The position numbers were made by a program, and so were the translations under genes. Shown here one piece after another: positions 1-64,000 of a stretch of DNA of 64,000 bases (positions within the stretch are counted from its first letter, which is position 1; every line of letters begins with the position of its first letter). The stretch is from Gammaproteobacteria bacterium (lineage in GTDB: Bacteria; Pseudomonadota; Gammaproteobacteria; Ga0077536). Location: positions 17,788 through 81,787 of the forward strand of contig JACPPA010000036.1 in NCBI GenBank assembly GCA_016191285.1, read 5' to 3'. The notes under the pieces are model-generated. The model ran no database searches, had not been told where the DNA came from, and saw only the letters and a list, made by a program, of their open reading frames with translations.

Positions 1-4
1 AACC

Positions 5-745
5 TTGCTCGTCTACGGCCTGCACGCCGTGCACGCAACCTTGACGCGGGCGGCAACCGATGTGCTTGAATTATGGATCCGTCACGGCGCGACGTCGCGC
101 GAGTTAGACGAGCTGGCGGGGTTGGCGCAAAGGTCCGGCGTGCAGCCGCAGCGGGTCACCGCCGATGTCCTCGATCGGTTCACCGCCGGCGCCGCGCATC
201 AGGGGGTGGTTGTGCGCCGCCGCCCGCCCGCCCAGCTGAGTTTGGTGGATTACCTAGGGCGGCTGGCGAGTCGGCCAAACCCGGCCCTGTTAATGATCAT
301 CGATCAGGTGCAAGACCCGCATAATCTAGGCGCCAGTCTGCGGGTGGCCGATGCGGCGGGCGCGGACGCCATCGTCGTGACCAAGGATCGCAGCGCAAGC
401 GTCACGTCGGCGGTCGCCAAGGTCGCAAGCGGGGCGCTCGATACGGTGCCGTTGATCGGAGTGACCAATCTGGCGCGTGCCCTCGAGGACCTGAAAGCCG
501 CGGGGATCTGGCTGGTAGGGGCCACTCACGGCGTTCCGCAGACCATTTATGCGCTCGATTTGAAAGGCCCGATCGCCTGGGTGATCGGCGGCGAAGGGCG
601 CGGATTACGCCGCTTAACGCGCGATTCCTGCGATTTTTTGGCGAGCATTCCGATGCGTGGGCAGGTCGCGAGCTTGAATCTCTCGACTGCCGCCGCCGTG
701 TGCTTATATGAGACTGTCCGACAGCGCGGCGAGCGCACAAAATGA
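5..745 (+). CDS. rlmB: 23S rRNA (Gm2251) 2'-O-methyltransferase RlmB; 5' end probably just outside the window
   Basis: SpoU motifs DQVQDPHNLGA, GGEGRGLRRL, IPMRGQVASLNLS; upstream of rpsF. Confidence 0.95.
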   Translation: MLVYGLHAVHATLTRAATDVLELWIRHGATSRELDELAGLAQRSGVQPQRVTADVLDRFTAGAAHQGVVVRRRPPAQLSLVDYLGRLASRPNPALLMIIDQVQDPHNLGASLRVADAAGADAIVVTKDRSASVTSAVAKVASGALDTVPLIGVTNLARALEDLKAAGIWLVGATHGVPQTIYALDLKGPIAWVIGGEGRGLRRLTRDSCDFLASIPMRGQVASLNLSTAAAVCLYETVRQRGERTK

Positions 746-843
746 ATGAACAGAAATAGAGACCCAGTAGTCGAGAGGCGTGACCGAGATTGCACAGCCG
801 TTTAGTTAAGACTCGAATATTGCGCCGAATCAGCCCTTTCACC

Positions 844-873
844 TTTACATCACTGCCGCCCGCCGCCTAAAAT
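844..873 (+). promoter_or_regulatory. putative sigma70 promoter of the rpsF operon
   Basis: TTTACA (844-849), 18 bp spacer, TAAAAT (868-873), then GC-rich discriminator GCGCGGCC. Confidence 0.55.
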
Positions 874-918
874 GCGCGGCCCTTCGGCCCTGCGTTGGTA
901 ACGACGAAGGCTAATCAT

Positions 919-968
919 CACTCCTTAGCTTCACTGCCAGTACGGGAAGCTTATAACCGCGAGGAGCC
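919..968 (+). promoter_or_regulatory. S6:S18 ribosomal protein leader (autoregulatory RNA)
   Basis: CTCCT (921-925) pairs with SD AGGAG (962-966); inner stem AGCTTC/GAAGCT; CCG (957-959) in the internal loop just 5' of the SD. Confidence 0.75.
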
Positions 969-972
969 ACTC

Positions 973-1395
973 TTGCGACACTACGAAATAGTGTTTCTGG
1001 TCCATCCTGACCAGAGCGAACAGGTCAATGCCATGATTGACCGTTATCGTTCCATGATCGAAGCCACTCAGGGCCGTATCCATCGCCTGGAAGATTGGGG
1101 TCGTCGTCAGCTCGCGTTCCCGATCGCCAAGGTGCACAAAGCGCACTATGTGATGATGAACATCGAATGCGATCAAGCCACCCTGAACGAATTGACCAGC
1201 GCGTTTCGCTTCAACGACGCGGTGTTGCGGCATCTGACGATCAAGCGCGATGCGGCGATTGTCGGGCCGTCGCTGATGGCGAAGGCCAAGGACGAACACG
1301 ACGAACGCGAAAGCGAACGCCGTAATCGACACAGCACGCAAGCGAGCGGCGATGAATCCACTGCCGATGCGGCCGAATCCGTGGCCGCGGAGTAG
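973..1395 (+). CDS. rpsF: 30S ribosomal protein S6
   Basis: [17 protein letters not shown]...[12 protein letters not shown]; TTG start after GAGGAG. Confidence 0.97.
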
Positions 1396-1400
1396 ATCGT

Positions 1401-1658
1401 ATGAAACATGCCAAACCCAAACCACGTACCGGCGGCGCACGCCATTTTCGGCGCCGCCGTTTTTGCAAATTCACGGCCGAGAACGTCGTTGAGATCGATT
1501 ACAAGGATCTCAATACATTAAAAGCCAATGTCGCCGAAAACGGCAAGATTGTGCCGAGCCGGATTTCGGGCACTAAGGCGCGCTATCAGCGGCAACTCGC
1601 CACCGCCATCAAGCGCGCCCGGTTCTTGGCCCTGATCCCGTACAGCGATTCGCACTAA
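1401..1658 (+). CDS. rpsR: 30S ribosomal protein S18
   Basis: [45 protein letters not shown]. Confidence 0.97.
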
Positions 1659-1688
1659 AAAGACTACCGACGCGCGAGTCTTTGAGCG

Positions 1689-2612
1689 ATGCGTGGACTA
1701 GCGCTCGTCGCGATGCGCGGGCCGCTCGCCGCGTCGCTCATCGTCGCGGCGTGCGCGCTGTTGTCGCTGGTGTTTACGCCGGCGCTATTCGTAAGCGGTG
1801 GCTTACTCTGCCTCGTGACCTTGCGCCAGGGGGCGCTCGAAGGCTTGCGGGTCGCGGCGATCGCGGGCGCGATAACGGCAGGCGTCATGCTATTCGTGAA
1901 TGGTCGCCTGGGCGCCGCGGCGCTCGCGATTTTCGCCGTGTGGTTACCCGTGTGGGGCGCGAGCCAAACCCTACGCCGGACCGGCAGCGAAGGGGCAGCG
2001 TTTACGAACATCGGCTTTTGCGTGGCGGGTTATGCGGCGCTGATGCGGTTCGCGAACCCGGATGTCGATGCTTTTTGGCGGGCGCGTCTGACTCAGTTCG
2101 GCGCCCTCATCAAGGCGCAGGGGGGGCAGTTTTTAAATGCCCACGATCTCGAGACCGTGGGCGGTTTGATGCATGAAGCTTCGGTGGCCGTGTTATTGAT
2201 TAGTTTGGTTTGTATGTTGATGCTGGGGCGCTGGTGGCAAGCGAGCCTGTATCATCCCGGCGGCTTTCGTGGCGAGTTCCAAGTGCTCCGTATGCCGCGC
2301 TGGGTCTCGCCGCTGGGCGCCGCGGTGGCGGTGGCGGGATTGGTGGCGGCAGCGCGGGGGCACGGCGATAGCTTGGCTAGCGACTTGCTGATTGTGCTGG
2401 CGCTGCTGTTCGCCTTCCAAGGCTTGGCGGTAATTCATCATCGCCGCGAGGCGCGCGCCTTGAGCCGGCACTGGTTGATCGGTTTGTATGTCTTTTTAGG
2501 GTTTGTGCCGCATATTGTCATCACGGTGCTGGCGGTTACCGGCATCGCCGACATGGCGGTTAATTTTCGCGGCCTCGTACTGGTCAACGGCCGGCACGAC
2601 GGCGGCAAATAA
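1689..2612 (+). CDS. DUF2232/YybS-like membrane protein
   Basis: multi-TM; RWWQASLYHPGGFRGEF motif; usual position between rpsR and rplI. Confidence 0.8.
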   Translation: MRGLALVAMRGPLAASLIVAACALLSLVFTPALFVSGGLLCLVTLRQGALEGLRVAAIAGAITAGVMLFVNGRLGAAALAIFAVWLPVWGASQTLRRTGSEGAAFTNIGFCVAGYAALMRFANPDVDAFWRARLTQFGALIKAQGGQFLNAHDLETVGGLMHEASVAVLLISLVCMLMLGRWWQASLYHPGGFRGEFQVLRMPRWVSPLGAAVAVAGLVAAARGHGDSLASDLLIVLALLFAFQGLAVIHHRREARALSRHWLIGLYVFLGFVPHIVITVLAVTGIADMAVNFRGLVLVNGRHDGGK

Positions 2613-2613
2613 G

Positions 2614-2759
2614 TAGAACCTATCTCAAAAAGGGTTCTGGGGTGTTCAGACTAGGCGCGCGGCCGTCGAGGAGCGCAGTTTACACACAGTAAATGAGCAC
2701 CGGAGACGGTTGCGCAACAACGTATGGGCGCGCCACAAGCGTTTTTGAGATAGGTTCTA
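2614..2759. mobile_element. MITE with 18-bp perfect terminal inverted repeats (including terminal TA)
   Basis: TAGAACCTATCTCAAAAA (2614-2631) and TTTTTGAGATAGGTTCTA (2742-2759); non-coding interior with a TTTAC-ACACA-GTAAA hairpin. Confidence 0.8.
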
Positions 2760-2809
2760 AGTTCATTAGCGGTACGGTGCCAAGCGGCGACCGAGAAAAG
2801 GTGTAAACG

Positions 2810-3268
2810 ATGGAAGTCATTCTGCTTGAGAAGGTTCAAAATTTAGGCAAACTCGGCGACCAGGTCCGGGTCCGTGCCGGTTACGGCCGCAACTACCTTA
2901 TTCCGCGTAAGAAGGCCGTGCCGGCGAGCCCGGGCAACGTCGCCAAGTTCGAAGCACAGCGCGCCGAACTCGAGAACGCCCAGCAACAAGTCTTCGATCT
3001 CGCCACCGCGCGCGCGGCGCAACTAAAAGACGTCGAAGTGACGGTTGGAGCCAAGGCCGGCACCGAAGGCAAGCTCTACGGTTCGGTCGGCGCCGGCGAA
3101 ATCTGCGATGCCTTGGCGAGTAAAGGGCTGACCGTTGAAAAGCGCGAAGTGCGACTGCCTACCGGCCCATTACGCACCCTCGGCCGGCATACGCTTGACG
3201 TGCATTTGCATCCCGACGTCGAGGCGCAAATCGTGGTCGTCATCGAAGCGGACGACGCGCCGAAATAG
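2810..3268 (+). CDS. rplI: 50S ribosomal protein L9
   Basis: MEVILLEKVQNLGKLGDQVRVRAGYGRNYLIP; GKLYGSV. Confidence 0.97.
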   Translation: MEVILLEKVQNLGKLGDQVRVRAGYGRNYLIPRKKAVPASPGNVAKFEAQRAELENAQQQVFDLATARAAQLKDVEVTVGAKAGTEGKLYGSVGAGEICDALASKGLTVEKREVRLPTGPLRTLGRHTLDVHLHPDVEAQIVVVIEADDAPK

Positions 3269-3306
3269 GTCGAACTGTCCCGGCGTGATACGGCTTAAAG
3301 TCGCCC

Positions 3307-4710
3307 ATGGCCGCTGAACCGCCGTTTCGGGGCGCGGCCGCCGATCGTAGTGTCGAGTCGCTACGCGTCCCGCCACATTCCATCGAAGCTGAGCAATCGG
3401 TGCTCGGCGGCTTGATGCTCGATAACGAAGCCTGGTTGCAAGTTAGCGAGCGCCTGACCGACGGTGATTTTTACCGCCGCGACCACACCAATATCTTTCG
3501 TGGCATCCAAGCGCTCGCTAACGAGGCCAAACCGTACGACATCGTCACGCTCGCCGAATGGCTCGACAGCAATGAATTGCTCGACGGTAGCGGCGGCCTG
3601 CAATACTTAGCCCAACTCGCCGACAATACGCCCACCGCCGCCAACATCGCCGCCTATGCGGACATCGTGCGCGACCGCGCGGTGCTGCGGGCATTAATCC
3701 GTGCGGGCACTGAAATCGCTGAAAGCGGATTTCGCACCGAAGGTCGCGGCACCAATGAATTGATCGATTCGGCCGAGCGCACGGTGTTCGAAATCGCCGA
3801 GCGCGATTCGCGCGGGCGGAGTGGTTTTCGGCCGATCAAGGAGCTGCTGGTAAGTGCGTTGGATCGCATCGATCAACTGTTTCAACGCGACAACCCCATC
3901 ACCGGCGTTGCGACGGGGTTCTACGAAATCGACGGCATGACGTCCGGGATGCAACCGTCGGATCTGATCATCGTGGCCGGTCGGCCGTCGATGGGCAAGA
4001 CCGCGTTCGCCATCAACATTGCGCAACACGCGGCGGCCAAGGAGCAATTACCGGTCGCCATTTTCAGCATGGAAATGCCGAGCGAACAAATCGCGATGCG
4101 CATGCTGTCGTCGCTCGGGCGGATTGATCAACACAAGGTGCGTACCGGCAAACTAGCCGATGATGACTGGCCGCGTCTGACGCACGCGGTCGGGATCTTG
4201 TCCGAAATCAAACTCTTCATCGACGACACGCCGGCGTTGACGCCGGGCGATCTGCGTGCGCGCTGCCGTCGCTTGGCGCGCGAGCATGGCTTGGCGCTGG
4301 TCGTCATCGACTATTTACAACTCATGCACGTGCCGGGCACCAATGAGAATCGGGCGACGGAAATTTCCGAGATTTCGCGCTCGCTGAAAGCGCTGGCAAA
4401 GGAATTGAAAGTGCCAATTATCGCCCTATCGCAGCTCAATCGAAGTCTCGAGCAACGGGGAGATAAACGGCCGGTGATGTCCGATCTACGCGAGTCTGGC
4501 GCGATCGAGCAGGACGCTGACTTGATCATGTTTATCTATCGCGACGAGGTCTACAACGAAGACAGCCCAGACAAGGGCGTGGCTGAAATCATCATCGGCA
4601 AACAGCGTAATGGCCCGATCGGCAGCCGCAAATTGCGCTTCTTCGGCGAGTACACCACGTTCGAGAATCTGGCTCACGAAAACTACGGCGGCTCCGGGGC
4701 TCGCGGATGA
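3307..4710 (+). CDS. dnaB: replicative DNA helicase; no intein
   Basis: PPHSIEAEQSVLGG, Walker A GRPSMGKT, DYLQLM, SDLRESGAIEQDAD. Confidence 0.98.
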   Translation: MAAEPPFRGAAADRSVESLRVPPHSIEAEQSVLGGLMLDNEAWLQVSERLTDGDFYRRDHTNIFRGIQALANEAKPYDIVTLAEWLDSNELLDGSGGLQYLAQLADNTPTAANIAAYADIVRDRAVLRALIRAGTEIAESGFRTEGRGTNELIDSAERTVFEIAERDSRGRSGFRPIKELLVSALDRIDQLFQRDNPITGVATGFYEIDGMTSGMQPSDLIIVAGRPSMGKTAFAINIAQHAAAKEQLPVAIFSMEMPSEQIAMRMLSSLGRIDQHKVRTGKLADDDWPRLTHAVGILSEIKLFIDDTPALTPGDLRARCRRLAREHGLALVVIDYLQLMHVPGTNENRATEISEISRSLKALAKELKVPIIALSQLNRSLEQRGDKRPVMSDLRESGAIEQDADLIMFIYRDEVYNEDSPDKGVAEIIIGKQRNGPIGSRKLRFFGEYTTFENLAHENYGGSGARG

Positions 4711-5771
4711 CGCGACCGGCGCGCGCGACTTTCGACGCGCAGGCGGTGCGGTCGAATTTGCGGTTGGTTAAACAGCACACCGCGGGGCGCCGCGTCATGG
4801 CGATCGTGAAAGCCGATGGCTATGGCCACGGCGTGTTGCGCATGGCCCATGCGTTGAACGATGTCGATGCCTTTGGCGTGGCTTCGATCGAGGAGGCGGT
4901 GCGCTTGCGCGACGCCGGCATCACGCAATCGATCGTGTTGTTGGAAGGACCGTTCGAGGCGCGGGAACTCACGGATATTGTCGGGCACCGGCTGGAATCC
5001 GTGGTTCACAATCGCGAACAAGCGCGGCTGTTCGCTGCCAATGACACCACGCCGCTGTGGATCAAGATCGATACGGGCATGCATCGTCTCGGCTTCGCGC
5101 CCGAACAGGTACCGGAGATCGTGGCCACCCTGACGCGACCCGGCCGGGCGCTCCGCTTCATGACTCATTTCGCGAGCGCGCACTTCATCGGCGATGTCAG
5201 CGTCACCAATCAATTGGCATTATTCACGAGCACGCTCGCGGATCTTCCCGGCGAGCGGTGTAGTGCGAACTCGAGCGCGATTCTTGGTTGGCCGCAGAGT
5301 CATGGCGACTGGGTGCGTCCGGGATTGATGCTCTATGGCGTGTCGCCGTTCGCGAATTCGGTCGGCCCCAGCCTGGGATTGCGTCCGGCGATGACCTTGA
5401 CCTCGGCGTTGATCGCGGTTAAACGCGTCGCGGCGGGCGAGTCCGTCGGTTATGGCAAGGGTTTTGTGTGCCCGCAAGCCATGCCGGTCGGCATCGTCGC
5501 GTTTGGCTATGCCGATGGTTATCCGCGACACGCGGCGACCGGTGCGCCGATTCTCGTCAACAGTGTGCGCACGCAAGTCATCGGTGAGGCATCCATGGAC
5601 ATGATGGCGGTCGATCTGCGAGCGGTGCCTGAAGCACGCGTCGGCGATCCGGTCATCCTGTGGGGTGAGGGCCTGCCGGTCGAAGAAGTCGCGCGCGCGG
5701 CCGCGACGATTCCGTATGATCTGTTGTGCCGCATGCGCATGCGCGCACGTATTGTCGAGCGCCACGCATGA
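4707..5771 (+). CDS. alr: alanine racemase
   Basis: VKADGYGHG PLP lysine, KIDTGMHRLG, GYADGYPR. Confidence 0.96.
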   Translation: MTRPARATFDAQAVRSNLRLVKQHTAGRRVMAIVKADGYGHGVLRMAHALNDVDAFGVASIEEAVRLRDAGITQSIVLLEGPFEARELTDIVGHRLESVVHNREQARLFAANDTTPLWIKIDTGMHRLGFAPEQVPEIVATLTRPGRALRFMTHFASAHFIGDVSVTNQLALFTSTLADLPGERCSANSSAILGWPQSHGDWVRPGLMLYGVSPFANSVGPSLGLRPAMTLTSALIAVKRVAAGESVGYGKGFVCPQAMPVGIVAFGYADGYPRHAATGAPILVNSVRTQVIGEASMDMMAVDLRAVPEARVGDPVILWGEGLPVEEVARAAATIPYDLLCRMRMRARIVERHA

Positions 5772-7129
5772 AGGCGCCGAAGCGTATCTATCAATGCGAG
5801 CATTGCGGCGCGACGCATCCGCGGTGGTCCGGGCAGTGCGGGGATTGCGGTAATTGGAACACCTTGGTCGAGACCCTCGCGGCGGCCACGGCGCCGACTC
5901 AACGCACCGCGTCATTCAGTGTCGAGGCGCCCAAGATCGTCACCCTGGGCGAAGTCACCGCCGTCGAAGCACCACGCATCGCGAGCGGCCTCGCCGAGCT
6001 TGATCGGGTCCTCGGTGGCGGCTTGGTCGAGGGTTCGGTGGTCCTGTTGGGTGGCGATCCGGGAATCGGCAAGTCGACTTTGCTGTTGCAAAGCCTGGCG
6101 CATTGCACGGCTGGTGATGCTATCCGCGCGCTCTATGTCAGCGGCGAAGAGTCCTCGGCCCAGATCGCGTTGCGCGCCGAGCGCCTCAAATTGCCGATGA
6201 CGAAATTACGCGTGCTAACCGAAACCGATATCGACCGCGTTCTCGCCCTCGCGCAAACCGAGCGGCCCGCGATCCTTGTCATCGATTCGATCCAAACGGT
6301 TTATAGCAGTGCCTTGCAATCCGCGCCCGGCAGCGTCGCGCAAGTTCGCGAGTGCGCCGCGCAACTGGTGCGCTTTGCCAAAGCCACCAATACCGCGGTG
6401 TATCTGATTGGCCATGTCACCAAAGAGGGCGCATTGGCTGGTCCGCGGGTGCTGGAGCATATGGTCGATGCGGTGTTGTATTTCGAAGGCGAGCTCGGCG
6501 GTCGTTATCGGCTGGTGCGCGCGTTTAAGAATCGCTTCGGCGCGGTGAGTGAGCTCGGCATGTTCGCGATGACCGACCGGGGCTTGAAGGAAGTGACCAA
6601 CCCGTCGGCGATTCTGCTGTCGCGCCACGATCAACCGGTGCCGGGCAGCGTGGTCATGGTCACGCGCGAAGGCACGCGGCCGTTGCTGGTGGAAGTACAG
6701 GCGCTGGTCGATCAAAGCGCGGCGCCGAATCCGCGCCGCGTCACCGTCGGCCTCGATCATAATCGGCTGTCGATGTTGCTCGCGATTCTGCATCGCCACG
6801 GCGGGATCAGTACTGCCGGCTGCGACGTCTTCGCCAACATCGTCGGCGGCGTTCGCGTCACCGAAACCGGCGGCGATTTAGGGATCGCGATGGCCGTGTT
6901 GTCGAGTCTGCGCGATCGGCCAGTGCCGATCGATTTGGTGGTGTTTGGCGAGCTGGGTTTGGCCGGTGAGATTCGACCGGTGCAAGGCGGGCCGGAACGC
7001 CTGCGCGAGGCCGCCAAACACGGCTTCAAACGCGCGATCATTCCGCGCGCCAACGTGAGCAAAACCGCGCCGGCGGAACTCGAAGTGGTGCCCGTGACGC
7101 GTTTGGTCGAGGCGTTGGCTGAGATTTAA
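5768..7129 (+). CDS. radA: DNA repair protein RadA/Sms
   Basis: C4 zinc finger, GGDPGIGKST, KNRFG, Lon-like C-terminus; ATGA overlap with alr. Confidence 0.97.
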   Translation: MKAPKRIYQCEHCGATHPRWSGQCGDCGNWNTLVETLAAATAPTQRTASFSVEAPKIVTLGEVTAVEAPRIASGLAELDRVLGGGLVEGSVVLLGGDPGIGKSTLLLQSLAHCTAGDAIRALYVSGEESSAQIALRAERLKLPMTKLRVLTETDIDRVLALAQTERPAILVIDSIQTVYSSALQSAPGSVAQVRECAAQLVRFAKATNTAVYLIGHVTKEGALAGPRVLEHMVDAVLYFEGELGGRYRLVRAFKNRFGAVSELGMFAMTDRGLKEVTNPSAILLSRHDQPVPGSVVMVTREGTRPLLVEVQALVDQSAAPNPRRVTVGLDHNRLSMLLAILHRHGGISTAGCDVFANIVGGVRVTETGGDLGIAMAVLSSLRDRPVPIDLVVFGELGLAGEIRPVQGGPERLREAAKHGFKRAIIPRANVSKTAPAELEVVPVTRLVEALAEI

Positions 7130-7451
7130 GGAACCGCTGAATAAGTCCCTCCTGGACTATTACTCGCCTCATCCTGAGGCTCGCCCTAGCGGGCCGCACG
7201 AGGTGCGTTCAAAATCGCGCCGGGCGATTTTGTCAGAGTAAGGAAGACAAAAAGTGTCATTTTTGTTTTCCTTAACTCAACTAATTACGAGCAGACTGCC
7301 GGCGCAGCTGGTTGGGTTATTTACCGGCTACCGCTTCGCGATTCGTCCCTGAATCACTCCGCTGCCACGCACGCTGCGCTAAACCATCCATGGCCCGCTG
7401 GCGTGCGAGGCACGCCGGCAAATAACCCAACCAGCTGCTTTCAGCGCCTGA
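7130..7451 (+). mobile_element. diverged, nested copy of the IS5-type MITE carrying internal palindromic inserts
   Basis: TTAA then GGAACCGCTGAATAAGTCCCTCCTGGAC, matching 14650 and 34343; 72-bp insert at 7162-7233; 25-bp inverted repeat 7304-7328/7414-7438; right end uncertain. Confidence 0.6.
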
Positions 7452-7508
7452 GATGGGTGTCACCCTTTTACGTTTAATAAGCGCTCTTCAAAGACCCGTA
7501 ATGTGCGG

Positions 7509-7639
7509 GGCGGTTGTCGGGTGCGCGCGTAGCGTCATTGTGGAGCGTGCGGCGCTTAGGACGCACCGCACGCGGAACAGCGACGAGCCGGTCAGGGATG
7601 GCCGGCGAGGAAGAGCGGAGCGCGCACCCGACAACCGCC
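7509..7639. repeat. palindromic element with 20-bp terminal inverted repeats; partial copies at 14250 and 29853
   Basis: GGCGGTTGTCGGGTGCGCGC ... GCGCGCACCCGACAACCGCC. Confidence 0.75.
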
Positions 7640-7717
7640 TGGGCGTGTGGATGTCCTTTATGGGCGTAGCCGCTCAATAGCCCAACCACCTGCTGGGCCT
7701 CGAAGCGGCGTCGCTTT

Positions 7718-8092
7718 TTAAATCAGTAATTCGCGAAACTCGCGTTCTAGTAGTTTGGCTTCATCGGCATTCGATTCGACGAAGTGGCGTAACACCGCCG
7801 CGCTCTCGAGATCGCACGCGCTGGCGCGGATCCCGCAATGGTCATCGCTGCGATGCGCGACGACCCCGCTCAGTGTCACGATCGGTAACGCCGGCGCCAA
7901 GGCGATTTTGACCTGCACCGGCGAACCTATTGCGACTCGACTACAGGCCGGGCCGCTGACGAGCGCCCCGTGCAACGACAGATCGCGCACGATCACTTGA
8001 TGCGTGGCGTGATTCGCGGTGAGAGTTGCGGTGCTACCGCATGCACTGCGCACGAAGCGACGACGATTAGTTGGGGTTTCCATTGGAGCCAT
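7718..8092 (-). CDS. PilZ-domain (c-di-GMP-binding) protein
   Basis: RRRFVR (RxxxR) and DLSLHG (DxSxxG) motifs; C-terminal LLERE. Confidence 0.85.
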   Translation of the reverse strand: MAPMETPTNRRRFVRSACGSTATLTANHATHQVIVRDLSLHGALVSGPACSRVAIGSPVQVKIALAPALPIVTLSGVVAHRSDDHCGIRASACDLESAAVLRHFVESNADEAKLLEREFRELLI

Positions 8093-9395
8093 TAGCGGCC
8101 GCGTCGTTCGGTGCTTGAACCGCGGTACGCGGTGCGCCCCGCGGCGGGAAGATACGCGCGTTGCGCACGGCCTGTCCCGAGCTCTGCACGATTTCGATCG
8201 TATAACCCGCGATCCGCAAGCTGGTGCCCGTTTCCGGAATGCTTTCGAGCGCTTCGAGAATCAAACCATTCAAAGTCTTCGGGCCGTCATCGGGCAATTG
8301 CCAGTGAAACGCGCGATTAAGTTCGCGAATATTCGCCGCACCATCGACCACCATGCTGCCGTCTTGTTGCGGGTACACGTCGCGGACGTTGAATTGCGGC
8401 ACGGTGGTGAATTCGCCGACCACCTGCTCCAACAAATCATCGATCGTGACCAGCCCGACGATGTCGCCATATTCATCGACGACCAACGCGAGGCGCTGCT
8501 TTTCCAATTGAAAATTGATCAGCTGGGTATGCAGATCAGCCTTCAGCGGCACGTAATACGGCACGCTTAGCAGGCGCTCCAAGTCCGCGGTGTCGAAATC
8601 GTCGGTGTGGCGCAACAGGCGCGCCAGGGTTCGCATGTGCAGAATGCCGAGCGTGTTATCGAGGCTGCCGCGATAGCACGGGACGCGGGTATGCCGGCAG
8701 GTCATGATCTGCTCCTTCAAATCGACCCAGTTCAGATCAAAGTCGAGCGCGACGATCGCGCCGCGCGGCACCATGATGTCTTGTACCGAGACTTTTTCCA
8801 GATCGAGAATGCCGAACAGCATGTCGCGATGCTTTTGCGGGATCATCGCCCCGGCTTCCTTGACCACCGTACGTAGTTCTTCGCGATCCAGGGACTCGAG
8901 CTGCGAACGATCGGCATTGATGTTAATAGCCTTCAGTAACGTGCGGGTGATGGCATTGATCCCGGCGACCGCGGGTCGAAAAATCCACATCAGTGGAATG
9001 AGGAACCACGTCGCCGGGAATGCCACGCGCTCCGGATTCAATGCCGCGATCGTTTTAGGGAGGACTTCGGCGAAGATCAGGATTAACGCCGTCAGGATTA
9101 TTGACGCTAGCCACAGTCCACGTTCACCGAACACTTGGAGGGTCACCAGCGTTGCGATTTGCGTGACCAATACGTTTAAGAAATTATTGCCGAGGAGCAC
9201 AAAGCCGATCAGAGAATCCGGTTTCTCGAGGAGTTTAAGTGCGCGCTTGGCGCCCGCATGATGTTGATCGGCGAGATGGCGCAGACGGTAGCGGTTAAGC
9301 GACATCATCGAAGTCTCGGCGCCGGAAAAAAAAGCGCTCAGCGCGATCAGGCCGAGCAGGCCGAGCGCGAGTAGCGCCAATGAAAAATTATCCAC
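8067..9395 (-). CDS. CNNM/HlyC-CorC family transporter (DUF21-CBS-CorC, YfjD-like)
   Basis: SAFFSGAET, LLGNN, FAEVLPK, CBS pair VVDEYG, CorC domain. Confidence 0.92.
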   Translation of the reverse strand: MDNFSLALLALGLLGLIALSAFFSGAETSMMSLNRYRLRHLADQHHAGAKRALKLLEKPDSLIGFVLLGNNFLNVLVTQIATLVTLQVFGERGLWLASIILTALILIFAEVLPKTIAALNPERVAFPATWFLIPLMWIFRPAVAGINAITRTLLKAININADRSQLESLDREELRTVVKEAGAMIPQKHRDMLFGILDLEKVSVQDIMVPRGAIVALDFDLNWVDLKEQIMTCRHTRVPCYRGSLDNTLGILHMRTLARLLRHTDDFDTADLERLLSVPYYVPLKADLHTQLINFQLEKQRLALVVDEYGDIVGLVTIDDLLEQVVGEFTTVPQFNVRDVYPQQDGSMVVDGAANIRELNRAFHWQLPDDGPKTLNGLILEALESIPETGTSLRIAGYTIEIVQSSGQAVRNARIFPPRGAPRTAVQAPNDAAANGSNGNPN

Positions 9396-9397
9396 GG

Positions 9398-10204
9398 CTA
9401 AACTCGATGCAGGATTAGTTCCAAGACGAACTTAGTGCCAAAAAAAGCCAAGGCCAGCAGCGTAAATCCACCGATCACATATTTGACGCCGCGCCGTCCG
9501 CGCCAGTCCAGCCACCAACGGCCATAAACCAGCACGGCGAACACCAGCCAGGCGAGGACCGAGAAGACGATCTTATGGGCGAGATGCTGCGCCCGAATGT
9601 TCATGACATAGGCGGCGCCTAACGCGAGGCTGACGGTGAGCAGCGCAAAGGCGAGGGCCGTGAGTTGAAACATCACGGCTTCCATGGTTGGGAGCGGCGG
9701 CAAGAAATGCATGATCGGATGATGTTGGCGCAGCTGGCGAGTGGCGATCCTCAAAAATATCGCCTGGATCGCCGCCAGCGCGAACAGACTGTAGGCGATA
9801 ACCCCCAGGGCGATATGTAAACGCATGCCGAGCGGCATATCGGTGGCGATCAGATGCGTCGTCGGGAAACACAGATCAAGGATGAGCGCCGCGCCGGCGG
9901 CAGGCAGAATGACGGCGGCGAGGCTGCCGAGCTCGCGCCGAACATTCAACATCAGGACTACCACCGCCACACACCACGCGACCACCGATCCCGCGTTAAA
10001 GAGGCTCAAGTTGACGCCCTGAGTCGTGATCGTCGTTGGATAAAGCACGACCGCGTGGAGCGCCACGGCGAGTGTCCCAAGGCCGAAGCCAAAGCGCCGC
10101 CACCCTGCTGAATTCGTCGCGCGTTGACCGTGGGCGGCGATCAACAACACGCCAGCCGTGACGTAGAGGACAGTTGCGATAATTCCAAGCAGTGGAGACA
10201 GCAT
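9398..10204 (-). CDS. YpjD/CcsA-like inner membrane protein (cytochrome c assembly family)
   Basis: LPPLPTME, HKIVFS, WRGRR, LAFFGTKFVLE; divergent from ffh; start may be 10234. Confidence 0.88.
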   Translation of the reverse strand: MLSPLLGIIATVLYVTAGVLLIAAHGQRATNSAGWRRFGFGLGTLAVALHAVVLYPTTITTQGVNLSLFNAGSVVAWCVAVVVLMLNVRRELGSLAAVILPAAGAALILDLCFPTTHLIATDMPLGMRLHIALGVIAYSLFALAAIQAIFLRIATRQLRQHHPIMHFLPPLPTMEAVMFQLTALAFALLTVSLALGAAYVMNIRAQHLAHKIVFSVLAWLVFAVLVYGRWWLDWRGRRGVKYVIGGFTLLALAFFGTKFVLELILHRV

Positions 10205-10315
10205 CAATTGCGGAGTGAAGTTCACCCGGCGCATTGTATAAGGGAAGCGTGGCGAAGTCAGACCCGTACTAGTGTGCTGCTGCGCAATGAACTTTCATGA
10301 GTCGGGTTAGGTATC

Positions 10316-10379
10316 GTGGGATCGGCTTTAGCCGCGAATTGGACATCAGGCGCGCATTCGCCGCTAAAGCGGCTCCCAC
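10316..10379. repeat. REP doublet (REPIN)
   Basis: GTGGGATCGGCTTTAGCCGCGAA ... TTCGCCGCTAAAGCGGCTCCCAC. Confidence 0.85.
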
Positions 10380-10562
10380 AAAGCACGATATAACGCCGCC
10401 GGGAGCGTGCGAATTAAGTTGGCTAAGCGCGACAGTATTCGAGCGCGGCGCGCCTATTCGCAGGCGGAAGCAGGTCAAGTCGTAGGCCAGGCGGCGCGGT
10501 AAACCCTGTTACAATTATCTGACTTGCAGCCGCTTTGGTCGCGCTTTTGAAGAGCAGCCCCT

Positions 10563-11924
10563 ATGTTTGAAAATCTCAGTCGACGCCTCGGCAATGTCGT
10601 CAAAAATTTACGCGGTCAAGGGCGTCTAACCGAAGACAACATCGACGGTACCCTGCGCGAGGTGCGCATGGCGCTCCTCGAAGCGGATGTCGCGTTGCCG
10701 GTGGTTAAAGTTTTCACCGAACGTGTACGCGCGCGCGCGCTGGGCCAGGAGGTGATCGGGACCTTGACACCGGGACAGGCGCTCATCCGCGTCGTGCGTG
10801 ATGAACTCACGGAGCTGATGGGCGAGGCCGGAGTGGGCATTGATTTCGCCGCGGAACCGCCGGTGGTGATTCTGCTCGCTGGCTTGCAGGGCTCGGGCAA
10901 GACCACCAGCGCCGCCAAACTTGCAAAGCGTCTCAAGGAGCACGACAAGAAAGCCGTCGCGCTTGTCAGCTGTGACGTCTATCGTCCGGCCGCTATCGAA
11001 CAGCTCCGCGTGCTCGCCGCTGAAATCGGCGTCGATTGTTATCCCAGCACGGATGCAGCGCCGATTGCTATCGCGTTGGCGGCGGTCGACCAGGCGCGGC
11101 GGCAATTCAAGGAGGTGCTGATCATCGATACCGCCGGGCGTCTGCACATCGATGACACGATGATGGAGGAGATCCGCGGCCTCCATGCCGCTGCCAGCCC
11201 GCACGAGACCCTGTTCGTCATCGACTCGATGATGGGGCAAGACGCGGTCCGTACCGCGCAAGCGTTTAACGCAGCCCTGCCGTTGACCGGGGTGATCTTA
11301 ACCAAGACCGACGGCGACGCGCGCGGGGGCGCCGCGTTGTCGGTGCGTCACGTCACGGGTAAGCCGATCAAATTCATCGGCGTGGGTGAGAAAATCCACG
11401 CGCTCGAACCCTTTCATCCCGATCGCATCGCTTCGCGCATCCTCGGCATGGGCGACGTGTTATCGCTGATCGAAGAAGTCGAACAGAAAGTCGATCGCGA
11501 TCAGGCGGCCAAGGTCGCGGCCAAGTTGAGCAAAGGCAAGGGCTTCGACTTGCAAGATTTTCGCGAACAAATCGATCAAATGAAGAACATGGGCGGGTTA
11601 TCGGCCTTGATGGGCAAGCTGCCCGGCGTGGCCGAACTACCGGCGCATGTGAAAGATCGCGTGAACGACAAAGAATTTTCAAAACTCGGCGCGATCATCG
11701 ATTCGATGACGCCGCAGGAACGACGCTTCCCCGCCGTGATCAAAGCGTCGCGTAAGCGCCGCATCGCCGATGGATCGGGCAATCAAGTGCAAGACGTCAA
11801 CCGGTTGCTGAAGCAGTTTGATCAAATGCAGCGAATGATGAAAAAGGTCTCAAAAAAAGGCGGCTTGCAGGCGTTAATGCGTGGCATGCAAGGCCGCCTG
11901 CCGCCAGGAATGCCGTTTCGCTAG
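10563..11924 (+). CDS. ffh: signal recognition particle protein
   Basis: GLQGSGKTT, DTAGR, TKTDGDARGG, Met-rich M domain. Confidence 0.98.
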   Translation: MFENLSRRLGNVVKNLRGQGRLTEDNIDGTLREVRMALLEADVALPVVKVFTERVRARALGQEVIGTLTPGQALIRVVRDELTELMGEAGVGIDFAAEPPVVILLAGLQGSGKTTSAAKLAKRLKEHDKKAVALVSCDVYRPAAIEQLRVLAAEIGVDCYPSTDAAPIAIALAAVDQARRQFKEVLIIDTAGRLHIDDTMMEEIRGLHAAASPHETLFVIDSMMGQDAVRTAQAFNAALPLTGVILTKTDGDARGGAALSVRHVTGKPIKFIGVGEKIHALEPFHPDRIASRILGMGDVLSLIEEVEQKVDRDQAAKVAAKLSKGKGFDLQDFREQIDQMKNMGGLSALMGKLPGVAELPAHVKDRVNDKEFSKLGAIIDSMTPQERRFPAVIKASRKRRIADGSGNQVQDVNRLLKQFDQMQRMMKKVSKKGGLQALMRGMQGRLPPGMPFR

Positions 11925-11951
11925 GGCGCACGCGACCGCCGAGGAGCAGCA

Positions 11952-14213
11952 GTGGACGAACAACTCTATAAAGCCGCGCTCGATTATCACGAGAGTCCGC
12001 GCCCCGGCAAAACCGAAATTACCGCGACTAAACCGCTGGCGAATCAAACCGACCTCGCGCTCGCGTATTCGCCCGGCGTCGCTGCCCCCTGTCTCGCGAT
12101 CGCCAAGGACCCGAGCCTGGCGGCGCGCTATACCAATCGGGCGAATCTCGTCGCGGTGATCACCAACGGCACGGCGGTGCTCGGACTCGGCGACATTGGC
12201 CCACTCGCCGCGAAGCCCGTGATGGAGGGCAAAGCGGTTTTATTCAAGAAATTTGCCGGTATCGATGTCTTCGATATCGAACTGAATGAGCGCGACCCGG
12301 ACAAACTGGTCGACATCATCGCGAGCTTGGCGCCGACGTTTGGCGGCATCAATCTGGAAGACATCAAGGCGCCCGAATGTTTTTATATCGAACAACGCTT
12401 GCGCGAACGAATTGATATTCCGGTTTTTCATGACGATCAGCATGGCACGGCGATCATCGCTGCGGCGGCGATCCGCAACGCGTTAAAACTTATCGACAAG
12501 ACCATCGGCGCGGTACAACTGGTGTGCTCGGGCGCGGGCGCAGCCGCGATTGCCTGTCTTAAATTACTCGAAGCCGTGGGCTTGCCGCGCGCGCATATCA
12601 CGGTGGTCGACAAGGCCGGCGTTATTTATCGCGGCCGTGGCGAGCAAATGGATAGTCATAAGGTGCATTACGCGCGTGATACCGACGCACGCACCTTAGC
12701 CGACGCTATTCGCAATGCGGATATTTTTCTTGGACTTTCGGGTCCCGGTGTACTGACGGGCGCGATGGTCGCGACCATGGTGGCGCGGCCGATCATTCTC
12801 GCCCTCGCCAATCCCACGCCGGAAATCCTGCCTGAGGAAGTCTTGGCGGCACGACCCGACGCGCTGGTGGCAACGGGTCGTTCGGATTATCCGAACCAAG
12901 TGAACAATGTGCTGTGCTTTCCGTACATGTTTCGGGGCGCGCTCGATGTGGGCGCGACGACCATCACCGAGCAGATGGAAATCGCGTGTGTGGATGCGCT
13001 CGCCGAACTGACGATGCAGGAAGCTTCCGAAGTGGTGCTCGCCGCGTATGGCGGCGACCAACTGCGGTTCGGCGCCGACTACTTAATCCCGAAACCCTTT
13101 GATCCGCGGCTCATCACGACCTTGGCGCCGGCGGTCGCGCAAGCGGCGATGGACAGCGGCGTCGCGACGCGGCCGCTCGCTGATCTCGCGGCCTACAAAG
13201 ATCAGCTCTCGAAGTACGTGTTTCAATCGGTGTTGTTGATGAAACCGATTTTCGAACGGGCCAAGCAGGACCGCAAACGGTTGGTGTACGCCGAAGGCGA
13301 GGAGACGACCATCCTGCGCGCCGTGCAAGCCGTGGTCGACGATCAATTGGGGCGGCCAATTCTGGTGGGGCGTCCGGCCGTGATCGAACAACGAATTACA
13401 AATCTCGGGTTGCGCCTGCGCGTAGGCATCGATTTCTCAGTGGTCAATCCGGAGTCCGACCATCGCTTTCGAGAATATTGGTCCGAGTATTACGAATTAA
13501 TGAAGCGGCGCGGGATTACACCGGCCGATGCGCGACGCGTGCTGCGCACCAATAGCACTGTCATCGCCGCGCTCTTAGTCAGAAAGGGCGAGGGGGATGC
13601 CGTGATCTGTGGGCTCACCGGCGCTTATCACACGCATCTCAAGGATCTCGAGGAAGTGCTGGGACGCGGGACCGAGGGTGCGCTCGCCGCCGTTAACGTG
13701 CTGGTTCTGCGCAAGGGGACGTTTGTCATTGGCGATACCCACGTGCATACCGATCCCGACGCCGCGACCATCGCTCGGATCGCGCTGGCGGCCGCGATGC
13801 GTGCCCGTCGATTTGGTATACGGCCGAAGGTGGCCTTGTTGTCGCATTCTAATTTTGGCGGCAGCAATACCGCTTCGGCGTGCAAGCTACGCGATGCGTT
13901 GGGCATGATCCGCGCTGCCGCGCCCGAGCTTGAGATCGATGGTGAAATGCAGGCGGACGCCGCATTAGTGCCGGCGGTACGCGCCATGGCGGTGAATGAT
14001 TCGCCCCTCACCGGCGCCGCCAATGTCTTGATCATGCCGACACTCGATGCCGCTAATATCGCCATGCATCTGCTCACCGTGCTCGGTGAGGGCGTCACCG
14101 TGGGTCCGATTCTGACGGGTCTGCGTTATCCCGCACATATTCTGACCGGTTCGGCGTCAGTGCGACGGGTGATCAATATGAGCGCGCTAGCCGCGGTGGA
14201 TTCGCAGCACTAG
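11952..14213 (+). CDS. maeB: NADP-dependent malic enzyme with PTA-like domain
   Basis: [25 protein letters not shown]-terminal DGEMQAD. Confidence 0.95.
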
Positions 14214-14273
14214 CAGCGCCAAATAAAGGTTCGGAAGTTCCCATCATAAGGCGGTTGTCGGGTGCGCGCGTAG

Positions 14274-14649
14274 CGTCATTCCGGAACGTGCGCAGCCTTT
14301 ATAGACGTCACCCCGGAATTCGCGCAGCGACGATCCGGGGCGGGAGCCCGCTGGTAGTTCAGGCGCCCCTGGATCCCGGGTCGGCGCGGCTCACGCCGCT
14401 TCGCCCGGGATGAGGGATCTCACAATCTAGGCCGGGTTCGAATGGCACTTACAAAAGCTGAAATGCCGAGAACGATGCAGTCCTGGCCCTTCGTCATGCC
14501 GGCGAACGCCGGAATCCAGTCAACCAATGAATTCATTTTTCACTGGACCCAGTGCTCGGCGCACGGGGTGACGGCGTAAACCGCACTTAAACAAGTGCGA
14601 TTCAGGCCGGGTGCCTCTTCTTGAGCCCATGGCAATGCGGGCCATTTAG
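14274..14649 (+). repeat. ~375-bp composite palindromic repeat, copy 1 (inverted copy at 51332-51764)
   Basis: near-identical reverse complement of 51332-51764; several GTCA(C/T)...TGAC palindromes. Confidence 0.85.
14440..14603. mobile_element. 164-bp IS4-type MITE nested in the composite repeat
   Basis: ends GAATGGCACTT/AAGTGCGATTC; 11-bp direct repeats AGGCCGGGTTC (14429-14439) and AGGCCGGGTGC (14604-14614); family assignment from recalled end and TSD pattern. Confidence 0.65.
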
Positions 14650-14786
14650 GGAACCTCTGAATAAGTCCATCCTGGACTTATTCAGAGTACGGGAAGCAAA
14701 AAGTATGATTTTTGCTTCCCTTCATTTTCAATGGTTTGCAACCATCGAAAATGGCGGCACCTCCCTGTGCCGCGGGAAGCTCTGCC
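14650..14786 (+). mobile_element. IS5-type MITE, right end truncated
   Basis: TTAG then GGAACCTCTGAATAAG; near-identical to 34343-34479 but lacks the last 15 bp and the second TSD. Confidence 0.8.
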
Positions 14787-15305
14787 GGCGGGATTCTGCG
14801 CGCGGTAATCGTGAACGAAATTGCCGACCAATTCGGTTACCAGGGCATCAACTTTTTCCGGCTCGCTGGCGAGCATGACGCCGTTTTTGGAGCTCGTCCA
14901 GACGGCTTGCGAGATAAATCCCCCGGCCGTATTCCCGAGCGGGATTTTCTGTCGTAGTTCGAGTTTCACCGCCAGATGATAAAAACCGCTGGCGTCGTGA
15001 TTGGTTATGACGCGGATCCGGAGCAAGCCCGCATGCGGCGCGGTTATGGCGCCATCTGCCGTCGCGAGCGCAATGCCATCGGCCGTCAATTGGCGAGTGG
15101 CTTGGTCGTGCACGCGCGCAACGGTCAGTCCATGACTCGCCAAATCCTGGTCGATGTCATCCACCGCGAGCGCGATCGGTTGAACCTCATTCAATGTCAT
15201 GTGCGAAAACGGTGGGACATCGGCTGGCGCGTTACCTGACCTGGCAAGGAGCGCCAGCGCCGAGATTGCCACTAACCTACGCGCGCAGCGCGGGAATTCA
15301 GGCAT
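14682..15305 (-). CDS. exported hypothetical protein with a MITE-derived C-terminal tail
   Basis: signal-peptide-like N-terminus (RRLVAISALALLA); start overlaps the dsbB end. Confidence 0.65.
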   Translation of the reverse strand: MPEFPRCARRLVAISALALLARSGNAPADVPPFSHMTLNEVQPIALAVDDIDQDLASHGLTVARVHDQATRQLTADGIALATADGAITAPHAGLLRIRVITNHDASGFYHLAVKLELRQKIPLGNTAGGFISQAVWTSSKNGVMLASEPEKVDALVTELVGNFVHDYRAQNPAGRASRGTGRCRHFRWLQTIENEGKQKSYFLLPVL

Positions 15306-15846
15306 AACCGGCCCCTCCGGACGAACGTCGCCGACGCCGAATTGGGCGTTGCTTCGCTCGCAGGAACGCGATTGCGAGCGCACTCAGCATTAAGCCGATG
15401 AAGCACAGCACAGACCATTCCGCGAGCGACAAGCCAAGCAGTGTCCAGTCAACTTTGGCGCAGTCGCCACTGCCGCGCAGCACTTTGTGGATCGTTTCAC
15501 CGAGTGGGTACATGTCCAACATGAAATCGAGACCGGGCCCGCATTCGGGGACCAGGTCCTTGGGCAAATGTTGCAGCCACACCTGACGACCCGCGATGGT
15601 GGCCCCGATTATCGAAAGGATGGCAATGACAGCGCAGTAGGCCGTGGCTCCCGCCAAGCGTGCGCCGTGCGCCGCGGCGACTAAGGCCGTGGCGCCGATC
15701 AGAAAATAAAATACCCGTTGAAAAATACACAACGGACACGGCTCTAACCCAGAATGAAATTGCAGGTAGTACGCGCTCGCGAGTAACACGATGCAGGCCA
15801 GCGCGATACCCAGGAACGGTGTTCGACGCGAGAGGATCAAAGCCAT
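15298..15846 (-). CDS. dsbB: disulfide bond formation protein B
   Basis: LEPCPLCIFQR, PECGPGL, GSGDCA. Confidence 0.95.
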   Translation of the reverse strand: MALILSRRTPFLGIALACIVLLASAYYLQFHSGLEPCPLCIFQRVFYFLIGATALVAAAHGARLAGATAYCAVIAILSIIGATIAGRQVWLQHLPKDLVPECGPGLDFMLDMYPLGETIHKVLRGSGDCAKVDWTLLGLSLAEWSVLCFIGLMLSALAIAFLRAKQRPIRRRRRSSGGAGYA

Positions 15847-15939
15847 GAATAAACCCCGTTGGAGTTAGGGACTGCCATTCTAGCCTGAGCGATGGATTGG
15901 CTGGCAGTGCTCGGCCACCTGGCTGGTACTCACGGACAG

Positions 15940-16956
15940 TTAATCAGGAGAGATCGGAGACGGGTGGTCAAGGGTAACGGTGGGACCGTCGGGTATGCCG
16001 AGGTGTAATGGCGCGGTGACCGCGAGCTCCGCTACCACCAACACAGTGCAGCCACCCGCCGGCAACGTGGCGCTGCTGATAATTTGCCCCGCGCTATGCG
16101 CGGCACTCTCCCCCGCGCGAAAACACGGGGTTCCGGGCGCTGCCATGGCGGCGGTGTGGCCGCGCCGCAAGCGCGATTTAACCGTGCCGCGATATTTCAT
16201 CCGCGCCACGATTTCCTGGCCGGGGTAGCAGCCTTTGTTAAAGCTTAAAGCGCCAAGCGTATCGAGGTTCAATTGCTGCGGCAGAAACGCGTTGGCATTG
16301 ATCTCGCTAATGACGGGCAAGCCCTGTTCGATATCCCCTAGACGCCAGGTATTCGAGCCGATGGCCGCCAGGTCGTGCGTGCGCCACCAGGCGGCGAGCG
16401 CGTCGATCGGGCCGCACACTAAAAAGCGCGCGCCGTCGTCGATGCACAACGTTGACAGCGACTCAGCGAGGACCGACACCGCGTAGCGCGTCACCTCGAG
16501 ACCGGCGGCCCAGTCCGGGCGCGCCGTTTGGGGCACGCACAGACCGAGCACGCCATAAACGTCGGACACCTCCGCGAGCGTTACTTGGGCGCGGAGCACG
16601 AACATTTTCAAGCGCGTCATCAGGCGCGCGGACTCCGAGCGCGGCACGCACAACAGAAATCCGTCGGCGTGTTGCCACAGGTAAAACAAAAACGACACGC
16701 GACCTTGTGCCGTGCACCACGCGCTGAGTTGCCCGCGCGTGACATTCACCTGCATGACATCGCTGACGAATTGGGCGTGCAGAAAACTCCGTGCGTCGGC
16801 GCCGTCGACGCGAATCAGCGCGAGATCGGTGAGCGGGCATACGCAGGACTCGGAGTTCGCGATATCTAACTCGGTGTCCGGGGCTGCGAACGAATGATCA
16901 CCATTGGCATCTACCTCGTAGGACAGCGTCGCGGGCACCACGTCGGTGAGTTTCAT
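15940..16956 (-). CDS. ygfZ: folate-binding Fe-S repair protein YgfZ
   Basis: KGCYPGQE signature. Confidence 0.93.
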   Translation of the reverse strand: MKLTDVVPATLSYEVDANGDHSFAAPDTELDIANSESCVCPLTDLALIRVDGADARSFLHAQFVSDVMQVNVTRGQLSAWCTAQGRVSFLFYLWQHADGFLLCVPRSESARLMTRLKMFVLRAQVTLAEVSDVYGVLGLCVPQTARPDWAAGLEVTRYAVSVLAESLSTLCIDDGARFLVCGPIDALAAWWRTHDLAAIGSNTWRLGDIEQGLPVISEINANAFLPQQLNLDTLGALSFNKGCYPGQEIVARMKYRGTVKSRLRRGHTAAMAAPGTPCFRAGESAAHSAGQIISSATLPAGGCTVLVVAELAVTAPLHLGIPDGPTVTLDHPSPISPD

Positions 16957-17192
16957 CGTGCGGTGTGTCGTTGCAAGCGCGTGACGAGTTCGCGAAATTC
17001 AGGCGTGGGTGCCGGGTGTTGGCCAAGGACCCAGGCGTAGAGATCGGGATCCGCGGTGTCGAGCAAGCTCGCGAAAGCGACTTGGTTGACCGGCGTCAGC
17101 GTCGAGTAATCTTCGTCGAGGAAGCGGTTTAACACGATATCGAGTTCACGCATGCCGCGGCGGCAGCGCCACCGCAGGCGATTTAATTCCAC
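16953..17192 (-). CDS. sdhE: SDH flavinylation factor SdhE
   Basis: RWRCRRGMRELD (RGxxE motif). Confidence 0.93.
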   Translation of the reverse strand: MELNRLRWRCRRGMRELDIVLNRFLDEDYSTLTPVNQVAFASLLDTADPDLYAWVLGQHPAPTPEFRELVTRLQRHTAR

Positions 17193-17214
17193 TTGAAATC
17201 ACCGCCCTGCGGGT

Positions 17215-17997
17215 TCAAAGCGTGCGCTGTACCATCATTTTTTTTACTTCCGCGATCGCCTGCGCGGGGTTCAACCCTTTCGGGCAGGTGCGCGCGCAAT
17301 TCATGATCGTGTGGCAGCGATAAAGCCGGAACGGATCTTCGAGTTCATCGAGGCGTTCACCCGTCGCTTCGTCACGGCTATCGATCAGCCAGCGATAAGC
17401 CTGCAACAGCGCCGCCGGGCCGAGGTAGCGATCGCTATTCCACCAATAGCTGGGGCAGCTGGTTGAACAGCACGCACACAGAATGCATTCGTATAAACCG
17501 TCCAGCTTCTCACGATCTTCTTTCGACTGTAGGCGCTCACGGTCGGGTGGCGGCGGAGAATCCGACTGCAGCCAGGGTTTGATCGACGCATATTGCGCGT
17601 AGAAATGCCTCAAATCCGGGACTAAGTCCTTATGCACCGGTAGGTGCGGGAGCGGATAAATTTTGACGTCGCCCTTGATCGATTCGGTGGCCTTGGTGCA
17701 GGCAAGGGTGTTGGTGCCATCGATATTCATCGCACACGAGCCGCAGATCCCTTCGCGACAGGAACGGCGAAACGCCAGCGTCGAATCAAGTGCGTTTTTG
17801 ATGTAAATGATCGCATCCAGCACCATGGGCCCACATTTATCGAGGTCGATTTCGTAAGTATCGAGGCGTGGATTCGCATTCGTGTCCGGGTCATAACGGT
17901 AGACGCGGATCTTGCGCGCGCGCTTGGCGCCAGCGGCGGCCTCGATAGTTTTACCTGGCGTGACTCGCGAATTCTTGGGCAGGCTGAACTCGGCCAT
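17215..17997 (-). CDS. sdhB: succinate dehydrogenase iron-sulfur subunit
   Basis: [34 protein letters not shown]. Confidence 0.97.
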
Positions 17998-18017
17998 GAA
18001 CGGCTCCCTCTCGAAAA

Positions 18018-19808
18018 TCAATAAACGCGTTTTTTAGGCGGAACGACGGCGACGTCATTGCTCAACGTATACATATGCACGGGTCGATAATCGAAGCGCA
18101 CACCGCCGTCATCGTTGATCCAGGTCAGCGTGTGCTTGTGCCATTTTTCGTCATCGCGATCCGGGAAATCCTCGCGGGCGTGGGCGCCGCGCGACTCCTC
18201 TCGATTGTAGGCAGCGCGAATACTGACCATTGCATTGCCCAGTAAATTTTCAAGTTCCAAGGTCTCGACCAGATCGGTATTCCAAGTCATCGACCGATCG
18301 CCGACTTTTACGTGTTGGAATGCATCCCACACGCTTTGCAATTGCGTGATGCCCTCAAACAGCACTTCGCCAGTTCGGAACACCGCGGCGTTGTTTTGCA
18401 TGATGCGCTGCATGTTGAGCCGCAGTTTGGACGTTGGCTCGCTGCCATTCGCATGGCGCATGCGATCGAAGCGCGCCAACAGCCGCTCCGTGGTGTGCGC
18501 GGGAAGCGCCGGGTGCGGCGTGTGAGGTTTGATGGTCGCCGCGCAGCGCTTGGCGGCGGCGCGGCCGAACACGACAAGATCAAGCAGCGAGTTTGAACCT
18601 AATCGATTGGCGCCGTGCACCGATACACAGGCGGCTTCGCCGATCGCCATCAAGCCCGGCACTTCCGCGTCGGGATTACCGTTTTTTAAGGTGACCGCCT
18701 GACCATGATAATTAGTCGGAATGCCGCCCATGTTGTAGTGGACCGTCGGCAGTACCGGAATGGGTTCTTTGGTCACGTCGACGCCGGCGAAGATCGCGGC
18801 GGATTCCGCTATTCCCGGCAAGCGCTCATCGATCACTTCGGGGCCGAGGTGCTCGAGATGCAGGTGTATATGATCCTGATGCGCGCCGACGCCACGCCCT
18901 TCGCGGATTTCAATCGTCATCGAGCGCGAGACCACATCGCGCGACGCTAAGTCCTTGGCATTCGGCGCATAGCGCTCCATGAAGCGTTCGCCCGCCGAAT
19001 TGGTCAGGTAACCGCCTTCGCCGCGCACGCCTTCAGTGATCAAGCAGCCGGCGCCATAAATGCCGGTGGGGTGGAACTGGATAAATTCCATGTCTTGGAG
19101 CGGCAATCCGGCGCGAAGCGCCATCGCATTACCGTCGCCCGTGCAGGTATGCGCCGACGTACACGAGAAATACGCGCGACCGTAGCCGCCGGTCGCCAAC
19201 ACCACTTGATGCGCGCGAAATAGATGCAGCGTTCCCTGGTCCAGATTCCACGCCAGTACACCGCGGCAGACACCGTCGTCGTCCATCACCAGATCGAGCG
19301 CGAAGTACTCGATCATGAATTCCGCGTTATGTTTCAGCGACTGCTGGTAAAGCGTATGGAGAATGGCGTGACCGGTACGATCCGCCGCGGCACAGGTGCG
19401 TTGCGCAACGCCCTCGCCGTAATTCGTGGTCATCCCGCCGAACGGCCGCTGATAAATTCGGCCGTCTTCGGTGCGTGAAAACGGCACACCGTAATGTTCG
19501 AGTTCGATCACGGCCGGAATCGCTTCGCGACACATGTATTCGATGGCGTCTTGATCGCCCAGCCAATCCGAGCCCTTGATCGTGTCGTACATGTGCCAGC
19601 GCCAGTCATCGGGGCCCATGTTGCCGAGCGCGGCGCTCATGCCGCCTTGCGCGGCCACCGTGTGGCTGCGGGTGGGGAACACTTTGGTGATGCAGGCGGT
19701 GGTCAGGCCTTCGGCGGCCATGCCGAAGGTGGCGCGTAAGCCCGCGCCACCCGCGCCGATCACGACGACATCGTATTGGTGTTCAATCAATGGATATGCG
19801 CTTGCCAT
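18018..19808 (-). CDS. sdhA: succinate dehydrogenase flavoprotein subunit
   Basis: [16 protein letters not shown] covalent-FAD His, [11 protein letters not shown]. Confidence 0.98.
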
Positions 19809-19811
19809 GGT

Positions 19812-20195
19812 TTAGCTAATGCCTAATGAAATCTTGAGGATCGCGACTAGCGCCGCGAGTGCGCCGAGGATCGCGCCGGCGCGTACGACGAGTTGCGCGG
19901 CAATCTGCCGGCCGGGACGATGAATATAATCTTCGATCACCACCTGCAGACCCAGTTGTGCGTGCCAGAACAGCGCTGTCACCAGGGCAAGTAGCAACAC
20001 AGTGATGTGGGGTTGCGCGAGCCACGCGACGACCGCGCTATGTGGGGCCGTGACGAGACCCATCAAGGCAGTGACGAACCACAGCGACAACGGGATCAGG
20101 GCGAGCGCGCTCAACCGCTGGACGCGCCAGTGATGAACGCCTTGTTTGGCTGAGCCCAAGCCTTTGACCCGGCCGAGATTGCTCCGCAAGCTCAT
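19812..20195 (-). CDS. sdhD: succinate dehydrogenase membrane anchor
   Basis: GLGSAKQGVHHWRVQR, HAQLGLQVVIEDY. Confidence 0.93.
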   Translation of the reverse strand: MSLRSNLGRVKGLGSAKQGVHHWRVQRLSALALIPLSLWFVTALMGLVTAPHSAVVAWLAQPHITVLLLALVTALFWHAQLGLQVVIEDYIHRPGRQIAAQLVVRAGAILGALAALVAILKISLGIS

Positions 20196-20602
20196 AAGGG
20201 CGCTCCTTGTTGACTGACAACGCAGGCCCAAATGAGACCGGTGAAAATGACCGACGCAACGAGCACTGCATAACCGGATTTGTACGCCGTGCCGAGCGCG
20301 AAGCCATAGCCCGCGTCCCAGAACAAATGCCGGATGCCATTGCACAGGTGATAGAAAAACGCCCAGGTCCAGCCGATGAGCGCCACGCGCACCAGCCAGC
20401 ACCTCAGCACGGTTTGGGCTTTGGCGTACTGTTCCGGTCCCGCCGCCACGCTTAACAACCAATACAGCAGCACGCAGGTGCCGATGCTGAGCGCGATGCC
20501 GGTTATCCGATGCGTAATCGATAGCACGCTGGTGAGCTGCGGACGATAAATCTGCAGATGCGGCGAAAGCGGTTTAACCGGACTCATGAATACAGGTCTC
20601 AT
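20192..20602 (-). CDS. sdhC: succinate dehydrogenase cytochrome b556 subunit
   Basis: PLSPHLQIYR, SITHRITG, HLCNGIRHLFWD. Confidence 0.95.
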   Translation of the reverse strand: MRPVFMSPVKPLSPHLQIYRPQLTSVLSITHRITGIALSIGTCVLLYWLLSVAAGPEQYAKAQTVLRCWLVRVALIGWTWAFFYHLCNGIRHLFWDAGYGFALGTAYKSGYAVLVASVIFTGLIWACVVSQQGAPL

Positions 20603-20659
20603 CCGAGGGAGAAATTGAGGGAGAGATCCACGGTGCCGTGACCGTGGGCGTCGCGCGCG

Positions 20660-20818
20660 CTAGAAGTCAACGCAGCGCCCTTTGCGCTCCCAATCCCCGT
20701 AGCGCGTCGGCTCTAAACCCTTGGGGCCGCCGATCTCGAGCGGGGGCTCCGGCACGGGTTTACGCGGCGCGCTGGGCGCGGCCCGCGGCACGCGTTTGGT
20801 TTCTTCTTCGCTGGTCAT
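20660..20818 (-). CDS. DUF1674/SDHAF4-like small protein
   Basis: EIGGPKGLEPTRYGDWERKGRCVDF signature. Confidence 0.9.
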   Translation of the reverse strand: MTSEEETKRVPRAAPSAPRKPVPEPPLEIGGPKGLEPTRYGDWERKGRCVDF

Positions 20819-20930
20819 CGAATTAGCACAATGTGAGTTTAGCGGCGCGCGGGCGCGGCAGCGGCTGGTAGTATCTTTTCTCCCCTCTGCAAATTCAAGC
20901 GCATGGGCATCTTCCGGTATCCTGTGCGCC

Positions 20931-21383
20931 ATGAACCCGTTCACCGCGCCATTGCCGTTCGCCGCTCGTTGCTCGCCATGGGTATTGCGCGGCTCTGCGG
21001 TGTTGCATGGAGTCGGGGTTCTCGCGCTGGCGGCGACCTGGCCCTTTACCGTGAGCTTGGCGGCGGCGGTGTTTGGTGTCGGCTTAAGCGCGTTTGGGGT
21101 GCACCGCGAATTGACTGCGGCTGGAAGAGCCTTTAAGGCTTTCGTGCTTGATTCGCAGGGAAAGTGGCTAGCGACGACATTAGCTGGCGAACAATATCCG
21201 GCCGCGGGTCGTGGCTCGCCGCTGGTCGGCGCGTTGATCACGTTGATTCCACTGCGCTGTCGTGGGCAGCGCTATCTCTTGGTCCTGACACGCGATATGG
21301 CACACGTCGATACTTTGCGTCGCCTGCGGGTTAGGTTGCGATTCGAATCAGCAAGCTCACCCACAACTTACGGAGCGGCGTGA
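20931..21383 (+). CDS. YgfX/CptA-like membrane protein
   Basis: two N-terminal TM segments; C-terminal DTLRRLRVRLR. Confidence 0.65.
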   Translation: MNPFTAPLPFAARCSPWVLRGSAVLHGVGVLALAATWPFTVSLAAAVFGVGLSAFGVHRELTAAGRAFKAFVLDSQGKWLATTLAGEQYPAAGRGSPLVGALITLIPLRCRGQRYLLVLTRDMAHVDTLRRLRVRLRFESASSPTTYGAA

Positions 21384-22146
21384 GCTCGAGTCGGCGCTCC
21401 CATACGCGGTAACCGTCGCGTGCAATTTCAGTCAGGGTCGATTCGGCCAAGCGGCCGGCCACGCGAACGGCGCGCAACACAGGGCTTTGCCGCGCGTCGA
21501 GTCCGCGCCGCGCACGCCGAAGATCATCGATCAGCGGTTCGATTTCCCCCTGCATAAGCGCGGCGTGCCAATCGCCCAAACTAAGCGAGGAGGGCGGTTC
21601 GTACTCGCGCGTGATGAGCGCGAGTCCACCGTCGACAAAGCGTCGCAGATCGGCCAGCGCGCAGGCGATTTCCGCCGTGACGCCCAGGCGACGAACGGCG
21701 GTCACGGTGGATGAATCCGTGACACTGGCGACTGCCGCATGCGTTGTCCACAACGCGCCATGTGCAGCGTCGTAGGCCGCAAAGCGTTCGGCGCGCGTCG
21801 CGAAGCGCGCGATCTGCTGTAAGGCGAGGATGCCATCGATCAAGTTGCGTGCCGCGGGGGCGAGCTCCGGGTGGGACCGTTGGACTGGCAGCAGCGCGCG
21901 TGTCAAGGCGTGCCGTGCTTGCCCATTACCAAGGCGATGCACCTCTTCATGCCACCATGAGAGTTTCGTGAACGCGATCTCGGCACTCGAGCAGGTCAGC
22001 GGCACGCTCGCGATTTGCGCGCGCAAGGTCTCGATCAACGTTAACGCGCGACGTTGCGGCGCTGGCACATACAGCATCGCGTAATACAAACCGGAACCGG
22101 GCGTGGGGCTGAATTCGTCGGCGATCGTTGGAGTTGCCGCCGCCAT
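21331..22146 (-). CDS. squalene/phytoene synthase-like protein with degenerate motifs
   Basis: GSGLYYAMLY, KLSWWHEEV, LTPLRKLW; downstream of ubiG-gph. Confidence 0.8.
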   Translation of the reverse strand: MAAATPTIADEFSPTPGSGLYYAMLYVPAPQRRALTLIETLRAQIASVPLTCSSAEIAFTKLSWWHEEVHRLGNGQARHALTRALLPVQRSHPELAPAARNLIDGILALQQIARFATRAERFAAYDAAHGALWTTHAAVASVTDSSTVTAVRRLGVTAEIACALADLRRFVDGGLALITREYEPPSSLSLGDWHAALMQGEIEPLIDDLRRARRGLDARQSPVLRAVRVAGRLAESTLTEIARDGYRVWERRLELTPLRKLWVSLLIRIAT

Positions 22147-22159
22147 GCTTATCGGTCGC

Positions 22160-22831
22160 TCACGATTGATCGAGCCACGAAGCCAAATCACTCGGCGCCG
22201 CGAGATAACCATCCGCGCCCCATTGTTCAGGCGTGTCGCTGTCGCCCAGGTAGCCATAGAGCGCGACGAGCGTGACCATGCCGGCACGTCGACCGGCTTC
22301 CACATCGCGTTCCGCATCGCCGATATAGACGCAGTCCCGCGTTGCGACCCCGAGCATTTGCGCGGCATGTAACAGCGGCGCCGGATCGGGCTTACGCGTG
22401 GTCAACGTGTCGCCACTGATCACGCACGAAAACTGAAGATCAAGACCCAATTTCGCGAGCAGCGGCGCCGTCAACCAGCCGGGCTTGTTGGTGACAATGC
22501 CGGAGCGCAGATCGCGCCGGGTCAGGTCGAGCAAAATTTCCGCCATGCCGTCGAACAGGCAGCTGCGATCGGCCACGTGCGCGTGATACTCCGCGAGCAA
22601 GGCCTGTCGTAGTGCTTCGAATTCGGCAGAGTCCTCGGCGACGGCAAACCCCAAGCGCGTCAGTGCGAACGAGCCGTGCGAGACCCACGGTCGAATTCGC
22701 TCGAAGGCCAGGGGCGGCAAGGCCTGCTGCGCCCGAACGCGGTTTAGCGCAGCGGCGAGATCGGGTGCGGTGTCGAGTAAAGTGCCGTCGAGGTCAAACA
22801 GTATGGCTCGCGGTCGTGACTTGACGCTCAT
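22160..22831 (-). CDS. HAD phosphatase (Gph/MupP-like)
   Basis: FDLDGTL, VTNKP, KPDP, YIGDAERD. Confidence 0.9.
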   Translation of the reverse strand: MSVKSRPRAILFDLDGTLLDTAPDLAAALNRVRAQQALPPLAFERIRPWVSHGSFALTRLGFAVAEDSAEFEALRQALLAEYHAHVADRSCLFDGMAEILLDLTRRDLRSGIVTNKPGWLTAPLLAKLGLDLQFSCVISGDTLTTRKPDPAPLLHAAQMLGVATRDCVYIGDAERDVEAGRRAGMVTLVALYGYLGDSDTPEQWGADGYLAAPSDLASWLDQS

Positions 22832-23538
22832 CAACAGCGGCGCGCATGCACCAGATAATTGACGCGCGGCGCAGGCACCAGCCGTGCGCGGCGGGTAAGC
22901 GGGTTATAACGCATGCCGCGGACTTCGAGGACTTCGAAGCCGCTGGCGCGGAGCAGGCTTGCGAGTTCGGCCGGCGTGATAAACCGCGCGTAATCGTGCG
23001 TGCCGATGGGTAGTAGTCGCAGCAGATACTCCGCGCCGAGTATGGCTTGCGCGTAGGCCCGCGGCGAGCGATTGAGGGTCGATAAAAAAAAGTCGCCACC
23101 CTCCCGCACTAAACCGGCGGCGGCGTCGAGCAGCGAGCGTGGCGAGGGCACGTGTTCGATCAATTCCATGCACACCACGGTGTCGTAGCTGGCGCGGGCG
23201 ACTGTCGTGTGCGCTTCCGCGGTCGTGATCTCGTACGTAATATCAAGACCGGCTTGCGCCGCATGTTGGCGCGCCACTTCGATCACGGCTGGCGTGGCGT
23301 CGATACCGGTCATGCGTGCGCCGCGCCGTGCCAGCGCTTCGGTCAAAATCCCGCCGCCGCAGCCAATATCGAGTACGGCAGCGCCGGCGAGCGCGCTGCG
23401 ATCGGCGATGAAAGCGGTGCGGCAGTCATTGATGTCATGCAAGGTGCGGCTCGTCCCGTCCGGCGCCCACCACGCCTCCGCGAGCGCGCCGAATTTGTCG
23501 ACTTCGGCCACATCGACATTGGATTCAATAGGGTTCAT
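22831..23538 (-). CDS. ubiG: ubiquinone biosynthesis O-methyltransferase
   Basis: NVDVAEVDKF..WW..LHDIN; LDIGCGGG; GTHDYARFITP. Confidence 0.95.
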   Translation of the reverse strand: MNPIESNVDVAEVDKFGALAEAWWAPDGTSRTLHDINDCRTAFIADRSALAGAAVLDIGCGGGILTEALARRGARMTGIDATPAVIEVARQHAAQAGLDITYEITTAEAHTTVARASYDTVVCMELIEHVPSPRSLLDAAAGLVREGGDFFLSTLNRSPRAYAQAILGAEYLLRLLPIGTHDYARFITPAELASLLRASGFEVLEVRGMRYNPLTRRARLVPAPRVNYLVHARRC

Positions 23539-23564
23539 GCATCACGTACGGGAGGTCGGGGCGG

Positions 23565-23894
23565 TCATGGCCGTAAGCTCCGCCATAACCACAGGCCAAT
23601 GAGAACTAGCGCCGCCGCCAAGGTGCCGACCACCCACCACGCACGCCGCCGGTTCGCGGTGACGAGGGGCTTCGGTAGTTCAACGGTCGCGTCGAATTCG
23701 GTCAGCGTGTATCGCCGCGCGCTGTCGGCGCTCGGCGGAAGGTCGGATACCGGTGGTGGTAGCGGCGCGGCAGATCCCGATCCGGACTCAGCGACGATGG
23801 CGTCGATCAATTGCCGCCGTTGTTTTACATAGTCCTTGCGGTCCAGTTTGCCGTCGGCGTGCGCTTTCGCGAGCATCCGCAGGGTCGACGTCAT
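23565..23894 (-). CDS. small tail-anchored membrane protein with SHOCT-like N-terminus
   Basis: LAKAHADGKLDRKDYVKQRRQLI, Pro/Ser/Thr linker, C-terminal TM; ATGA overlap with the PP2C gene. Confidence 0.6.
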   Translation of the reverse strand: MTSTLRMLAKAHADGKLDRKDYVKQRRQLIDAIVAESGSGSAAPLPPPVSDLPPSADSARRYTLTEFDATVELPKPLVTANRRRAWWVVGTLAAALVLIGLWLWRSLRP

Positions 23895-24634
23895 GCGCCA
23901 GACGCCGCGCGAGCTTGGATGTCGATCACGCACACCGTGACATTGTCGGTGGCGCCGCGCGTGAGCGTCAGGTCGATAAGCGCGTCCGCGCACCCGTCGA
24001 CGTCAGCGACCGCCAGTTGGGCGGCGATTTCATCGGCTGCGACATGTTTATCGAGGCCGTCGCTGCACAACAGATAACGGTCGGCCGCGTGGAGTTCGCA
24101 CAAGTCCACATCCAAGAAGAACTCGCGGCCGGCGCCGACCGCCCGCGTCAACAGATTCCCCAGCGGATGCTGACCGACAAAGCCGCGCGCGAGCAGGCCT
24201 TGCTGAATGAATTGTTCGCTCTGCGAATGATCGGTGGTCAACTGGGCCAGTTGACCCCGACGTAGGCGATAGAGGCGACTGTCGCCGGCCCACAGAAACG
24301 CGGCGTGCCGACCGATCATCGTGAGGGCAACGACGGTGGTCCCCACCGTTTGCCCCTGGTCCGCCGCCAGGCTTAAAAGGCGCGCATTGACGCCGATGAG
24401 ACTGTATTCAATAAATTCGACCATCAGACTCAGCTCGCGCTGGGGTTTCAGGGTTGCTATCGCGGTCGTTACAGCTTGGCTCGCGAGATCGCCGCGCGCA
24501 TGGCCGCCGAGTCCGTCAGCCACCGTCCACAAGCCAATGTCGGGGCGTGCGCACACAGCGTCCTCATTGACGCGACGTACACGTCCGACATGGGTGCGCG
24601 CCGCCGATACCCAGCCGAGGGTTGAACTGCTCAT
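23891..24634 (-). CDS. PP2C-family Ser/Thr phosphatase
   Basis: GRVRRVNED, VADGLGGH, AGDSRLY, LCSDGL, DNVT. Confidence 0.93.
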   Translation of the reverse strand: MSSSTLGWVSAARTHVGRVRRVNEDAVCARPDIGLWTVADGLGGHARGDLASQAVTTAIATLKPQRELSLMVEFIEYSLIGVNARLLSLAADQGQTVGTTVVALTMIGRHAAFLWAGDSRLYRLRRGQLAQLTTDHSQSEQFIQQGLLARGFVGQHPLGNLLTRAVGAGREFFLDVDLCELHAADRYLLCSDGLDKHVAADEIAAQLAVADVDGCADALIDLTLTRGATDNVTVCVIDIQARAASGA

Positions 24635-24710
24635 CGCGGTGCGCGTTGGCGGCCGCGCACGGCGGCTCGGTGACCGCGGGTTTGTTCAGTCGAGAGGTGG
24701 GGAAAGGTGT

Positions 24711-25610
24711 TCAAGAGTCGAAGCTGAAATGGACAATTTCCGTTGGATTCTCGATGAATGGGCGTCCCAAGCTGATAACGCCAGTCCCGCTCAATGGCAT
24801 TTCTTCGCGGCGTAGAAATGCTTCGGTGTTGTCGATTTTGACATAGGTGCCATTGGTGCTTTGATCGATGATAAAAAATTTCCCGCGACGTTGTTCGATG
24901 CGCACATGAAGGCGCGAGGCCAGCACTTCATCAACCGGGATATCGGCGGTTTTACTCCGGCCTATAACGACTTGGGTGCGCTCGGCGTTCAACGCGATGC
25001 TCAGCTTGTGATAATCGAGACGCATGCGGGCCACGTTATCCGGCATGGTGGTGGCCACCGCGGTCGACATCCGTGTAACGTCATCCTGTTGCCATAGGAT
25101 TTCGCAGATATCCATGGATTCTTTTTTACCCTTCACCGGCGCCCGATCGATCAATCGCGTATTGGCCTGGAGTAATTTTGAGAGTTCATCGATCGTACTC
25201 TGGGACGCGATGATTTGCCCCGCCTTAGCCATCGATGCCATCCGCGCCGCGACGTTGACGGCGTCGCCGAATACATCGCCTGCTTCGAGTATTGCCTGAC
25301 CGAAATGCATGCCGACTCGGATCGCGAGCGCGGTGGGGCCGGGAGTCTGCTCGGAGATCTCTTCGTGTAAGGTCTCCTGCATATCGCAAGCCGCGCTCGC
25401 CGCGGTCTCCGCGCTGGGGAAAGTACACATGATTTCGTCACCGATGGTTTTGATGACGGTGCCGGCGTGGCGCTCGATGACGCCGGTTAAAAGTTCAAGA
25501 CATTCGGCGACTTTGGCCCGGGCCGCTTCGTCGCCCAGCACTTCGTATAGATGGGTGCTGCCGCTGATATCGGCAAACAGAATGGCAAGGTTACTGGTTT
25601 TGAGCGCCAT
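24711..25610 (-). CDS. class III adenylate cyclase with C-terminal FHA domain
   Basis: FADISGST, KTIGD, DVFGDAVNVAAR; FHA motifs GRS, SRLH, STNGT. Confidence 0.9.
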   Translation of the reverse strand: MALKTSNLAILFADISGSTHLYEVLGDEAARAKVAECLELLTGVIERHAGTVIKTIGDEIMCTFPSAETAASAACDMQETLHEEISEQTPGPTALAIRVGMHFGQAILEAGDVFGDAVNVAARMASMAKAGQIIASQSTIDELSKLLQANTRLIDRAPVKGKKESMDICEILWQQDDVTRMSTAVATTMPDNVARMRLDYHKLSIALNAERTQVVIGRSKTADIPVDEVLASRLHVRIEQRRGKFFIIDQSTNGTYVKIDNTEAFLRREEMPLSGTGVISLGRPFIENPTEIVHFSFDS

Positions 25611-25764
25611 GAAAGGGATGCGACTATCCACCTGGTGAAAACTCTTGGTCCTGCGCAACGGCCGCATCGGGATGCTACGATTGCAAGCGAACTTCAAGAC
25701 CGAAGTGGCCCTACATTAAGCGGAATTGGGCAAAAAAACGAGCGGAAAGCGAGGTCGGACCAGG

Positions 25765-26745
25765 ATGCGATTGCCGAGTTGGCTGCAATTAATCGTGATT
25801 GGTGCGTTGGGCGCGCTGACCGGAGTCGGCGTCACCCTGTGGCGTCTGAACGCGCTGCCGGCTGTCCTACACCAACCGCTCAACGCCGTGGTGTCGACCG
25901 AGCCGAGCACGGTGGACGCGATTGACATCGACTATGTCCGCGAACTTCTGACTTTGTTGGCGCCTGCTGATCGCAATCGGATCCTCGAGACCGATGATTC
26001 ACTGCTGGCATTCGTGGCACAAGAGGCGCGCAACCAGGCAGCCTTGAGCGCTGCCTATGCGGCACATGCCGAGCGAAGCGCGCCCGTCAGGCGCATCATG
26101 GAGCGGGCCGGTCAGCGGGTGTTAATTGAGGCATTCATGCAGGACGTGATGCGCCAGAATTTGGACTCGAAGTACCCGACCGAGGCCGACCAACAGACGT
26201 TTTACAGCAATAATCCCGCGCAATTTCGGGTCCCCGACCGCTTTGCGCTGTGGCAGATTTTTATTCCTGCGACGACCGCCGCCGAACGGACGAAGGCCCA
26301 GGCGCTGGCGCGCCGACTACTGGAGCAATTGTTAAGTGGCAAACAAGACTTCGCGACGTTAGCGACCCAGTACTCAGGGCACGAGCCGAGTCGCCTGAAC
26401 GGTGGTTATATGGGACTGGTCGGCTTGGCCGACCTCAAACCCGAAGTCCGCGCGGCGGTCGAAGGGGCGCCGCCTGATAAGTTACTCGGTCCGCTCGCGA
26501 CCAACGAGGGCTTTCACCTAGTGAAACGGGGCCCGACCGTCGCGGGCAAACTGCTCGAATTCGAGCAGGTTAAGGATCGGATCGTCAGGTATTTACAGCA
26601 AACGGCACGTTTGGACGTGATGCGCCAGGCGCTCGATAAAATGCTCGTATTGCATCCGGTCAAATTCGCCACGGCTGACATCGCGGCGTGGCGAACCGAA
26701 TTGTCGAAAGTAGACTTCGATTCCGCGCGCGGGCCGCAGCAGTAG
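25765..26745 (+). CDS. PpiC/parvulin-type peptidyl-prolyl isomerase
   Basis: N-terminal TM; FATLATQYS, NGGYMG, GFHLVK. Confidence 0.8.
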   Translation: MRLPSWLQLIVIGALGALTGVGVTLWRLNALPAVLHQPLNAVVSTEPSTVDAIDIDYVRELLTLLAPADRNRILETDDSLLAFVAQEARNQAALSAAYAAHAERSAPVRRIMERAGQRVLIEAFMQDVMRQNLDSKYPTEADQQTFYSNNPAQFRVPDRFALWQIFIPATTAAERTKAQALARRLLEQLLSGKQDFATLATQYSGHEPSRLNGGYMGLVGLADLKPEVRAAVEGAPPDKLLGPLATNEGFHLVKRGPTVAGKLLEFEQVKDRIVRYLQQTARLDVMRQALDKMLVLHPVKFATADIAAWRTELSKVDFDSARGPQQ

Positions 26746-26830
26746 CCATCGCCGGTGGGCAACGCAAAAGACTTTTTCACCGCTTGGTGACCCTCTAGCG
26801 TAGGCATCGTACATCGGGCATCATTCGACG

Positions 26831-27109
26831 ATGAGTATCACCGTCAGCCACACTTCGACGATGGCGCAACGCGCTTACGGGAACTGGCGCGCGTACGACG
26901 AACTCAGGTACAACCTGCAGACGCAGGCCAGGCCCGGACGCACCGCCGTTACGAAGTTAGAAGCGATTGGTCTTAGTGCGGCCGTCGCGCCGTATACCAA
27001 CAGCGCACGACCCGCGCCCGGCGCCGTGCTCCTGACGGCGATGATACATTCGATGGGTGGAGCGCCGACGTCGGTCGGCAGCGGCCTCTACCTCCGCGCC
27101 TCGGTCTGA
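26831..27109 (+). CDS. hypothetical protein
   Basis: 92-aa ATG ORF filling an intergenic gap; no recognised motif. Confidence 0.4.
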   Translation: MSITVSHTSTMAQRAYGNWRAYDELRYNLQTQARPGRTAVTKLEAIGLSAAVAPYTNSARPAPGAVLLTAMIHSMGGAPTSVGSGLYLRASV

Positions 27110-27127
27110 TCCCCACCAAACTCGCGG

Positions 27128-27655
27128 TTACGGCGTTTGACCCGCGGCCTGCGCTGGTTTCCCATATTTGCTGATTAAATCCTGCGCCAAGGTTTGCGCT
27201 TGGCGTAGTTCGTCGGGACCAAGCTTTGGTGTCGTTGCCTTGAGCGCCGATTCGGCTTTGGGATTGCCGATATGCGCCGCCACGCTATACCAACCAAACG
27301 CATATTCCATGTCCTGGGGCACGCCTTCGCCGCGTTCATAGGCTCCACCCAAACGATATTGCGCATCCGGGATGCCTTTCTCGGCCGCTTTCCGCAGCCA
27401 CTTCGCGGCGGTGCCCGGATTTTTTTCGACGCCGCGCCCATCGCCGTACATGCGCGCCAGAAAATATTGGGCATACCCGTGATCGGAGGTTTCGGCTAAC
27501 GGCACGAAGGTTTTCAAGGCCTTGTCATAGTCACCAGCCACCATCGCGGCGACGCCGTCATTAAAGTCGGCGCGGGCGGTGGCGATGGTGATCGCGAGCA
27601 GCAAGCCGGCACCGGCCAGCCGGGTTGCGAATCGAGTGATTGATCGTCGTGACAC
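27128..27655 (-). CDS. exported Sel1-repeat protein
   Basis: signal peptide; AQYFLARMYGDGRGV and AQYRLGGAYERGEGV repeats. Confidence 0.88.
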   Translation of the reverse strand: MSRRSITRFATRLAGAGLLLAITIATARADFNDGVAAMVAGDYDKALKTFVPLAETSDHGYAQYFLARMYGDGRGVEKNPGTAAKWLRKAAEKGIPDAQYRLGGAYERGEGVPQDMEYAFGWYSVAAHIGNPKAESALKATTPKLGPDELRQAQTLAQDLISKYGKPAQAAGQTP

Positions 27656-27778
27656 GCGTTACCTCGCGATATTTCGCCAAATAGAGTCGGGCCGGATGAT
27701 AAACCAGTTCCAAGCCCCAACCTACGGTTCCGGTGCTAGAATCCCGGCCTCCCAAACTTAAACGCGATAAGCCGTGCG

Positions 27779-29182
27779 ATGACTGCAAAAACTCTCTACG
27801 ACAAATTGTGGGACACCCACCTGATTGAGACGTTCGACGACGGTTCAGCCCTGATTTATATCGATCGGCATATCGCGCATGAAGTCACCACGCCGCAGGC
27901 CTTCGAGGGCTTGAAGCTCGCCGGCCGCAAGTTGTGGCGCACCTCGGCGACGGTGGCCGTGTCCGATCACAACGTCCCAACCAAGGACATCCATCGGATT
28001 GCCGATCCGGTGGCCAAGGTGCAATTGGAAACCCTGGCGCGCAATTGTCGCGAACACCAGATCACGCATTTCGATATGGGCGATCCGCGTCAAGGCATCG
28101 TCCATGTCACGGGGCCAGAACAAGGGTGGAGTTTGCCGGGCATGACCATCGTCTGCGGCGATTCCCATACGGCGACCAACGGCGCACTCGGCGCGTGGGC
28201 GTTTGGTATTGGCACGTCGGAAGTCGAGCATGTGATGGCCACCCAGTGTCTGGTGTTGCGCAAGGCCAAAAACATGCTGCTCGACGTCACTGGACGGTTA
28301 CCAGCAGGCGTGACCGCCAAGGATTTAATCCTCGCGATCATCGGCCGTATCGGCACGGCCGGTGCAACGGGGCACACCATGGAATACGGCGGTGAAGCGA
28401 TCGCCCAGCTCTCGATGGAAGAGCGTATGACGGTGTGCAATATGTCGATCGAAGCCGGCGGCCGCGCCGGGCTCGTGGCGGTGGATGAGCGCACGCTAGC
28501 ATATGTCGATGGGCGTCCGTATGCGCCGCGCGGCGTGCACTGGACGCGCGCCGTCGAGAATTGGCGCGATCTGACCTCCGACGCCGGCGCTCAGTTCGAC
28601 ACCGTCATCACGCTCGATGCCACCACACTCGAACCGCAGGTGACTTGGGGCACATCGCCTGAAATGGTGGTGCCGGTGTCGGGCCGCGTGCCGGATCCGA
28701 ATTTGGAAGCCGATGAGATCAAGCGCAGTGGGCTCACCAACGCGCTCAAATACATGGACTTGAAACCGGGCACCGCCATTAGCGACATCGCCATCGATAA
28801 AGTTTTTATTGGCTCGTGTACGAATTCACGCATCGAAGACTTACGCGCCGCGGCCCAGGTGATCCGCGGACGGCGTCTGGCCAAGAACGTGAAACTCGCG
28901 CTGGTGGTGCCGGGCTCTGGGCTGGTCAAGCGCCAAGCCGAGCAAGAAGGCCTGGATCGCCTTTTTACCGCCGCGGGCTTTGAGTGGCGCGAGCCCGGAT
29001 GCTCGATGTGTCTCGGCATGAATCCGGATCAATTGGCGTTTGGCGAGCGCTGTGCGTCGACCTCGAACCGCAACTTCGAAGGCCGCCAGGGTCATGGGGG
29101 TCGTACGCATTTGGTATCGCCGGCGATGGCGGTGGCGGCCGGCATCGCAGGGCATTTCGTCGACGTGCGGCAGGAGGGCTAG
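27779..29182 (+). CDS. leuC: 3-isopropylmalate dehydratase large subunit
   Basis: [42 protein letters not shown]. Confidence 0.96.
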
Positions 29183-29185
29183 CCA

Positions 29186-29830
29186 ATGGACGCATTTACT
29201 ACTTTCACCGGCGTGGTCGCGCCGCTCGATCGACCTAATGTCGATACCGATGCGATCATCCCCAAACAATTTTTGAAATCGATCAAGCGTTCGGGCTTTG
29301 GCCCGAATTTATTTGACGAGTGGCGCTACCTCGACAAGGGCGAGCCGGACAAACCGAACGCCGGGCGCCCATTGAATCCCGATTTTCTGTTGAATCAACC
29401 GCGCTATCAAGGCGCGCAAATCCTGCTCGCGCGCGCCAACTTCGGTTGTGGTTCGTCGCGCGAACATGCGCCGTGGGCGATTGTCGACTACGGCATTCGC
29501 GCCGTGGTAGCGCCGAGTTTCGCCGACATTTTTTATGGTAATTCGGCTAAAAACGGTTTGTTGCTCGTGACCTTGCCAGCGCCTGTCATCGATCGCTTGT
29601 TTGCCGAATGCACGGCCGCCGCGGGTTATCGTCTAACGATCGATCTTGCCGCGCAACAAGTCCGCACCCCGGGGGGTGAGACGTTTGGCTTCGAGTACAG
29701 CGCGGGTCTCAAGCACCGCATGTTGAACGGTCTCGACGACATCGGCATTACTTTAGGGCACGCGGAAAAAATCCGTCGCTACGAGGCGCAACGGCAGGTT
29801 GAGGCACCGTGGTTGTTTGTGGAGCCCTAA
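29186..29830 (+). CDS. leuD: 3-isopropylmalate dehydratase small subunit
   Basis: [24 protein letters not shown]. Confidence 0.96.
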
Positions 29831-29994
29831 ATTAAGAGGCCAACTACGTGAAGCGGTTGTCGGGTGTGTGCGTAGCGTCATTGTGGAGCGCATATCCGAC
29901 GACCGCGACGGCCTAACCGCCTGTTATCAGCGCCTATCGATCTGCGCGTATCTACGTCACCTGCCTTTAGTTTCGAGCCGAGGGGGCTCCATTC

Positions 29995-30531
29995 ATGATT
30001 TATCAACTTGAAGAGCGGCGCGTGCGCGCCGAGGGCGATTATTGGGTAGCTGAGAACGCCACTTTGATCGGCGCGGTATTACTGAAGCATAACGCGAACG
30101 TGTGGTTTGGCGCTGTGCTAAGAGGGGATCGTGACACCATCACGATCGGCGAGAACACCAACATCCAAGATCTGTGCGTGTTGCATACCGATCTCGGTTT
30201 TCCGTTGGCGCTGGGAAGCTTCGTGACTGTCGGGCATAAAGCCATGCTCCACGGCTGCACCGTCGGCGATAACACGCTCATTGGCATTAATGCCGTGATT
30301 CTGAACGGCGCCAAAGTCGGCGCGAATTGCCTGATCGGCGCGGGCGCCCTCATCACCGAAAATAAAGAAATCCCGGACGGCAGTCTGGTCATGGGCGCAC
30401 CGGCCAAGATCGTTCGTTCCACCACGCCCGATCAAGTGGCGATGATGAAGCAGCAAGCACAGGGCTATGTCGATAATTTCAAGCGCTATAAGCAGGGCTT
30501 GAGTAACCAATTCCAGGCCGAATTAGTTTAG
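29995..30531 (+). CDS. gamma carbonic anhydrase family protein
   Basis: hexapeptide repeats; VLRGD, NIQD, His ligands LHT/VGH/LHG. Confidence 0.92.
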
Positions 30532-30577
30532 GGAAGCTCTGCAAAAGGCAGAGCTTCCCGCGGCACAGGGAGGTTCC
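30532..30577 (-). mobile_element. 46-bp internally deleted derivative of the IS5-type MITE
   Basis: flanked by TTAG on both sides (30528-30531, 30578-30581); reverse complement equals GGAACCTC plus the 3' part of 34343-34494. Confidence 0.8.
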
Positions 30578-30611
30578 TTAGGGCGCCAGAAGCAAACCAT
30601 AAAAGTATATT

Positions 30612-30675
30612 GTGGGAGCGGATTTATCCGCGAAAAAAGCCCGCTACGAAGATTCGCGGATAAATCCGCTCCCAC
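30612..30675. repeat. REP doublet (REPIN), GGATTTATCC variant
   Basis: GTGGGAGCGGATTTATCCGCGAA ... TTCGCGGATAAATCCGCTCCCAC. Confidence 0.85.
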
Positions 30676-30696
30676 AATTTCTAGGTATAGGGGATA

Positions 30697-32340
30697 TTAG
30701 CTCAGGCTACCCAGCTCATCGGCGAGCTTCCGCAATTTGTATTTTTGGATCTTGCCGGTCGCGGTTTTCGGCAGCTCTTGAAACACGATCGTTTTGGGCG
30801 CTTTGAAATGCGCGATGTGTTCGCGGCAGTATTTGATCAACGCCTCGGCGCTGACGGCCGGCGCATCCGCTTTGAGCCATACGAAGGCGCACGGCGTCTC
30901 GCCCCATTTGGTGTCGGGACGCGCGACCACCGCGGCTTCCAACACCGCTGGATGGCGGTAGAGCACTTCCTCGACTTCGATCGATGAAATGTTCTCGCCG
31001 CCGGAAATGATGATGTCCTTCGAGCGATCTTTAATCTGAATATAGTTTTCGGGATGCATGACGCCGAGATCGCCGGAATGAAACCAGCCGCCGCTTAACG
31101 ATTCCGCGGTGGCCTTGGCGTTCTTTAAGTAGCCGCGCATCACCACATTGCCTTTGAACATGACTTCGCCGGTGGTCTCGCCATCGCGCGGTACCGGTTG
31201 CATCGTGTCCGGGTCCATCACCTCGAGATCTTCGAGCACTGGATAACGCACCCCCTGGCGGATTTTGAGCGCGGCGCGTTGCTCGCGGCTCAATTGCGAC
31301 CAACTCTCTTGCACGGCGCCTAATACCGCGGGGCCATAGGTCTCGGTGAGCCCGTAGGTGTGAGTAACCCGGAACCCCGCGTCTTCCATCGCATCCAGAA
31401 TCGCAGCCGGCGGCGCCGCGCCCGCCGTCATCACCTGGACCTCGCGTGGCAGTAGACGTTTGTCGCTGGCGGCGGCATTGACGACCAAGTTCAAGACGAT
31501 CGGCGCGCCGCAGAAATGCGTAACGTGTTCGAGGGCGATGGCTTGATAGATATTCGCGGCACCGATCCGGCGGAGGCATATATTCGTGCCGCCTTGCATC
31601 GCCAAGGTCCACGGAAAACACCAGCCGCAGCAATGGAACATCGGCAGGGTCCACAAATACACCGGATTGAGCGGCATGCTCCAACTGACGGCATTGCTCA
31701 TGGCGTTCAAATACGCGCCACGGTGGTGATAGACCACGCCTTTGGGATTACCGGTGGTGCCCGAGGTGTAGCACAGCGCCACGGCCTGCCATTCATCGCG
31801 CGGTAACTCCCACGGTGACTCTGGATCGCCTGCCGCCAGCAAATCTTCGTACTCGAGTGTGCCGAGTCGTTCGTGACACGGCGCGCTGATATCGGCGATG
31901 TCGATGACAAGCGGCCGCACCTGGCACTTGCTGAGCGCCTCGCGCACCACGGGCGCGAATTCGGTGTCGGTGAGCAGCACCTTCGCCTCGCCGTGATCGA
32001 GAATGAAGGCGATCGCGTCCGCGTCCAGTCGAATATTGATGGGGTTTAACACCGCGCCGGTTGCGGGTACGCCAAACAACGCTTCGTAGAACGCCGGGAT
32101 ATTGGTCGCGATGATGGCGACGGTATCGCCCAGCCCGACGCCGCGCTGCTTCAACGCCGAGCATAGGCGGCGGCAACGCGCGAAGGTCTCGCGCCAGGTG
32201 CGCCGCTCAGCGTGGTGCACGACGGCGATTCGATCGGGATAAACCGACGCCGCGCGTTCGATGAAGGACAGCGGCGACAGTGGCGTGTAGTTGGCCGCGC
32301 ACCGCGCCAACTCCTGTTCGTATTGATTCACGGCTGACAT
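30697..32340 (-). CDS. acyl-CoA synthetase (AMP-forming)
   Basis: YTSGTTGNPKG, YGLTETYGP, DRSKDIIISGGENI, LPKTATGK. Confidence 0.93.
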   Translation of the reverse strand: MSAVNQYEQELARCAANYTPLSPLSFIERAASVYPDRIAVVHHAERRTWRETFARCRRLCSALKQRGVGLGDTVAIIATNIPAFYEALFGVPATGAVLNPINIRLDADAIAFILDHGEAKVLLTDTEFAPVVREALSKCQVRPLVIDIADISAPCHERLGTLEYEDLLAAGDPESPWELPRDEWQAVALCYTSGTTGNPKGVVYHHRGAYLNAMSNAVSWSMPLNPVYLWTLPMFHCCGWCFPWTLAMQGGTNICLRRIGAANIYQAIALEHVTHFCGAPIVLNLVVNAAASDKRLLPREVQVMTAGAAPPAAILDAMEDAGFRVTHTYGLTETYGPAVLGAVQESWSQLSREQRAALKIRQGVRYPVLEDLEVMDPDTMQPVPRDGETTGEVMFKGNVVMRGYLKNAKATAESLSGGWFHSGDLGVMHPENYIQIKDRSKDIIISGGENISSIEVEEVLYRHPAVLEAAVVARPDTKWGETPCAFVWLKADAPAVSAEALIKYCREHIAHFKAPKTIVFQELPKTATGKIQKYKLRKLADELGSLS

Positions 32341-32348
32341 GCGTATCC

Positions 32349-33149
32349 TTAACTAAAGCGCGGCTCGCGTTTCTCAAAAAAAGCATTCAAGCCTTCTAAT
32401 CCATCGTCGGCGAGCAGATTTTGCACGAGGTCGGCGGCGGCACAACGATAGGCGCCATCGAGCGGCTGATTGGCCTGCGCATAAAAGGATGCCTTGCCAA
32501 GCTTCATCGCGTAGCTCGACTTGCGCGCGAGCTTGGTGGCCAGGGCTGTCACTTCGGCATCGAGCTTGGCATCGTCGAGCGCATGATTGATCAGGCCGAT
32601 CCCGGCTGCGGTGTCGGCGTCGACGAAATCGCCGGTAAAGAGCATTTCCAAGGCGTACTTGCGCGCCACGGTGCGCGACAGGGCCACCGCCGGCGTGGCG
32701 CAAAATAAGCCGTAGTTAATTCCCGAAGTGGCAAAGCGCGCACTGCGTGCCGCGAGCGCCAGATCGCAACTCGCAACGAGTTGACAACCCGCCGCAGTCG
32801 CGATCCCCTGCACCTTGGCAATGACGGGCTGGGGCAGCGTAACCACCGCTTGCATCATGCGCGAGCAATCGCCGAGCAATTTGTCGAGAAACTCGCGGTT
32901 GTGATTAGCGCGCATTTCTTTAAGGTCATGACCCGTACAAAACGCCCGCCCCGTACTCGCGAGCACCACCACGCGCACGTTGGAATCGTCGGCGAGTTCG
33001 GCAAAAGCCTGCAACAGCGCCTCGATCATTTCGGCGGTCAGCGTGTTAAAGCGCTCCGGCCGGTTCAGCGTGAGTGTGGCGATCCCGTGCGCGATGTCGC
33101 ACAGGAGTGGTGGGTTATCCGAATGGGCGGTGGTGGCGGTCGCGAGCAT
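32349..33149 (-). CDS. enoyl-CoA hydratase/crotonase family protein
   Basis: FCTGHDLKE, ATAAGCQLVASCD. Confidence 0.92.
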   Translation of the reverse strand: MLATATTAHSDNPPLLCDIAHGIATLTLNRPERFNTLTAEMIEALLQAFAELADDSNVRVVVLASTGRAFCTGHDLKEMRANHNREFLDKLLGDCSRMMQAVVTLPQPVIAKVQGIATAAGCQLVASCDLALAARSARFATSGINYGLFCATPAVALSRTVARKYALEMLFTGDFVDADTAAGIGLINHALDDAKLDAEVTALATKLARKSSYAMKLGKASFYAQANQPLDGAYRCAAADLVQNLLADDGLEGLNAFFEKREPRFS

Positions 33150-33200
33150 GATTGCGGTCTCAGGTTTGAGCGTTAATGGGACAGTAGGGCCGCATCCGAT

Positions 33201-34163
33201 CTAGGTCAAGACGCCGCGGGCGCGGAGTTCGCCGCCGAGCAGATCCACCCAGGCGCCATGGTGGTGGCACAGATACGCCACGACCTGTCCGTGTCGCTCG
33301 CGGGTGGCCAGTACACTTAACCGTGAGTGTAAAAAATCGAAGGCGGTCGTTGCCTCGGTCAGTGGGTGCCGCGGGGCATCGCGACGTGCGACGGCCGCCA
33401 CCTGTTCGAGGCCCGTGTCGTAATACACCGCATCGGCGGTATAGAGCGCGCGCAGCGCGCCCAACGTCAATAGATCGGGATCGGATTTCGCGAGCGCGAT
33501 CAGGATTACCCGCGCCTGCGGAATCAGGCGCGGCGCCTCCGCCAGGGCGTTCGCGAATAGCTTTTCGGCGCCCGAGTCGTCTCCACCGAGCACGCAGTCT
33601 GCGATCTCACCACGCAGGACGTTCAACCAAAACTTGCGACGAGTCGCGAGATCGGGGTGGCGCGCTTTCACTGCATGACGATGGTTTAACGCGAAACGCG
33701 CTAACGCACCTAGGCGCGGCGCCAAAAACGTTTCGAGCTGCGCACGAAGTTCGGTCGCGAGCACCGGCGAAGCGCCGCCGGTCGAGATCGCGACGATTAC
33801 TGGCGAGCGATCGACAATCGCGGGCATGACGCAATTCGAGCGTACTGCGTCGTCCACCACATTAACGAAAATCTGCGCGGCTTGGGCTGCCGCCGCGACC
33901 GCGGCATTGGTGGTGGAATCGTTGGTTGCGGCAATCACCAGGCGCTGGCCGTGCACGTCATCGGGCGTAAACCGCGCTGCTTTCCACATCACGTCGCCGG
34001 CGTGAACGGCGCTCGTCAATTCAGCGCAAACCTCGGGCGCGACGAGCGTGATGGAGGCGCCAGCCGCGCGCAATAACGTGATTTTGCGCGCCGCGACTTC
34101 GCCACCGCCGACGACCAGCACGGGTACCTCCTGGAGACTAACGAATAGCGGGAGGTAGTCCAT
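33201..34163 (-). CDS. CysG-like precorrin-2 dehydrogenase/ferrochelatase with degenerate methyltransferase remnant
   Basis: MDYLPLF, VGGGEVA, VNVVDD, ISTGGASPVL; only 320 aa. Confidence 0.85.
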   Translation of the reverse strand: MDYLPLFVSLQEVPVLVVGGGEVAARKITLLRAAGASITLVAPEVCAELTSAVHAGDVMWKAARFTPDDVHGQRLVIAATNDSTTNAAVAAAAQAAQIFVNVVDDAVRSNCVMPAIVDRSPVIVAISTGGASPVLATELRAQLETFLAPRLGALARFALNHRHAVKARHPDLATRRKFWLNVLRGEIADCVLGGDDSGAEKLFANALAEAPRLIPQARVILIALAKSDPDLLTLGALRALYTADAVYYDTGLEQVAAVARRDAPRHPLTEATTAFDFLHSRLSVLATRERHGQVVAYLCHHHGAWVDLLGGELRARGVLT

Positions 34164-34243
34164 GGGTGATCCCGTGAGCCGGTGAACCGTGGATTATGAG
34201 TGCCTTGATGCCGCTACTCAATGTTGCTGGAACGTTCGGAAGA

Positions 34244-34572
34244 TTCGCCGCTAAAGCGGCGCCCACGGAAGTCAGGCGAGATGAGTGTGAAAGCCGCTTT
34301 AGCGGCGAGTCTTTGCTGCGCCAATACTCAATTCGCGGCTAAGGAACCTCTGAATAAGTCCATCCTGGACTTATTCAGAGTGCGGGAAGCAAAAAGTATG
34401 ATTTTTGCTTCCCTTCATTTTCAATGGTTTGCAACCATCGAAAATGGCGGCACCTCCCTGTGCCGCGGGAAGCTCTGCCTTTTGCAGAGCTTCCCTAAAG
34501 CTGCTCCCACAGTTTGGGATTTGGTTAAATTCGCTCCCACAGGGACTGGGTGGGAGCCGCTTTAGCGGCGAA
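34244..34572. repeat. REP cluster interrupted by a MITE
   Basis: several GTGGGAGC(C/G)GCTTTAGC-type palindromes in both orientations. Confidence 0.8.
34343..34494 (+). mobile_element. full-length 152-bp IS5-type MITE with CTAA target duplication
   Basis: ends GGAACCTCTGAATAA and TTTTGCAGAGCTTCC; CTAA at 34339-34342 and 34495-34498; removing it restores an intact REP. Confidence 0.88.
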
Positions 34573-34588
34573 TGTTCCGAGAACCGGA

Positions 34589-35788
34589 TTACTCGGCGCG
34601 AAGCGCCTCGACGGGGTCGAGGCGCGCCGCGCGCACCGCCGGCGCGAGGCCGGCGGTAATGCCGATCACAACGGCAAAACCCAACGCTGCGCCGGCGTAC
34701 GGCCAGGCCACTTGGACCGGGATCGTGGGCGCAATGGTGCGAAGTAATGTCACTGCGCCGACCGCCAACACGACTCCTGCCGCGCCGCCGATCGCGCCAA
34801 GTGCGGCCGCCTCAAGCAGGAAGCAGCGCAAAATGTCGCCGTGGGTAGCGCCCAACGCGCGCAGCAAGCCCACTTCGCCAACGCGCTCGGTCAACGCAAT
34901 GGTCATGATCGTCGCGATTCCCACCGCGCCGACCACGAGCGATATTCCGCCCAGGGCGGCGACGCCGGCCGTCAGTACCGTCAAAATTGAACCCATGACT
35001 TCGAGCATTTTGTCTTGCGCCGTTAACGAGAAATCTTCCTGCCCATGCCGTGCGATCAATAGCCGTTTGATCTCCGCCGACACATGAGCGGAACTTAAGC
35101 CCGGACGGTACAGCACATCGATTTCATGTACTCCATTGCGATTGAAGAGCGCTGCCGCCTTGCTTACCGGCACGTAGAGCGTGTCGTCCAAATCGAAGCC
35201 CAGGAATTGGCCCTTGGGCTGCATGACCCCGGCCACGCGAAAGCTATCTTCGCCAACCCGGATCCGCGCACCCAGCGGATTGGCACGGCCGAACAACTCG
35301 GTGTAGAGCTTGGCGCCCAGCACCGCGAAGGCTTGCGCGTTGTCGTAATCCTGATTCGGCAGAAAGCGACCGATGGCGAGCGTCATCCGGAACGTGCGCG
35401 GCAGCGCCGCCGAGACCCCAAAAATCATCGTGCGCCGCTTGCGATCGCCAAATTTTACTTGGGCGTTACCCTGAATGACGGGGACGATGCCATCGAGCGA
35501 ACTCAACCGGCTCAAGGCACGGGCATCGTCGATCGACAGCGGACGGTTAGTCGAGATTTGACCGACCGAGCCGCCGAGCGTGCTCGCTTTACCGGGTTGA
35601 ATCGCGATCAGATTGGTGCCGAATTGGGTAAACTCGCCCACCACAAATTGTCGCAGGCCTTCACCCAAGGCCGTTAACAAGACCACGGTCGCGATGCCAA
35701 CGGCAATGCCCAAAATCGTTAACAGCGAACGTTGACGATGCGCGCGCACCGCGCCGATTGAAAACTTAATCAAGTCCGGCACGCGCAT
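34589..35788 (-). CDS. MacB/FtsX-type ABC permease
   Basis: RSLLTILGIAVG, TERVGEVGLLRALGA, PAVRAARLDPVEALR. Confidence 0.92.
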   Translation of the reverse strand: MRVPDLIKFSIGAVRAHRQRSLLTILGIAVGIATVVLLTALGEGLRQFVVGEFTQFGTNLIAIQPGKASTLGGSVGQISTNRPLSIDDARALSRLSSLDGIVPVIQGNAQVKFGDRKRRTMIFGVSAALPRTFRMTLAIGRFLPNQDYDNAQAFAVLGAKLYTELFGRANPLGARIRVGEDSFRVAGVMQPKGQFLGFDLDDTLYVPVSKAAALFNRNGVHEIDVLYRPGLSSAHVSAEIKRLLIARHGQEDFSLTAQDKMLEVMGSILTVLTAGVAALGGISLVVGAVGIATIMTIALTERVGEVGLLRALGATHGDILRCFLLEAAALGAIGGAAGVVLAVGAVTLLRTIAPTIPVQVAWPYAGAALGFAVVIGITAGLAPAVRAARLDPVEALRAE

Positions 35789-35790
35789 CG

Positions 35791-37008
35791 TTAGTGTCCG
35801 CGCGCGGACAGCGCTTGTACGGGATCAAGCTGACTGGCGCGGCGCGCCGGGCCGACGCCGAAAATAATCCCGCAGCCGAGCGAAATGGTGAGCGCGCCAA
35901 GCGCGCCCCACCACGGCACCGCCGCCGGAAAACTGGGGTAGAGCAAGCGCAGTATCAGCGCGCCGCTCATGCCAAGCAAGGTACCGAACGCCGCACCGGC
36001 CACCGTCAGCAACAGGGCTTCGAGTAAAAACAACGTACGGATGTCGCGCGCGGTCGCGCCCAAGGCTTTGAGCAGTCCAATCTCGGACCGGCGCTGCGCG
36101 ATCGCGACCAACATCACATTCATGACCAGGATGCCGGCGACCAGCAAGCTAATGCCCGACACGGCGGCGACCGCGAGCGTGATCGTGCGCAGAATGCGAT
36201 CGAAGGTCGCGACCACACTGTCCTGCGTGACGATGGTGACATCATCCTCGCCTTCGTGCCGCGTTTTGATCACGCGACGGACGGCATTCGCGGCGCGTTC
36301 GATGCCGTGCGAGTCGTGGGTTTCAACGAGGATGCGAAAGAGGCCTTCGGTATTGAACAGGGCTTGGGCGGCGGCGACCGGGAGCAGCACAAGGTCATTG
36401 AAATCATTGCCGAGCGACACCCCGGTATTGTCCAGGATGCCGACTACCCGGCAACGCCGATCGCCGATCCTAAGCCAGGTGCCGAGGGCCGATTGATTAG
36501 CATAGAGTTCGTGGGCAAGGGTCGGACCGAGCACGCAACTCGCATCGACACGTGCGGTGTCCGCGGCCGTCAGGAAGCGGCCGGTCGCCACCACCAGATG
36601 CCGCACCTCAAGCATCGCGGCCGACACGCCCAAGATCGTGGCCTCGCGTTCCTTGCCGCTCGTCACCGACACATTGGCGCTGCCGACGACGATCGGCACC
36701 ACGCGCTGCACGTCGGGTAAGCGCAATAACGCGGCGGCGTCGCTTAACCGTAATTCGCGCGGCGTTTCGCCCATTACCGGCGGTAGGCCGCCGACGGTTT
36801 CATTGCGGCCCGGCAAGACTACCAGAAGGTTGGTCCCGAGCGCGCTGAATTCACCGACCACATACTGGCGTGCGCCATCTCCCAACGCGGTCAACAGCAT
36901 CACGGCGGCGACGCCAATCGTCGTCGCCAAGCCAATCAGCAACGAACGCATGCCCTGGGCGCGCAACGAACCCACGGCGAGCGCCAGCGTATCGTGCAAT
37001 TGCAACAT
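35791..37008 (-). CDS. MacB/FtsX-type ABC permease
   Basis: QRRSEIGLLKALGA, PARRASQLDPVQAL; start may be GTG 37014. Confidence 0.92.
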   Translation of the reverse strand: MLQLHDTLALAVGSLRAQGMRSLLIGLATTIGVAAVMLLTALGDGARQYVVGEFSALGTNLLVVLPGRNETVGGLPPVMGETPRELRLSDAAALLRLPDVQRVVPIVVGSANVSVTSGKEREATILGVSAAMLEVRHLVVATGRFLTAADTARVDASCVLGPTLAHELYANQSALGTWLRIGDRRCRVVGILDNTGVSLGNDFNDLVLLPVAAAQALFNTEGLFRILVETHDSHGIERAANAVRRVIKTRHEGEDDVTIVTQDSVVATFDRILRTITLAVAAVSGISLLVAGILVMNVMLVAIAQRRSEIGLLKALGATARDIRTLFLLEALLLTVAGAAFGTLLGMSGALILRLLYPSFPAAVPWWGALGALTISLGCGIIFGVGPARRASQLDPVQALSARGH

Positions 37009-37103
37009 GGCCACATTCTACGATCACCATGGTTGCATTGGAGTGCCGACTTCGGACATTCTGCACACGCCCCACGCCCGCCGCGGCCAAACGAGAGCAA
37101 CGC

Positions 37104-37853
37104 ATGGCAAAACTCTATGGTGACACCGACAAGTTCGGTGAGCAGAATTCCACGCCCGTGGTGGAAGCCTTTCATACCGCGGTGAGAGATCTGGTACGCC
37201 GGAAATTCGTTGAGTCCGGACAATCATGGTCCGAATTTGTATTCGGCGCGGCCCAGCAAGTCATCACGCAATCCGAGTTCGCGGCGATCGATGCACGCTT
37301 GCTCGACTATGGACATCGCTATGTGTGGTCCGCCGTGGTCTCACAAGAAGAACGCCCGGAAGCCTATCTCCCGGGTCAGACCGCCGGCGAGGATTTGAGC
37401 AATTTCAGTTTTGAACATCCCGATGCGATCACGGCCCTGCCGGACGCGCAAGGACTCGAGTTGCGTGGCGTCGGCGACAACGTGGTCAAGTACGCAACGG
37501 ATTTGATCGGCACCGCGCGCTATGTGCGATCGAGCGCAACGGTGCTGGCGTATCTCAATAGCGGTGTGCCACCAGGAACCATCGCCGTGATCGACGATTC
37601 AGGCGGCACCCTGACCGCACCCATCCTCGAACAGTTCACTGGCGTGCTCTGCGCTGGCGGCACGGTGCGGTCTCACTTGGGGATATTGACGCGCGAATAC
37701 GGCATCCCGTGTTTTATGAATGCGAGAATATCGGGCCTTAAAGAAGGCGATACCGTGCGCCTGGAAACGACAGCCGTGGCCAAAACCGCCGAGGCGTATC
37801 AAAAAGGCGTGGAGATGACGGGTCGCGTGTGGCGGGTGAATAAGCCAGCATGA
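37104..37853 (+). CDS. stand-alone PEP-utilising enzyme mobile (phospho-His swivel) domain protein with an unknown N-terminal half
   Basis: GVLCAGGTVRSHLGILTREYGIPC..LKEGDTVRL matches the swivel-domain consensus GGxxSHxAIxARExGIP. Confidence 0.8.
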   Translation: MAKLYGDTDKFGEQNSTPVVEAFHTAVRDLVRRKFVESGQSWSEFVFGAAQQVITQSEFAAIDARLLDYGHRYVWSAVVSQEERPEAYLPGQTAGEDLSNFSFEHPDAITALPDAQGLELRGVGDNVVKYATDLIGTARYVRSSATVLAYLNSGVPPGTIAVIDDSGGTLTAPILEQFTGVLCAGGTVRSHLGILTREYGIPCFMNARISGLKEGDTVRLETTAVAKTAEAYQKGVEMTGRVWRVNKPA

Positions 37854-39397
37854 ACCTTACCTACGCACAATTGCTCGAAACCAATAATCTCATTCAGCAG
37901 AACACCGACGAGACGTATTGGCTGTGTCTGACGCGCACCGTGCAAGAGTCAAAACTTTTTCCCGTATCGCCGTACATGATTTTGTCGTACTTCATGGCGT
38001 TTTATCGCTATCCCACCTTGCTGCGTAAGATCGAAACGCACATGCGGGCCGAGGAAATCGGCGATCGCGTGCGCAGTCGCGGTATCAAATGTCAGAATCC
38101 CGCCATGGGTTGGGGATTGCCGAATTTTTATCTGCTCGGACGTCAATATCTGATCTCGATGGGGCTTATCCGGCCGCAAGACGCGGTTGACGACATCATC
38201 TATGTGCTCGATTTCTGGAAGCGCTTTCAACTGGCCTGGCACCGCAACGATGCGCATATGACCAATCGCGAATTCGGGCATCGGGCGCAAATTCTGCCCG
38301 AGCGCCGCTTGCAAATCTTTCACGCGGATATGTATGACTGCGCCGAAGGCGACCCGCTGCACACCGCGGCGCAGGCCTTCATGGCGGCGACCTCGCAGTA
38401 TGGGTTTCTGGTGTCCTGCGAGAGTCGAATCGCCTTGCATAACCAAGGACCGTACAAGCTCGATGACGAGCGCGAAATGATCGTGCGCGATTTCATGGAT
38501 CTCGCCGAAGGCGACTATCCGTGGCTCGATGGCGTGGCGGCCGACGTGCCCTACAACAACCTGACCGTGCCGATGGCGGTCAAGGGCTGTCACTTCAATA
38601 TCATCGACGACTGGGGCTCGTTCGAGTCGCAACCCGAATTCAAATCGCATCACATGGTCGGCGTCGGACTTTATACCTCGGATTGTCTGTCTGACACTTA
38701 CCTGCCCGTGGGTATGGAGAGTCGCGAGGAGCTGACGCATACCTTCGAAATGCTGACCCAGAAAGCCAAGGACGCCACCGGCCGCCTGTGGAAACGGATC
38801 GCGGGCTGGACCCGCGATCAAATGATCGACGCGGGCGCCATCGTCTACTTCAGTATCTGCAAGGACATCGCGCACGTCGCGGGTTGCTATGACAGTGCGG
38901 ATTGGATGCTCATCGATGAGCGCGCCGAGCGTTTTCGGCCGTTGCTCAATGACGAATACGGCAACCTGTCGTTATACGAGATCCTGGGACCGCTATCTCA
39001 TCCGGCACAGCGCGGACACGACTATCAATTGGCGCAGCACGCGAATATTCCGGCGAATACTTATTCGCTGATCCCGTATTCGATTTTGGACGATGCCGAT
39101 TACACGCGAACCTGCGGCGAGCTCAAGCCTGGAATTACTTATCTTGAACCCAAACAAGATCGCTATCGCACGACGCAGGGTGTGTTGTCGCTCGCCGAGT
39201 ACAACCGGCGGGTTAAAGCCTTCACACCCTCCTTGTGTGGCGAAAAATATCGCTATAAATGCGAGAGCTGGCTTAAATACCATCACGACACGCCGCTCGC
39301 CGACGAGATGTATCGAATCGAACAGGTCGCCTCGCGGCGGCTCAAAGATTGCGGCGCCGGATTGAAACGCGCGGATATTGAAAAACTCCGCGATTGA
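37850..39397 (+). CDS. hypothetical soluble protein, 515 aa
   Basis: long ORF with ATGA overlap to the swivel-domain gene; no family recognised. Confidence 0.85.
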   Translation: MNLTYAQLLETNNLIQQNTDETYWLCLTRTVQESKLFPVSPYMILSYFMAFYRYPTLLRKIETHMRAEEIGDRVRSRGIKCQNPAMGWGLPNFYLLGRQYLISMGLIRPQDAVDDIIYVLDFWKRFQLAWHRNDAHMTNREFGHRAQILPERRLQIFHADMYDCAEGDPLHTAAQAFMAATSQYGFLVSCESRIALHNQGPYKLDDEREMIVRDFMDLAEGDYPWLDGVAADVPYNNLTVPMAVKGCHFNIIDDWGSFESQPEFKSHHMVGVGLYTSDCLSDTYLPVGMESREELTHTFEMLTQKAKDATGRLWKRIAGWTRDQMIDAGAIVYFSICKDIAHVAGCYDSADWMLIDERAERFRPLLNDEYGNLSLYEILGPLSHPAQRGHDYQLAQHANIPANTYSLIPYSILDDADYTRTCGELKPGITYLEPKQDRYRTTQGVLSLAEYNRRVKAFTPSLCGEKYRYKCESWLKYHHDTPLADEMYRIEQVASRRLKDCGAGLKRADIEKLRD

Positions 39398-39438
39398 CTT
39401 CTCGCGCCGGGCGCGACTAGCACTGGATACGTCAACTC

Positions 39439-40905
39439 ATGCAAATCGGACAACTCATCCGTCGCGCCGCCCAATACTTTAGTGATGCCGCGTGTCTGAT
39501 CGAAGGCCCGCGCCAGATCAGCTTCAAGGAATTCGATGCCGCGACCGATCGCCTGGGCAACGCCTTGCTGGCCCACGGCCTGCAGCCCGGCGAGCGCGTC
39601 GGCGTGCTGCTTTCGAACAGTATCGAATGCCTGATCGCCTACTACGCGGTGGCCAAGGCCGGGTTGGTGCGCGTTGGGCTCAACACGCGCGAGACCGTCG
39701 ATAATCATCAATACAAGATCACCGACGCTGGTTGTCGTGCGGTAATCCACGCCGGTGTGGCTGGCATCGACGCCGAAATGTTAATTGGCCCGGATCGATT
39801 ACTGACCATGATCGCGACCGGCCGCGCCGCGCCGTGTGCGATCGATCGCGCACTCGATGCGCCGTATCGCTTGGGCTATACCGGTGGCACCACGGGCAAA
39901 GCGAAAGCTGTTACGTTAACCACGCGCGGCGAGCTGGCGGAACTGGCGGCGTTTTTGCTCGATTTGATTCCAAACATTCGCGCCGGCGACACGTTCCTGC
40001 ACGCGGCGCCGATCGCGCACGCCTCGGGCGCGTTTTTCTTGCCGGCGCTGGCGCGCGGCGCCACCTCGCTCATCATGCCGAAATTCGATCCGGCGGAATT
40101 TATCCGGCTGGCCGAAGCCACCCAGGCGAGCATGACCTTCCTGGTGCCGACGATGCTCGCGATGATTTTGGAAGAGCCTGTGCTGGCGCGCGCGAAGCTC
40201 GCGTTTAATACCATCAGCTACGGCGCCTCACCCATTGCCCCGGCGGTGCTCGAGCGCGCGCAGGCGCGGTTTGGCCCAGTGTTCGCGCAAACCTATGGGC
40301 AGGCCGAAAGTCCGATGGTGATCACCTGTTTGAAACCGCATGAACAATCGCGCATTGGATCGTGCGGCCGGCCGTTTACGTTTGTCGACGTGGCGGTGTT
40401 GGACGATCAAGACCAGCCGTTGCCGCCAGGTGAAATCGGCGAAATTTGTTGCCGCGGTCCCCAGACGATGGCGTATTACTGGAATCGACCCGCGGCCACC
40501 GAACAGGCCTTCCGCAACGGTTGGTTACACACCGGCGATATCGGTCGCATGGATGAGGCAGGGTACTTCTATATTCTCGATCGCAAAAACGACATGTTGA
40601 TCTCCGGCGGTTACAACGTCTATCCGCGCGAAGTCGAAGAGGTGCTTCTCGAAGTCGAAGGCGTGATCGAAGCGGCAGTGATTGGTATCGCGGATGAAAA
40701 ATGGGGCGATCGCGTGCATGCGGTGGTCGCCGGCCGCGCCGATCTCGATCCTGAACTCATTCTGGCGCATGCGCGCTCGCGGCTCGCCAATTACAAACGG
40801 CCTAAGGCCATCGAGATCTGGCCCGAATTGCCGAAAAGCGCGGCGAATAAAATTCTCCGGCGTGAAATTCGCGATCGCATTGTGGCGCGCGGGAAACGTG
40901 AATAG
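39439..40905 (+). CDS. acyl-CoA synthetase/AMP-acid ligase
   Basis: YTGGTTGKAK, TYGQAE, HTGDIG, DRKNDMLISGG, LPKSAANK. Confidence 0.92.
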   Translation: MQIGQLIRRAAQYFSDAACLIEGPRQISFKEFDAATDRLGNALLAHGLQPGERVGVLLSNSIECLIAYYAVAKAGLVRVGLNTRETVDNHQYKITDAGCRAVIHAGVAGIDAEMLIGPDRLLTMIATGRAAPCAIDRALDAPYRLGYTGGTTGKAKAVTLTTRGELAELAAFLLDLIPNIRAGDTFLHAAPIAHASGAFFLPALARGATSLIMPKFDPAEFIRLAEATQASMTFLVPTMLAMILEEPVLARAKLAFNTISYGASPIAPAVLERAQARFGPVFAQTYGQAESPMVITCLKPHEQSRIGSCGRPFTFVDVAVLDDQDQPLPPGEIGEICCRGPQTMAYYWNRPAATEQAFRNGWLHTGDIGRMDEAGYFYILDRKNDMLISGGYNVYPREVEEVLLEVEGVIEAAVIGIADEKWGDRVHAVVAGRADLDPELILAHARSRLANYKRPKAIEIWPELPKSAANKILRREIRDRIVARGKRE

Positions 40906-40952
40906 CTGCTCGAATTTGATACGCAAGGCGCTGTTATCCGCTGGTGCATCTT

Positions 40953-41014
40953 GTGGGAGCCGCTTTAGCGGCGAATCTTTATCGAGGCTCCTTCGCTGCT
41001 AAAGCAGCTCCCAC
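40953..41014. repeat. REP doublet (REPIN)
   Basis: GTGGGAGCCGCTTTAGCGGCGAA ... TTCGCTGCTAAAGCAGCTCCCAC. Confidence 0.85.
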
Positions 41015-41099
41015 AAAATCTAAGTGTCGATTTATCGAATTTGATTGCGACACCAGGACACCAAGATTTAAGAGTAGCGTTGGACGCTGCGGAGACGAA

Positions 41100-41705
41100 A
41101 TGATGAATGAAATGCATCTGGCCCTGCATGGGCTAGCGATCAAAAAACATGCGGGACCGGCCGCCGTCGCGGCCACCGTGGGCTTAAGCGAAACGCGGGT
41201 TGCCGAATTACTGCAGCAGGCCGTGACCACCGGTCGTGCGAGCGAAGCACAAGGGGCGTATCTGCTGTCGCCAGCGGGACGCCTGATTATCGAGAGCCTG
41301 TATTCCAAGCTGTTCGATCGCGAGCGCCAAGACGGCGCGTTGGCCGGGGCTTACGAAAAATTCGAACGCATCAACACCGAACTGAAACAACTGATTACCG
41401 ATTGGCAGACCCTCGACGTCGGGGGCCAAAAAGTTCGCAACGATCATTCCAACAAAGATTATGATGCGCGGGTCTTGGACCGTCTTGGCGCCTTGCACGA
41501 GCGATTCACGCCGGTACTGGCGCAGCTCTGTCGCGGCGTGCCACGCCTCGACCTTTATCGGGAAAAGCTCGATCACGCGCTGGACCGCGCGGAAGCCGGG
41601 CAGGTGCAATGGGTAAGCGATGCGAAAATCGACAGTTTCCACACCGTATGGTTTGAAATGCATGAGGATTTATTGCGCATTTTGGGCCTTCAACGCGAGG
41701 AGTAG
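41100..41705 (+). CDS. winged-helix protein resembling M. tuberculosis Rv1126c
   Basis: N-terminal wHTH-like region (LSPAGR); FERINTELKQLITDWQ..NDH..YDARVLDRL..IDSFHTVWFEMHEDLL matches recalled Rv1126c motifs. Confidence 0.75.
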   Translation: MMNEMHLALHGLAIKKHAGPAAVAATVGLSETRVAELLQQAVTTGRASEAQGAYLLSPAGRLIIESLYSKLFDRERQDGALAGAYEKFERINTELKQLITDWQTLDVGGQKVRNDHSNKDYDARVLDRLGALHERFTPVLAQLCRGVPRLDLYREKLDHALDRAEAGQVQWVSDAKIDSFHTVWFEMHEDLLRILGLQREE

Positions 41706-41737
41706 GGCGGGCGCGTTTTCGTTTTACCCGATGACCC

Positions 41738-43480
41738 ATGGCAATTGAATTAGGCGCGTGGACCCTCGCCCTTAACGGCGCGAGCCTGCCCGAAAAATCC
41801 TTAATCGGCGGCAAGGCGTGGTCGATCGCGCGCCTTCGGGCATTCGATCTTCCGGTGCCGCCGGCCTTTGTTATCACCGTCAAAGCGTGTAATGCCTACC
41901 TACGCGATGGTGTAATCCCCGCGACGCTCGACGCCGAAATTCGCGCAGGCATGGCGTGGATCGAAGCACAGGCGGCGCGCCAATTTGGCGGCAGTGCCAA
42001 ACCCCTGCTGGTCTCGGTGCGCTCGGGCGCGATGATCTCGATGCCCGGCATGATGGATACCGTGCTCAATCTTGGCATTAATAACGCGACCGCGGCCGCC
42101 TTGGCCGCGGAAGCCGCCGATCCCGAATTCGCGCGCGACACGCACCGGCGTTTTCTCGATCTGTACGCGCGAATCGTATTGCGCGCGACGCTGCCGGAAT
42201 TAGCTTCCACGGCAGCGATTGACGATTGGCAGCGCGCGATTTTCGAAGCCACGGATCAGCGCGTGCCTGAAGATCCGTATGCGCAGTTGTGGGGCGCCAT
42301 CCACGCCGTGTTCGAATCGTGGAATTCGCGCCGCGCGCGGCGTTACCGCGAGCATCACGGTATCGCGCATGATTTGGGCACTGCGGTGACGGTCCAGGCC
42401 ATGGTGTTCGGTAATCTCGACGATCGATCAGGCACCGGCGTGCTGTTCAGCCGGAATCCACTGACCGGCGATCCCGCGCCCTACGGCGAATACCTGGCGC
42501 GTGCGCAGGGCGAAGACGTGGTGTCCGGCCGCTTTACGCCGCAACCGTTGGCCGCGTTGGCCTCGGCGATGCCCGACCTCCATGCCCAACTGTTGGCCGC
42601 CGCCGTGACCTTGGAACGCGAGAACGGCGACGTGCAGGATATTGAATTCACGATCCAACATGCCGAGCTCTATCTATTGCAAACGCGCGCAGCCAAACGC
42701 GCACCCGCGGCGGCCGTGCGCTTTGCCTGCGACATGGTGCACGAAGGCCGTATCGATCGGGCCACTGCGTTGTCGCGGCTCAGCGCCGAACAAGTGCGCG
42801 TGCTCTTAAGCCCGCGTCTGGCGTCTGGCGTGACGGCGCGTGCGGTCGCGCAGGGCGAAGCGGCCTGCCAAGGCGTCGGTGTTGGCGTGGTGGTGATGAG
42901 CAGCGATGAGGCCGAGCGTCGCGCGCAGGCCGGTGAAGCAGTGGTGTTGGCGCGTGAGACAACGAGTCCGGATGATGTGCACGGCATGCTCGTGGCGCGC
43001 GCGGTGATTACCGAGCAGGGTGGCGCGACCTCGCACGCGGCGGTCGTGAGCCGTGCGCTCGGCGTGCCGTGCGTGGTGGGTTGCGGGGTCGGTAGTTTGG
43101 CGGCGCTTACGGGGACAATGGTCACCGTCGATGGCGCGAGCGGCCAGATTTACGCTGGTAATCTGCCGGTGCTGGCGCCCAACGAGCGCGATGATCCCGC
43201 GCTCTGCGAACTCTTGCGATGGGCCGAGCGCGTGTGTCCGATCACGGTCCTCGACGAGACCGCGCCGGTGGCCGAAGTCTACGATCTCGATGTCGTTAAA
43301 GGCGGTGAAGACGCGACGCAGTTGGCGACCTTGCTCGCTGGCCGCAAAATTGCCAAGGGCGGCGCGATTACCAGCGATGAGGGTGTGAGAGCGGCGCTGC
43401 AAGCTGGCGTGACCACTATCGTCGCACGGCATCGCTTGCCGGTGATGCTGGCCGCCATCGCGGCGACGCGTGGCGACTGA
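41738..43480 (+). CDS. PPDK-like dikinase: ATP-grasp plus phospho-His domains, no pyruvate-binding barrel
   Basis: IGGKA, LLVSVRSGA..SMPGMMDTVLNLG, VQAMVFGN, AQGEDVVSG, QDIEFT, LLQTR, GGATSHAAVVSR; ends ~100 aa after the His domain. Confidence 0.9.
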   Translation: MAIELGAWTLALNGASLPEKSLIGGKAWSIARLRAFDLPVPPAFVITVKACNAYLRDGVIPATLDAEIRAGMAWIEAQAARQFGGSAKPLLVSVRSGAMISMPGMMDTVLNLGINNATAAALAAEAADPEFARDTHRRFLDLYARIVLRATLPELASTAAIDDWQRAIFEATDQRVPEDPYAQLWGAIHAVFESWNSRRARRYREHHGIAHDLGTAVTVQAMVFGNLDDRSGTGVLFSRNPLTGDPAPYGEYLARAQGEDVVSGRFTPQPLAALASAMPDLHAQLLAAAVTLERENGDVQDIEFTIQHAELYLLQTRAAKRAPAAAVRFACDMVHEGRIDRATALSRLSAEQVRVLLSPRLASGVTARAVAQGEAACQGVGVGVVVMSSDEAERRAQAGEAVVLARETTSPDDVHGMLVARAVITEQGGATSHAAVVSRALGVPCVVGCGVGSLAALTGTMVTVDGASGQIYAGNLPVLAPNERDDPALCELLRWAERVCPITVLDETAPVAEVYDLDVVKGGEDATQLATLLAGRKIAKGGAITSDEGVRAALQAGVTTIVARHRLPVMLAAIAATRGD

Positions 43481-43540
43481 CGTCGACGCGGCAATTTCAG
43501 GCTAACCTTCAATCAAACAATTTGTGCTACGGAAACCAGT

Positions 43541-44050
43541 ATGGCGAATGCAGACATCCCCAAAGTAAGCGCCGAGGACATCGAGAGCCTCATCGAACTC
43601 TTTAAGCAGTCGGGCTGGGATGAAATGCATCTTAAGACTGCAGATCTTGAACTGTTCCTCTCCAATGATCCGAATGCAACGGGTCCGCGTCAGACACCGG
43701 CAATCGCTGTGGCGGGACCCGCGGTCGCTGGTTCAGCCGCCATGCCGACCACCGCCGCGGCGCCGGCGAGTGCGGCGACGATTGGCCATGCAGCGGCCAT
43801 TCCGGACGGCACGGTTGCGATCCGCGCGCCCAACCTCGGCACTTTTTATCGCGCACCCAAGCCCGGCGCGCCTCCCTATGTCGAATTGGGTCAGCAGATC
43901 GAAATCACCACTGAGGTGGGTCTGATCGAAGTCATGAAACTGTTCACGCCGGTGCAGGGAAGCGTGCGCGGCGTGGTCCGGGAGATCCGTGCCAAGGATG
44001 GGCAAATGGTTGAGTTCGATGAGCCGTTGATCATCGTCGAACCGAACTAG
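43541..44050 (+). CDS. biotin carboxyl carrier protein
   Basis: Ala/Pro linker, GTFYRAP, EVMKL biotinylation motif. Confidence 0.93.
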   Translation: MANADIPKVSAEDIESLIELFKQSGWDEMHLKTADLELFLSNDPNATGPRQTPAIAVAGPAVAGSAAMPTTAAAPASAATIGHAAAIPDGTVAIRAPNLGTFYRAPKPGAPPYVELGQQIEITTEVGLIEVMKLFTPVQGSVRGVVREIRAKDGQMVEFDEPLIIVEPN

Positions 44051-44055
44051 CGTTA

Positions 44056-45423
44056 ATGCCAATCTCGCGCGTCTTAAGCGTTAACCGCGGCGAAATTGCC
44101 GCGCGCGTGGTGCGTGCCGCGCAGGCGCTCGGGATCGAAGCCGTGCAAGCGGTGTCCGCCGCCGATCGCGACAGTACCGCGGCACGGCTCGCCGATCGCA
44201 CCGTGGTGATCGGGCCCGCGGCTTCGCGCCTCAGTTATCTCGATGCGCCGTTGCTGGTGCATGCCGCCAAAGCCACTGGCTGCGATGCGCTTCATCCCGG
44301 CTATGGCTTTCTGTCCGAACGTGAACATTTGGCGCGCCTCTGCGGCGAACACGGCATTACGTTTGTTGGCCCGGCGCCCGAGACCATCGCGGCGTTGGGC
44401 GACAAGCTACAAGCGAAGGCGATTGCGCAAGCCGCGGGTGTTCCGTTGGTGCCAGGGACGGCAAAAATCGCGGATGCCGCGGCCGCGAAGGCGGCGGCGG
44501 AAGCACTTGGATTTCCGGTGTTGTTGAAGGCTTCGGCTGGCGGCGGAGGCCGCGGCATGTTCATTGCCCGGCGTGCCGAAGAGATCGAAGCTTCGTTCGA
44601 TAAATCCTCGAATGAAGCGCTGGAAGCCTTTGGCGACGGCACCATGTACATGGAGCGCTTCGTCGAAAACGCGCGCCATGTCGAAGTCCAGGTGTTCGGC
44701 GACGGCAGCGGCAAAGTGCTGCATTTTGGCGAGCGCGATTGTTCGATCCAGCGGCGCTACCAAAAAGTGTTTGAAGAAGCGCCATGCGCGGCGATGCCGG
44801 CCAAGCTGCGGAAACTTCTGCACGACTCAGCGGTCGCCTTGGTGGCGTCGCTCAAGTATCGCAATGCCGGCACCGTGGAATTTCTATATGACGTCGATCG
44901 CGCGGCGATTTATTTCATCGAAGTTAACGCGCGCATCCAGGTCGAACATCCGGTGTCCGAGCAGGTCACCGGCTATGATCTGGTGCAACTGCAGTTTCGG
45001 ATCGCCGGTGGCGAGCCCCTGCGCTGGTCGCAAGCGCAGGTGCCGGTACAGGGACACGCGATCGAGTGCCGCATCAATGCCGAAGATCCGACGCGGAATT
45101 TTCAACCGAGCCCGGGACGGATCACGCGCTGGGCACCGCCACACGGCGCCGGGATTCGTCTCGACAGCCATTGTTATGACGGCTATCTGGTGCCGCCGTT
45201 CTACGATTCGATGATCGGCAAGCTGATTGTCACGGCGGCGACACGCGCCGATTGCGTCACCCGTTTGCAAGCGGCGCTCGCCGCTTTCACAATCGAGGGC
45301 CTGATCACCAATCTACCGCTGCTTAAATTTATCGCGGCGCATCCGGATTTTGCCGCCAATCGATTAAACACTCGCTGGCTCGAGCAGACCTTGCTGCCGG
45401 GTTTTGAAGCTTCGCAGGAGTAA
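44056..45423 (+). CDS. biotin carboxylase
   Basis: NRGEIA, HPGYGFLSE, GGGGRGM, ERDCSIQRR, RIQVEHPV, CRINAED. Confidence 0.95.
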   Translation: MPISRVLSVNRGEIAARVVRAAQALGIEAVQAVSAADRDSTAARLADRTVVIGPAASRLSYLDAPLLVHAAKATGCDALHPGYGFLSEREHLARLCGEHGITFVGPAPETIAALGDKLQAKAIAQAAGVPLVPGTAKIADAAAAKAAAEALGFPVLLKASAGGGGRGMFIARRAEEIEASFDKSSNEALEAFGDGTMYMERFVENARHVEVQVFGDGSGKVLHFGERDCSIQRRYQKVFEEAPCAAMPAKLRKLLHDSAVALVASLKYRNAGTVEFLYDVDRAAIYFIEVNARIQVEHPVSEQVTGYDLVQLQFRIAGGEPLRWSQAQVPVQGHAIECRINAEDPTRNFQPSPGRITRWAPPHGAGIRLDSHCYDGYLVPPFYDSMIGKLIVTAATRADCVTRLQAALAAFTIEGLITNLPLLKFIAAHPDFAANRLNTRWLEQTLLPGFEASQE

Positions 45424-45430
45424 GGTTCCG

Positions 45431-46891
45431 ATGGCCCATATTGAATTTCTCGACGAGACCATGCGCGACGGCCAGCAAAGCCTGTGGGGCATGCGCATGC
45501 AAGCCGGCATGGCGTTACCCGTGGCGTCGTTGATCGATCGCACCGGCTTTCGGGTGATCGACCTCACGGGTTCGTCGATGTTCGAAGTGCTAATCAAGTA
45601 CTGTCAAGAGAATCCGTGGCAAGGCCTTGACCTCTTAACCCAGGCCATGCCGCGGACCAAAATTCGTGGTGGCATGCGCTCCAATGCGTCGGTGACCTTT
45701 AGCGTCACGCCGGATGCGTTGATGGATGCGTGGATGCGGCAACTGAATGTGCACGGTTGCCGCAGTTTTTGGATCTACGACGTGCTGTTCAATATCGACA
45801 AGATGCATCGCCTGGCCAAAGTCGCGAAGGAGTTTGGTTCGGAAGTCGCCGGCGCGATCATGTTCACCTTGAGCCCGGTGCATTCCGATGCCTACTATGC
45901 CGACAAAGCGGACAAGCTTTCGGCGTGCAAGGATATCGATACCTTGCTGCTGTACGACACCGCTGGCGTGCTCGAAAAAGAACGCATGCAGACCTTGATC
46001 CCGGCGCTCATCGCCAACGCGCGCGGCAAGCCCATTGAATTCCATTCCAACAATCTACTGGGCCAGTCCGCCAAAGCGTATCTAGATGCGGTGGAACTTG
46101 GTGTACGCATTTTGCACACGGCGAGTCGGCCGATGGCGAACGGCCCGTCGGTGCCGTCGACCGAAATCATGGTGCGTAATATTGAATTGCTCGGGCACAC
46201 GCATTCGCTCGACACCTCGTTGCTGCCGCCAGTCGCCGCGCATTTCGAGAAAGTGGGTAAGGCCGCCGGATTTTTAGTCCACCAATACGCCGAATACGAC
46301 ATGTTATCGATCCAACATCAAATTCCGGGCGGCATGGTCGGCACGATGAAGGCGCAGCTGGTGCAGCACGGCATGGCGGAGCGATTGGAAGCGGTGTTGG
46401 CGGAGACCGCGGTGGTCCGGCGCGAACTTGGGTTTCCCGGCATGGCGACGCCGTTCAGCCAATTGGTCGGCACGTTGGCCGTGCTGAACATCGTCACCGG
46501 CAAACGTTATTCGGTGATCCCCGACGAAGTCATTCAGTACGCGTGCAAGCATTATGGCGAAACCGTCGCGCCCATCGATCCCACTGTGCTCGACAAGATC
46601 ATGGCCGCGCCACGCGCCAAGGAGATCGCCACGCATCCACCGGAGCAACCGAGCTTAGCCGAGCTGCACCGACGCTACGGCACCGATAACGACGACGAAT
46701 TGATCCTGCGCGCGCTGGTGCCCGAGGCTGATTTAAATAAGATGTGGGCGGCGGGGCCGGTTAAAACCACCTATCCGTATCTATCGTCACCCGAACTCGA
46801 TCAAGTGCGACGTTTGATGCAAGTGGCAACCGCGCCCGTGGTGCAGATCAAAGCGGATCGATTAAATCTGTCGTTACGGAAATTTAAGTAG
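45431..46891 (+). CDS. pyruvate carboxylase B/oxaloacetate decarboxylase alpha-like carboxyltransferase, no biotinyl domain
   Basis: DETMRDGQQSL, HQIPGGM, VRRELGFPGMATPFSQLVG. Confidence 0.88.
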   Translation: MAHIEFLDETMRDGQQSLWGMRMQAGMALPVASLIDRTGFRVIDLTGSSMFEVLIKYCQENPWQGLDLLTQAMPRTKIRGGMRSNASVTFSVTPDALMDAWMRQLNVHGCRSFWIYDVLFNIDKMHRLAKVAKEFGSEVAGAIMFTLSPVHSDAYYADKADKLSACKDIDTLLLYDTAGVLEKERMQTLIPALIANARGKPIEFHSNNLLGQSAKAYLDAVELGVRILHTASRPMANGPSVPSTEIMVRNIELLGHTHSLDTSLLPPVAAHFEKVGKAAGFLVHQYAEYDMLSIQHQIPGGMVGTMKAQLVQHGMAERLEAVLAETAVVRRELGFPGMATPFSQLVGTLAVLNIVTGKRYSVIPDEVIQYACKHYGETVAPIDPTVLDKIMAAPRAKEIATHPPEQPSLAELHRRYGTDNDDELILRALVPEADLNKMWAAGPVKTTYPYLSSPELDQVRRLMQVATAPVVQIKADRLNLSLRKFK

Positions 46892-46958
46892 CGGTCTACC
46901 AACGATGAACGCAATGTTGTCAGGACAGCGATGGTTTAATTGTGGGACGTTACTTCTT

Positions 46959-47116
46959 GTGGGAGCCGCTTCAGCGGCGAATCGTCCCTCCGCAGAACTC
47001 ACCGTCATTGGAAGTAGTGAAACGACCAAGCTTTTCCAGAAAGTGGCACAAGATGGATGGCTTCGCTTTGGCTCACAACGATGGCGCAAAAGATTCGCGG
47101 ATAAATCCGCTCCCAC
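46959..47116. repeat. REP pair with long spacer
   Basis: GTGGGAGCCGCTTCAGCGGCGAA ... TTCGCGGATAAATCCGCTCCCAC. Confidence 0.75.
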
Positions 47117-47158
47117 AAGTAGCGTCATATCATTTGCGACAATGTGAAAGAGAAAATC

Positions 47159-48346
47159 ATGCGTCGTGCAGTAATTATTGATGTTGTCCGCTCGCCCTTC
47201 GGCCGCGGCCGCGAAGACGGCGCGCTCGCCGGCCTTCACCCGGTCGATCTCTATGCACAGGTCTTACAAGGCCTAGTCAAGCGTACCCGCATCGATCCAG
47301 CGCTTATCGAGGATGTGATCACCGGCTGCGTGATTCAAGTCGCCGAGCAGGCAGGGAATATTGGGCGCCAAGCCGTACTCGCCGCGGGCTTTCCGGAATC
47401 CGTGCCGGCGGTCACGCTGGATCGCAAGTGTGGCTCGGCGCAGCAGGCGATGGATTTCGCGGCGCAAGGCGTGATCGCCGGCGCCTACGATGTGGTGATC
47501 GCCGGCGGCGTGGAAATGATGGGCACGGTGCCGATGCGGATCAATCGCATGGGCAAGGATAGCGAAGGGCCGGGATTTCGTGCGCGCTATCCGGCCGGGA
47601 CGGTGCACCAGGGGGTCTCCGCCGAACGCGTCGCAGGACGTTATGGGCTTACGCGCGTTGAACAAGACGCGTATTCCGTGCGCTCGCATTCGCGCGCCGC
47701 TGCCGACCAGGCGCAATCCGCGCGCGATATCATTTCGATCGCGGTGCCGACGGCTGATGGCGCCACCCGCCAAGTGGCGCAGGACGAAGGAATCCGGCCG
47801 AACACCACCGCGGAAAAACTCGCGACGTTGAAATGTGCGTTTGAAGACGCCGCGTTCGCGACGCGCTTCCCGGAAATTCAGTGGAGCGTAACGGCCGGCA
47901 ATGCGAGCCAAATCTCGGATGGCGCGAGCGCCATATTGATCGTGGAAGAAAAAGTTGCCGCGCGCTTAGGACTGAAACCACGCGCGGCCGTGACGGGTTT
48001 TGCGGTGGTGGGCGATGATCCGCTGATGATGCTGACCGCGATTATTCCAGCGACCCGGAAGCTTTTGCAGCGCGCCGGCATTGCACTCGATAAAGTTTCG
48101 GCGTACGAAGTTAACGAAGCGTTTGCGTCGGTGCCACTCGCCTGGCAGAAAGCGTTGGACGCCGATCCCGAGCGATTGAATGTGTTCGGTGGCGCGATCG
48201 CCATCGGTCATCCGGTCGGCGCGTCGGGCGGTCGACTGACGGCGAATTTGCTCCGCGCCTTGGAAGTCACTCGTGGTCAATACGGGATTCAAACGATGTG
48301 CGAGGCGGGCGGTATGGCCAACGCCACGCTTATCGAGCGACTGTAA
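47159..48346 (+). CDS. thiolase (acetyl-CoA C-acyltransferase)
   Basis: DRKCGSA catalytic Cys, NEAFA, GHPVGASG, MCEAGG. Confidence 0.95.
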   Translation: MRRAVIIDVVRSPFGRGREDGALAGLHPVDLYAQVLQGLVKRTRIDPALIEDVITGCVIQVAEQAGNIGRQAVLAAGFPESVPAVTLDRKCGSAQQAMDFAAQGVIAGAYDVVIAGGVEMMGTVPMRINRMGKDSEGPGFRARYPAGTVHQGVSAERVAGRYGLTRVEQDAYSVRSHSRAAADQAQSARDIISIAVPTADGATRQVAQDEGIRPNTTAEKLATLKCAFEDAAFATRFPEIQWSVTAGNASQISDGASAILIVEEKVAARLGLKPRAAVTGFAVVGDDPLMMLTAIIPATRKLLQRAGIALDKVSAYEVNEAFASVPLAWQKALDADPERLNVFGGAIAIGHPVGASGGRLTANLLRALEVTRGQYGIQTMCEAGGMANATLIERL

Positions 48347-48366
48347 GGTTATTCGACGTTCCGCCT

Positions 48367-48450
48367 CCCCTCACCCCGGCCCTCTCCCGCAAGGGGAGAG
48401 GGAGTAATGCGAAAGCGCGATCTTTCCCCTCTCCCCTTGCGGGAGAGGGG
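48367..48450. repeat. BoxC-like purine/pyrimidine palindromic repeat
   Basis: CCCTCACCCCGGCCCTCTCCCGCAAGGGGAGAGGG ... CCCCTCTCCCCTTGCGGGAGAGGGG. Confidence 0.7.
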
Positions 48451-48508
48451 AATGGAAAGCGTCAATAGCGAAAACGTTTGATTGAATTAGAACAGCGAGG
48501 TAGGTGAA

Positions 48509-49291
48509 ATGGGTCGCGTACAAGACAAGGTTACGATTATCACCGGTGCCGGCACCGGCATCGGTCGCGCCTGCTTTGAACTCTTCGCGCGTGAAGGCGC
48601 GACCGTCATTGGCGTGTCGCGCACGCAATCGAATCTCGATGCGGCCTTGGCCGCGGTCCGCGCCGCCGGCGGTAGCGGCATGGTGCTCGCCAAAGATTTA
48701 TCAAAACCCGCAAGCGCGGATGAGATCGTTGCCGCCACGCTACACACCTACGGCCGTATCGATGTGCTGGTGCATTCTGCAAGTGTGGGCTGGAGCTGGG
48801 GCGATAAGAGTCCGGGCTCGATGCTGCCGTTGGCGGAAACCACCCCCGAAAAATGGAGGGAAGTGATCGGCTTCAACCTCGACGCCGCGGCCTTTATCAA
48901 CCGCGTTTGCTTGATCCAAATGTTGAAGCAAGGGCACGGCTCGATCGTCAACGTCGCGAGCATTTCCGGGTTGGTCGGCATGCCAACCGCACATACTTAC
49001 TGTGCTGCCAAAGGTGGCGTAATCAATCTCACGCGTTCGATCTCGACCGCCTATGCCAAAGATGGCATCCGCGCCAACGCGGTGTGTCCCGGTTACACCG
49101 ACACGCCGATGATAGCGCCGGTGATGGGTCTCTTCGACGACAACGCCGTCGCGACCCAGTTGACGCCGATGGCGCGCGCTGGCACGCCGCTAGAAATGGC
49201 CTACGGCTGTTTGTATCTCGGCTCGGACGAAGCGTCGTATTGCAATGGAACGATACTGATCATCGATGGCGGGACCACCGCGCGGCAGTAA
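48509..49291 (+). CDS. short-chain dehydrogenase/reductase
   Basis: TGAGTGIG, NVASIS, YCAAK, CPGYTDT, IDGG. Confidence 0.94.
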   Translation: MGRVQDKVTIITGAGTGIGRACFELFAREGATVIGVSRTQSNLDAALAAVRAAGGSGMVLAKDLSKPASADEIVAATLHTYGRIDVLVHSASVGWSWGDKSPGSMLPLAETTPEKWREVIGFNLDAAAFINRVCLIQMLKQGHGSIVNVASISGLVGMPTAHTYCAAKGGVINLTRSISTAYAKDGIRANAVCPGYTDTPMIAPVMGLFDDNAVATQLTPMARAGTPLEMAYGCLYLGSDEASYCNGTILIIDGGTTARQ

Positions 49292-49390
49292 ACCCTTCCT
49301 GCTCGTTTTCGATTTGACCGATTCATTGCCGCAAACCACAGGAAACGTTGGCTCGATGCCATCAGCTCAATCTTATAAGCAGAGACTCTC

Positions 49391-50428
49391 ATGACGGAGG
49401 CCGAGCGATTTCCCTTTGTTGAAGTGCACGGCGCCGCGCACGCGCGTGGCCACGCCTATGGCACGGCGTTTCGTGAGCGGATTCGAGCGACATGGCGGTT
49501 CTACGTGGGTACTGTTTTTGCGTCGAGCAATTTGTCGGTGCCGCAGATCGCGCAACGCGCCGCGCGCGTGCGCGAACTCATTTTTGATTTCAATGCCGAG
49601 TATTGCACTGAGATTGAGGCCGTCGCGGCAGCCTCCGGCCTCGCGAACTGGGAGGTCTATGCGCTTAATGCACGGACTGAAATATTGAATGCCGAAGTCG
49701 GTGAATGCACCGCGGTCTTTCTGCCGGAATCCCGCGTGCTCGGTCAAACCTGGGATTGGATCGAAGCGCTGGAAGCTTTAGTCGCCGTCACCCGATACGT
49801 GCGTGACGATGGGCACCGCATCGTGACGTTGGCGGAACCCGGTCAGCTCGCGAAGATTGGAATGAATTCTGCCGGTATCGGCGTGTGTTTGAATTTTCTG
49901 GCGGCGCCGCATGCGCTAGAGGGCGTGCCGGTCCATGTGCTAATTCGGGCGATCTTGGATTGCCGAGGAATGGACGAGGTGAGGCAGGTAATTGCGCGCG
50001 CGGGCTATGGCAAAGCGAGTCATTTTTTGATCGCTGATGATCGAGGGGAGGTCTTGAGCATCGAATTCGAAGGCACGGGTAGCGCCTTGGTGGAACCTGT
50101 TGACGGCATCTACGCCCACACCAACCATTGCATCGCCGCGACACGCGGCGCCAAGCGTTACGTCATCCCTACCTCGGCCGAGCGCCTGGTGGCGGCCCAC
50201 AAACTTGCGAGTCGTCAGCGCCGTGGCGGGGTGCGGGAGTTGCAACGCATCCTCGATTTCGACGACGGCACACCGGCTGCCGTACGGGTGCGCTATCGAC
50301 CGGAGCCCTTGCTGGGCGGCTCGAAGATCGGAAGTTGCGCGACCATCATCATGGATCTGCCAGCGCGCACCATGCATCTCAAGAAAGGACCAGTCGCCGA
50401 CGGCGCCTATACGAATATCGCGGTTTGA
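49391..50428 (+). CDS. C45-family Ntn hydrolase/acyltransferase
   Basis: LNARTE, GECT autocleavage Cys, GQTWDW, GMNSAG, HTNH. Confidence 0.88.
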   Translation: MTEAERFPFVEVHGAAHARGHAYGTAFRERIRATWRFYVGTVFASSNLSVPQIAQRAARVRELIFDFNAEYCTEIEAVAAASGLANWEVYALNARTEILNAEVGECTAVFLPESRVLGQTWDWIEALEALVAVTRYVRDDGHRIVTLAEPGQLAKIGMNSAGIGVCLNFLAAPHALEGVPVHVLIRAILDCRGMDEVRQVIARAGYGKASHFLIADDRGEVLSIEFEGTGSALVEPVDGIYAHTNHCIAATRGAKRYVIPTSAERLVAAHKLASRQRRGGVRELQRILDFDDGTPAAVRVRYRPEPLLGGSKIGSCATIIMDLPARTMHLKKGPVADGAYTNIAV

Positions 50429-50461
50429 TCCACGGTTTACCCTGGGCACCGTCTGATTTAG

Positions 50462-51196
50462 TTAATCGATCCGGCGCTTGATCGACGGAATCAACATCGG
50501 CACCTGCTTCCGGTAGTCCCGATAGGCATCTTGAAAATGCGCGACCAAATCGCGTTCTTCGAGAAATATCCCAATCAACATATAGGCAGTCGTTGCGACG
50601 GCGAACAAGAGATGCGCCGTGGTCATCACGGGCGTCGCCCAGAAGGCCACCGTGAAGCCAAAGTAAATCGGATGACGTACATACTTGTAGAACATAGGCG
50701 TGCGCAGGGCGGTGGGCGGAACCGCCTTCTCGAGAAAATTGAAATACACCTGACGAAGACCGAATAGTTCGAAATGATCAATCAGAAAAGTACTGATGAG
50801 GACCACCAGCCAGCCAAGCGCACACAGCGCCCACAACACGTAACTGAATCCGCTGCCGGATAGATCCCACAGCACCGCGCCAAACGGTCGCCACTGCCAA
50901 TAAAGCAGGATCAATGCGAGATTGGTGAACAGCACATAGGTACTGCGCTCGATCGGCGGCGGCACCAGCGTAGTCCACCAACGCTTGAAGCCCTGGCGCG
51001 CCATGACGCTGTGCTGAACTGCAAATACTCCCAGCACCGCGAGATCGATGATGATGGCGAGCCCGGTCGATGTCGACGGTCCCACATCCATCGACTTTGG
51101 GACGAGAAAATTGCCGACGAAGCCAACGGCGTAAAGAAAAGTACCCAGAAACATGAGGTAACACAGGACGCCATACAATGCGAAGACGATGCGCAT
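50462..51196 (-). CDS. mddA: methanethiol S-methyltransferase MddA-like membrane protein
   Basis: FAVQHSVMARQGFKRWWT, IERSTYVL, WQWRP, HFELFGLRQV, YVRHPIY, EERDL. Confidence 0.82.
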   Translation of the reverse strand: MRIVFALYGVLCYLMFLGTFLYAVGFVGNFLVPKSMDVGPSTSTGLAIIIDLAVLGVFAVQHSVMARQGFKRWWTTLVPPPIERSTYVLFTNLALILLYWQWRPFGAVLWDLSGSGFSYVLWALCALGWLVVLISTFLIDHFELFGLRQVYFNFLEKAVPPTALRTPMFYKYVRHPIYFGFTVAFWATPVMTTAHLLFAVATTAYMLIGIFLEERDLVAHFQDAYRDYRKQVPMLIPSIKRRID

Positions 51197-51331
51197 GATC
51201 GAGCCCCCCTCCAGATATCCTAACGCAATGCTACTGCGGTCAGAAGCCGAATGGTATGTGTGGATCGAAAGAACGTCGATTAATCAATACATGGCCATGA
51301 TCGCTGCTGCACTCGCAATGACGAGCTTCGT

Positions 51332-51764
51332 CTAAATAGTCGCATTGTAATAGGCTCAAGAAGAGGCACCCGACCTGAATGGCACTTGTTTAAGTGCGGT
51401 TTACGCCGTCACCCCGTGCGCCGAGCACTGGGTCCAGTGAAAAATGAATTCATTGTTTGCCTGGACCCCGGATATTCGCTTTGCGAATTCCGGGGTGACG
51501 GGCGGCGATTCGAGTTTTTACACGTCCGCTTCGCTGGAATAACGAAGGGCCAAGAGTGCGCATCGTTCCCGGCATTTCAGCTTTTGTAAGTGCGATTCGA
51601 ACCCGGCCTAAATTGTGAGGTCCGTCATCCCGGGCGAAGCGGCATCAGCCGCGCCGATCCGGGAGCCAGGGGCGCCTGACATACTGGCGGGATCCCGCCC
51701 CGGATAGTCGCTGCGCGAATTCCGGGGTGACGTCTATAAGGGCTGCGCACTTTCCGGGCTGACG
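51332..51764 (-). repeat. composite palindromic repeat, copy 2 (nested MITE at 51377-51598)
   Basis: reverse complement of 14274-14649 with ~58 bp extra inside the nested MITE. Confidence 0.85.
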
Positions 51765-51834
51765 GGGTTCTCGGCATCCGGTGTCGACACCGCCTCGAAG
51801 CCTGCGTTGGTCTTAAGTTACAGTGCGGGCTATT

Positions 51835-52254
51835 TTAGGATTTCGGATCAAAATCGAGACGATCAAGCGGTGTCATTTCGCGCTCGAGACCCCTGCGTTT
51901 GGGCAGTTCGAGTGTGCCGGTTAAATCGAAGGCGCTGATCACTCGTGGGTCGGTAATCTCGCGATCGGCTTCCAGATCCGCGGCAATCACGTTGGCGAGT
52001 GAACTCCACAGCGCTTCGGGAATATGGTCGTGCTCCAGCCAGTCGGTATTCCGCGCCAGGATCCAGGCGTCCCAGAAATTGAGGGCGACAATGAGTTTCT
52101 GATAGCGATGGTCGCCCCCACTTTTTAAGAGCGCTTGAGTCTCAAGGAATCCGGCGCCGATTTGCTCATAGCGCCGGAGCTTATGCAGTCCCGCATCGCG
52201 GGTGAGGGCTAAGGCCAGGCGATGGCGGATCCAGTCATAGTCCTTCTCGGTCAT
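51835..52254 (-). CDS. hypothetical protein
   Basis: 139-aa ORF with upstream AGGGG; no recognised motif. Confidence 0.6.
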   Translation of the reverse strand: MTEKDYDWIRHRLALALTRDAGLHKLRRYEQIGAGFLETQALLKSGGDHRYQKLIVALNFWDAWILARNTDWLEHDHIPEALWSSLANVIAADLEADREITDPRVISAFDLTGTLELPKRRGLEREMTPLDRLDFDPKS

Positions 52255-52336
52255 TGTGCCCCCTAAGGTTCGCGATCGACTTACTCGGATTAAGGCCGTA
52301 CACAGTCACGGCCCAAAGGATAGGCCGATTCTTGAA

Positions 52337-53350
52337 CTACCGAAACGCCGGAATCACTTCCTTGGCGAATAACTCGAGGTGTTCCTCGCTCCACTTCGGA
52401 TTAATTCCAGGCGGGACCGCCCAGCTATACCAGCGCGTCGTGCCGGTGGCGGCGGCGTAGTCCTTAATCATTTGTACGGCCTGCGGCGGTTCAACGATGT
52501 GAAATCCGCTGGCTTCCAGTTCCGCGCGATCTGCGTTGACCGGGTGGAAGAAATCCATGCCCGCATCCTTAAACCACTTGGCGTAATGATTGAGTTGGTA
52601 GGCGAAGTGCTCCTTAGCTTCGTGCCAGCGTTTATCCGGATCGCGGGCGACCAATAGCCACATATAGCCGCCCGCGATCTCGTGTTGTGTCGGATCCTTG
52701 CCGATCTTTTTCAGCTGCTCCCAATACAGATTCGCGAACGGGCTGATTGGGCCGGTCGCGATATAGCCGTGACCGACGCGCGCGGCGCGGCGCACGGCCA
52801 CGTTGCTGAAACCGGCGATCCAAAGTTTCGGTGGCGTTTGCACTGGACCCGGGTGCAGTTGAATGTCGTTGTACGTGTAGTGCTTGCCCTTGAACGTAAA
52901 ACGTTCACCAGCGAACAAGCGCTGGATGATTTCGATGCCCTCATCCATTCTGCCGGCGCGTTCCTTGGCATCGATATTAAAACCAGTGAATTCTTCGACG
53001 CGATAGCCGACGCCTAAGCCGAGTTCGAGGCGGCCATTCGAAATAATGTCGAGGGTGGCCGCATCTTCGGCCACGCGCACCGGATCATGCAGCGGCAGCA
53101 ACAACACACTGGTGCCGATACGCACGCGCTTGGTACGGGCCGCGATGGCGCACCCGATAGGCAGCATCGACGGCGAATAGCCGTCCGCGATGAAATGATG
53201 TTCGGACAACCAGATGTCATCGAAGCCGAGCTGCTCGGCATACACGATTTGATCGAGCGTCGCGGCATAGAGATCCGCGATTGGACGCTTGGCCGATGAC
53301 GGGTTCCGGAAGTCGTACCAAAGACCGAAACTTAAGGGGCGGGTGTTCAC
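52337..53350 (-). CDS. LLM-class flavin-dependent oxidoreductase
   Basis: WLSEHHF, PLHDPVRVAEDAATLD, GLGVGYR. Confidence 0.92.
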   Translation of the reverse strand: MNTRPLSFGLWYDFRNPSSAKRPIADLYAATLDQIVYAEQLGFDDIWLSEHHFIADGYSPSMLPIGCAIAARTKRVRIGTSVLLLPLHDPVRVAEDAATLDIISNGRLELGLGVGYRVEEFTGFNIDAKERAGRMDEGIEIIQRLFAGERFTFKGKHYTYNDIQLHPGPVQTPPKLWIAGFSNVAVRRAARVGHGYIATGPISPFANLYWEQLKKIGKDPTQHEIAGGYMWLLVARDPDKRWHEAKEHFAYQLNHYAKWFKDAGMDFFHPVNADRAELEASGFHIVEPPQAVQMIKDYAAATGTTRWYSWAVPPGINPKWSEEHLELFAKEVIPAFR

Positions 53351-53440
53351 GTCAATAGCTCCTGAATTTTGAGACTGGTTCTAGTGCGCTGTCCCACACT
53401 GGACTTTAGTCGATCGACACATTGCATGCCTGGGGCCGTT

Positions 53441-53558
53441 GTGGGAGCGGCTTTAGCGGCGAATCTTCATCCCCACGACCATTCGCGGCTAAAGCCGCTC
53501 CCACAATGCGGCGAGTCTTTATTGAAAGTGATCCCTTCACCGCTAAAGCGGCTCCCAC
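53441..53558. repeat. REP cluster (doublet plus partial copies)
   Basis: GTGGGAGCGGCTTTAGCGGCGAA ... TTCGCGGCTAAAGCCGCTCCCAC ... CGCTAAAGCGGCTCCCAC. Confidence 0.85.
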
Positions 53559-53589
53559 AATAGAAACGGGTCCATTGCGGGACAGCACA

Positions 53590-54378
53590 CTAGTCAAGCA
53601 GCAAGCCACGTAGCCGGCTCTGCCATTCATAGTTGGTGAAATCGAGTTGGATGGGCGTGACGGAGACGGCGTTTTGCTGGATGGCATGGAGATCGGTATC
53701 CGGCTGCTTTTCGCCTTCTGGATAACTTAATTTTACCCAGTAATAGGGCACCTGCCGGCCATCCACGCGAGCATCGATGCTGAACGCTCCGGGCGGACGC
53801 TGACCTTGACGAGTGACACGGATCTCGGTGATGTCATCCGGTCCGCAATCCGGAAAATTGATGTTAATTAAACTCTGCGCGGGCCAGGCCTCGTCCGCGA
53901 TCAGTTTGTGCAGCAGCCCCGGTGCGTATTGGCGGGCGCCTTCCCAGCTCGCTTGGCCGGCAAGCGGCCGCACGACGCTTAAGGCTATAGAGCGCACTCC
54001 AAGCAAAGTGCCTTCCATCGCCGCGGCGATAGTGCCGGAATAGGTCACGTCTTCAGCGAGATTAGCGCCATTGTTGAAACCCGAGAGCACTAACGTCGGT
54101 TTGTGATCTTTCATGACTTCGTGGAAGGCCATCAACACACAATCAGTCGGCGTGCCGACCACGGCATAGCTTTTTTCACTGACTCGTCTGAGCCTGATGG
54201 GCACGTGCAGCGAGATCGAATGGCTCGCGCCGCTCCGTTCGTGGTCGGGCGCCACCACCCAAACATCGTCGGTGAATTCGCGCACGATTTCCTCGAGTAT
54301 CTTGATCCCCGGAGCCTCGATGCCATCATCGTTCGTGATCAAGATGCGGGTGCTAGGAAAGGGCTTGCGTTTACTCAT
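53590..54378 (-). CDS. surE: 5'/3'-nucleotidase SurE
   Basis: ILITNDDG, SGASHS, GTPTDC, YSGTIAAAMEG. Confidence 0.93.
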   Translation of the reverse strand: MSKRKPFPSTRILITNDDGIEAPGIKILEEIVREFTDDVWVVAPDHERSGASHSISLHVPIRLRRVSEKSYAVVGTPTDCVLMAFHEVMKDHKPTLVLSGFNNGANLAEDVTYSGTIAAAMEGTLLGVRSIALSVVRPLAGQASWEGARQYAPGLLHKLIADEAWPAQSLININFPDCGPDDITEIRVTRQGQRPPGAFSIDARVDGRQVPYYWVKLSYPEGEKQPDTDLHAIQQNAVSVTPIQLDFTNYEWQSRLRGLLLD

Positions 54379-54430
54379 GGGAGCCGATGTTGGGAGTCGT
54401 GGGTCGAAGAATAATCGATTGCGGTCTCAA

Positions 54431-55189
54431 TCACACGCCAGCAATTGCCGTGCCGGTGGGAGCGCGACCGCCCGTCACGACGTCGTGTGCAATTCGTCCA
54501 TCGGCAAGGCCGATTTGGCGCGACGCGCGTCGTCCGAGCGCCGGATCGTGGGTGACGACAATTAACGTTACGCCCTCGCGGGAGTGCAGCCCTTCAAGAA
54601 TGTCGATGACTTGCGCCCCGGACGCGGAATCGAGATTACCCGTCGGTTCGTCGGCCAACAAAATTGCCGGCTTCATGATCGTCGCGCGCGCGATGGCGAC
54701 GCGCTGGCGTTGGCCGCCGGAGAGTTCGTTGGGGCGATGATGGGCGCGGTCCGCAAGTCCGAGATCGGCCAGTACCGCGCTCACGCGGCGGGCGCGTTGG
54801 CTGGCCGCCACGCCAGCCAACGTCAGCGGCAGTTCGACGTTTTGTGCGGCTGTCATGCGTGGTACTAAATGAAAGAACTGAAACACAAATCCGATCGAGC
54901 GGCTACGCGCCGCAGCCAGTGCATTGTCATCCAAGGTCGTCACATCCACGCCGTTCAAGCAATACGCACCGCTGCTCGGCCGATCGAGTAGCGCGATTAA
55001 GTTAAGCAGCGTGGACTTACCAGAACCCGACGGCCCCATGATCGAAACGTATTCGCCAGCGCGTAGGTTTAAATCCACGCCGACAACTGCATGAACTGTC
55101 TGATCGCCGAGCACGAAAGTTTTCGTGATGCCGGCAAGCGCGATCAGCGGCGCGGCGGCCTCGCCGTCAGGTGTCGTCGCGGCCGTCAT
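54431..55189 (-). CDS. ABC transporter ATP-binding protein (LolD/MacB-type)
   Basis: GPSGSGKST, LSGGQRQR, ADEPTGNLD. Confidence 0.94.
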   Translation of the reverse strand: MTAATTPDGEAAAPLIALAGITKTFVLGDQTVHAVVGVDLNLRAGEYVSIMGPSGSGKSTLLNLIALLDRPSSGAYCLNGVDVTTLDDNALAAARSRSIGFVFQFFHLVPRMTAAQNVELPLTLAGVAASQRARRVSAVLADLGLADRAHHRPNELSGGQRQRVAIARATIMKPAILLADEPTGNLDSASGAQVIDILEGLHSREGVTLIVVTHDPALGRRASRQIGLADGRIAHDVVTGGRAPTGTAIAGV

Positions 55190-56312
55190 CGGGAGTGGCG
55201 CGCACGCCGGCTTTCACGTCCTTGCGACCGACCGAGGTCACCACCTGCTCGCCGGCACGGAGTCCGTCGATGACTTCGGTAAACTCCCAATTCGAGAGCC
55301 CGGGTTTGAACGCGCGTTTGGTGAGCAATTGCGTTTCGGGATCGTAGACCAAGACCTCATGGCCATTGATCACCGCCTCGGTTGGGATGCGGAGTACCTT
55401 GGTATGTTCGTTAATCAAGATCTCGATATCGGCGCTATATCCGGGCATCAGATTGGCGCGCGCCGCGGCGTCCTTCAGTTCAACTTCAACTTCCACCGTG
55501 CGCGCTTGTTTCTCCCGCTCCAGGACGTATGGCGCGACGCGGCGCACGATCGCGCCGCAGCGCTTGGTGGGAAAGGCGTCGAGGGATACACACGCTGGCA
55601 TTCCCACTTGAATCGCGGGCGCATCCACTTCGTCGATCGGCGCCGACACATACATGCAAGACAAATCGATTAAATCGATCGCTGGCAGTGTGGCGATCCC
55701 AGTGGGGGAGGGGGTGATGAATTCGCCGAGCTTGGCGTTGAGCTCCGCCACTACGCCGGTAAACGGCGCGCGCAGGCGGGATTTCTCGATTTGCGCTTCG
55801 ACCACCCCGTGCCGTGCGGTCGCGGTCGCGATACTCGCGCGGGCCGCGGCGCACGTGGCGCGCGAAGTCGCGACACGGGTTCGTGCAGTGTCGAAAACAT
55901 CTTCGGCGACGAGTTTGCGTTTCACCAGTTGACCTTGGCGCGCGGCTTCGCGGGTCGCGAACGCCGCTGTCGCGCACGCATCGTCAGCGCGCCGTTGAGT
56001 GGCGACGATATCCGTTTCAGCTTGCTTCAGTTCGGCTTTCAGATCCTCGCTCCAAATCTCCATCAGTACCTGACCTTTTTCAACGCGGTCACCTTCCCGC
56101 ACCGGCAATACCGCGACTTGACCGGGCAGCGACGGCGACATCTTGGCGCGCGCGCAGGCTTCGACGGTGCCGACGCGAGTATTCGCAACCGTTGCGCGAA
56201 CCGTGCCTTCGACAACGGGCTGCAACAACACTGCAACGGGTTTGGATCTGGTAAACCACCATGTGCTGGCACCTAGGCCAGACAAGATGATTACCAAAAT
56301 TAACCAACGCAT
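55167..56312 (-). CDS. MacA/HlyD-type periplasmic adaptor
   Basis: N-terminal TM, lipoyl halves VREGDRVEKGQ and RAPFTGVV, coiled coil. Confidence 0.9.
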   Translation of the reverse strand: MRWLILVIILSGLGASTWWFTRSKPVAVLLQPVVEGTVRATVANTRVGTVEACARAKMSPSLPGQVAVLPVREGDRVEKGQVLMEIWSEDLKAELKQAETDIVATQRRADDACATAAFATREAARQGQLVKRKLVAEDVFDTARTRVATSRATCAAARASIATATARHGVVEAQIEKSRLRAPFTGVVAELNAKLGEFITPSPTGIATLPAIDLIDLSCMYVSAPIDEVDAPAIQVGMPACVSLDAFPTKRCGAIVRRVAPYVLEREKQARTVEVEVELKDAAARANLMPGYSADIEILINEHTKVLRIPTEAVINGHEVLVYDPETQLLTKRAFKPGLSNWEFTEVIDGLRAGEQVVTSVGRKDVKAGVRATPDDGRDDT

Positions 56313-56486
56313 AATGCAATCTTAACGTGAAGGCCACGCGATTGCCTGCGCGTGATGGGGATTGCACCGTCGTCCCGGCGAAGGTCGGGAGCACGCCGGA
56401 ATGACGCTAAGGTGAAACGTGGCGCCCCTAAGGCGATCCGTATTTCCGCTTCGCGATTTAGACGTTTTACCGCCGCGGGAGTAAAG

Positions 56487-57317
56487 ATGGAGAGCATTAA
56501 CGCGCGTAACACCGCGTGTTTTGGTGTGACGCGAAGGATAGTTGTCGGTGTAATGGTGATGGCGATGTACGCAACCGCTGCCGGTGCCGCGGGAGCTTCG
56601 CCGACCGTGGCCTACACCTGGTGGGCGAGTGTACTTGCCGGGTTTGTCGATGACAGCGGGCGGACTAATTTCACGGCGCTTACCCAGTCGCGCGCCGATC
56701 TTGATCGGTTCGTGACGTGGATTGCGGAGGTTAGTCCGCGTAGTGACCCGCGCGCTTTTCCCACGCGCGCGGCGGCACTCGCCTATCATCTGAACGCCTA
56801 TAACGCGCTGGCGATGGCTGGGGTAATCGACGCAGGTATCCCACGGGATTTTGCGAGCTTTTTTAAGCGCCGGCGCTTTTTCAATTGGCGTACGGTAAAA
56901 GTCGGCGGTGAGGATACCAATTTGTCCGCGTATGAAAACGAAGTCATCCGCCCGTTCGGCGATCCTCGCGTGCACTTCGCGCTGAATTGCATGGTGCGAG
57001 ATTGTCCGCGCCTGCCGCGCACGCCATTTCAAGCAGAGACTCTCGATACGACGCTGAATGCGCTAACCTTCGAATTCTTCACCCAAGCGAATCATTTACG
57101 GATTGCCGACGCGACGCGCGAGCTCTGGGTGTCGTCATTGCTCAAGTTTTATACCGCGGACTTTATCGGTGACGCAGAACAGCCGCATCTTGTCGAATTC
57201 ATCAATCGATATCGCGACATTCCCCTACCGGCGGGCTATCGCTTGCGGTTCTTGGATTACGACTGGACGGTGAATCGTCAGCTAGCGGCACGCGCCCCAC
57301 CAGGGTTCGCGAACTAG
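56487..57317 (+). CDS. DUF547 domain exported protein
   Basis: LAYHLNAYNA, DPRVHFALNC..CPRL, YDWTVN. Confidence 0.85.
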   Translation: MESINARNTACFGVTRRIVVGVMVMAMYATAAGAAGASPTVAYTWWASVLAGFVDDSGRTNFTALTQSRADLDRFVTWIAEVSPRSDPRAFPTRAAALAYHLNAYNALAMAGVIDAGIPRDFASFFKRRRFFNWRTVKVGGEDTNLSAYENEVIRPFGDPRVHFALNCMVRDCPRLPRTPFQAETLDTTLNALTFEFFTQANHLRIADATRELWVSSLLKFYTADFIGDAEQPHLVEFINRYRDIPLPAGYRLRFLDYDWTVNRQLAARAPPGFAN

Positions 57318-57335
57318 TATCGGCGACTTTTTATT

Positions 57336-57399
57336 GTGGGAGCGGCTTTAGCCGCGAATAGGCTTTTTTAAAAAATTTCGCCGCTAAAGCGGCTCCCAC
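57336..57399. repeat. REP doublet (REPIN)
   Basis: GTGGGAGCGGCTTTAGCCGCGAA ... TTCGCCGCTAAAGCGGCTCCCAC. Confidence 0.85.
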
Positions 57400-57551
57400 A
57401 AAGCGCCGCCAGCGAGGTAGCGCTACGTGCGCCCCCGGCTACCCTCTTTCAGGCGCTATGGATACGAGCGCTTATTGCCAGACCTTGCGGTCCGCTTGCA
57501 TCGCGGTAGGATATCGCGAGTGCCAGTCTACTCAGCGCTGAAGGAAACCGG

Positions 57552-58187
57552 ATGCCAACACCTAAGTCTGCTTCGAGTTCGATTCCAAGAAAGTCGGCGA
57601 GTATCGCTAAGTTGAAGCGCCCAACGGTGAAACGTCCGCCACGCGCCGGTGTTAAGCGCGTTGATGTTGCACCCGAGTTCATGGAACGCGAGCGCGTGGG
57701 ACGTTACAAAAAATTGCGATCGTCCGCCAAGGCTTTCATCGATACCAAATTGCCGAATGGCGAGCGCGAAATCCTGACCGTGATCGGGCGTGGCGTGATT
57801 GAAGACGCAGAGCTCGCGCCACCGATCAAAGACAACAAGGATTTCAATGTCGCCTATGTCCGCGCCAAGCACGGCTGCGGCGCGACCCTGCATATTCACG
57901 AAACCAACGAAGTGTTCGTGCCCTTGCAAGGACATTGGGGTGTCTATTGGCAAAATAAGAATGGGGCGCGCCACGAAGTCGTGTTGGAGCCGTATGACAC
58001 GATATCGGTCCCGATTGGCGTCTCGCGCGGCTTTCGCTATCTCGGAAAAGGGGAGGGACTGATGATGGCGATTGTCGGCGGCACCGATCCAGGCCGCGTG
58101 CACTGGCCCAAGGAGACCGTGGACGAAGCAAAAAAGCATGGCTTTGTGCTGCGTAACGGCGATCTGGTCGAAATTAAATCGAAATAA
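57552..58187 (+). CDS. cupin domain protein
   Basis: LHIHETNEVF (HxH..E), DTISVPIGVSRGF; basic low-complexity N-terminus. Confidence 0.8.
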   Translation: MPTPKSASSSIPRKSASIAKLKRPTVKRPPRAGVKRVDVAPEFMERERVGRYKKLRSSAKAFIDTKLPNGEREILTVIGRGVIEDAELAPPIKDNKDFNVAYVRAKHGCGATLHIHETNEVFVPLQGHWGVYWQNKNGARHEVVLEPYDTISVPIGVSRGFRYLGKGEGLMMAIVGGTDPGRVHWPKETVDEAKKHGFVLRNGDLVEIKSK

Positions 58188-58188
58188 A

Positions 58189-58257
58189 GATTCGCGGCCA
58201 AATCCGCTCCCACAGAAGAGGGGCTCGTTATTGTGGGAGCTGCTTTAGCCGCGAATC
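58189..58257. repeat. outward-facing REP pair
   Basis: GATTCGCGGCCAAATCCGCTCCCAC ... GTGGGAGCTGCTTTAGCCGCGAATC. Confidence 0.75.
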
Positions 58258-58282
58258 TTATTCGATGAAATCGAACTCACCC

Positions 58283-61200
58283 CTACCACACATCCACCAC
58301 GCGGCGCGCACCGCGCTTTCGCGGCCCACTCGCGCGCAACCCGCGCAATAACCATTGGCGTGTCTCCGCCGGATCGATCACCGCATCCACTTCGAGCTGC
58401 GAGGCCACGGACACCGCCTTGCCGCGGGTGTACATCCCAGCGAGAAGACGCTCGTAGAGTGCGTTGCGCGCCACCGGATCGGTTTCCGCTTCCAGCTCTT
58501 TGCGAAAACCGAGCTGTACCGCGCCTTCGAGTCCCATCGGCCCGAATTCTGCGCTGGGCCATGCAATGGTGAATAACGGCCGAAAGAAACTGCCGCCCGC
58601 CATGGCCTGTGCACCCAAGCCGTAACCTTTACGCATGATCACCGTAAAGAGCGGCACCGTGAGGTTTGCGCCAGCGACGATGAGCCGCGAGCCGCGCCGC
58701 ACCGCCGCGGTTTTTTCACTGTCCGGACCCACCATGAAGCCTGGCGTATCGCACAACGACACCACCGGCAGGCCGTAGGCATCGCAGAGTTGGAGAAACC
58801 GCGCGCCTTTTTCCGCGCCCGGGCCGTCGATGGCGCCGCCTAGGTGGCGTGGATCGTTGGCAATCAAGCCGAAGGCCTCGCCTTCGATTCGAATCAAGGC
58901 GGTGATGAGCCCCACACCATACGCACGACGGAATTCGATGACCGAATCGGTATCGGCAAGGGTGTCGATGGCAGCGCGTACCTCGTAAACGCGGAGCCGA
59001 TTCTCCGGGATCACATGCCGGAGACGGCGTTGATCCGCGCATTGCCAGGCGGGCCAACGACCCTGAAAACAACCGAGGATCTTGCGCGCGATCGCGGCGC
59101 CTTCGAGTTCATCGCGGACCGCGATATCGACCACGCCATTCGCGGTTTGTACGTCTATCGGTCCAATTTCTTCGGGGGTAAAGCGACCGAGGCCGCCACC
59201 TTCGATCATCGCGGGTCCGGCCAGGCCAATATTCGAATTAGCCGTGGCGATGGTGATGTCGGCGCAACCGAAGATCACTGCGTTGCCGGCGAAGCAGCGC
59301 CCAGAGTTGATCGCGATCCGCGGCGCGACGCCGGAGAGTTGCGGCCAGGTGGTAAACGTCGGGAGATCAAGCCACGCGCTGATGATGTCATCCACATCCA
59401 CATCACCCGGCCGCCCGCCGCCGCCCTCGGTAAAAAATACCACCGGTATCTTCCATTCCAGCGCCAATTCAAACAAGCGATCCTTCTTTTTGTGATTCTT
59501 CACGCCCTGCGTGCCGGCCAGCACGGTGTAATCGTAGGCCAGCACCATGCAGCGCGTACCGTCGGCGCCGAGGAGCGCCGCGTTGACCGTGCCAATGCCG
59601 CCGACCAGACCATCGGCGGGCGTATTGCGTTGCAGATCTTCGATGCTCCGACGGCGGCGCTGGGCCGCGATGATGAGCGCGCCATACTCGGTGAAGCTCT
59701 CGGGATCGCACAGCGCTTCGACATTTTCGCGCGCGGTCCGGCTGCCGGTTTTGCGGCGTTTGGCGACGGCGTCAGGGCGATTTGCATCCAGCGTTAACGC
59801 GTGGCGCGCGCGGACTTCGTCGAGATCGGCGCGCGGCGCATCGAGCGCAACCAGCGCTTCGCTCAGGCCCATTTCCGCTTCTTCGAGATCCAAGGTCAAG
59901 TACAGGACGGCCTCGCCTTCGCCGAGCGTCATGCCCGGCGTGGCTACGATCACCTCAACCACACCGGCATTCGGCGCGGTGATCAGATGATGCATTTTCA
60001 TGGCTTCGAGTACGGCCAGGGTTTCGCCACGCTTAACCGTGGCGCCAACTACAACCTCGATACCGATCACACTGCCGCGGAGTGGTGCAACCACCGCGAA
60101 AGTACCGGGCGGGGCGACGCTGGTTGGCGAGAAGGTTTGTGGCGAGTCATCGTGAGTCACCGTTGTAGGCTGAGTTAGTTCAGTGGCAGCCATGCTGAGT
60201 GCGGTGGCGTTGGTCTCGACCCACCGCGTCGTCAATTTTTCAGCGAGCGCGTCGGGGTGACCGAGAATCGCGCGCAACAGCGGAAGGTTGGTCGCGACGC
60301 CGTGAATTTGAAATTCGGCCGCCGCACGTTCAGCGCGCCTGGCGAGCGCGGCGAATTCGAGATCGTTCCCGCGCACGATTAATTTTGCGCATAACGAATC
60401 AAAGCTCGAATTGAGCGAATATCCCATGTACGCCGCACTATCGACTCGGACCCCAGGGCCGAGCGCTGGCGCGAAGCGAGTGACGGTGCCGCTGGAAGGC
60501 AAAGTATTGCCGTTGGCGCTGAAGGTTTCCGCGTTGATCCGGAGTTGGATCGCGCTGATGCGTGGCGCCGGGGGCGCTTGGTTTAGGTTCAAATCCGCGA
60601 GTGTGCGGCCGCGCGCAATTTCGAATTGCAGGGCTACCAGATCGAGTCCCAACACTTCCTCGGTGACGGTATGCTCTACTTGCAGTCGCGGGTTCGTTTC
60701 GATGAACCAATAAGCATTTGCAGCAACGTCAACTAGGAATTCGAAGGTCCCTAGTCCGCGATATTGAACGGATTGCGCCATGCGCATCGCAGCCGCGATA
60801 AGTTGGTCGCGGAGCGTGGCCGCGAGCGCCGGCGCGGGCGCGATTTCAATGAGCTTCTGATGCCGGCGTTGCAAGCTGCAATCGCGTTCCCACAAGTGCA
60901 CGATCGCACCGGTACCGTCGCCGAGGATTTGGACTTCGATATGACGCGCCAATGGGATGAATCGCTCGGCGTACAACGTACCGTCGCCGAAAGCGGCCTT
61001 GGCTTCCGTGGCACAACGTGCAAACGCGCTCGCGATCGCTTGGTCGGGCCACAGCACTTGCATGCCGCGACCGCCACCGCCGGCTGCCGCCTTGAGTACC
61101 ACGGGCACATTGACGCCTAGTTGCGATTGAAATTCGGCGATATCCGCGGCGTTGACCAGCGCGGGCGAGCCCTCGAGAATCGATACCGCGCATTTCGCTG

Positions 61201-61570
61201 CTAGCTGGCGTGCGGCGATTTTGTCGCCGAATAAACGGAGCTGCTCGACCGAGGGACCAACGAAGATCAAGCCAGCGTCTTGGCATGCTTCCGCGAACAT
61301 CGCACTTTCGGCGAGGAAGCCGTAGCCGGGATGGATAGCATCACAACGCTTGGTGATCGCCGCTGCGATAATCGCCGTCTGATCGAGATACGCACGCGCG
61401 CCACGACCCGGCAGCGCCACGATTTCATGCGCCACCGAGCAATGCCGGCTGTCGGCGTCATCAAGGCTGTGAATGGCAATACTGGTGAGATCGAGATCAG
61501 CGAGAGTGCGCGCGATACGCACGGCGATTTCGCCGCGATTGGCGATTAAGACTCTACGTAATGCCATCAT
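58283..61570 (-). CDS. single-chain biotin-dependent acyl-CoA carboxylase (BC-BCCP-CT)
   Basis: ANRGEIA, HPGYGFLAE, EAMKM, YDYTVLAGTQG, EGGGGRPGD, DTPGFMVG. Confidence 0.93.
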   Translation of the reverse strand: MMALRRVLIANRGEIAVRIARTLADLDLTSIAIHSLDDADSRHCSVAHEIVALPGRGARAYLDQTAIIAAAITKRCDAIHPGYGFLAESAMFAEACQDAGLIFVGPSVEQLRLFGDKIAARQLAAKCAVSILEGSPALVNAADIAEFQSQLGVNVPVVLKAAAGGGGRGMQVLWPDQAIASAFARCATEAKAAFGDGTLYAERFIPLARHIEVQILGDGTGAIVHLWERDCSLQRRHQKLIEIAPAPALAATLRDQLIAAAMRMAQSVQYRGLGTFEFLVDVAANAYWFIETNPRLQVEHTVTEEVLGLDLVALQFEIARGRTLADLNLNQAPPAPRISAIQLRINAETFSANGNTLPSSGTVTRFAPALGPGVRVDSAAYMGYSLNSSFDSLCAKLIVRGNDLEFAALARRAERAAAEFQIHGVATNLPLLRAILGHPDALAEKLTTRWVETNATALSMAATELTQPTTVTHDDSPQTFSPTSVAPPGTFAVVAPLRGSVIGIEVVVGATVKRGETLAVLEAMKMHHLITAPNAGVVEVIVATPGMTLGEGEAVLYLTLDLEEAEMGLSEALVALDAPRADLDEVRARHALTLDANRPDAVAKRRKTGSRTARENVEALCDPESFTEYGALIIAAQRRRRSIEDLQRNTPADGLVGGIGTVNAALLGADGTRCMVLAYDYTVLAGTQGVKNHKKKDRLFELALEWKIPVVFFTEGGGGRPGDVDVDDIISAWLDLPTFTTWPQLSGVAPRIAINSGRCFAGNAVIFGCADITIATANSNIGLAGPAMIEGGGLGRFTPEEIGPIDVQTANGVVDIAVRDELEGAAIARKILGCFQGRWPAWQCADQRRLRHVIPENRLRVYEVRAAIDTLADTDSVIEFRRAYGVGLITALIRIEGEAFGLIANDPRHLGGAIDGPGAEKGARFLQLCDAYGLPVVSLCDTPGFMVGPDSEKTAAVRRGSRLIVAGANLTVPLFTVIMRKGYGLGAQAMAGGSFFRPLFTIAWPSAEFGPMGLEGAVQLGFRKELEAETDPVARNALYERLLAGMYTRGKAVSVASQLEVDAVIDPAETRQWLLRGLRASGPRKRGARRVVDVW

Positions 61571-61718
61571 TCCACCTTAGTTTTGTCGTCGAACGTGAAT
61601 AGTAAACAGTCTGAAGACGAACTCTTTTGAGATTTCAGTAAAACGCGCGGGGTCCGACCCTTGCTAGAATGTAACGACAAGATAGGGGCCCGCAAAGGGA
61701 TTTAACCAAACTAATCGG

Positions 61719-62654
61719 ATGAACTTCAGGATGAAAACAGCCAGCCTCGTGTTGTCGGCAGTACTCACGGTGAACAGCCTAGGCGCTTTCGCCGAGGATT
61801 TTGAGCGCAATCTGGAGCGGCTGCCGAACCGGATGACCCTTGGTGCGGGCTTCAAGTTTTCAAGCGGCGATTATGGCTCCAAGCTTGGCGACACCGATGC
61901 GTGGTATGTGCCATTCTCGCTTGGCTATGTGCACAACCATTGGCGTTTCAAACTCATCGTTCCGTACCTTACTTCAACGGGTCCCGGTAACGTCATTAGC
62001 GCGGGCACCGACACGCGAGTAGTGGTCGACAAGAATCGTGGAGCCTGTACTTTCGCGACCGTCGTCGCCGCCAATAGCAGCAGTTGCACGACGACGGCGT
62101 TGACCACTCCCCCGGCCACCAACGTTCCACGGATTACTGAAGCTGGTCTCGGGGATCTCAGTGCAAGTGCGATTTATGGCATCAATCCCCTTAAGCCCTG
62201 GATGCCTTACATCGATGTTGGTGCAAAAATTAAGTTTCCGACCGCGGATCAGAACCGCCGGTTAGGCACTGGCGCGTACGACTACACCATGATGGGCGAT
62301 CTGTATAAATCGTTCGGAAGGTTTGCGGCATTCGGCGGAGTTGCTTATACGTTTAAAGGCGACATTGCGCCGAGTTCGACTATTCCGAGGGGTCTCGTGC
62401 TTGACAATGTCTTGGGAAGTTACGTGGGCGCCGAATATCGCGTTACCAATAATTGGCTGGCCGGCCTATCGGTGGACTATAGACAAGCGTCGTCGGCGTT
62501 CGCACGCGATGTCAAGGAATTCTCTAGTTATGCCACGTGGCGAGTCAGCCCCCAACTTTCCGTCACTGGCACCGCCGGCACTGGCTTTACCGACGCTACG
62601 CCTGATTACTTCGTTGGGCTGGCGCTGGTCTACGGATTTAAATCGCCGCTGTAA
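61719..62654 (+). CDS. putative outer-membrane beta-barrel protein
   Basis: signal peptide, SSGDYG, GLGD, KIKFPTAD..LGTG, alternating aromatic strands. Confidence 0.65.
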   Translation: MNFRMKTASLVLSAVLTVNSLGAFAEDFERNLERLPNRMTLGAGFKFSSGDYGSKLGDTDAWYVPFSLGYVHNHWRFKLIVPYLTSTGPGNVISAGTDTRVVVDKNRGACTFATVVAANSSSCTTTALTTPPATNVPRITEAGLGDLSASAIYGINPLKPWMPYIDVGAKIKFPTADQNRRLGTGAYDYTMMGDLYKSFGRFAAFGGVAYTFKGDIAPSSTIPRGLVLDNVLGSYVGAEYRVTNNWLAGLSVDYRQASSAFARDVKEFSSYATWRVSPQLSVTGTAGTGFTDATPDYFVGLALVYGFKSPL

Positions 62655-62696
62655 GCCGGATCGGCGCGCGCGGCACCAATGCCTGACCCATCCTCG

Positions 62697-63038
62697 CTAC
62701 CCGCTATCTCCGTTGTCGGCCGCCAATACTTCGACAACCTGACCGACGCGTAAATTAACGTGGTCGTTGTAGTTCAGCCACTCCGGTTTGATTGACACCG
62801 CTGTGCGTTGGAAACGGGTCGCACAATAATGACGCACGCGCTCGTAGTGGAGTAGCGCACTGTAGATGTCGGTCTTATGGAGCCTGAAGCAGCTGTTGAG
62901 CGCTACCGCATCTTCGAACGATTGCGCGGGCTGCCATCCGCGAATTCGGCAATGATCCGCGCCGACTCCTGCTTGAGCGACTGTAGCCGGATCTCCGCAG
63001 TAACACAGCGGGGTCCACGACGAAGCGGTGAGCGTCAT
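62697..63038 (-). pseudogene. possible gene remnant with a thioesterase-like fragment
   Basis: IKPEWLNYNDHVN resembles the hotdog-thioesterase motif PEWIDYNGHMN; rest of the ORF unrecognised. Confidence 0.25.
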
Positions 63039-63048
63039 TCCTATCCGT

Positions 63049-64000
63049 TCACCCGCAACGCTGCACCGCCTCCGCCATCACCTCGATGGCTTCATCCTGT
63101 GACGAACGCACGCTGACGATCGTCGCGCCGCTGTCCGCCCATGCGCGGAAGCGTTCGATGATGCGCGCGCGAGGCCCCACTAAGCTCTTCTGATCGACCC
63201 ATTCATCCGGCACGGCATCGGCGGCCTCCCGCTTATGGCCCGCGAGATAGAGTTCCTGGATGCGCACCGCGGCGTCGCCGAAGCCGCGGCGGGTCATCAA
63301 ATCCTTGTGATAATTCTTGCCGCGCGCACCCATGCCGCCGACGTACAGTGCGACTTCCGGTTTCAGCGCAGCGAGCGCGGCGGTCACGTCGTCGTGCACA
63401 TGGACGTGGCAGCCGGCGAGGATCTCGAGATCACGGATCGTCTTGCCGTTGCCGGCGCGCGCGAAACCCTGTTCCAACCACGGCAGATATTCGGGCAGCG
63501 AGCCGGGGACGAAACCGAGCGGCAACCAACCATCGGCGATCTCGCCGGTCAGCCGCACGCTCGCTTCCGCGCCGGTCCCGAGGTAAATCGGCATACGTGG
63601 ATTCATGTGCAGGATCGATTTCAGCGGCTTCGCGAGTCCCAAGGCACCGGGGCCGTTATAGGGGAGGGCGATTTCGACGCCCGCATGTGTCACCGGCGCT
63701 TCGCGCGCGAAGATCTTGCGGATAATTGCGACGTAATCGCGCATCCGCGGCACCGGCCGTCCCCACGGCTGTCCATACCAGCCTTCGACGATCTGCGGAC
63801 CCGAGACGCCGATGCCGAGCAGCATCCGATCGCCGCCGGCGAGTGCGTCGATACTCGCCGCCGTCATCGCGGCATTCGCGGCCGTACGTGCGGCGAGCTG
63901 AATGATGCCGGTACCGAGCTTGATGCGCCGAGTCACCGCTGCGAGATACGCGAGAGGCGAGAATGCATCGGAACCATAGGCCTCGGCGGTCCACACCGAA
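63049..64000 (-). CDS. LLM-class (F420-type subfamily) oxidoreductase, 5' end outside the window
   Basis: WTAEAYGSDA, GVSGPQIVEGWYG, ALYVGGMGARGKNYH. Confidence 0.9.
   Translation of the reverse strand, partial: SVWTAEAYGSDAFSPLAYLAAVTRRIKLGTGIIQLAARTAANAAMTAASIDALAGGDRMLLGIGVSGPQIVEGWYGQPWGRPVPRMRDYVAIIRKIFAREAPVTHAGVEIALPYNGPGALGLAKPLKSILHMNPRMPIYLGTGAEASVRLTGEIADGWLPLGFVPGSLPEYLPWLEQGFARAGNGKTIRDLEILAGCHVHVHDDVTAALAALKPEVALYVGGMGARGKNYHKDLMTRRGFGDAAVRIQELYLAGHKREAADAVPDEWVDQKSLVGPRARIIERFRAWADSGATIVSVRSSQDEAIEVMAEAVQRCG

Follow-up and report, generated by a model that had tools for sequence, protein, structure and literature searches.

The adjacent genes swv249 and orf515 probably encode the acceptor side of a split dikinase that consists of four proteins and serves phosphorylation-dependent carboxylation of ketones, a reading to which we assign a probability of roughly 0.6. 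The genes lie in a 64,000-nucleotide stretch of DNA, analyzed as a whole and here called the window. The cluster that they belong to (Table 1) is best read as following the Hpe/Acv logic of acetovanillone breakdown with a third, non-homologous kinase, in which a His-to-His relay is possible.

Table 1. Genes of the operon and a loosely linked phosphatase gene, with positions in the window
Feature	Position	Strand	Features
swv249 (P0001, 249 aa)	37104..37853	+	translation from ATG 37104; N-terminal helical docking domain, residues ~16-88; acceptor-class swivel phospho-His domain, residues ~118-245
orf515 (P0002, 515 aa)	37850..39397	+	
AMP-forming acyl-CoA ligase (488 aa)	39439..40905	+	Pfam AMP-binding, AMP-binding_C
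orf200 (201 aa)	41100..41705	+	GGAG precedes ATG 41100; family members 200-201 aa
VadK-type truncated PPDK (P0124, 580 aa)	41738..43480	+	ATP-grasp (PPDK_N) and canonical swivel, no PEP/pyruvate barrel
BCCP	43541..44050	+	Pfam Biotin_lipoyl; TIGR00531
Biotin carboxylase (BC)	44056..45423	+	Pfam CPSase_L_D2, Biotin_carb_N/C
Carboxyltransferase (CT), 5S/PycB/OadA type	45404..46891	+	Pfam PYC_OADA, HMGL-like
Thiolase	47144..48346	+	Pfam Thiolase_N/C
Short-chain dehydrogenase (SDR)	48509..49291	+	Pfam adh_short; candidate secondary alcohol to ketone step
SurE-family phosphatase	53590..54378	-	Pfam SurE; candidate dephosphorylation step, loosely linked

The overlap between the swv249 stop and the orf515 start, proposed in the preliminary description, is borne out by the DNA, where positions 37850-37853 read ATGA (...gccagc ATGA acc...), so that the TGA stop of swv249 overlaps the ATG of orf515. 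The alignments of swv249 homologs begin at residue 1-3, with a coverage of 0.96-1.00 in most loci, which supports the assigned start. Far from occurring mostly without a swivel-domain neighbor, the orf515 family has a same-strand swivel gene as its immediate upstream neighbor in all 71 related loci for which 800 nt or more of upstream sequence was available. Across these 71 loci the two genes are separated by anything between -1 and about 114 nt; what is conserved is their adjacency, not the precise 4-nt overlap. A Pfam scan of 41 window proteins found PPDK_N once and PEP-utilizers twice and reported no PEP/pyruvate barrel, in agreement with the earlier count of two phospho-His domains, a single dikinase ATP-grasp domain and no pyruvate barrel. 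The ~200-aa reading frame orf200 is a fourth part, beyond those listed at that stage. A 253-aa ORF with a GTG start at 40944 was rejected as the extent of orf200, being too long in view of the GGAG and ATG at 41100 and the family length. Promoter and terminator scans of positions 36900-51500 gave counts not above those in shuffled sequences, and Rfam produced 0 matches in the whole window.

The swv249 protein carries a swivel fold with a conserved candidate phospho-His, His191. Pfam PEP-utilizers (PF00391) matches residues 156-220 (28.3 bits, cut-off 23.1, E 1.4e-6), and a search of the sequence against PDB chains gave 0 matches. The AlphaFold2 model (pLDDT 85.1) was matched by Foldseek to the swivel domains of rifampin phosphotransferase (RPH), pyruvate kinase and PPDK. 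Among the 23 matches with E<=1e-3, the best was RPH entry 5fbu (E 6.6e-6), and PPDK was represented by 5jvj, 1kbl and 2fm4. Residues 185-202 read GGTVRSHLGILTREYGIP. The G-G-x-x-S-H pattern formed by Gly-185, Gly-186, Ser-190 and His-191 is kept in 72/72 sequences, and Arg189-Ser190-His191 is likewise invariant in all 72, so that the histidine singled out earlier proves fully conserved.

The canonical dikinase context T-S-H-A-A-V is absent from swv249, which has R-S-H-L-G-I instead. The preliminary description was correct in noting an Arg where PPDK has a Thr; the second swivel of the operon has the canonical Thr431-Ser432-His433. The Thr at the position equivalent to Arg189 is, we assume, the regulatory Thr of plant PPDK. 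When the swivels of the acceptor modules were aligned, all fell into one divergent class that has an insertion and the pattern x-R/E-S-H-L-G/A-I. The HpeH-like swivel, which is loaded directly by an ATP-grasp subunit, retains the canonical S-H-A-A-V/I.

The orf515 protein founds a large family without a name or a domain model. Sequence searches with it against Pfam, NCBIfam and the PDB gave no match, and its relatives numbered 914 in one search and 420 in another, with 62-88% identity among the 120 best matches listed. A core (residues ~10-370) is common to paralogs of ~370-415 aa and is followed by a C-terminal extension of ~150 aa. The AlphaFold2 model is of high confidence (pLDDT 90.9, pTM 0.91), and Foldseek found 0 PDB matches with E<=1e-3, the best E value being 0.27. 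The Bet v 1/SRPBCC-like and TolC rows in this search are noise (E 0.27-2.6, TM ~0.1). The ESM Atlas gave a best score of 0.87, which is under the lead threshold. A known unrelated fold, which would have spoken against a role in phosphotransfer, was thus not found among PDB structures. The likeness to the substrate domains of rifampin phosphotransferase and phenylphosphate synthase that had been anticipated is absent by Foldseek and hhalign; the PDB library includes RPH entries, which were recovered there with the swv249 swivel model. Against an HpeH-like protein of 603 aa there was no BLASTP match below E 0.1, and hhalign with the orf515 family gave a probability of 0.39%. Since orf515 lacks any PDB neighbor, we count the missing likeness to RPH and PpsA as neutral rather than as refuting. 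Swivel neighbors, natural fusions and His conservation each favored the interpretation in the preliminary description.

Only Gly-97, Arg-193, Gly-200, Pro-201 and Gly-329 are invariant in the whole orf515 family. Among orthologs, the invariant residues include Arg-29, Arg-98, Cys-190, Glu-191 and the family-wide Arg-193. The protein does contain 12 cysteines (2.3%), but apart from Cys190 all of them vary among 73 orthologs, and its earlier characterization as Cys-rich is therefore weak; with 1 of 12 cysteines invariant, a metal or Fe-S role was discarded. We propose that orf515 is the acceptor-binding, phosphotransfer subunit. It has no recognizable phosphotransferase motif, which counts against the main reading.

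A model of the complex between swv249 and orf515 reached a score of 0.85, the best of three controls scoring 0.00, and it passes a mark that 58/80 solved complexes and 2/110 mismatched pairs reached in a calibration that is rough, because own alignments were used. At least 72% of the contacts agree between runs, and partner pLDDT is at least 79. The modeled interface comprises residues 185-191 of swv249, including Arg-189, Ser-190 and His-191, and residues 29-30, 190-191 and 193 of orf515. The model places His191 facing the invariant orf515 patch Arg29/Cys190-Glu191/Arg193. As no solved relative of orf515 was found in the PDB, it is unlikely that the predictor passed by reproducing a memorized structure.

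The kinase P0124 has Pfam matches to PPDK_N and PEP-utilizers only, and it scores 707 bits against NCBIfam PRK05878 (cut-off 456). Its swivel motif GGATSHAA is invariant in 51 sequences. In 54/54 loci, the gene immediately upstream of that for the kinase is orf200. The ESM Atlas returned only unnamed clusters of its own kind for orf200. Relatives carry the machine-given names "transcriptional regulator" or "MarR family", and there are no mycobacterial names among the 120 relatives listed. The protein is 49% identical to residues 529-723 of P0092 (E 4e-62).

Natural fusions of the swivel to the orf515 core, the existence of which had been suggested as a check, do occur, in paralogs (P0171, P0206, the protein encoded at 3927-5573 of locus L060 and a 542-aa protein of locus L079), and the swivel in these is N-terminal. 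On plasmid pROB02 of Rhodococcus opacus B4, a 793-aa protein consists of swivel, core and a part like the 200-aa protein. A weak TrmB winged-helix match falls in the orf200-like part of this triple fusion, which is adjoined by a VadK-like PPDK 40% identical to P0124. Homologs of ~720 aa are orthologs in which orf515 is fused at its C-terminus to orf200; they were ruled out as swivel fusions, the extra part being orf200.

In the 36 loci where the orf515 homolog is flanked on each side by at least 8 kb (full-flank loci), its neighbors are swivel (35), orf200 (35), VadK-type kinase (32), BCCP (32), BC (31), CT (34) and CoA ligase (30). Thiolase is present in 19/36 of these loci and the SDR in 20/36; an SCPx-type thiolase occurs in 31 loci. 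Members of the family are found in three contexts, namely a carboxylase cluster, a P450/ADH/ALDH cluster and a Methylibium set. The family has hundreds of members in Gamma- and Alphaproteobacteria and Actinomycetota, abundant freshwater lineages included. An orf515-type cluster is present in Nanopelagicales MAGs; these would be odd hosts for lignin-type aromatics, a point of ecology that counts against the main reading.

The SurE gene is the only candidate phosphatase gene of the window and lies ~3 kb past the operon, on the opposite strand and beside transporter genes, which we also count against the main reading. SurE homologs stand upstream of the swivel gene, at a distance of 1-4 kb, in 23/78 loci, and at least one of four phosphatase families is present in 32/78 loci, many of which are short. 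A Y_phosphatase3 gene lies within the operon of R. oxybenzonivorans, and HAD genes are found in 7 Actinomycetota loci; the window's operon has no HAD phosphatase. By Pfam and NCBIfam, neither an HpeHI/AcvAB nor a MarK kinase is encoded in this operon.

In a tree of the carboxyltransferases, the orf515-type clade (100/99) is sister (100/97) to the CTs of the HpeHI-type and MarK-type clusters; the tree has 21 rows with only two outgroup rows, which weighs against our reading. Identities between the window and a Hpe/Acv-type cluster on a Rhizobium plasmid are 37% for CT, 49% for BC and 35% for BCCP.

In the reading that we prefer, the VadK-type protein would transfer phosphate from ATP to its own canonical swivel residue His433, as the autophosphorylation of VadK of M. 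tuberculosis on His suggests, and orf200, judging from the fusions and the gene order, would tether the kinase to orf515. The N-terminal helices of swv249 would anchor this protein to orf515, and its His191 would carry phosphate taken either from His433 or straight from the ATP-grasp site. The swivel would then pass its phosphate on to a small molecule bound in the predicted pocket of orf515, Arg-rich and invariant; the acceptor is most likely a hydroxyl group on a methyl ketone, probably a phenolic one. With this handle in place, BCCP, BC and CT would be able to carboxylate the acetyl group. A phosphatase, SurE-type in the window and HAD or PTP-type elsewhere, would strip the phosphate, after which the beta-keto acid would be cleaved to acetyl-CoA and an acyl-CoA by the CoA ligase and thiolase. 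This scheme does not account for the second swivel domain, which counts against it.

According to a wider and tentative view, which we consider possible if doubtful, the orf515 family is a new phosphotransferase fold fed by a His-to-His relay from the canonical VadK-type donor swivel to the divergent R/E-S-H-L acceptor swivel, and VadK-type truncated PPDKs would generally be ATP-driven donors of modular small-molecule kinases. It is unlikely that a small-molecule kinase operates here without a relay, the ATP-grasp domain of P0124 pyrophosphorylating His191 in trans, as PpsB does PpsA, with the P0124 swivel regulatory or vestigial. Phenylphosphate synthase is stated to work by phosphorylation in trans of a separate His subunit, but the acceptor-module swivels are a separate motif class whereas the directly served HpeH-like swivel stays canonical, and the invariance of GGATSHAA argues that the kinase's own swivel is not vestigial.

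The substrate might also be phosphorylated differently. Here orf515 would bind a plain methyl ketone (acetone, alkyl or aryl), phosphorylated His191 would phosphorylate its enolate, and CT would carboxylate the enol phosphate with release of phosphate, in a PEP synthase-like manner. This would fit the derivation of the kinase parts from PPDK, which makes an enol phosphate, the pyruvate/oxaloacetate type of the CT, the common presence of an SDR able to make a ketone from a secondary alcohol, the lack of a phosphatase inside the window's operon and the carriage of the cluster by small-genome freshwater Actinomycetota. The chemistry of acetone carboxylase itself runs via phosphoenolacetone. Four unrelated phosphatase families nevertheless recur by the cluster, one of them in a Rhodococcus operon, and would be superfluous if the enol phosphate were consumed at carboxylation; the closest CT relatives use substrates with a remote aryl phosphate, and we know of no biotin enzyme that uses an enol phosphate. 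We judge this route distinctly unlikely. Very unlikely, finally, is a regulatory phosphorelay, in which the VadK-type kinase would sense ATP and pass phosphate to swv249, which would switch orf515 or the carboxylase, and no small molecule would be phosphorylated. VadK has been proposed as a regulator of methylcitrate-cycle enzymes (PMC13400623), and the names of the orf200 relatives and the TrmB match point the same way. Against this stand the enzyme-like conservation of orf515, the company of phosphatases and catabolic enzymes in its three contexts, and the requirement of the sister Hpe/Acv pathway for a substrate kinase, for which the cluster holds no other candidate.

Breakdown of aromatic ketones by phosphorylation followed by carboxylation has been described only since 2022, with two known types of kinase. 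If our reading is true, the orf515 module is a third, and it rests on a family that has no name, domain model or structural neighbor, yet is widespread. The second swivel, the new-fold protein and the 200-aa adaptor are a candidate partner set for VadK-type truncated dikinases, and the module may exemplify phosphate transfer between two swivel domains. Were the relay reading true, it would supply a biochemical type of acceptor for VadK-type kinases, so far known only as a regulator; and if the substrate is a common natural ketone, the cluster would mark an unrecognized carbon route in lakes and soils. Literature searches turned up no description of the orf515 family; clusters of this kind may appear in PMC9618137 (SI Fig. 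S5) and in PMC12624787 (Datasets S2/S3). The publications found on acetone, biotin and dikinases and on the oxybenzone degrader contained nothing on an orf515-type cluster.

The Hpe/Acv pathways for hydroxyphenylethanone and acetovanillone use the kinase HpeHI/AcvAB, the biotin carboxylase HpeCBA/AcvCDE and the phosphatase HpeD/AcvF (PMC9618137; bioRxiv 10.1101/2022.04.28.489975), and HpeCBA carboxylates only phosphorylated substrates (PMC9618137). The window resembles them in that its genes for BCCP, BC and a 5S-type CT adjoin those for a CoA ligase, for a C-C cleaving enzyme and for a kinase that is ATP-dependent and His-mediated. However, its kinase module has four proteins instead of two, and its ATP-grasp protein bears its own swivel; the ATP-grasp part of P0124 is only 24% identical to an HpeI-like protein. 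The window also lacks a HAD phosphatase and has a thiolase in place of the HpeF hydrolase; that its CoA ligase and thiolase are unlike HpeE (acetoacetyl-CoA-synthetase type) and HpeF counts against the main reading. The Hpe/Acv kinase has already been swapped once for a non-homolog, MarK of Novosphingobium aromaticivorans, described as a monomeric aromatic kinase of the UPF0261 family (PMC12624787). Unrelated proteins can thus fill the kinase slot beside an acv/hpe-type carboxylase, and some orf515 loci, like plasmid MarK-type clusters, adjoin DUF1302/DUF1329 genes. In contrast to the monomeric MarK, the window module has four proteins and two phospho-His domains.

Phenylphosphate synthase (Proteins 1-3/PpsABC) and CreHI are split dikinases too, in which the ATP-binding subunit phosphorylates a His of the other subunit in trans and the phenolic hydroxyl is then phosphorylated. 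In these enzymes one chain makes up the acceptor subunit, its substrate part is of the PpsA type and differs from orf515, and there is one swivel; in PpsA, HpeH, AcvA and CreH the swivel is C-terminal on the substrate-part chain, whereas the window swivel is a separate protein. PPDK, PEP synthase and rifampin phosphotransferase share the swivel fold and the G-G-x-x-S-H motif with swv249, but each of them is one polypeptide that has a single swivel and either a TIM-barrel or a RIF-binding domain for the acceptor; orf515 matches none of them, and swv249 has an Arg rather than a Thr at -2 from the His. VadK (Rv1127c) of M. tuberculosis phosphorylates itself on a His and binds Rv1126c, its partner in the operon; it is described as a regulatory kinase and proposed to act on methylcitrate-cycle enzymes by interaction (PMC13400623). 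Its description as acting on enzymes and not on small molecules counts against the main reading. P0124 is like VadK in having an ATP-grasp domain and a swivel without a barrel and a ~200-aa gene directly upstream, but it differs in that its operon is catabolic and also encodes a second, dedicated swivel protein and a partner of new fold.

The 515-residue product orf515 (P0002) is encoded directly downstream of the 249-residue swivel phospho-His protein P0001, and the two genes overlap at the ATGA of 37850–37853, where the stop codon of the one meets the start of the other, as the preliminary description had noted. The product listed at 40944–41705 really starts at ATG 41100, with GGAG upstream and family members of 200–201 residues; it is termed orf200 here. 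The truncated pyruvate phosphate dikinase (PPDK) P0124 scores 707 bits against NCBIfam PRK05878 (cut-off 456). Scanning of 41 window proteins brought up no PEP/pyruvate barrel, so the earlier tally (a pair of phospho-His domains, a single ATP-grasp domain of the dikinase type, and no barrel) is correct. The MacB-type permeases are also kept beside the cluster in the closest gammaproteobacterial loci.

Features of the operon and of other genes in the window
Feature	Coordinates	Strand	Remarks
Adenylate/guanylate cyclase with FHA domain	23891–25697	−	adjoins PP2C phosphatase
CysG-like protein	33201–34163	−	320 aa; dehydrogenase/ferrochelatase part and only about the first 85 methylase-profile positions; possibly a truncated siroheme synthase
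Two MacB-type permeases	34589–37014	−	divergent from operon
P0001, swivel protein	37104–37853	+	from ATG, 249 aa; GGTVRSHLGILTREYGIP at residues 185–202
P0002 (orf515)	37850–39397	+	ATG ORF, 515 aa
AMP-forming CoA ligase	39439–40905	+	Pfam/NCBIfam scan
orf200	40944–41705	+	listed from GTG; true start ATG 41100; no family
P0124, VadK-type truncated PPDK	41738–43480	+	580 aa; PPDK_N and second PEP-utilizers domain; NCBIfam PRK05878
Biotin carboxyl carrier protein (BCCP), biotin carboxylase (BC), 5S/PycB-type carboxyltransferase (CT)	43541–46891	+	Pfam/NCBIfam
Thiolase, SDR, AAT-family protein	after CT	+	Pfam scan
SurE-type phosphatase	53590–54378		
ABC ATPase and HlyD-type adaptor	54431–56312	−	adjoin SurE gene
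Fused acyl-CoA carboxylase	58283–61570	−	single chain of 1095 aa, BC + BCCP + Carboxyl_trans; second biotin enzyme within the window

Residues 156–220 of P0001 match the Pfam PEP-utilizers family above the curated cut-off. The AlphaFold2 model (pLDDT 85.1; 33-row alignment) consists of helices (residues 18–83) and an α/β domain (residues 118–245), and Foldseek matches it to the swivel domains of rifampin phosphotransferase (5fbu, E 6.6e-6) and PPDK, as well as to the C-terminal domain of Bacillus pyruvate kinase. All 72 sequences compared retain Arg-189, Ser-190, and His-191. When ten swivels are aligned, two classes emerge. The canonical motif G-G-x-x-S-H-A-A-V/I is carried by swivels that share a chain with an ATP-grasp domain, namely those of P0124 and its Rhodococcus relatives, and by the swivel of an HpeH-like protein; the P0124-type version, GGATSHAA, is invariant in 51 sequences. 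The swivels that accompany orf515-type proteins show x-(R/E)-S-H-L-(G/A)-I together with an additional segment, G-G-T-x-x-x-P-I-L.

P0002 has no matches in Pfam, NCBIfam, or the PDB sequences. At E ≤ 1e-3, a word-indexed search gave 914 relatives, and its top 120 hits are 62–88% identical, all named ones being annotated "hypothetical protein"; full HMMER comparison with representatives clustered at 50% identity gave 420 at the same threshold, 247 of them with E ≤ 1e-10. Among the HMMER hits, many of ~370–415 residues align to P0002 residues ~10–360 at 25–35% identity. This places the core in approximately the N-terminal 370 residues and makes the remaining ~150 specific to the 515-residue orthologs. 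The AlphaFold2 model has a mean pLDDT of 90.9 and a pTM of 0.91 (39-row alignment). Searched against the PDB with Foldseek, it gave nothing with E ≤ 1e-3 (best E 0.27, TM ~0.1); the library does contain the rifampin phosphotransferase entries, since the P0001 model retrieved them. The ESM Atlas gave no lead. The orf515 family is thus large and unnamed, with a fold that, judged from the model, is new. Twelve arginines (Arg-29, -53, -73, -75, -98, -125, -132, -193, -213, -322, -358, and -361) are invariant among 73 orthologs, as are the blocks Cys-190–Glu-191–x–Arg-193, Asp-253–Asp-254–Trp-255–x–Ser-257, and Tyr-275–Thr-276–Ser-277–Asp-278; one of the 12 cysteines is invariant.

A complex prediction of P0002 with P0001 scored 0.85, against 0.00 for the best of three controls. 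Of 80 solved complexes, 58 reach the mark used, as do 2 of 110 mismatched pairs; these counts are a rough guide here because custom alignments were used. The runs share at least 72% of their contacts, and partner pLDDT is at least 79. In the predicted complex, the N-terminal helices of P0001 (residues 16–88) rest on residues 103–112, 310–325, and 358–377 of P0002, and the swivel face, including residues 185–191, contacts residues 29–40, 175–193, and 250–266. The contacted surface is the region of the invariant Arg-29, Cys-190–Glu-191–x–Arg-193, and Ser-257. Because P0002 has no relative of known structure, the score is unlikely to reflect structures that the predictor had memorised. The model supports binding of P0001 to P0002.

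Natural fusions join the same parts. Homologs of ~720 residues (P0092, P0111, P0115, P0122, P0125, and P0127) consist of orf515 with a C-terminal relative of the 40944–41705 product (P0092 residues 529–723, 49% identity, E 4e-62). Swivel and core are fused in the paralogs P0171 (PEP-utilizers 38–106, core 155–482) and P0206 (58–107 and 223–539), in L060:3927–5573, and in a 542-residue protein of L079. All three parts are fused, in gene order, in a 793-residue "PEP-utilizing enzyme" of Rhodococcus opacus B4 plasmid pROB02: swivel 8–105 (E 9e-11), core 228–548 (E 3e-17), and orf200-like part 624–790 (E 7e-15). Nearby (L081, 257–14725) are a VadK-like PPDK with 40% identity to P0124, a P450, ferredoxin, FAD reductase, ADH, ALDH, a Y_phosphatase3 (PTP-type) protein, and two EcKL/APH kinases. 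This layout resembles the Cre route, in which alkylphenol phosphorylation precedes side-chain oxidation.

A genome scan yielded 78 loci with an orf515 relative, in which the window proteins were placed by tblastn. Most are metagenome-assembled genomes (MAGs) of Gammaproteobacteria, Alphaproteobacteria, and Actinomycetota; isolates include Roseiarcus fermentans, Rhodosalinus halophilus, Pseudonocardia endophytica, and Blastococcus jejuensis. In each of the 71 loci that extend 800 nt or more upstream of orf515, a swivel gene on the same strand ends at most 114 nt before it; the other seven lack this upstream DNA and fall outside the count. Thirty-six loci have 8 kb or more of flanking DNA on each side; of these, the swivel is found in 35, the 200-residue protein in 35, the VadK-type kinase in 32, BCCP in 32, BC in 31, CT in 34, CoA ligase in 30, thiolase in 19, and SDR in 20. 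An SCPx-type thiolase occurs in 31 loci. The 200-residue gene lies immediately upstream of the kinase gene in all 54 loci holding both. Exceptions to the cluster are L078 (pair only), L049 and L050 (split cluster), and L076 (broken orf515).

Six MAG records with the cluster (L002, L008, L014, L017, L019, and L072) bear the title Klebsiella pneumoniae, Hydrogenophaga intermedia, or Bifidobacterium breve. As their genes are 46–87% identical to those of unclassified lake and stream MAGs of Gammaproteobacteria or Actinomycetota, these titles seem unreliable. In Actinomycetota (L060:2174–5573, L058 ~1090–4170, L079:7905–12275), a second and third swivel/orf515-like pair lies just upstream of the main operon, comprising a short swivel, a 398-residue core, a 542–548-residue swivel-core fusion, and a ~375-residue protein with a weak DUF7065 match; these clusters hold three acceptor modules per single VadK-type kinase. 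On the Methylibium petroleiphilum PM1 plasmid (L082, 7315–18600), a 415-residue orf515-like protein, a 153-residue protein, a 149-residue swivel, and an orf200-like "MarR" protein adjoin B12-dependent acyl-CoA mutase genes, MeaB, and an AMP-binding ligase.

A maximum-likelihood tree of 21 rows, with a midpoint root and only two outgroup rows (a Caballeronia PycB-like protein and an OadA), groups the 16 CTs of orf515-type clusters in one clade (support 100/99), sister (100/97) to three Hpe/Acv-type CTs. The Caballeronia sp. NK8 plasmid (L085, 65–12529) carries a PycB-like CT with accB and accC beside acetoacetate decarboxylase and carbonic anhydrase, a biotin carboxylase set for which a small ketone might be the substrate. 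Phosphatase genes are recurrent neighbours of the cluster: 23 loci, and the window, have a SurE-type gene; 10 loci have a Y_phosphatase3-like gene, which also lies within the R. oxybenzonivorans operon; seven Actinomycetota loci have a HAD gene; and a single locus has His_Phos_1. Overall, 32 of the 78 loci have one or more of these types, a minimum given how short many loci are. Some gammaproteobacterial orf515 loci are flanked by DUF1302/DUF1329 genes. In L020, L046, and L078, these adjoin orf515-type clusters together with BNR-repeat and MMPL/RND genes, and DUF1302/DUF1329 genes also adjoin the MarK-type, acetovanillone-like cluster of P. putida YC-AE1 (L086:10617–13365); these genes may be an uptake system common to both cluster types.

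The sequences, linkage, fusions, and folds are shown here, together with a complex model that passes its controls. The simplest account is that P0001 and P0002 are the acceptor half of a four-protein split dikinase. A hydroxylated methyl ketone would be phosphorylated, carboxylated, and then dephosphorylated; we infer this substrate, what the phosphatases do, and every transfer of phosphate. An enol-phosphate route acting on plain ketones is a rival reading, although the recurring phosphatases and the kinship of the CTs with Hpe/Acv-type CTs speak against it. A purely regulatory relay is disfavoured by conservation of the kind seen in enzymes and by occurrence in three distinct catabolic contexts. 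His-191 could also be loaded directly in trans, with no relay, but the existence of two classes of swivel motif and the invariance of the swivel in the kinase lean against this.

None of the papers found by literature search describes the acceptor protein family or its fold, a four-part architecture with two swivel classes, or a catabolic operon that contains a VadK-type kinase. The logic of the pathway and the chemistry of the swivel are already known. P0124 falls in the same model family as VadK (Rv1127c), a truncated PPDK reported to autophosphorylate on His-422 with ATP and Mg, to be more soluble when co-expressed with its operonic partner Rv1126c, and to require 2 M NaCl for separation from it; the authors proposed a regulatory role (PMC13400623). 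In phenylphosphate synthase, an ATP-binding protein is described as loading His-569 of another protein (restated in bioRxiv 10.1101/2022.04.28.489975). HpeHI is reported to phosphorylate the phenolic hydroxyl of 4-hydroxyacetophenone and acetovanillone, after which HpeCBA carboxylates phosphorylated compounds only, HpeD dephosphorylates, and a CoA synthetase and a hydrolase finish (PMC9618137). The acvABCDEF genes of SYK-6 follow the same scheme (bioRxiv 10.1101/2022.04.28.489975), and in other bacteria the unrelated kinase MarK fills the HpeHI/AcvAB slot (PMC12624787). For comparison, a canonical HpeHI-type cluster was taken from a Rhizobium plasmid (L084), and MarK-type clusters from plasmids of Sphingomonas (L083) and Pseudomonas (L086). 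Window CT, BC, and BCCP are 37, 49, and 35% identical to those of the HpeHI-type cluster, and the split dikinase would take the place of HpeHI or MarK.

Follow-up and report, generated by a model that had tools for sequence, protein, structure and literature searches.

Organization of the gene cluster

What reaction could call, in a single cluster, for a phospho-His swivel protein, a pyruvate phosphate dikinase (PPDK) devoid of its pyruvate barrel, a biotin-dependent carboxylase and CoA-dependent enzymes? The question is raised by positions 37104-50428 of a gammaproteobacterial DNA stretch of 64,000 nucleotides (the window). Eleven plus-strand ORFs, all co-oriented, lie where a first-pass annotation had placed them, and its description of short or repeat-filled gaps holds. 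The first two genes overlap by 4 nt, the intergenic gaps from g2 to g6 are 41, 194, 32 and 60 nt in order, those from g6 to g11 are 5, about 7, 252, 162 and 99 nt, and palindromic repeats lie in the three long gaps (g3-g4, g8-g9 and g9-g10). Protein families were assigned by Pfam and NCBIfam searches, with scores compared to cut-offs.

37104..37853, plus strand: g1, 249 aa, family-specific N-terminal part and C-terminal phospho-His swivel domain (PF00391, 27.5 bits, cut-off 23.1)
37850..39397, plus strand: g2, 515-aa putative core subunit, no family
39439..40905, plus strand: g3, adenylate-forming (AMP-binding) acyl-CoA ligase, MenE/FadD-like (PF00501, PF13193)
40948..41023, no strand: pair of REP-like palindromic repeats between g3 and g4 (I4, arms 89% complementary)
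41100..41705, plus strand: g4, 201-aa partner protein, N-terminal winged-helix fold and conserved helical C-domain (no family; AF2 model and fusions)
41738..43480, plus strand: g5, short PPDK with ATP-grasp nucleotide domain, swivel with His433 and family-specific tail (PF01326, PF00391)
43541..44050, plus strand: g6, BCCP (PF00364; TIGR00531, 111.3 bits, cut-off 115.2; EVMKL biotinylation motif)
44056..45423, plus strand: g7, biotin carboxylase of the ordinary AccC type (NF006367, 599.4 bits, cut-off 597)
45431..46891, plus strand: g8, carboxyltransferase of PycB/OadA type forming a separate subfamily (PF02436, PF00682; HMGL-like, PYC_OADA)
46950..47122, no strand: pair of REP-like palindromic repeats between g8 and g9 (I3, D5, D7)
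47144..48346, plus strand: g9, degradative-type 3-ketoacyl-CoA thiolase (PF00108, PF02803)
48380..48449, no strand: perfect inverted repeat of 23 nt between g9 and g10 (I9, 100% complementary)
48509..49291, plus strand: g10, classical SDR (PF13561, PF00106)
49391..50428, plus strand: g11, C45/AAT-family protein (PF03417)

The g8 ORF opens with a TTG at 45404, and its likely start is the ATG at 45431. The g4 ORF had been opened at a GTG (40944), from which it reads through a repeat; the start is corrected here to 41100, where its orthologues also begin, giving 201 aa. The first two repeat regions share a REP-like unit (D5), the copy in 40948-41023 being 97% identical to that at 46955-46983. Terminator-like sites are not in excess over shuffled sequences (18 found, 17.7 expected).

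Conservation across genomes

Related loci were found in gamma- and alphaproteobacteria and in actinobacteria. Ten of the eleven genes, all but g11, recur together in other genomes, as expected from the first-pass view of the cluster as one system. Among the 35 loci having at least 9 kb on either side of g2, g1 is present in 35, g4 in 34, g3 and g8 in 33 each, g5 in 31, g7 in 30, the g10 SDR in 22 and the g9 thiolase in 19; the g6 BCCP was matched in 26, a count to be read with the shortness of this protein and the 50% coverage demanded by the match filter. The gene order recurs far above chance. Both co-occurrence and order are kept in gamma- and alphaproteobacteria, and the genes are rearranged in actinobacteria. 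In all 69 loci with upstream DNA, g1 directly precedes g2 on the same strand. The C45 hydrolase had been counted as a member of the system; g11 is found in none of the 35 large loci, nor in any of the 78 loci overall, and it is co-oriented with the cluster but outside the conserved system.

The putative phosphotransferase part also occurs by itself. In actinobacteria, the swivel, core, g4 and PPDK genes, in this order, make up independent modules of four genes, some paralogous modules of this composition are devoid of any carboxylase, and one genome holds five paralogous swivel-core pairs. The source genome has a second copy (g1'-g2'g4') in which g2' and g4' are fused, followed by a 53%-identical SDR. 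Several other genes recur near the cluster: an acetoacetate-decarboxylase-family gene (11/78 loci), phosphatases (SurE-like in 23/78, PF13350 in 11/78), an SCPx-type thiolase (19 of the 35 large loci), a sugar-type ABC transporter in alphaproteobacterial loci, and two CoA ligases with two thiolase types in alphaproteobacterial and actinobacterial loci. Full-text searches of the literature returned no paper describing this gene cluster or combination, in line with the first-pass remark that it matches no described pathway.

A probable multi-subunit dikinase

No Pfam or NCBIfam family and no PDB sequence matched g2. Its AF2 model (pLDDT 84.5, pTM 0.87) gave nothing at E≤1e-3 in a Foldseek search, the best VIA wide score being Z 3.4. 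The protein has 914 homologues, which retain 60-88% identity across classes; its representative clusters number 558. In g1, the presumed phospho-carrier is His191, found in every one of 23 aligned sequences. The C-domain of g4 carries the motifs NDH...D and HTVWFExHE; its model (pLDDT 95.3) yielded only weak winged-helix matches in Foldseek.

Natural gene fusions connect these three proteins. Proteins of about 720 aa (P0090, P0109, P0113 and P0120; 50% identity, E-value = 6e-63 in the g2-g4 fusion alignment) carry the g4 sequence at the C-terminal end of g2, P0173 and P0215 join the swivel with the g2 core, and P0254 combines swivel, core and a g4-like part in one protein. These fusions show that g1, g2 and the Rv1126c-like g4 are parts of one enzyme, as the earlier proposal of a multi-subunit dikinase had supposed. 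They likewise show that g4, which had been annotated as a "wHTH protein", is a subunit and not a DNA-binding regulator. We take g2 to be the substrate-binding, phosphoryl-accepting subunit, and we read g4 as an adaptor or phosphotransfer subunit docking the short PPDK g5.

The NCBIfam family NF004531 matches the whole of g5 (707 bits, cut-off 456), and all 24 aligned sequences keep the swivel histidine, His433. Pfam gives only PF01326 and PF00391 for this protein, so that its description as barrel-less stands, and the PEP/pyruvate barrel (PF02896) was detected by Pfam in none of the eleven proteins. Complex prediction pairs g4 with g5 at a score of 0.62 (0.60, 0.62 and 0.64 in separate runs), the best of three controls scoring 0.00; among 80 solved complexes 58 attain this mark, as do 2 among 110 mismatched pairs, and these counts are a rough guide here, custom alignments having been supplied. 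At least 85% of the contacts are shared between runs, and the partner pLDDT is at least 87. The predicted interface is formed by the His433 loop of g5 (427-441) and conserved g4 residues (99-121 and 173-189).

The g4-g5 pair resembles the mycobacterial pair VadK/Rv1127c and Rv1126c. The g5 protein belongs to the same family (NF004531), and g4 is likened to Rv1126c through its gene setting and through g4 homologues found beside short PPDKs. In another order that was sampled, g4 homologues occur at 22 places, 16 of which adjoin a short PPDK. There, g2 is present in only 5 of 121 genomes, and 14 of the 19 g4-bearing genomes have no g2 detectable by the g2 profile. One genome of this order, in which g2 was not found, encodes a 201-aa g4 homologue (33% identity, E-value = 1e-30) with a short PPDK (913 bits), adjoining PrpD and citrate-synthase genes, the same setting as in PMC13400623. 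According to that paper, the truncated PPDK autophosphorylates on its swivel His, His422, in an ATP- and Mg-dependent manner and is more soluble when co-expressed with its operon partner. For the authors of that work, the mycobacterial protein, the sole studied g5 homologue, is a regulatory kinase binding methylcitrate-cycle enzymes, and they propose regulation rather than catalysis on a metabolite; this counts against the reading that we prefer below. The present operon differs in also holding g1, g2 and the biotin carboxylase.

An atypical carboxyltransferase

The first-pass annotation had regarded the biotin carboxylase as atypical. Besides its NCBIfam score, g7 aligns over its full length with solved biotin carboxylases (E-value = 1e-134) and exhibits the usual motifs. 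Judged from its motifs, the atypical component is the carboxyltransferase g8, not g7. With a best NCBIfam match of 304.6 bits (cut-off 402), g8 scores below every curated cut-off. It aligns over about 400 residues to PycB (5ks8, E-value = 3e-60), OadA (2nx9) and the transcarboxylase 5S subunit (1rqb), a likeness to two-subunit pyruvate carboxylase, OadA and transcarboxylase 5S to which the ordinary biotin carboxylase g7 and BCCP g6 add. Unlike PycB, g8 has no C-terminal BCCP.

The motifs of g8 are RDGQQS, YDTAG, ExH[SA]NN and GGMxGT, the last three standing in place of KDMAG, HxHxH and GGM[IL][ST]N of PycB, OadA and 5S. The first two replacements are seen in 46 of 49 sequences of the g8 family and the third in all 49; the Asp and two Arg of the pyruvate site are kept. 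In pyruvate carboxylase and OadA, a carbamyl-lysine, a metal-binding His and a catalytic Thr serve the reaction. We take the changed positions of g8 to be this carbamyl-lysine replaced by Tyr, one metal-binding His by Asn, and the catalytic Thr/Ser by Gly.

The CoA-dependent enzymes and the SDR

Scores of g3, g9 and g10 fall under the curated cut-offs for defined specificities, every NCBIfam match of g3 being under its cut-off. The nearest solved proteins of g3 are FadD8, feruloyl-CoA synthetase, MenE and malonyl-CoA synthetase, and those of g9 are FadA-type thiolases. For g10 they include cyclohexanol dehydrogenase and 2,3-butanediol dehydrogenase; this SDR is likely a secondary-alcohol/ketone oxidoreductase.

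Proposed pathway

The genes can be arranged in three blocks: a four-protein phosphotransferase derived from PPDK (g1, g2, g4 and g5), a three-protein biotin-dependent carboxylase (BCCP g6, biotin carboxylase g7 and carboxyltransferase g8), and the CoA ligase g3, thiolase g9 and SDR g10. The phosphate route that we infer would start at g5, whose ATP-grasp domain and swivel His433 would receive phosphate from ATP. The g4 subunit would dock on g5 and link it to g2, His191 of g1 would be a second swivel histidine serving g2, and g2 would stand in for the pyruvate barrel and bind the substrate.

Tentatively, we favour a conserved catabolic operon leading from a secondary alcohol through a ketone, an enol phosphate and a beta-keto acid to a CoA thioester and its thiolysis. 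The SDR would oxidise the secondary alcohol to an enolisable ketone, which the dikinase would turn into an enol phosphate (ATP to AMP). The carboxyltransferase would then move CO2 from carboxybiotin onto the enol phosphate with release of phosphate, and abstraction of a proton would therefore be unneeded. The resulting beta-keto acid would be joined to CoA, and the thiolase would split the thioester into acetyl-CoA and an acyl-CoA. We infer here an enol phosphate as the intermediate, as well as the identity of the substrate and that it is a ketone; the ketone/beta-keto-acid context is suggested by the SDR found beside both copies in the source genome, and by the recurrence of two kinds of thiolase, two kinds of CoA ligase and the acetoacetate-decarboxylase-family gene.

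Acetone and acetophenone carboxylases (Acx, Apc) offer a parallel, with ATP-dependent carboxylation of a ketone followed by CoA activation and thiolysis. In the acetophenone pathway, an SDR alcohol dehydrogenase precedes the carboxylase. Acx and Apc belong to the hydantoinase/oxoprolinase family and are not known to use biotin; Pfam detected hydantoinase/oxoprolinase domains in none of the cluster proteins. Phenylphosphate synthase and carboxylase of anaerobic phenol degradation follow the same logic of phosphorylation before carboxylation: a split PEP-synthase-like enzyme phosphorylates the inert substrate via a phospho-His, and the carboxylase then uses the product. That carboxylase is however of the UbiD type and not biotin-dependent (a UbiD-type domain occurs in 0 of the 11 proteins here), and the substrate subunit g2 differs from that of the synthase in having no detectable relative among solved structures. 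As a precedent for the enol phosphate, acetone carboxylase has been proposed to act via phosphoenolacetone and carboxyphosphate, and an enol phosphate with an activated CO2 species is proposed for such ketone carboxylations; PMC5543143, which presents these proposals, contrasts acetone and acetophenone carboxylases with biotin-dependent ones. The acetone-carboxylase gamma subunit has 5 to 6 matches elsewhere in the source genome, so that a further acetone carboxylase is not obviously needed.

Some observations sit uneasily with the ketone pathway. The sugar-type ABC transporter of alphaproteobacterial loci hints at a hydrophilic substrate, and we can offer no firm reason for two swivel histidine domains.

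Alternative explanations

The same architecture may serve another chemistry, a possible but rather unlikely course of events in which the dikinase phosphorylates some group that is not a ketone enolate, for instance a hydroxyl, a phenol-like enol, a carboxyl, an amide or a lactam. The substrate could be a CoA thioester first made by the ligase, and the carboxylase would act either on the product of phosphorylation or on an intermediate further along. Both rifampin phosphotransferase and phenylphosphate synthase demonstrate that enzymes of the dikinase-like family can phosphorylate hydroxyl groups. The recurring SurE-like and PF13350 phosphatases, left unexplained by the ketone pathway, could mean a stable phosphoester product in place of a transient enol phosphate, the paired CoA ligases and thiolases of alphaproteobacteria and actinobacteria fit a substrate that is already an acid, and the carboxylase-free paralogous modules imply that phosphorylation can be an end in itself. 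However, PycB-type carboxyltransferases carboxylate a carbon adjacent to a carbonyl, the loss of the proton-shuttle residue in all 49 sequences best fits a pre-formed enol derivative, and the tight linkage of the SDR to both copies points to an alcohol/ketone couple.

Improbable in our view is a VadK-type His-kinase relay with a regulatory role, switching the adjacent carboxylase and beta-oxidation-like enzymes with no action on a metabolite. It would agree with the regulatory role that PMC13400623 gives to the mycobacterial short PPDK, and the g4-bearing genomes of the sampled order with no detectable g2 indicate that a g4-PPDK pair can work without g1 and g2. Yet the level of g2 identity across classes is that expected for an enzyme, g2 is fused both to the swivel domain and to g4, its adjacency to g1 is without exception, and the five paralogous swivel-core pairs of one genome suggest a diversified substrate specificity.

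An anaplerotic system solely interconverting pyruvate, PEP and oxaloacetate is very improbable, even with PPDK, PycB and OadA as the nearest named families and the pyruvate-site Asp and Arg retained in g8, because the carboxyltransferase has lost residues needed by pyruvate carboxyltransferases and scores under its family cut-off, none of the proteins contains the PEP/pyruvate barrel, the CoA ligase, thiolases and SDR would have no use, and three ATP equivalents would be spent where one normally suffices.

Conclusion

The first-pass interpretation is supported in part (co-occurrence, three subunits joined by fusions, the barrel-less PPDK, a combination new to the literature searched), and gives way on the biotin carboxylase, the C45 protein and the winged-helix regulator. 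The cluster is widely conserved in bacteria, yet uncharacterised, and an inert small molecule, for instance a ketone, is probably phosphorylated by it at the expense of ATP before being carboxylated.

The gene cluster

Eleven ORFs, all on the + strand, span positions 37104 to 50428 of the window (ORF listing; families assigned by Pfam and NCBIfam).

Genes of the cluster
37104-37853, +, g1, C-terminal phospho-His swivel domain (PF00391, 27.5 bits, cut-off 23.1)
37850-39397, +, g2, 515 aa, without family
39439-40905, +, g3, adenylate-forming CoA ligase
41100-41705, +, g4, 201 aa, without family
41738-43480, +, g5, short PPDK with ATP-grasp and swivel, without PEP/pyruvate barrel (NF004531, 707 bits, cut-off 456)
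43541-44050, +, g6, BCCP
44056-45423, +, g7, biotin carboxylase (BC)
45431-46891, +, g8, PycB/OadA-like carboxyltransferase (CT)
47144-48346, +, g9, thiolase
48509-49291, +, g10, SDR
49391-50428, +, g11, C45/AAT-family protein

The reading frames of g1 and g2 share 4 nt, and g4 lies 32 nt upstream of g5. All three long intergenic gaps of the cluster contain REP-like palindromes.

Repeats in the gaps
40948-41023 and 46950-47122, REP-like palindromes, units 97% identical
48380-48449, perfect inverted repeat, 23 nt

The REP-like element inside the gap upstream of g4 creates a false N-terminal extension of this ORF: the start at GTG 40944 reads through the repeat, and is corrected here to 41100. 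Terminator-like sites in the cluster exhibit no excess over shuffled sequence. A plasmid search returned a 58-nt match alone, with no sign of a plasmid-borne cluster. No RNA run containing the cluster was found, and the stretch occurs in a single DNA run, which may be its source.

Upstream of the cluster on the - strand are two MacB/FtsX-type permease genes (34589-37014) and, beyond them, a 547-aa AMP-binding CoA ligase and an enoyl-CoA hydratase (30697-33149). A SurE-family phosphatase (53590-54378, - strand) is found 3 kb downstream.

Conservation and distribution

The g2 protein has 914 homologues (E-value<=1e-3), every one annotated as hypothetical, with 60-88% identity in gamma- and alphaproteobacteria and about 48% in actinobacteria. 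A scan with one genome per species provided 78 related loci, which were compared with the eleven window proteins by tblastn; the counts below refer to those 35 loci whose sequence extends 9 kb or more to both sides of g2.

Cluster genes detected in the 35 loci (tblastn)
g1, 35/35
g3, 33/35
g4, 34/35
g5, 31/35
g6, 26/35 (short protein, 50% coverage demanded)
g7, 30/35
g8, 33/35
g9, 19/35
g10, 22/35
g11, 0/35

Gene g1 is directly upstream of g2 in all 69 loci having upstream DNA. The order g1-g2-g3-g4-g5-g6-g7-g8(-g9-g10) is kept in proteobacterial loci, and the same genes are rearranged in actinobacterial loci, including MAGs labelled Nanopelagicales. Cultured bacteria with the system include Roseiarcus fermentans DSM 24875, Rhodosalinus halophilus E84, Pseudonocardia endophytica DSM 44969 and Blastococcus jejuensis JCM 15614. 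One exceptional locus (L078) has g1 and g2 alone. This search with the 515-aa protein and its neighbourhood table bear out the co-occurrence of the swivel protein, short PPDK, g4 and BCCP/BC/CT anticipated in the first-pass annotation; the C45 hydrolase g11, counted there as a member of the system, is not conserved with the rest. Within the window's own family, g2 occurs in 22 of the 24 other sampled genomes, mostly in two copies, and it was absent from 17 other families of the class (one genome sampled in each).

Four MAG records whose titles name Klebsiella pneumoniae or Bifidobacterium breve (L003, L017, L020 and L071) also contain the cluster. Its identity to versions from environmental proteobacteria or actinobacteria is 80-87% (or 46%), and the species labels of these records look unreliable.

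Recurring neighbours among the 78 loci
SCPx-type thiolase, 29/78
GntR/FCD regulator, 27/78
SurE-like phosphatase, 23/78
PF13350 phosphatase, 11/78
acetoacetate-decarboxylase-family gene, 11/78

A second CoA ligase is present in alphaproteobacterial and actinobacterial loci. The SurE homologues (41-65% identical, at most 10 kb from g2) directly adjoin g1 in Pseudomonadales MAGs. In alphaproteobacterial loci (L028, 2839-4343, and 10 others), the acetoacetate-decarboxylase-family gene (PF06314) is found with an extra SDR upstream of the cluster, accompanied by a sugar-type ABC transporter.

The dikinase-like proteins

The g5 protein carries an ATP-grasp nucleotide-binding domain (PF01326, E-value = 3.5e-43) and a swivel domain (PF00391, 77.2 bits) of which His433 is invariant in 24/24 sequences. 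His191 in the swivel domain of g1 is invariant in 23/23. The PEP/pyruvate-binding TIM barrel was detected by Pfam in none of the 11 proteins, and the match of g5 to TIGR01828 stops at model position 533 of 865. NF004531 is matched by g5 at full length (model positions 7-531 of 534), its cut-off being also passed by full-length PPDKs over positions up to about 462. Judging from the fusions and gene arrangements described below, g2 occupies the place of the pyruvate barrel.

The structural model of g2 is confident (pLDDT 84.5, pTM 0.87). Its comparison with the PDB by Foldseek yielded nothing at E-value<=1e-3 (top rows TolC, TM 0.12), the best Z by VIA wide was 3.4, and the ESM Atlas gave none above 0.87 and unnamed clusters only. 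PDB sequence searches with g1, g2 and g4 gave 0 matches at E-value<=1. A known fold is thus undetected in g2 by these searches, from which newness of the fold does not follow.

In the g4 model (pLDDT 95.3), a winged helix leads into a helical domain with six invariant residues (Asn114, His116, Asp122, His181, His188 and Glu189). Foldseek returned weak winged-helix matches to IclR regulators and O-methyltransferase dimerisation domains (E-value about 1e-2). Since g4 forms one polypeptide with g2 in other genomes, we do not read these matches as a sign of DNA binding, and the candidate role as a DNA-binding protein was set aside. The fusions and gene arrangements described below indicate that the dikinase-like proteins make up a single enzyme, and that g4 is a subunit and not a regulator, replacing its earlier label of "wHTH protein".

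Four homologues of about 720 aa are g2-g4 fusions (P0090 with 50% identity, E-value = 6e-63). A search with a profile recovered proteins of about 380 aa that are distantly related to the g2 core. An N-terminal swivel domain is present on the core relatives P0173 and P0215, and P0254 (777 aa) is composed of swivel, core and a g4-like C-terminus. Actinobacteria possess swivel, core, g4 and PPDK as stand-alone four-gene modules without any carboxylase; the flanks of these paralogous modules (esterase, epimerase, HAD hydrolase, methyltransferase, aldehyde dehydrogenase) exhibit no shared theme. Five swivel-core pairs occur in one Pseudonocardia genome, and look like a paralogue family of diversified specificity.

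Two further swivel-core pairs are located just upstream of the main Pseudonocardia cluster (L055, 2387-5447), and two are found within stand-alone swivel, core, g4 and PPDK modules on contig C2 of genome G001 (L088, L089).

The window's own genome (G000) exhibits a second, reduced copy of the system on contig C50 (locus L093, 7900-12857, fetched as contig positions 100000-119900). It consists of a PF13350 tyrosine-phosphatase-family gene, g1', a 729-aa g2'-g4' fusion and an SDR, in this order, with identities of 60% (g1'), 64% (g2'), 52% (g4') and 53% (SDR, to g10). PPDK, ligase and carboxylase genes were found nowhere within the roughly 8-9 kb fetched on either side, and this copy may use g5 and the carboxylase in common with the cluster in the window. 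In a related genome the genes take a third form: one strand carries CT, BCCP, BC, g1, g2 and g4, then another CT (L094; G135 contig C20, 42000-61900), in a stretch without PPDK or ligase.

Just downstream of the second copy is a TIR-domain protein (PF13676; L093 13037-14287, - strand), and beside it is a MacB/FtsX-type set of HlyD, ABC ATPase and permease (L093 14474-17665). In this genome, each of the two copies has MacB/FtsX-type ABC transporter genes for neighbours.

Complex prediction, suggested in the first-pass annotation, gave a score of 0.62 for g4-g5 (runs 0.60, 0.62 and 0.64) and 0.00 for the best of three controls. A score of 0.62 is reached by 58/80 solved complexes and 2/110 mismatched pairs, calibration counts that are approximate since the g4-g5 alignments were custom-made. 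The runs share at least 85% of contacts, with a partner pLDDT of at least 87. At the modelled interface, the His433 loop (427-441) and parts of the ATP-grasp domain of g5 face the conserved g4 residues 99-121 and 173-189. The model supports binding of g4 to g5.

A truncated PPDK of mycobacteria has been named VadK by the authors of PMC13400623. They report that VadK phosphorylates itself at His422 with ATP and Mg and that co-expression of Rv1126c, encoded in the same operon, improves its solubility, and they propose it as a regulator of the methylcitrate cycle. Among 121 genomes of the order containing Pseudonocardia, g4 homologues occur in 19 and g2 in only 5, and 16 of the 22 g4 places adjoin an NF004531 match, these adjacency totals taking in the unpublished genome G011, on which nothing concluded here depends. 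Genome G105 encodes, next to PrpD and citrate-synthase genes, a g4 homologue of 201 aa together with a short PPDK (913 bits), and the g2 profile has no match in the genome. This layout fits the VadK/Rv1126c setting in PMC13400623, the likeness of g4 to Rv1126c being one of gene context. It suggests that the g4-short PPDK pair represents that half of the present machine which handles ATP.

The carboxylase

The biotin carboxylase g7, previously described as atypical, proved to be ordinary: it has the three BC domains (PF00289, PF02786, PF02785), passes the NF006367 cut-off (599.4 bits against 597), and aligns to solved biotin carboxylases at an E-value of 1e-134 with the usual motifs. The BCCP g6 bears the EVMKL motif. 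The carboxyltransferase g8 exhibits an HMGL-like barrel (PF00682, E-value = 9.3e-07) and a PYC_OADA domain (PF02436, E-value = 7.9e-24), and aligns over about 400 residues to PycB 5ks8 (5ks8_C, E-value = 3.4e-60) and OadA 2nx9. Four motifs are altered.

Carboxyltransferase motifs (PycB/OadA form, g8 form, g8-type sequences with the latter)
RDGHQS, RDGQQS, 45/49
KDMAG, YDTAG, 46/49
HxHxH, ExH[SA]NN, 46/49
GGM[IL][ST]N, GGMxGT, 49/49

The three outliers of these counts are from L055, L056 and L063. Of the metal site, g8 retains the Asp and first His; in 46/49 sequences Tyr stands in place of the Lys, and Asn in place of the second His. We take the replaced Lys to be the carbamylated metal ligand, and the lost His to be a metal ligand. 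The Thr/Ser position of GGM[IL][ST]N is Gly in 49/49; the replaced residue is presumably the shuttle for the proton exchanged by pyruvate and biotin. Of the site residues, Asp and two Arg are retained. In all 16 NCBIfam matches g8 falls below the curated cut-off (best NF006761, 304.6 bits against 402). The g8-type carboxyltransferases constitute a subfamily not described before.

Comparison with known systems

The phenylphosphate synthase/carboxylase system has a UbiD-type partner, whereas the present cluster has BCCP, BC and a PycB-like CT and no other carboxylase family. The known ketone carboxylases are biotin-independent and of another family in the literature, including PMC5543143, in contrast to the biotin enzymes found here. 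Neither hydantoinase A/B-type nor gamma subunits of acetone/acetophenone carboxylase were found among the 11 proteins. Full-text literature searching revealed no publication that describes this set of genes, the VadK papers alone touching one part of it, in agreement with the earlier statement that no characterised pathway has it. The parts belong to known superfamilies, with the exceptions of g2 (no detectable relative of known fold) and the CT subfamily.

Elsewhere in the window's genome, PF08882 (acetone-carboxylase gamma subunit) has five strong matches and one weak match, on contigs C40, C3, C21, C16 and C49. These matches suggest that this organism possesses several carboxylases of the acetone (Acx) or acetophenone (Apc) type.

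Proposed chemistry and alternatives

A CT devoid of the proton shuttle fits a substrate arriving as a pre-formed enol derivative. The recurring oxidoreductase, CoA ligases, thiolases and occasional beta-keto-acid decarboxylase homologue are the set found downstream of known ketone carboxylations. On these two grounds we propose, tentatively and at somewhat less than an even chance, a route from alcohol through ketone and enol phosphate to carboxylation, CoA ligation and thiolysis. A secondary alcohol would be oxidised to the ketone by g10, and the ketone converted to its enol phosphate by the four-protein dikinase, the phosphate probably being handed on by His433 of g5, where g4 contacts it in the model, next by His191 of g1, and so reaching the substrate on g2. 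The g6-g8 proteins would transfer CO2 from carboxybiotin onto the enol phosphate with release of phosphate, followed by CoA ligation by g3 and thiolysis by g9 or an SCPx-type enzyme. A precedent for such chemistry is the mechanism proposed for acetone carboxylase, involving phosphoenolacetone and carboxyphosphate (PMC5543143). Our confidence in the route is held down because the ligase, thiolase and SDR of the cluster are generic medium-chain types by their nearest relatives, because the recurring phosphatases have no place in it, and because the genome has 5 to 6 acetone-carboxylase gamma matches elsewhere.

Acetone was considered as the specific substrate and not settled on: the thiolase and ligase look medium-chain degradative, and several Acx-type gamma subunits are present.

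The architecture could also stand unchanged with a hydroxyl, a carboxyl or a similar group being phosphorylated, an alternative that we judge somewhat less likely than the ketone route. That the proteins act as a kinase relay for regulation alone, in the manner proposed for VadK, appears improbable, since g2 is conserved like an enzyme, occurs in fusions and has families of paralogues. Mere interconversion of pyruvate, PEP and oxaloacetate is hardly credible, since the barrel is absent, the CT is altered and CoA enzymes are linked to the system.

Taken as a whole, the ketone route would define a third, biotin-dependent class of ketone carboxylases, combining a PPDK-derived relay and an altered CT, with VadK/Rv1126c as a retained half; this full reading is possible, if doubtful. 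Four PPDK-derived subunits would pass the ATP phosphate over two swivel histidines to g2, a catalytic subunit of unseen fold that would make the enol phosphate. The PycB-like CT, having lost the carbamyl-lysine and the proton shuttle, would carboxylate it. The VadK/Rv1126c pair would be the ATP-handling half, its substrate half having been lost or exchanged.

If true, this would be a new enzymatic route activating and carboxylating inert carbonyl compounds, in which phospho-His swivel enzymes and biotin carboxylases, toolkits not known to work together, are combined. It would also provide a function for a 914-member protein family without a Pfam family or a detectable known fold. Bacteria of freshwater, soil and the sea commonly have the system, which may therefore be of importance in turning over small organic compounds, whether volatile or dissolved. 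For the short PPDK and its partner, lately linked with mycobacterial virulence, it would supply an ancestral enzymatic context, which suggests the kind of partner to seek for the mycobacterial pair.
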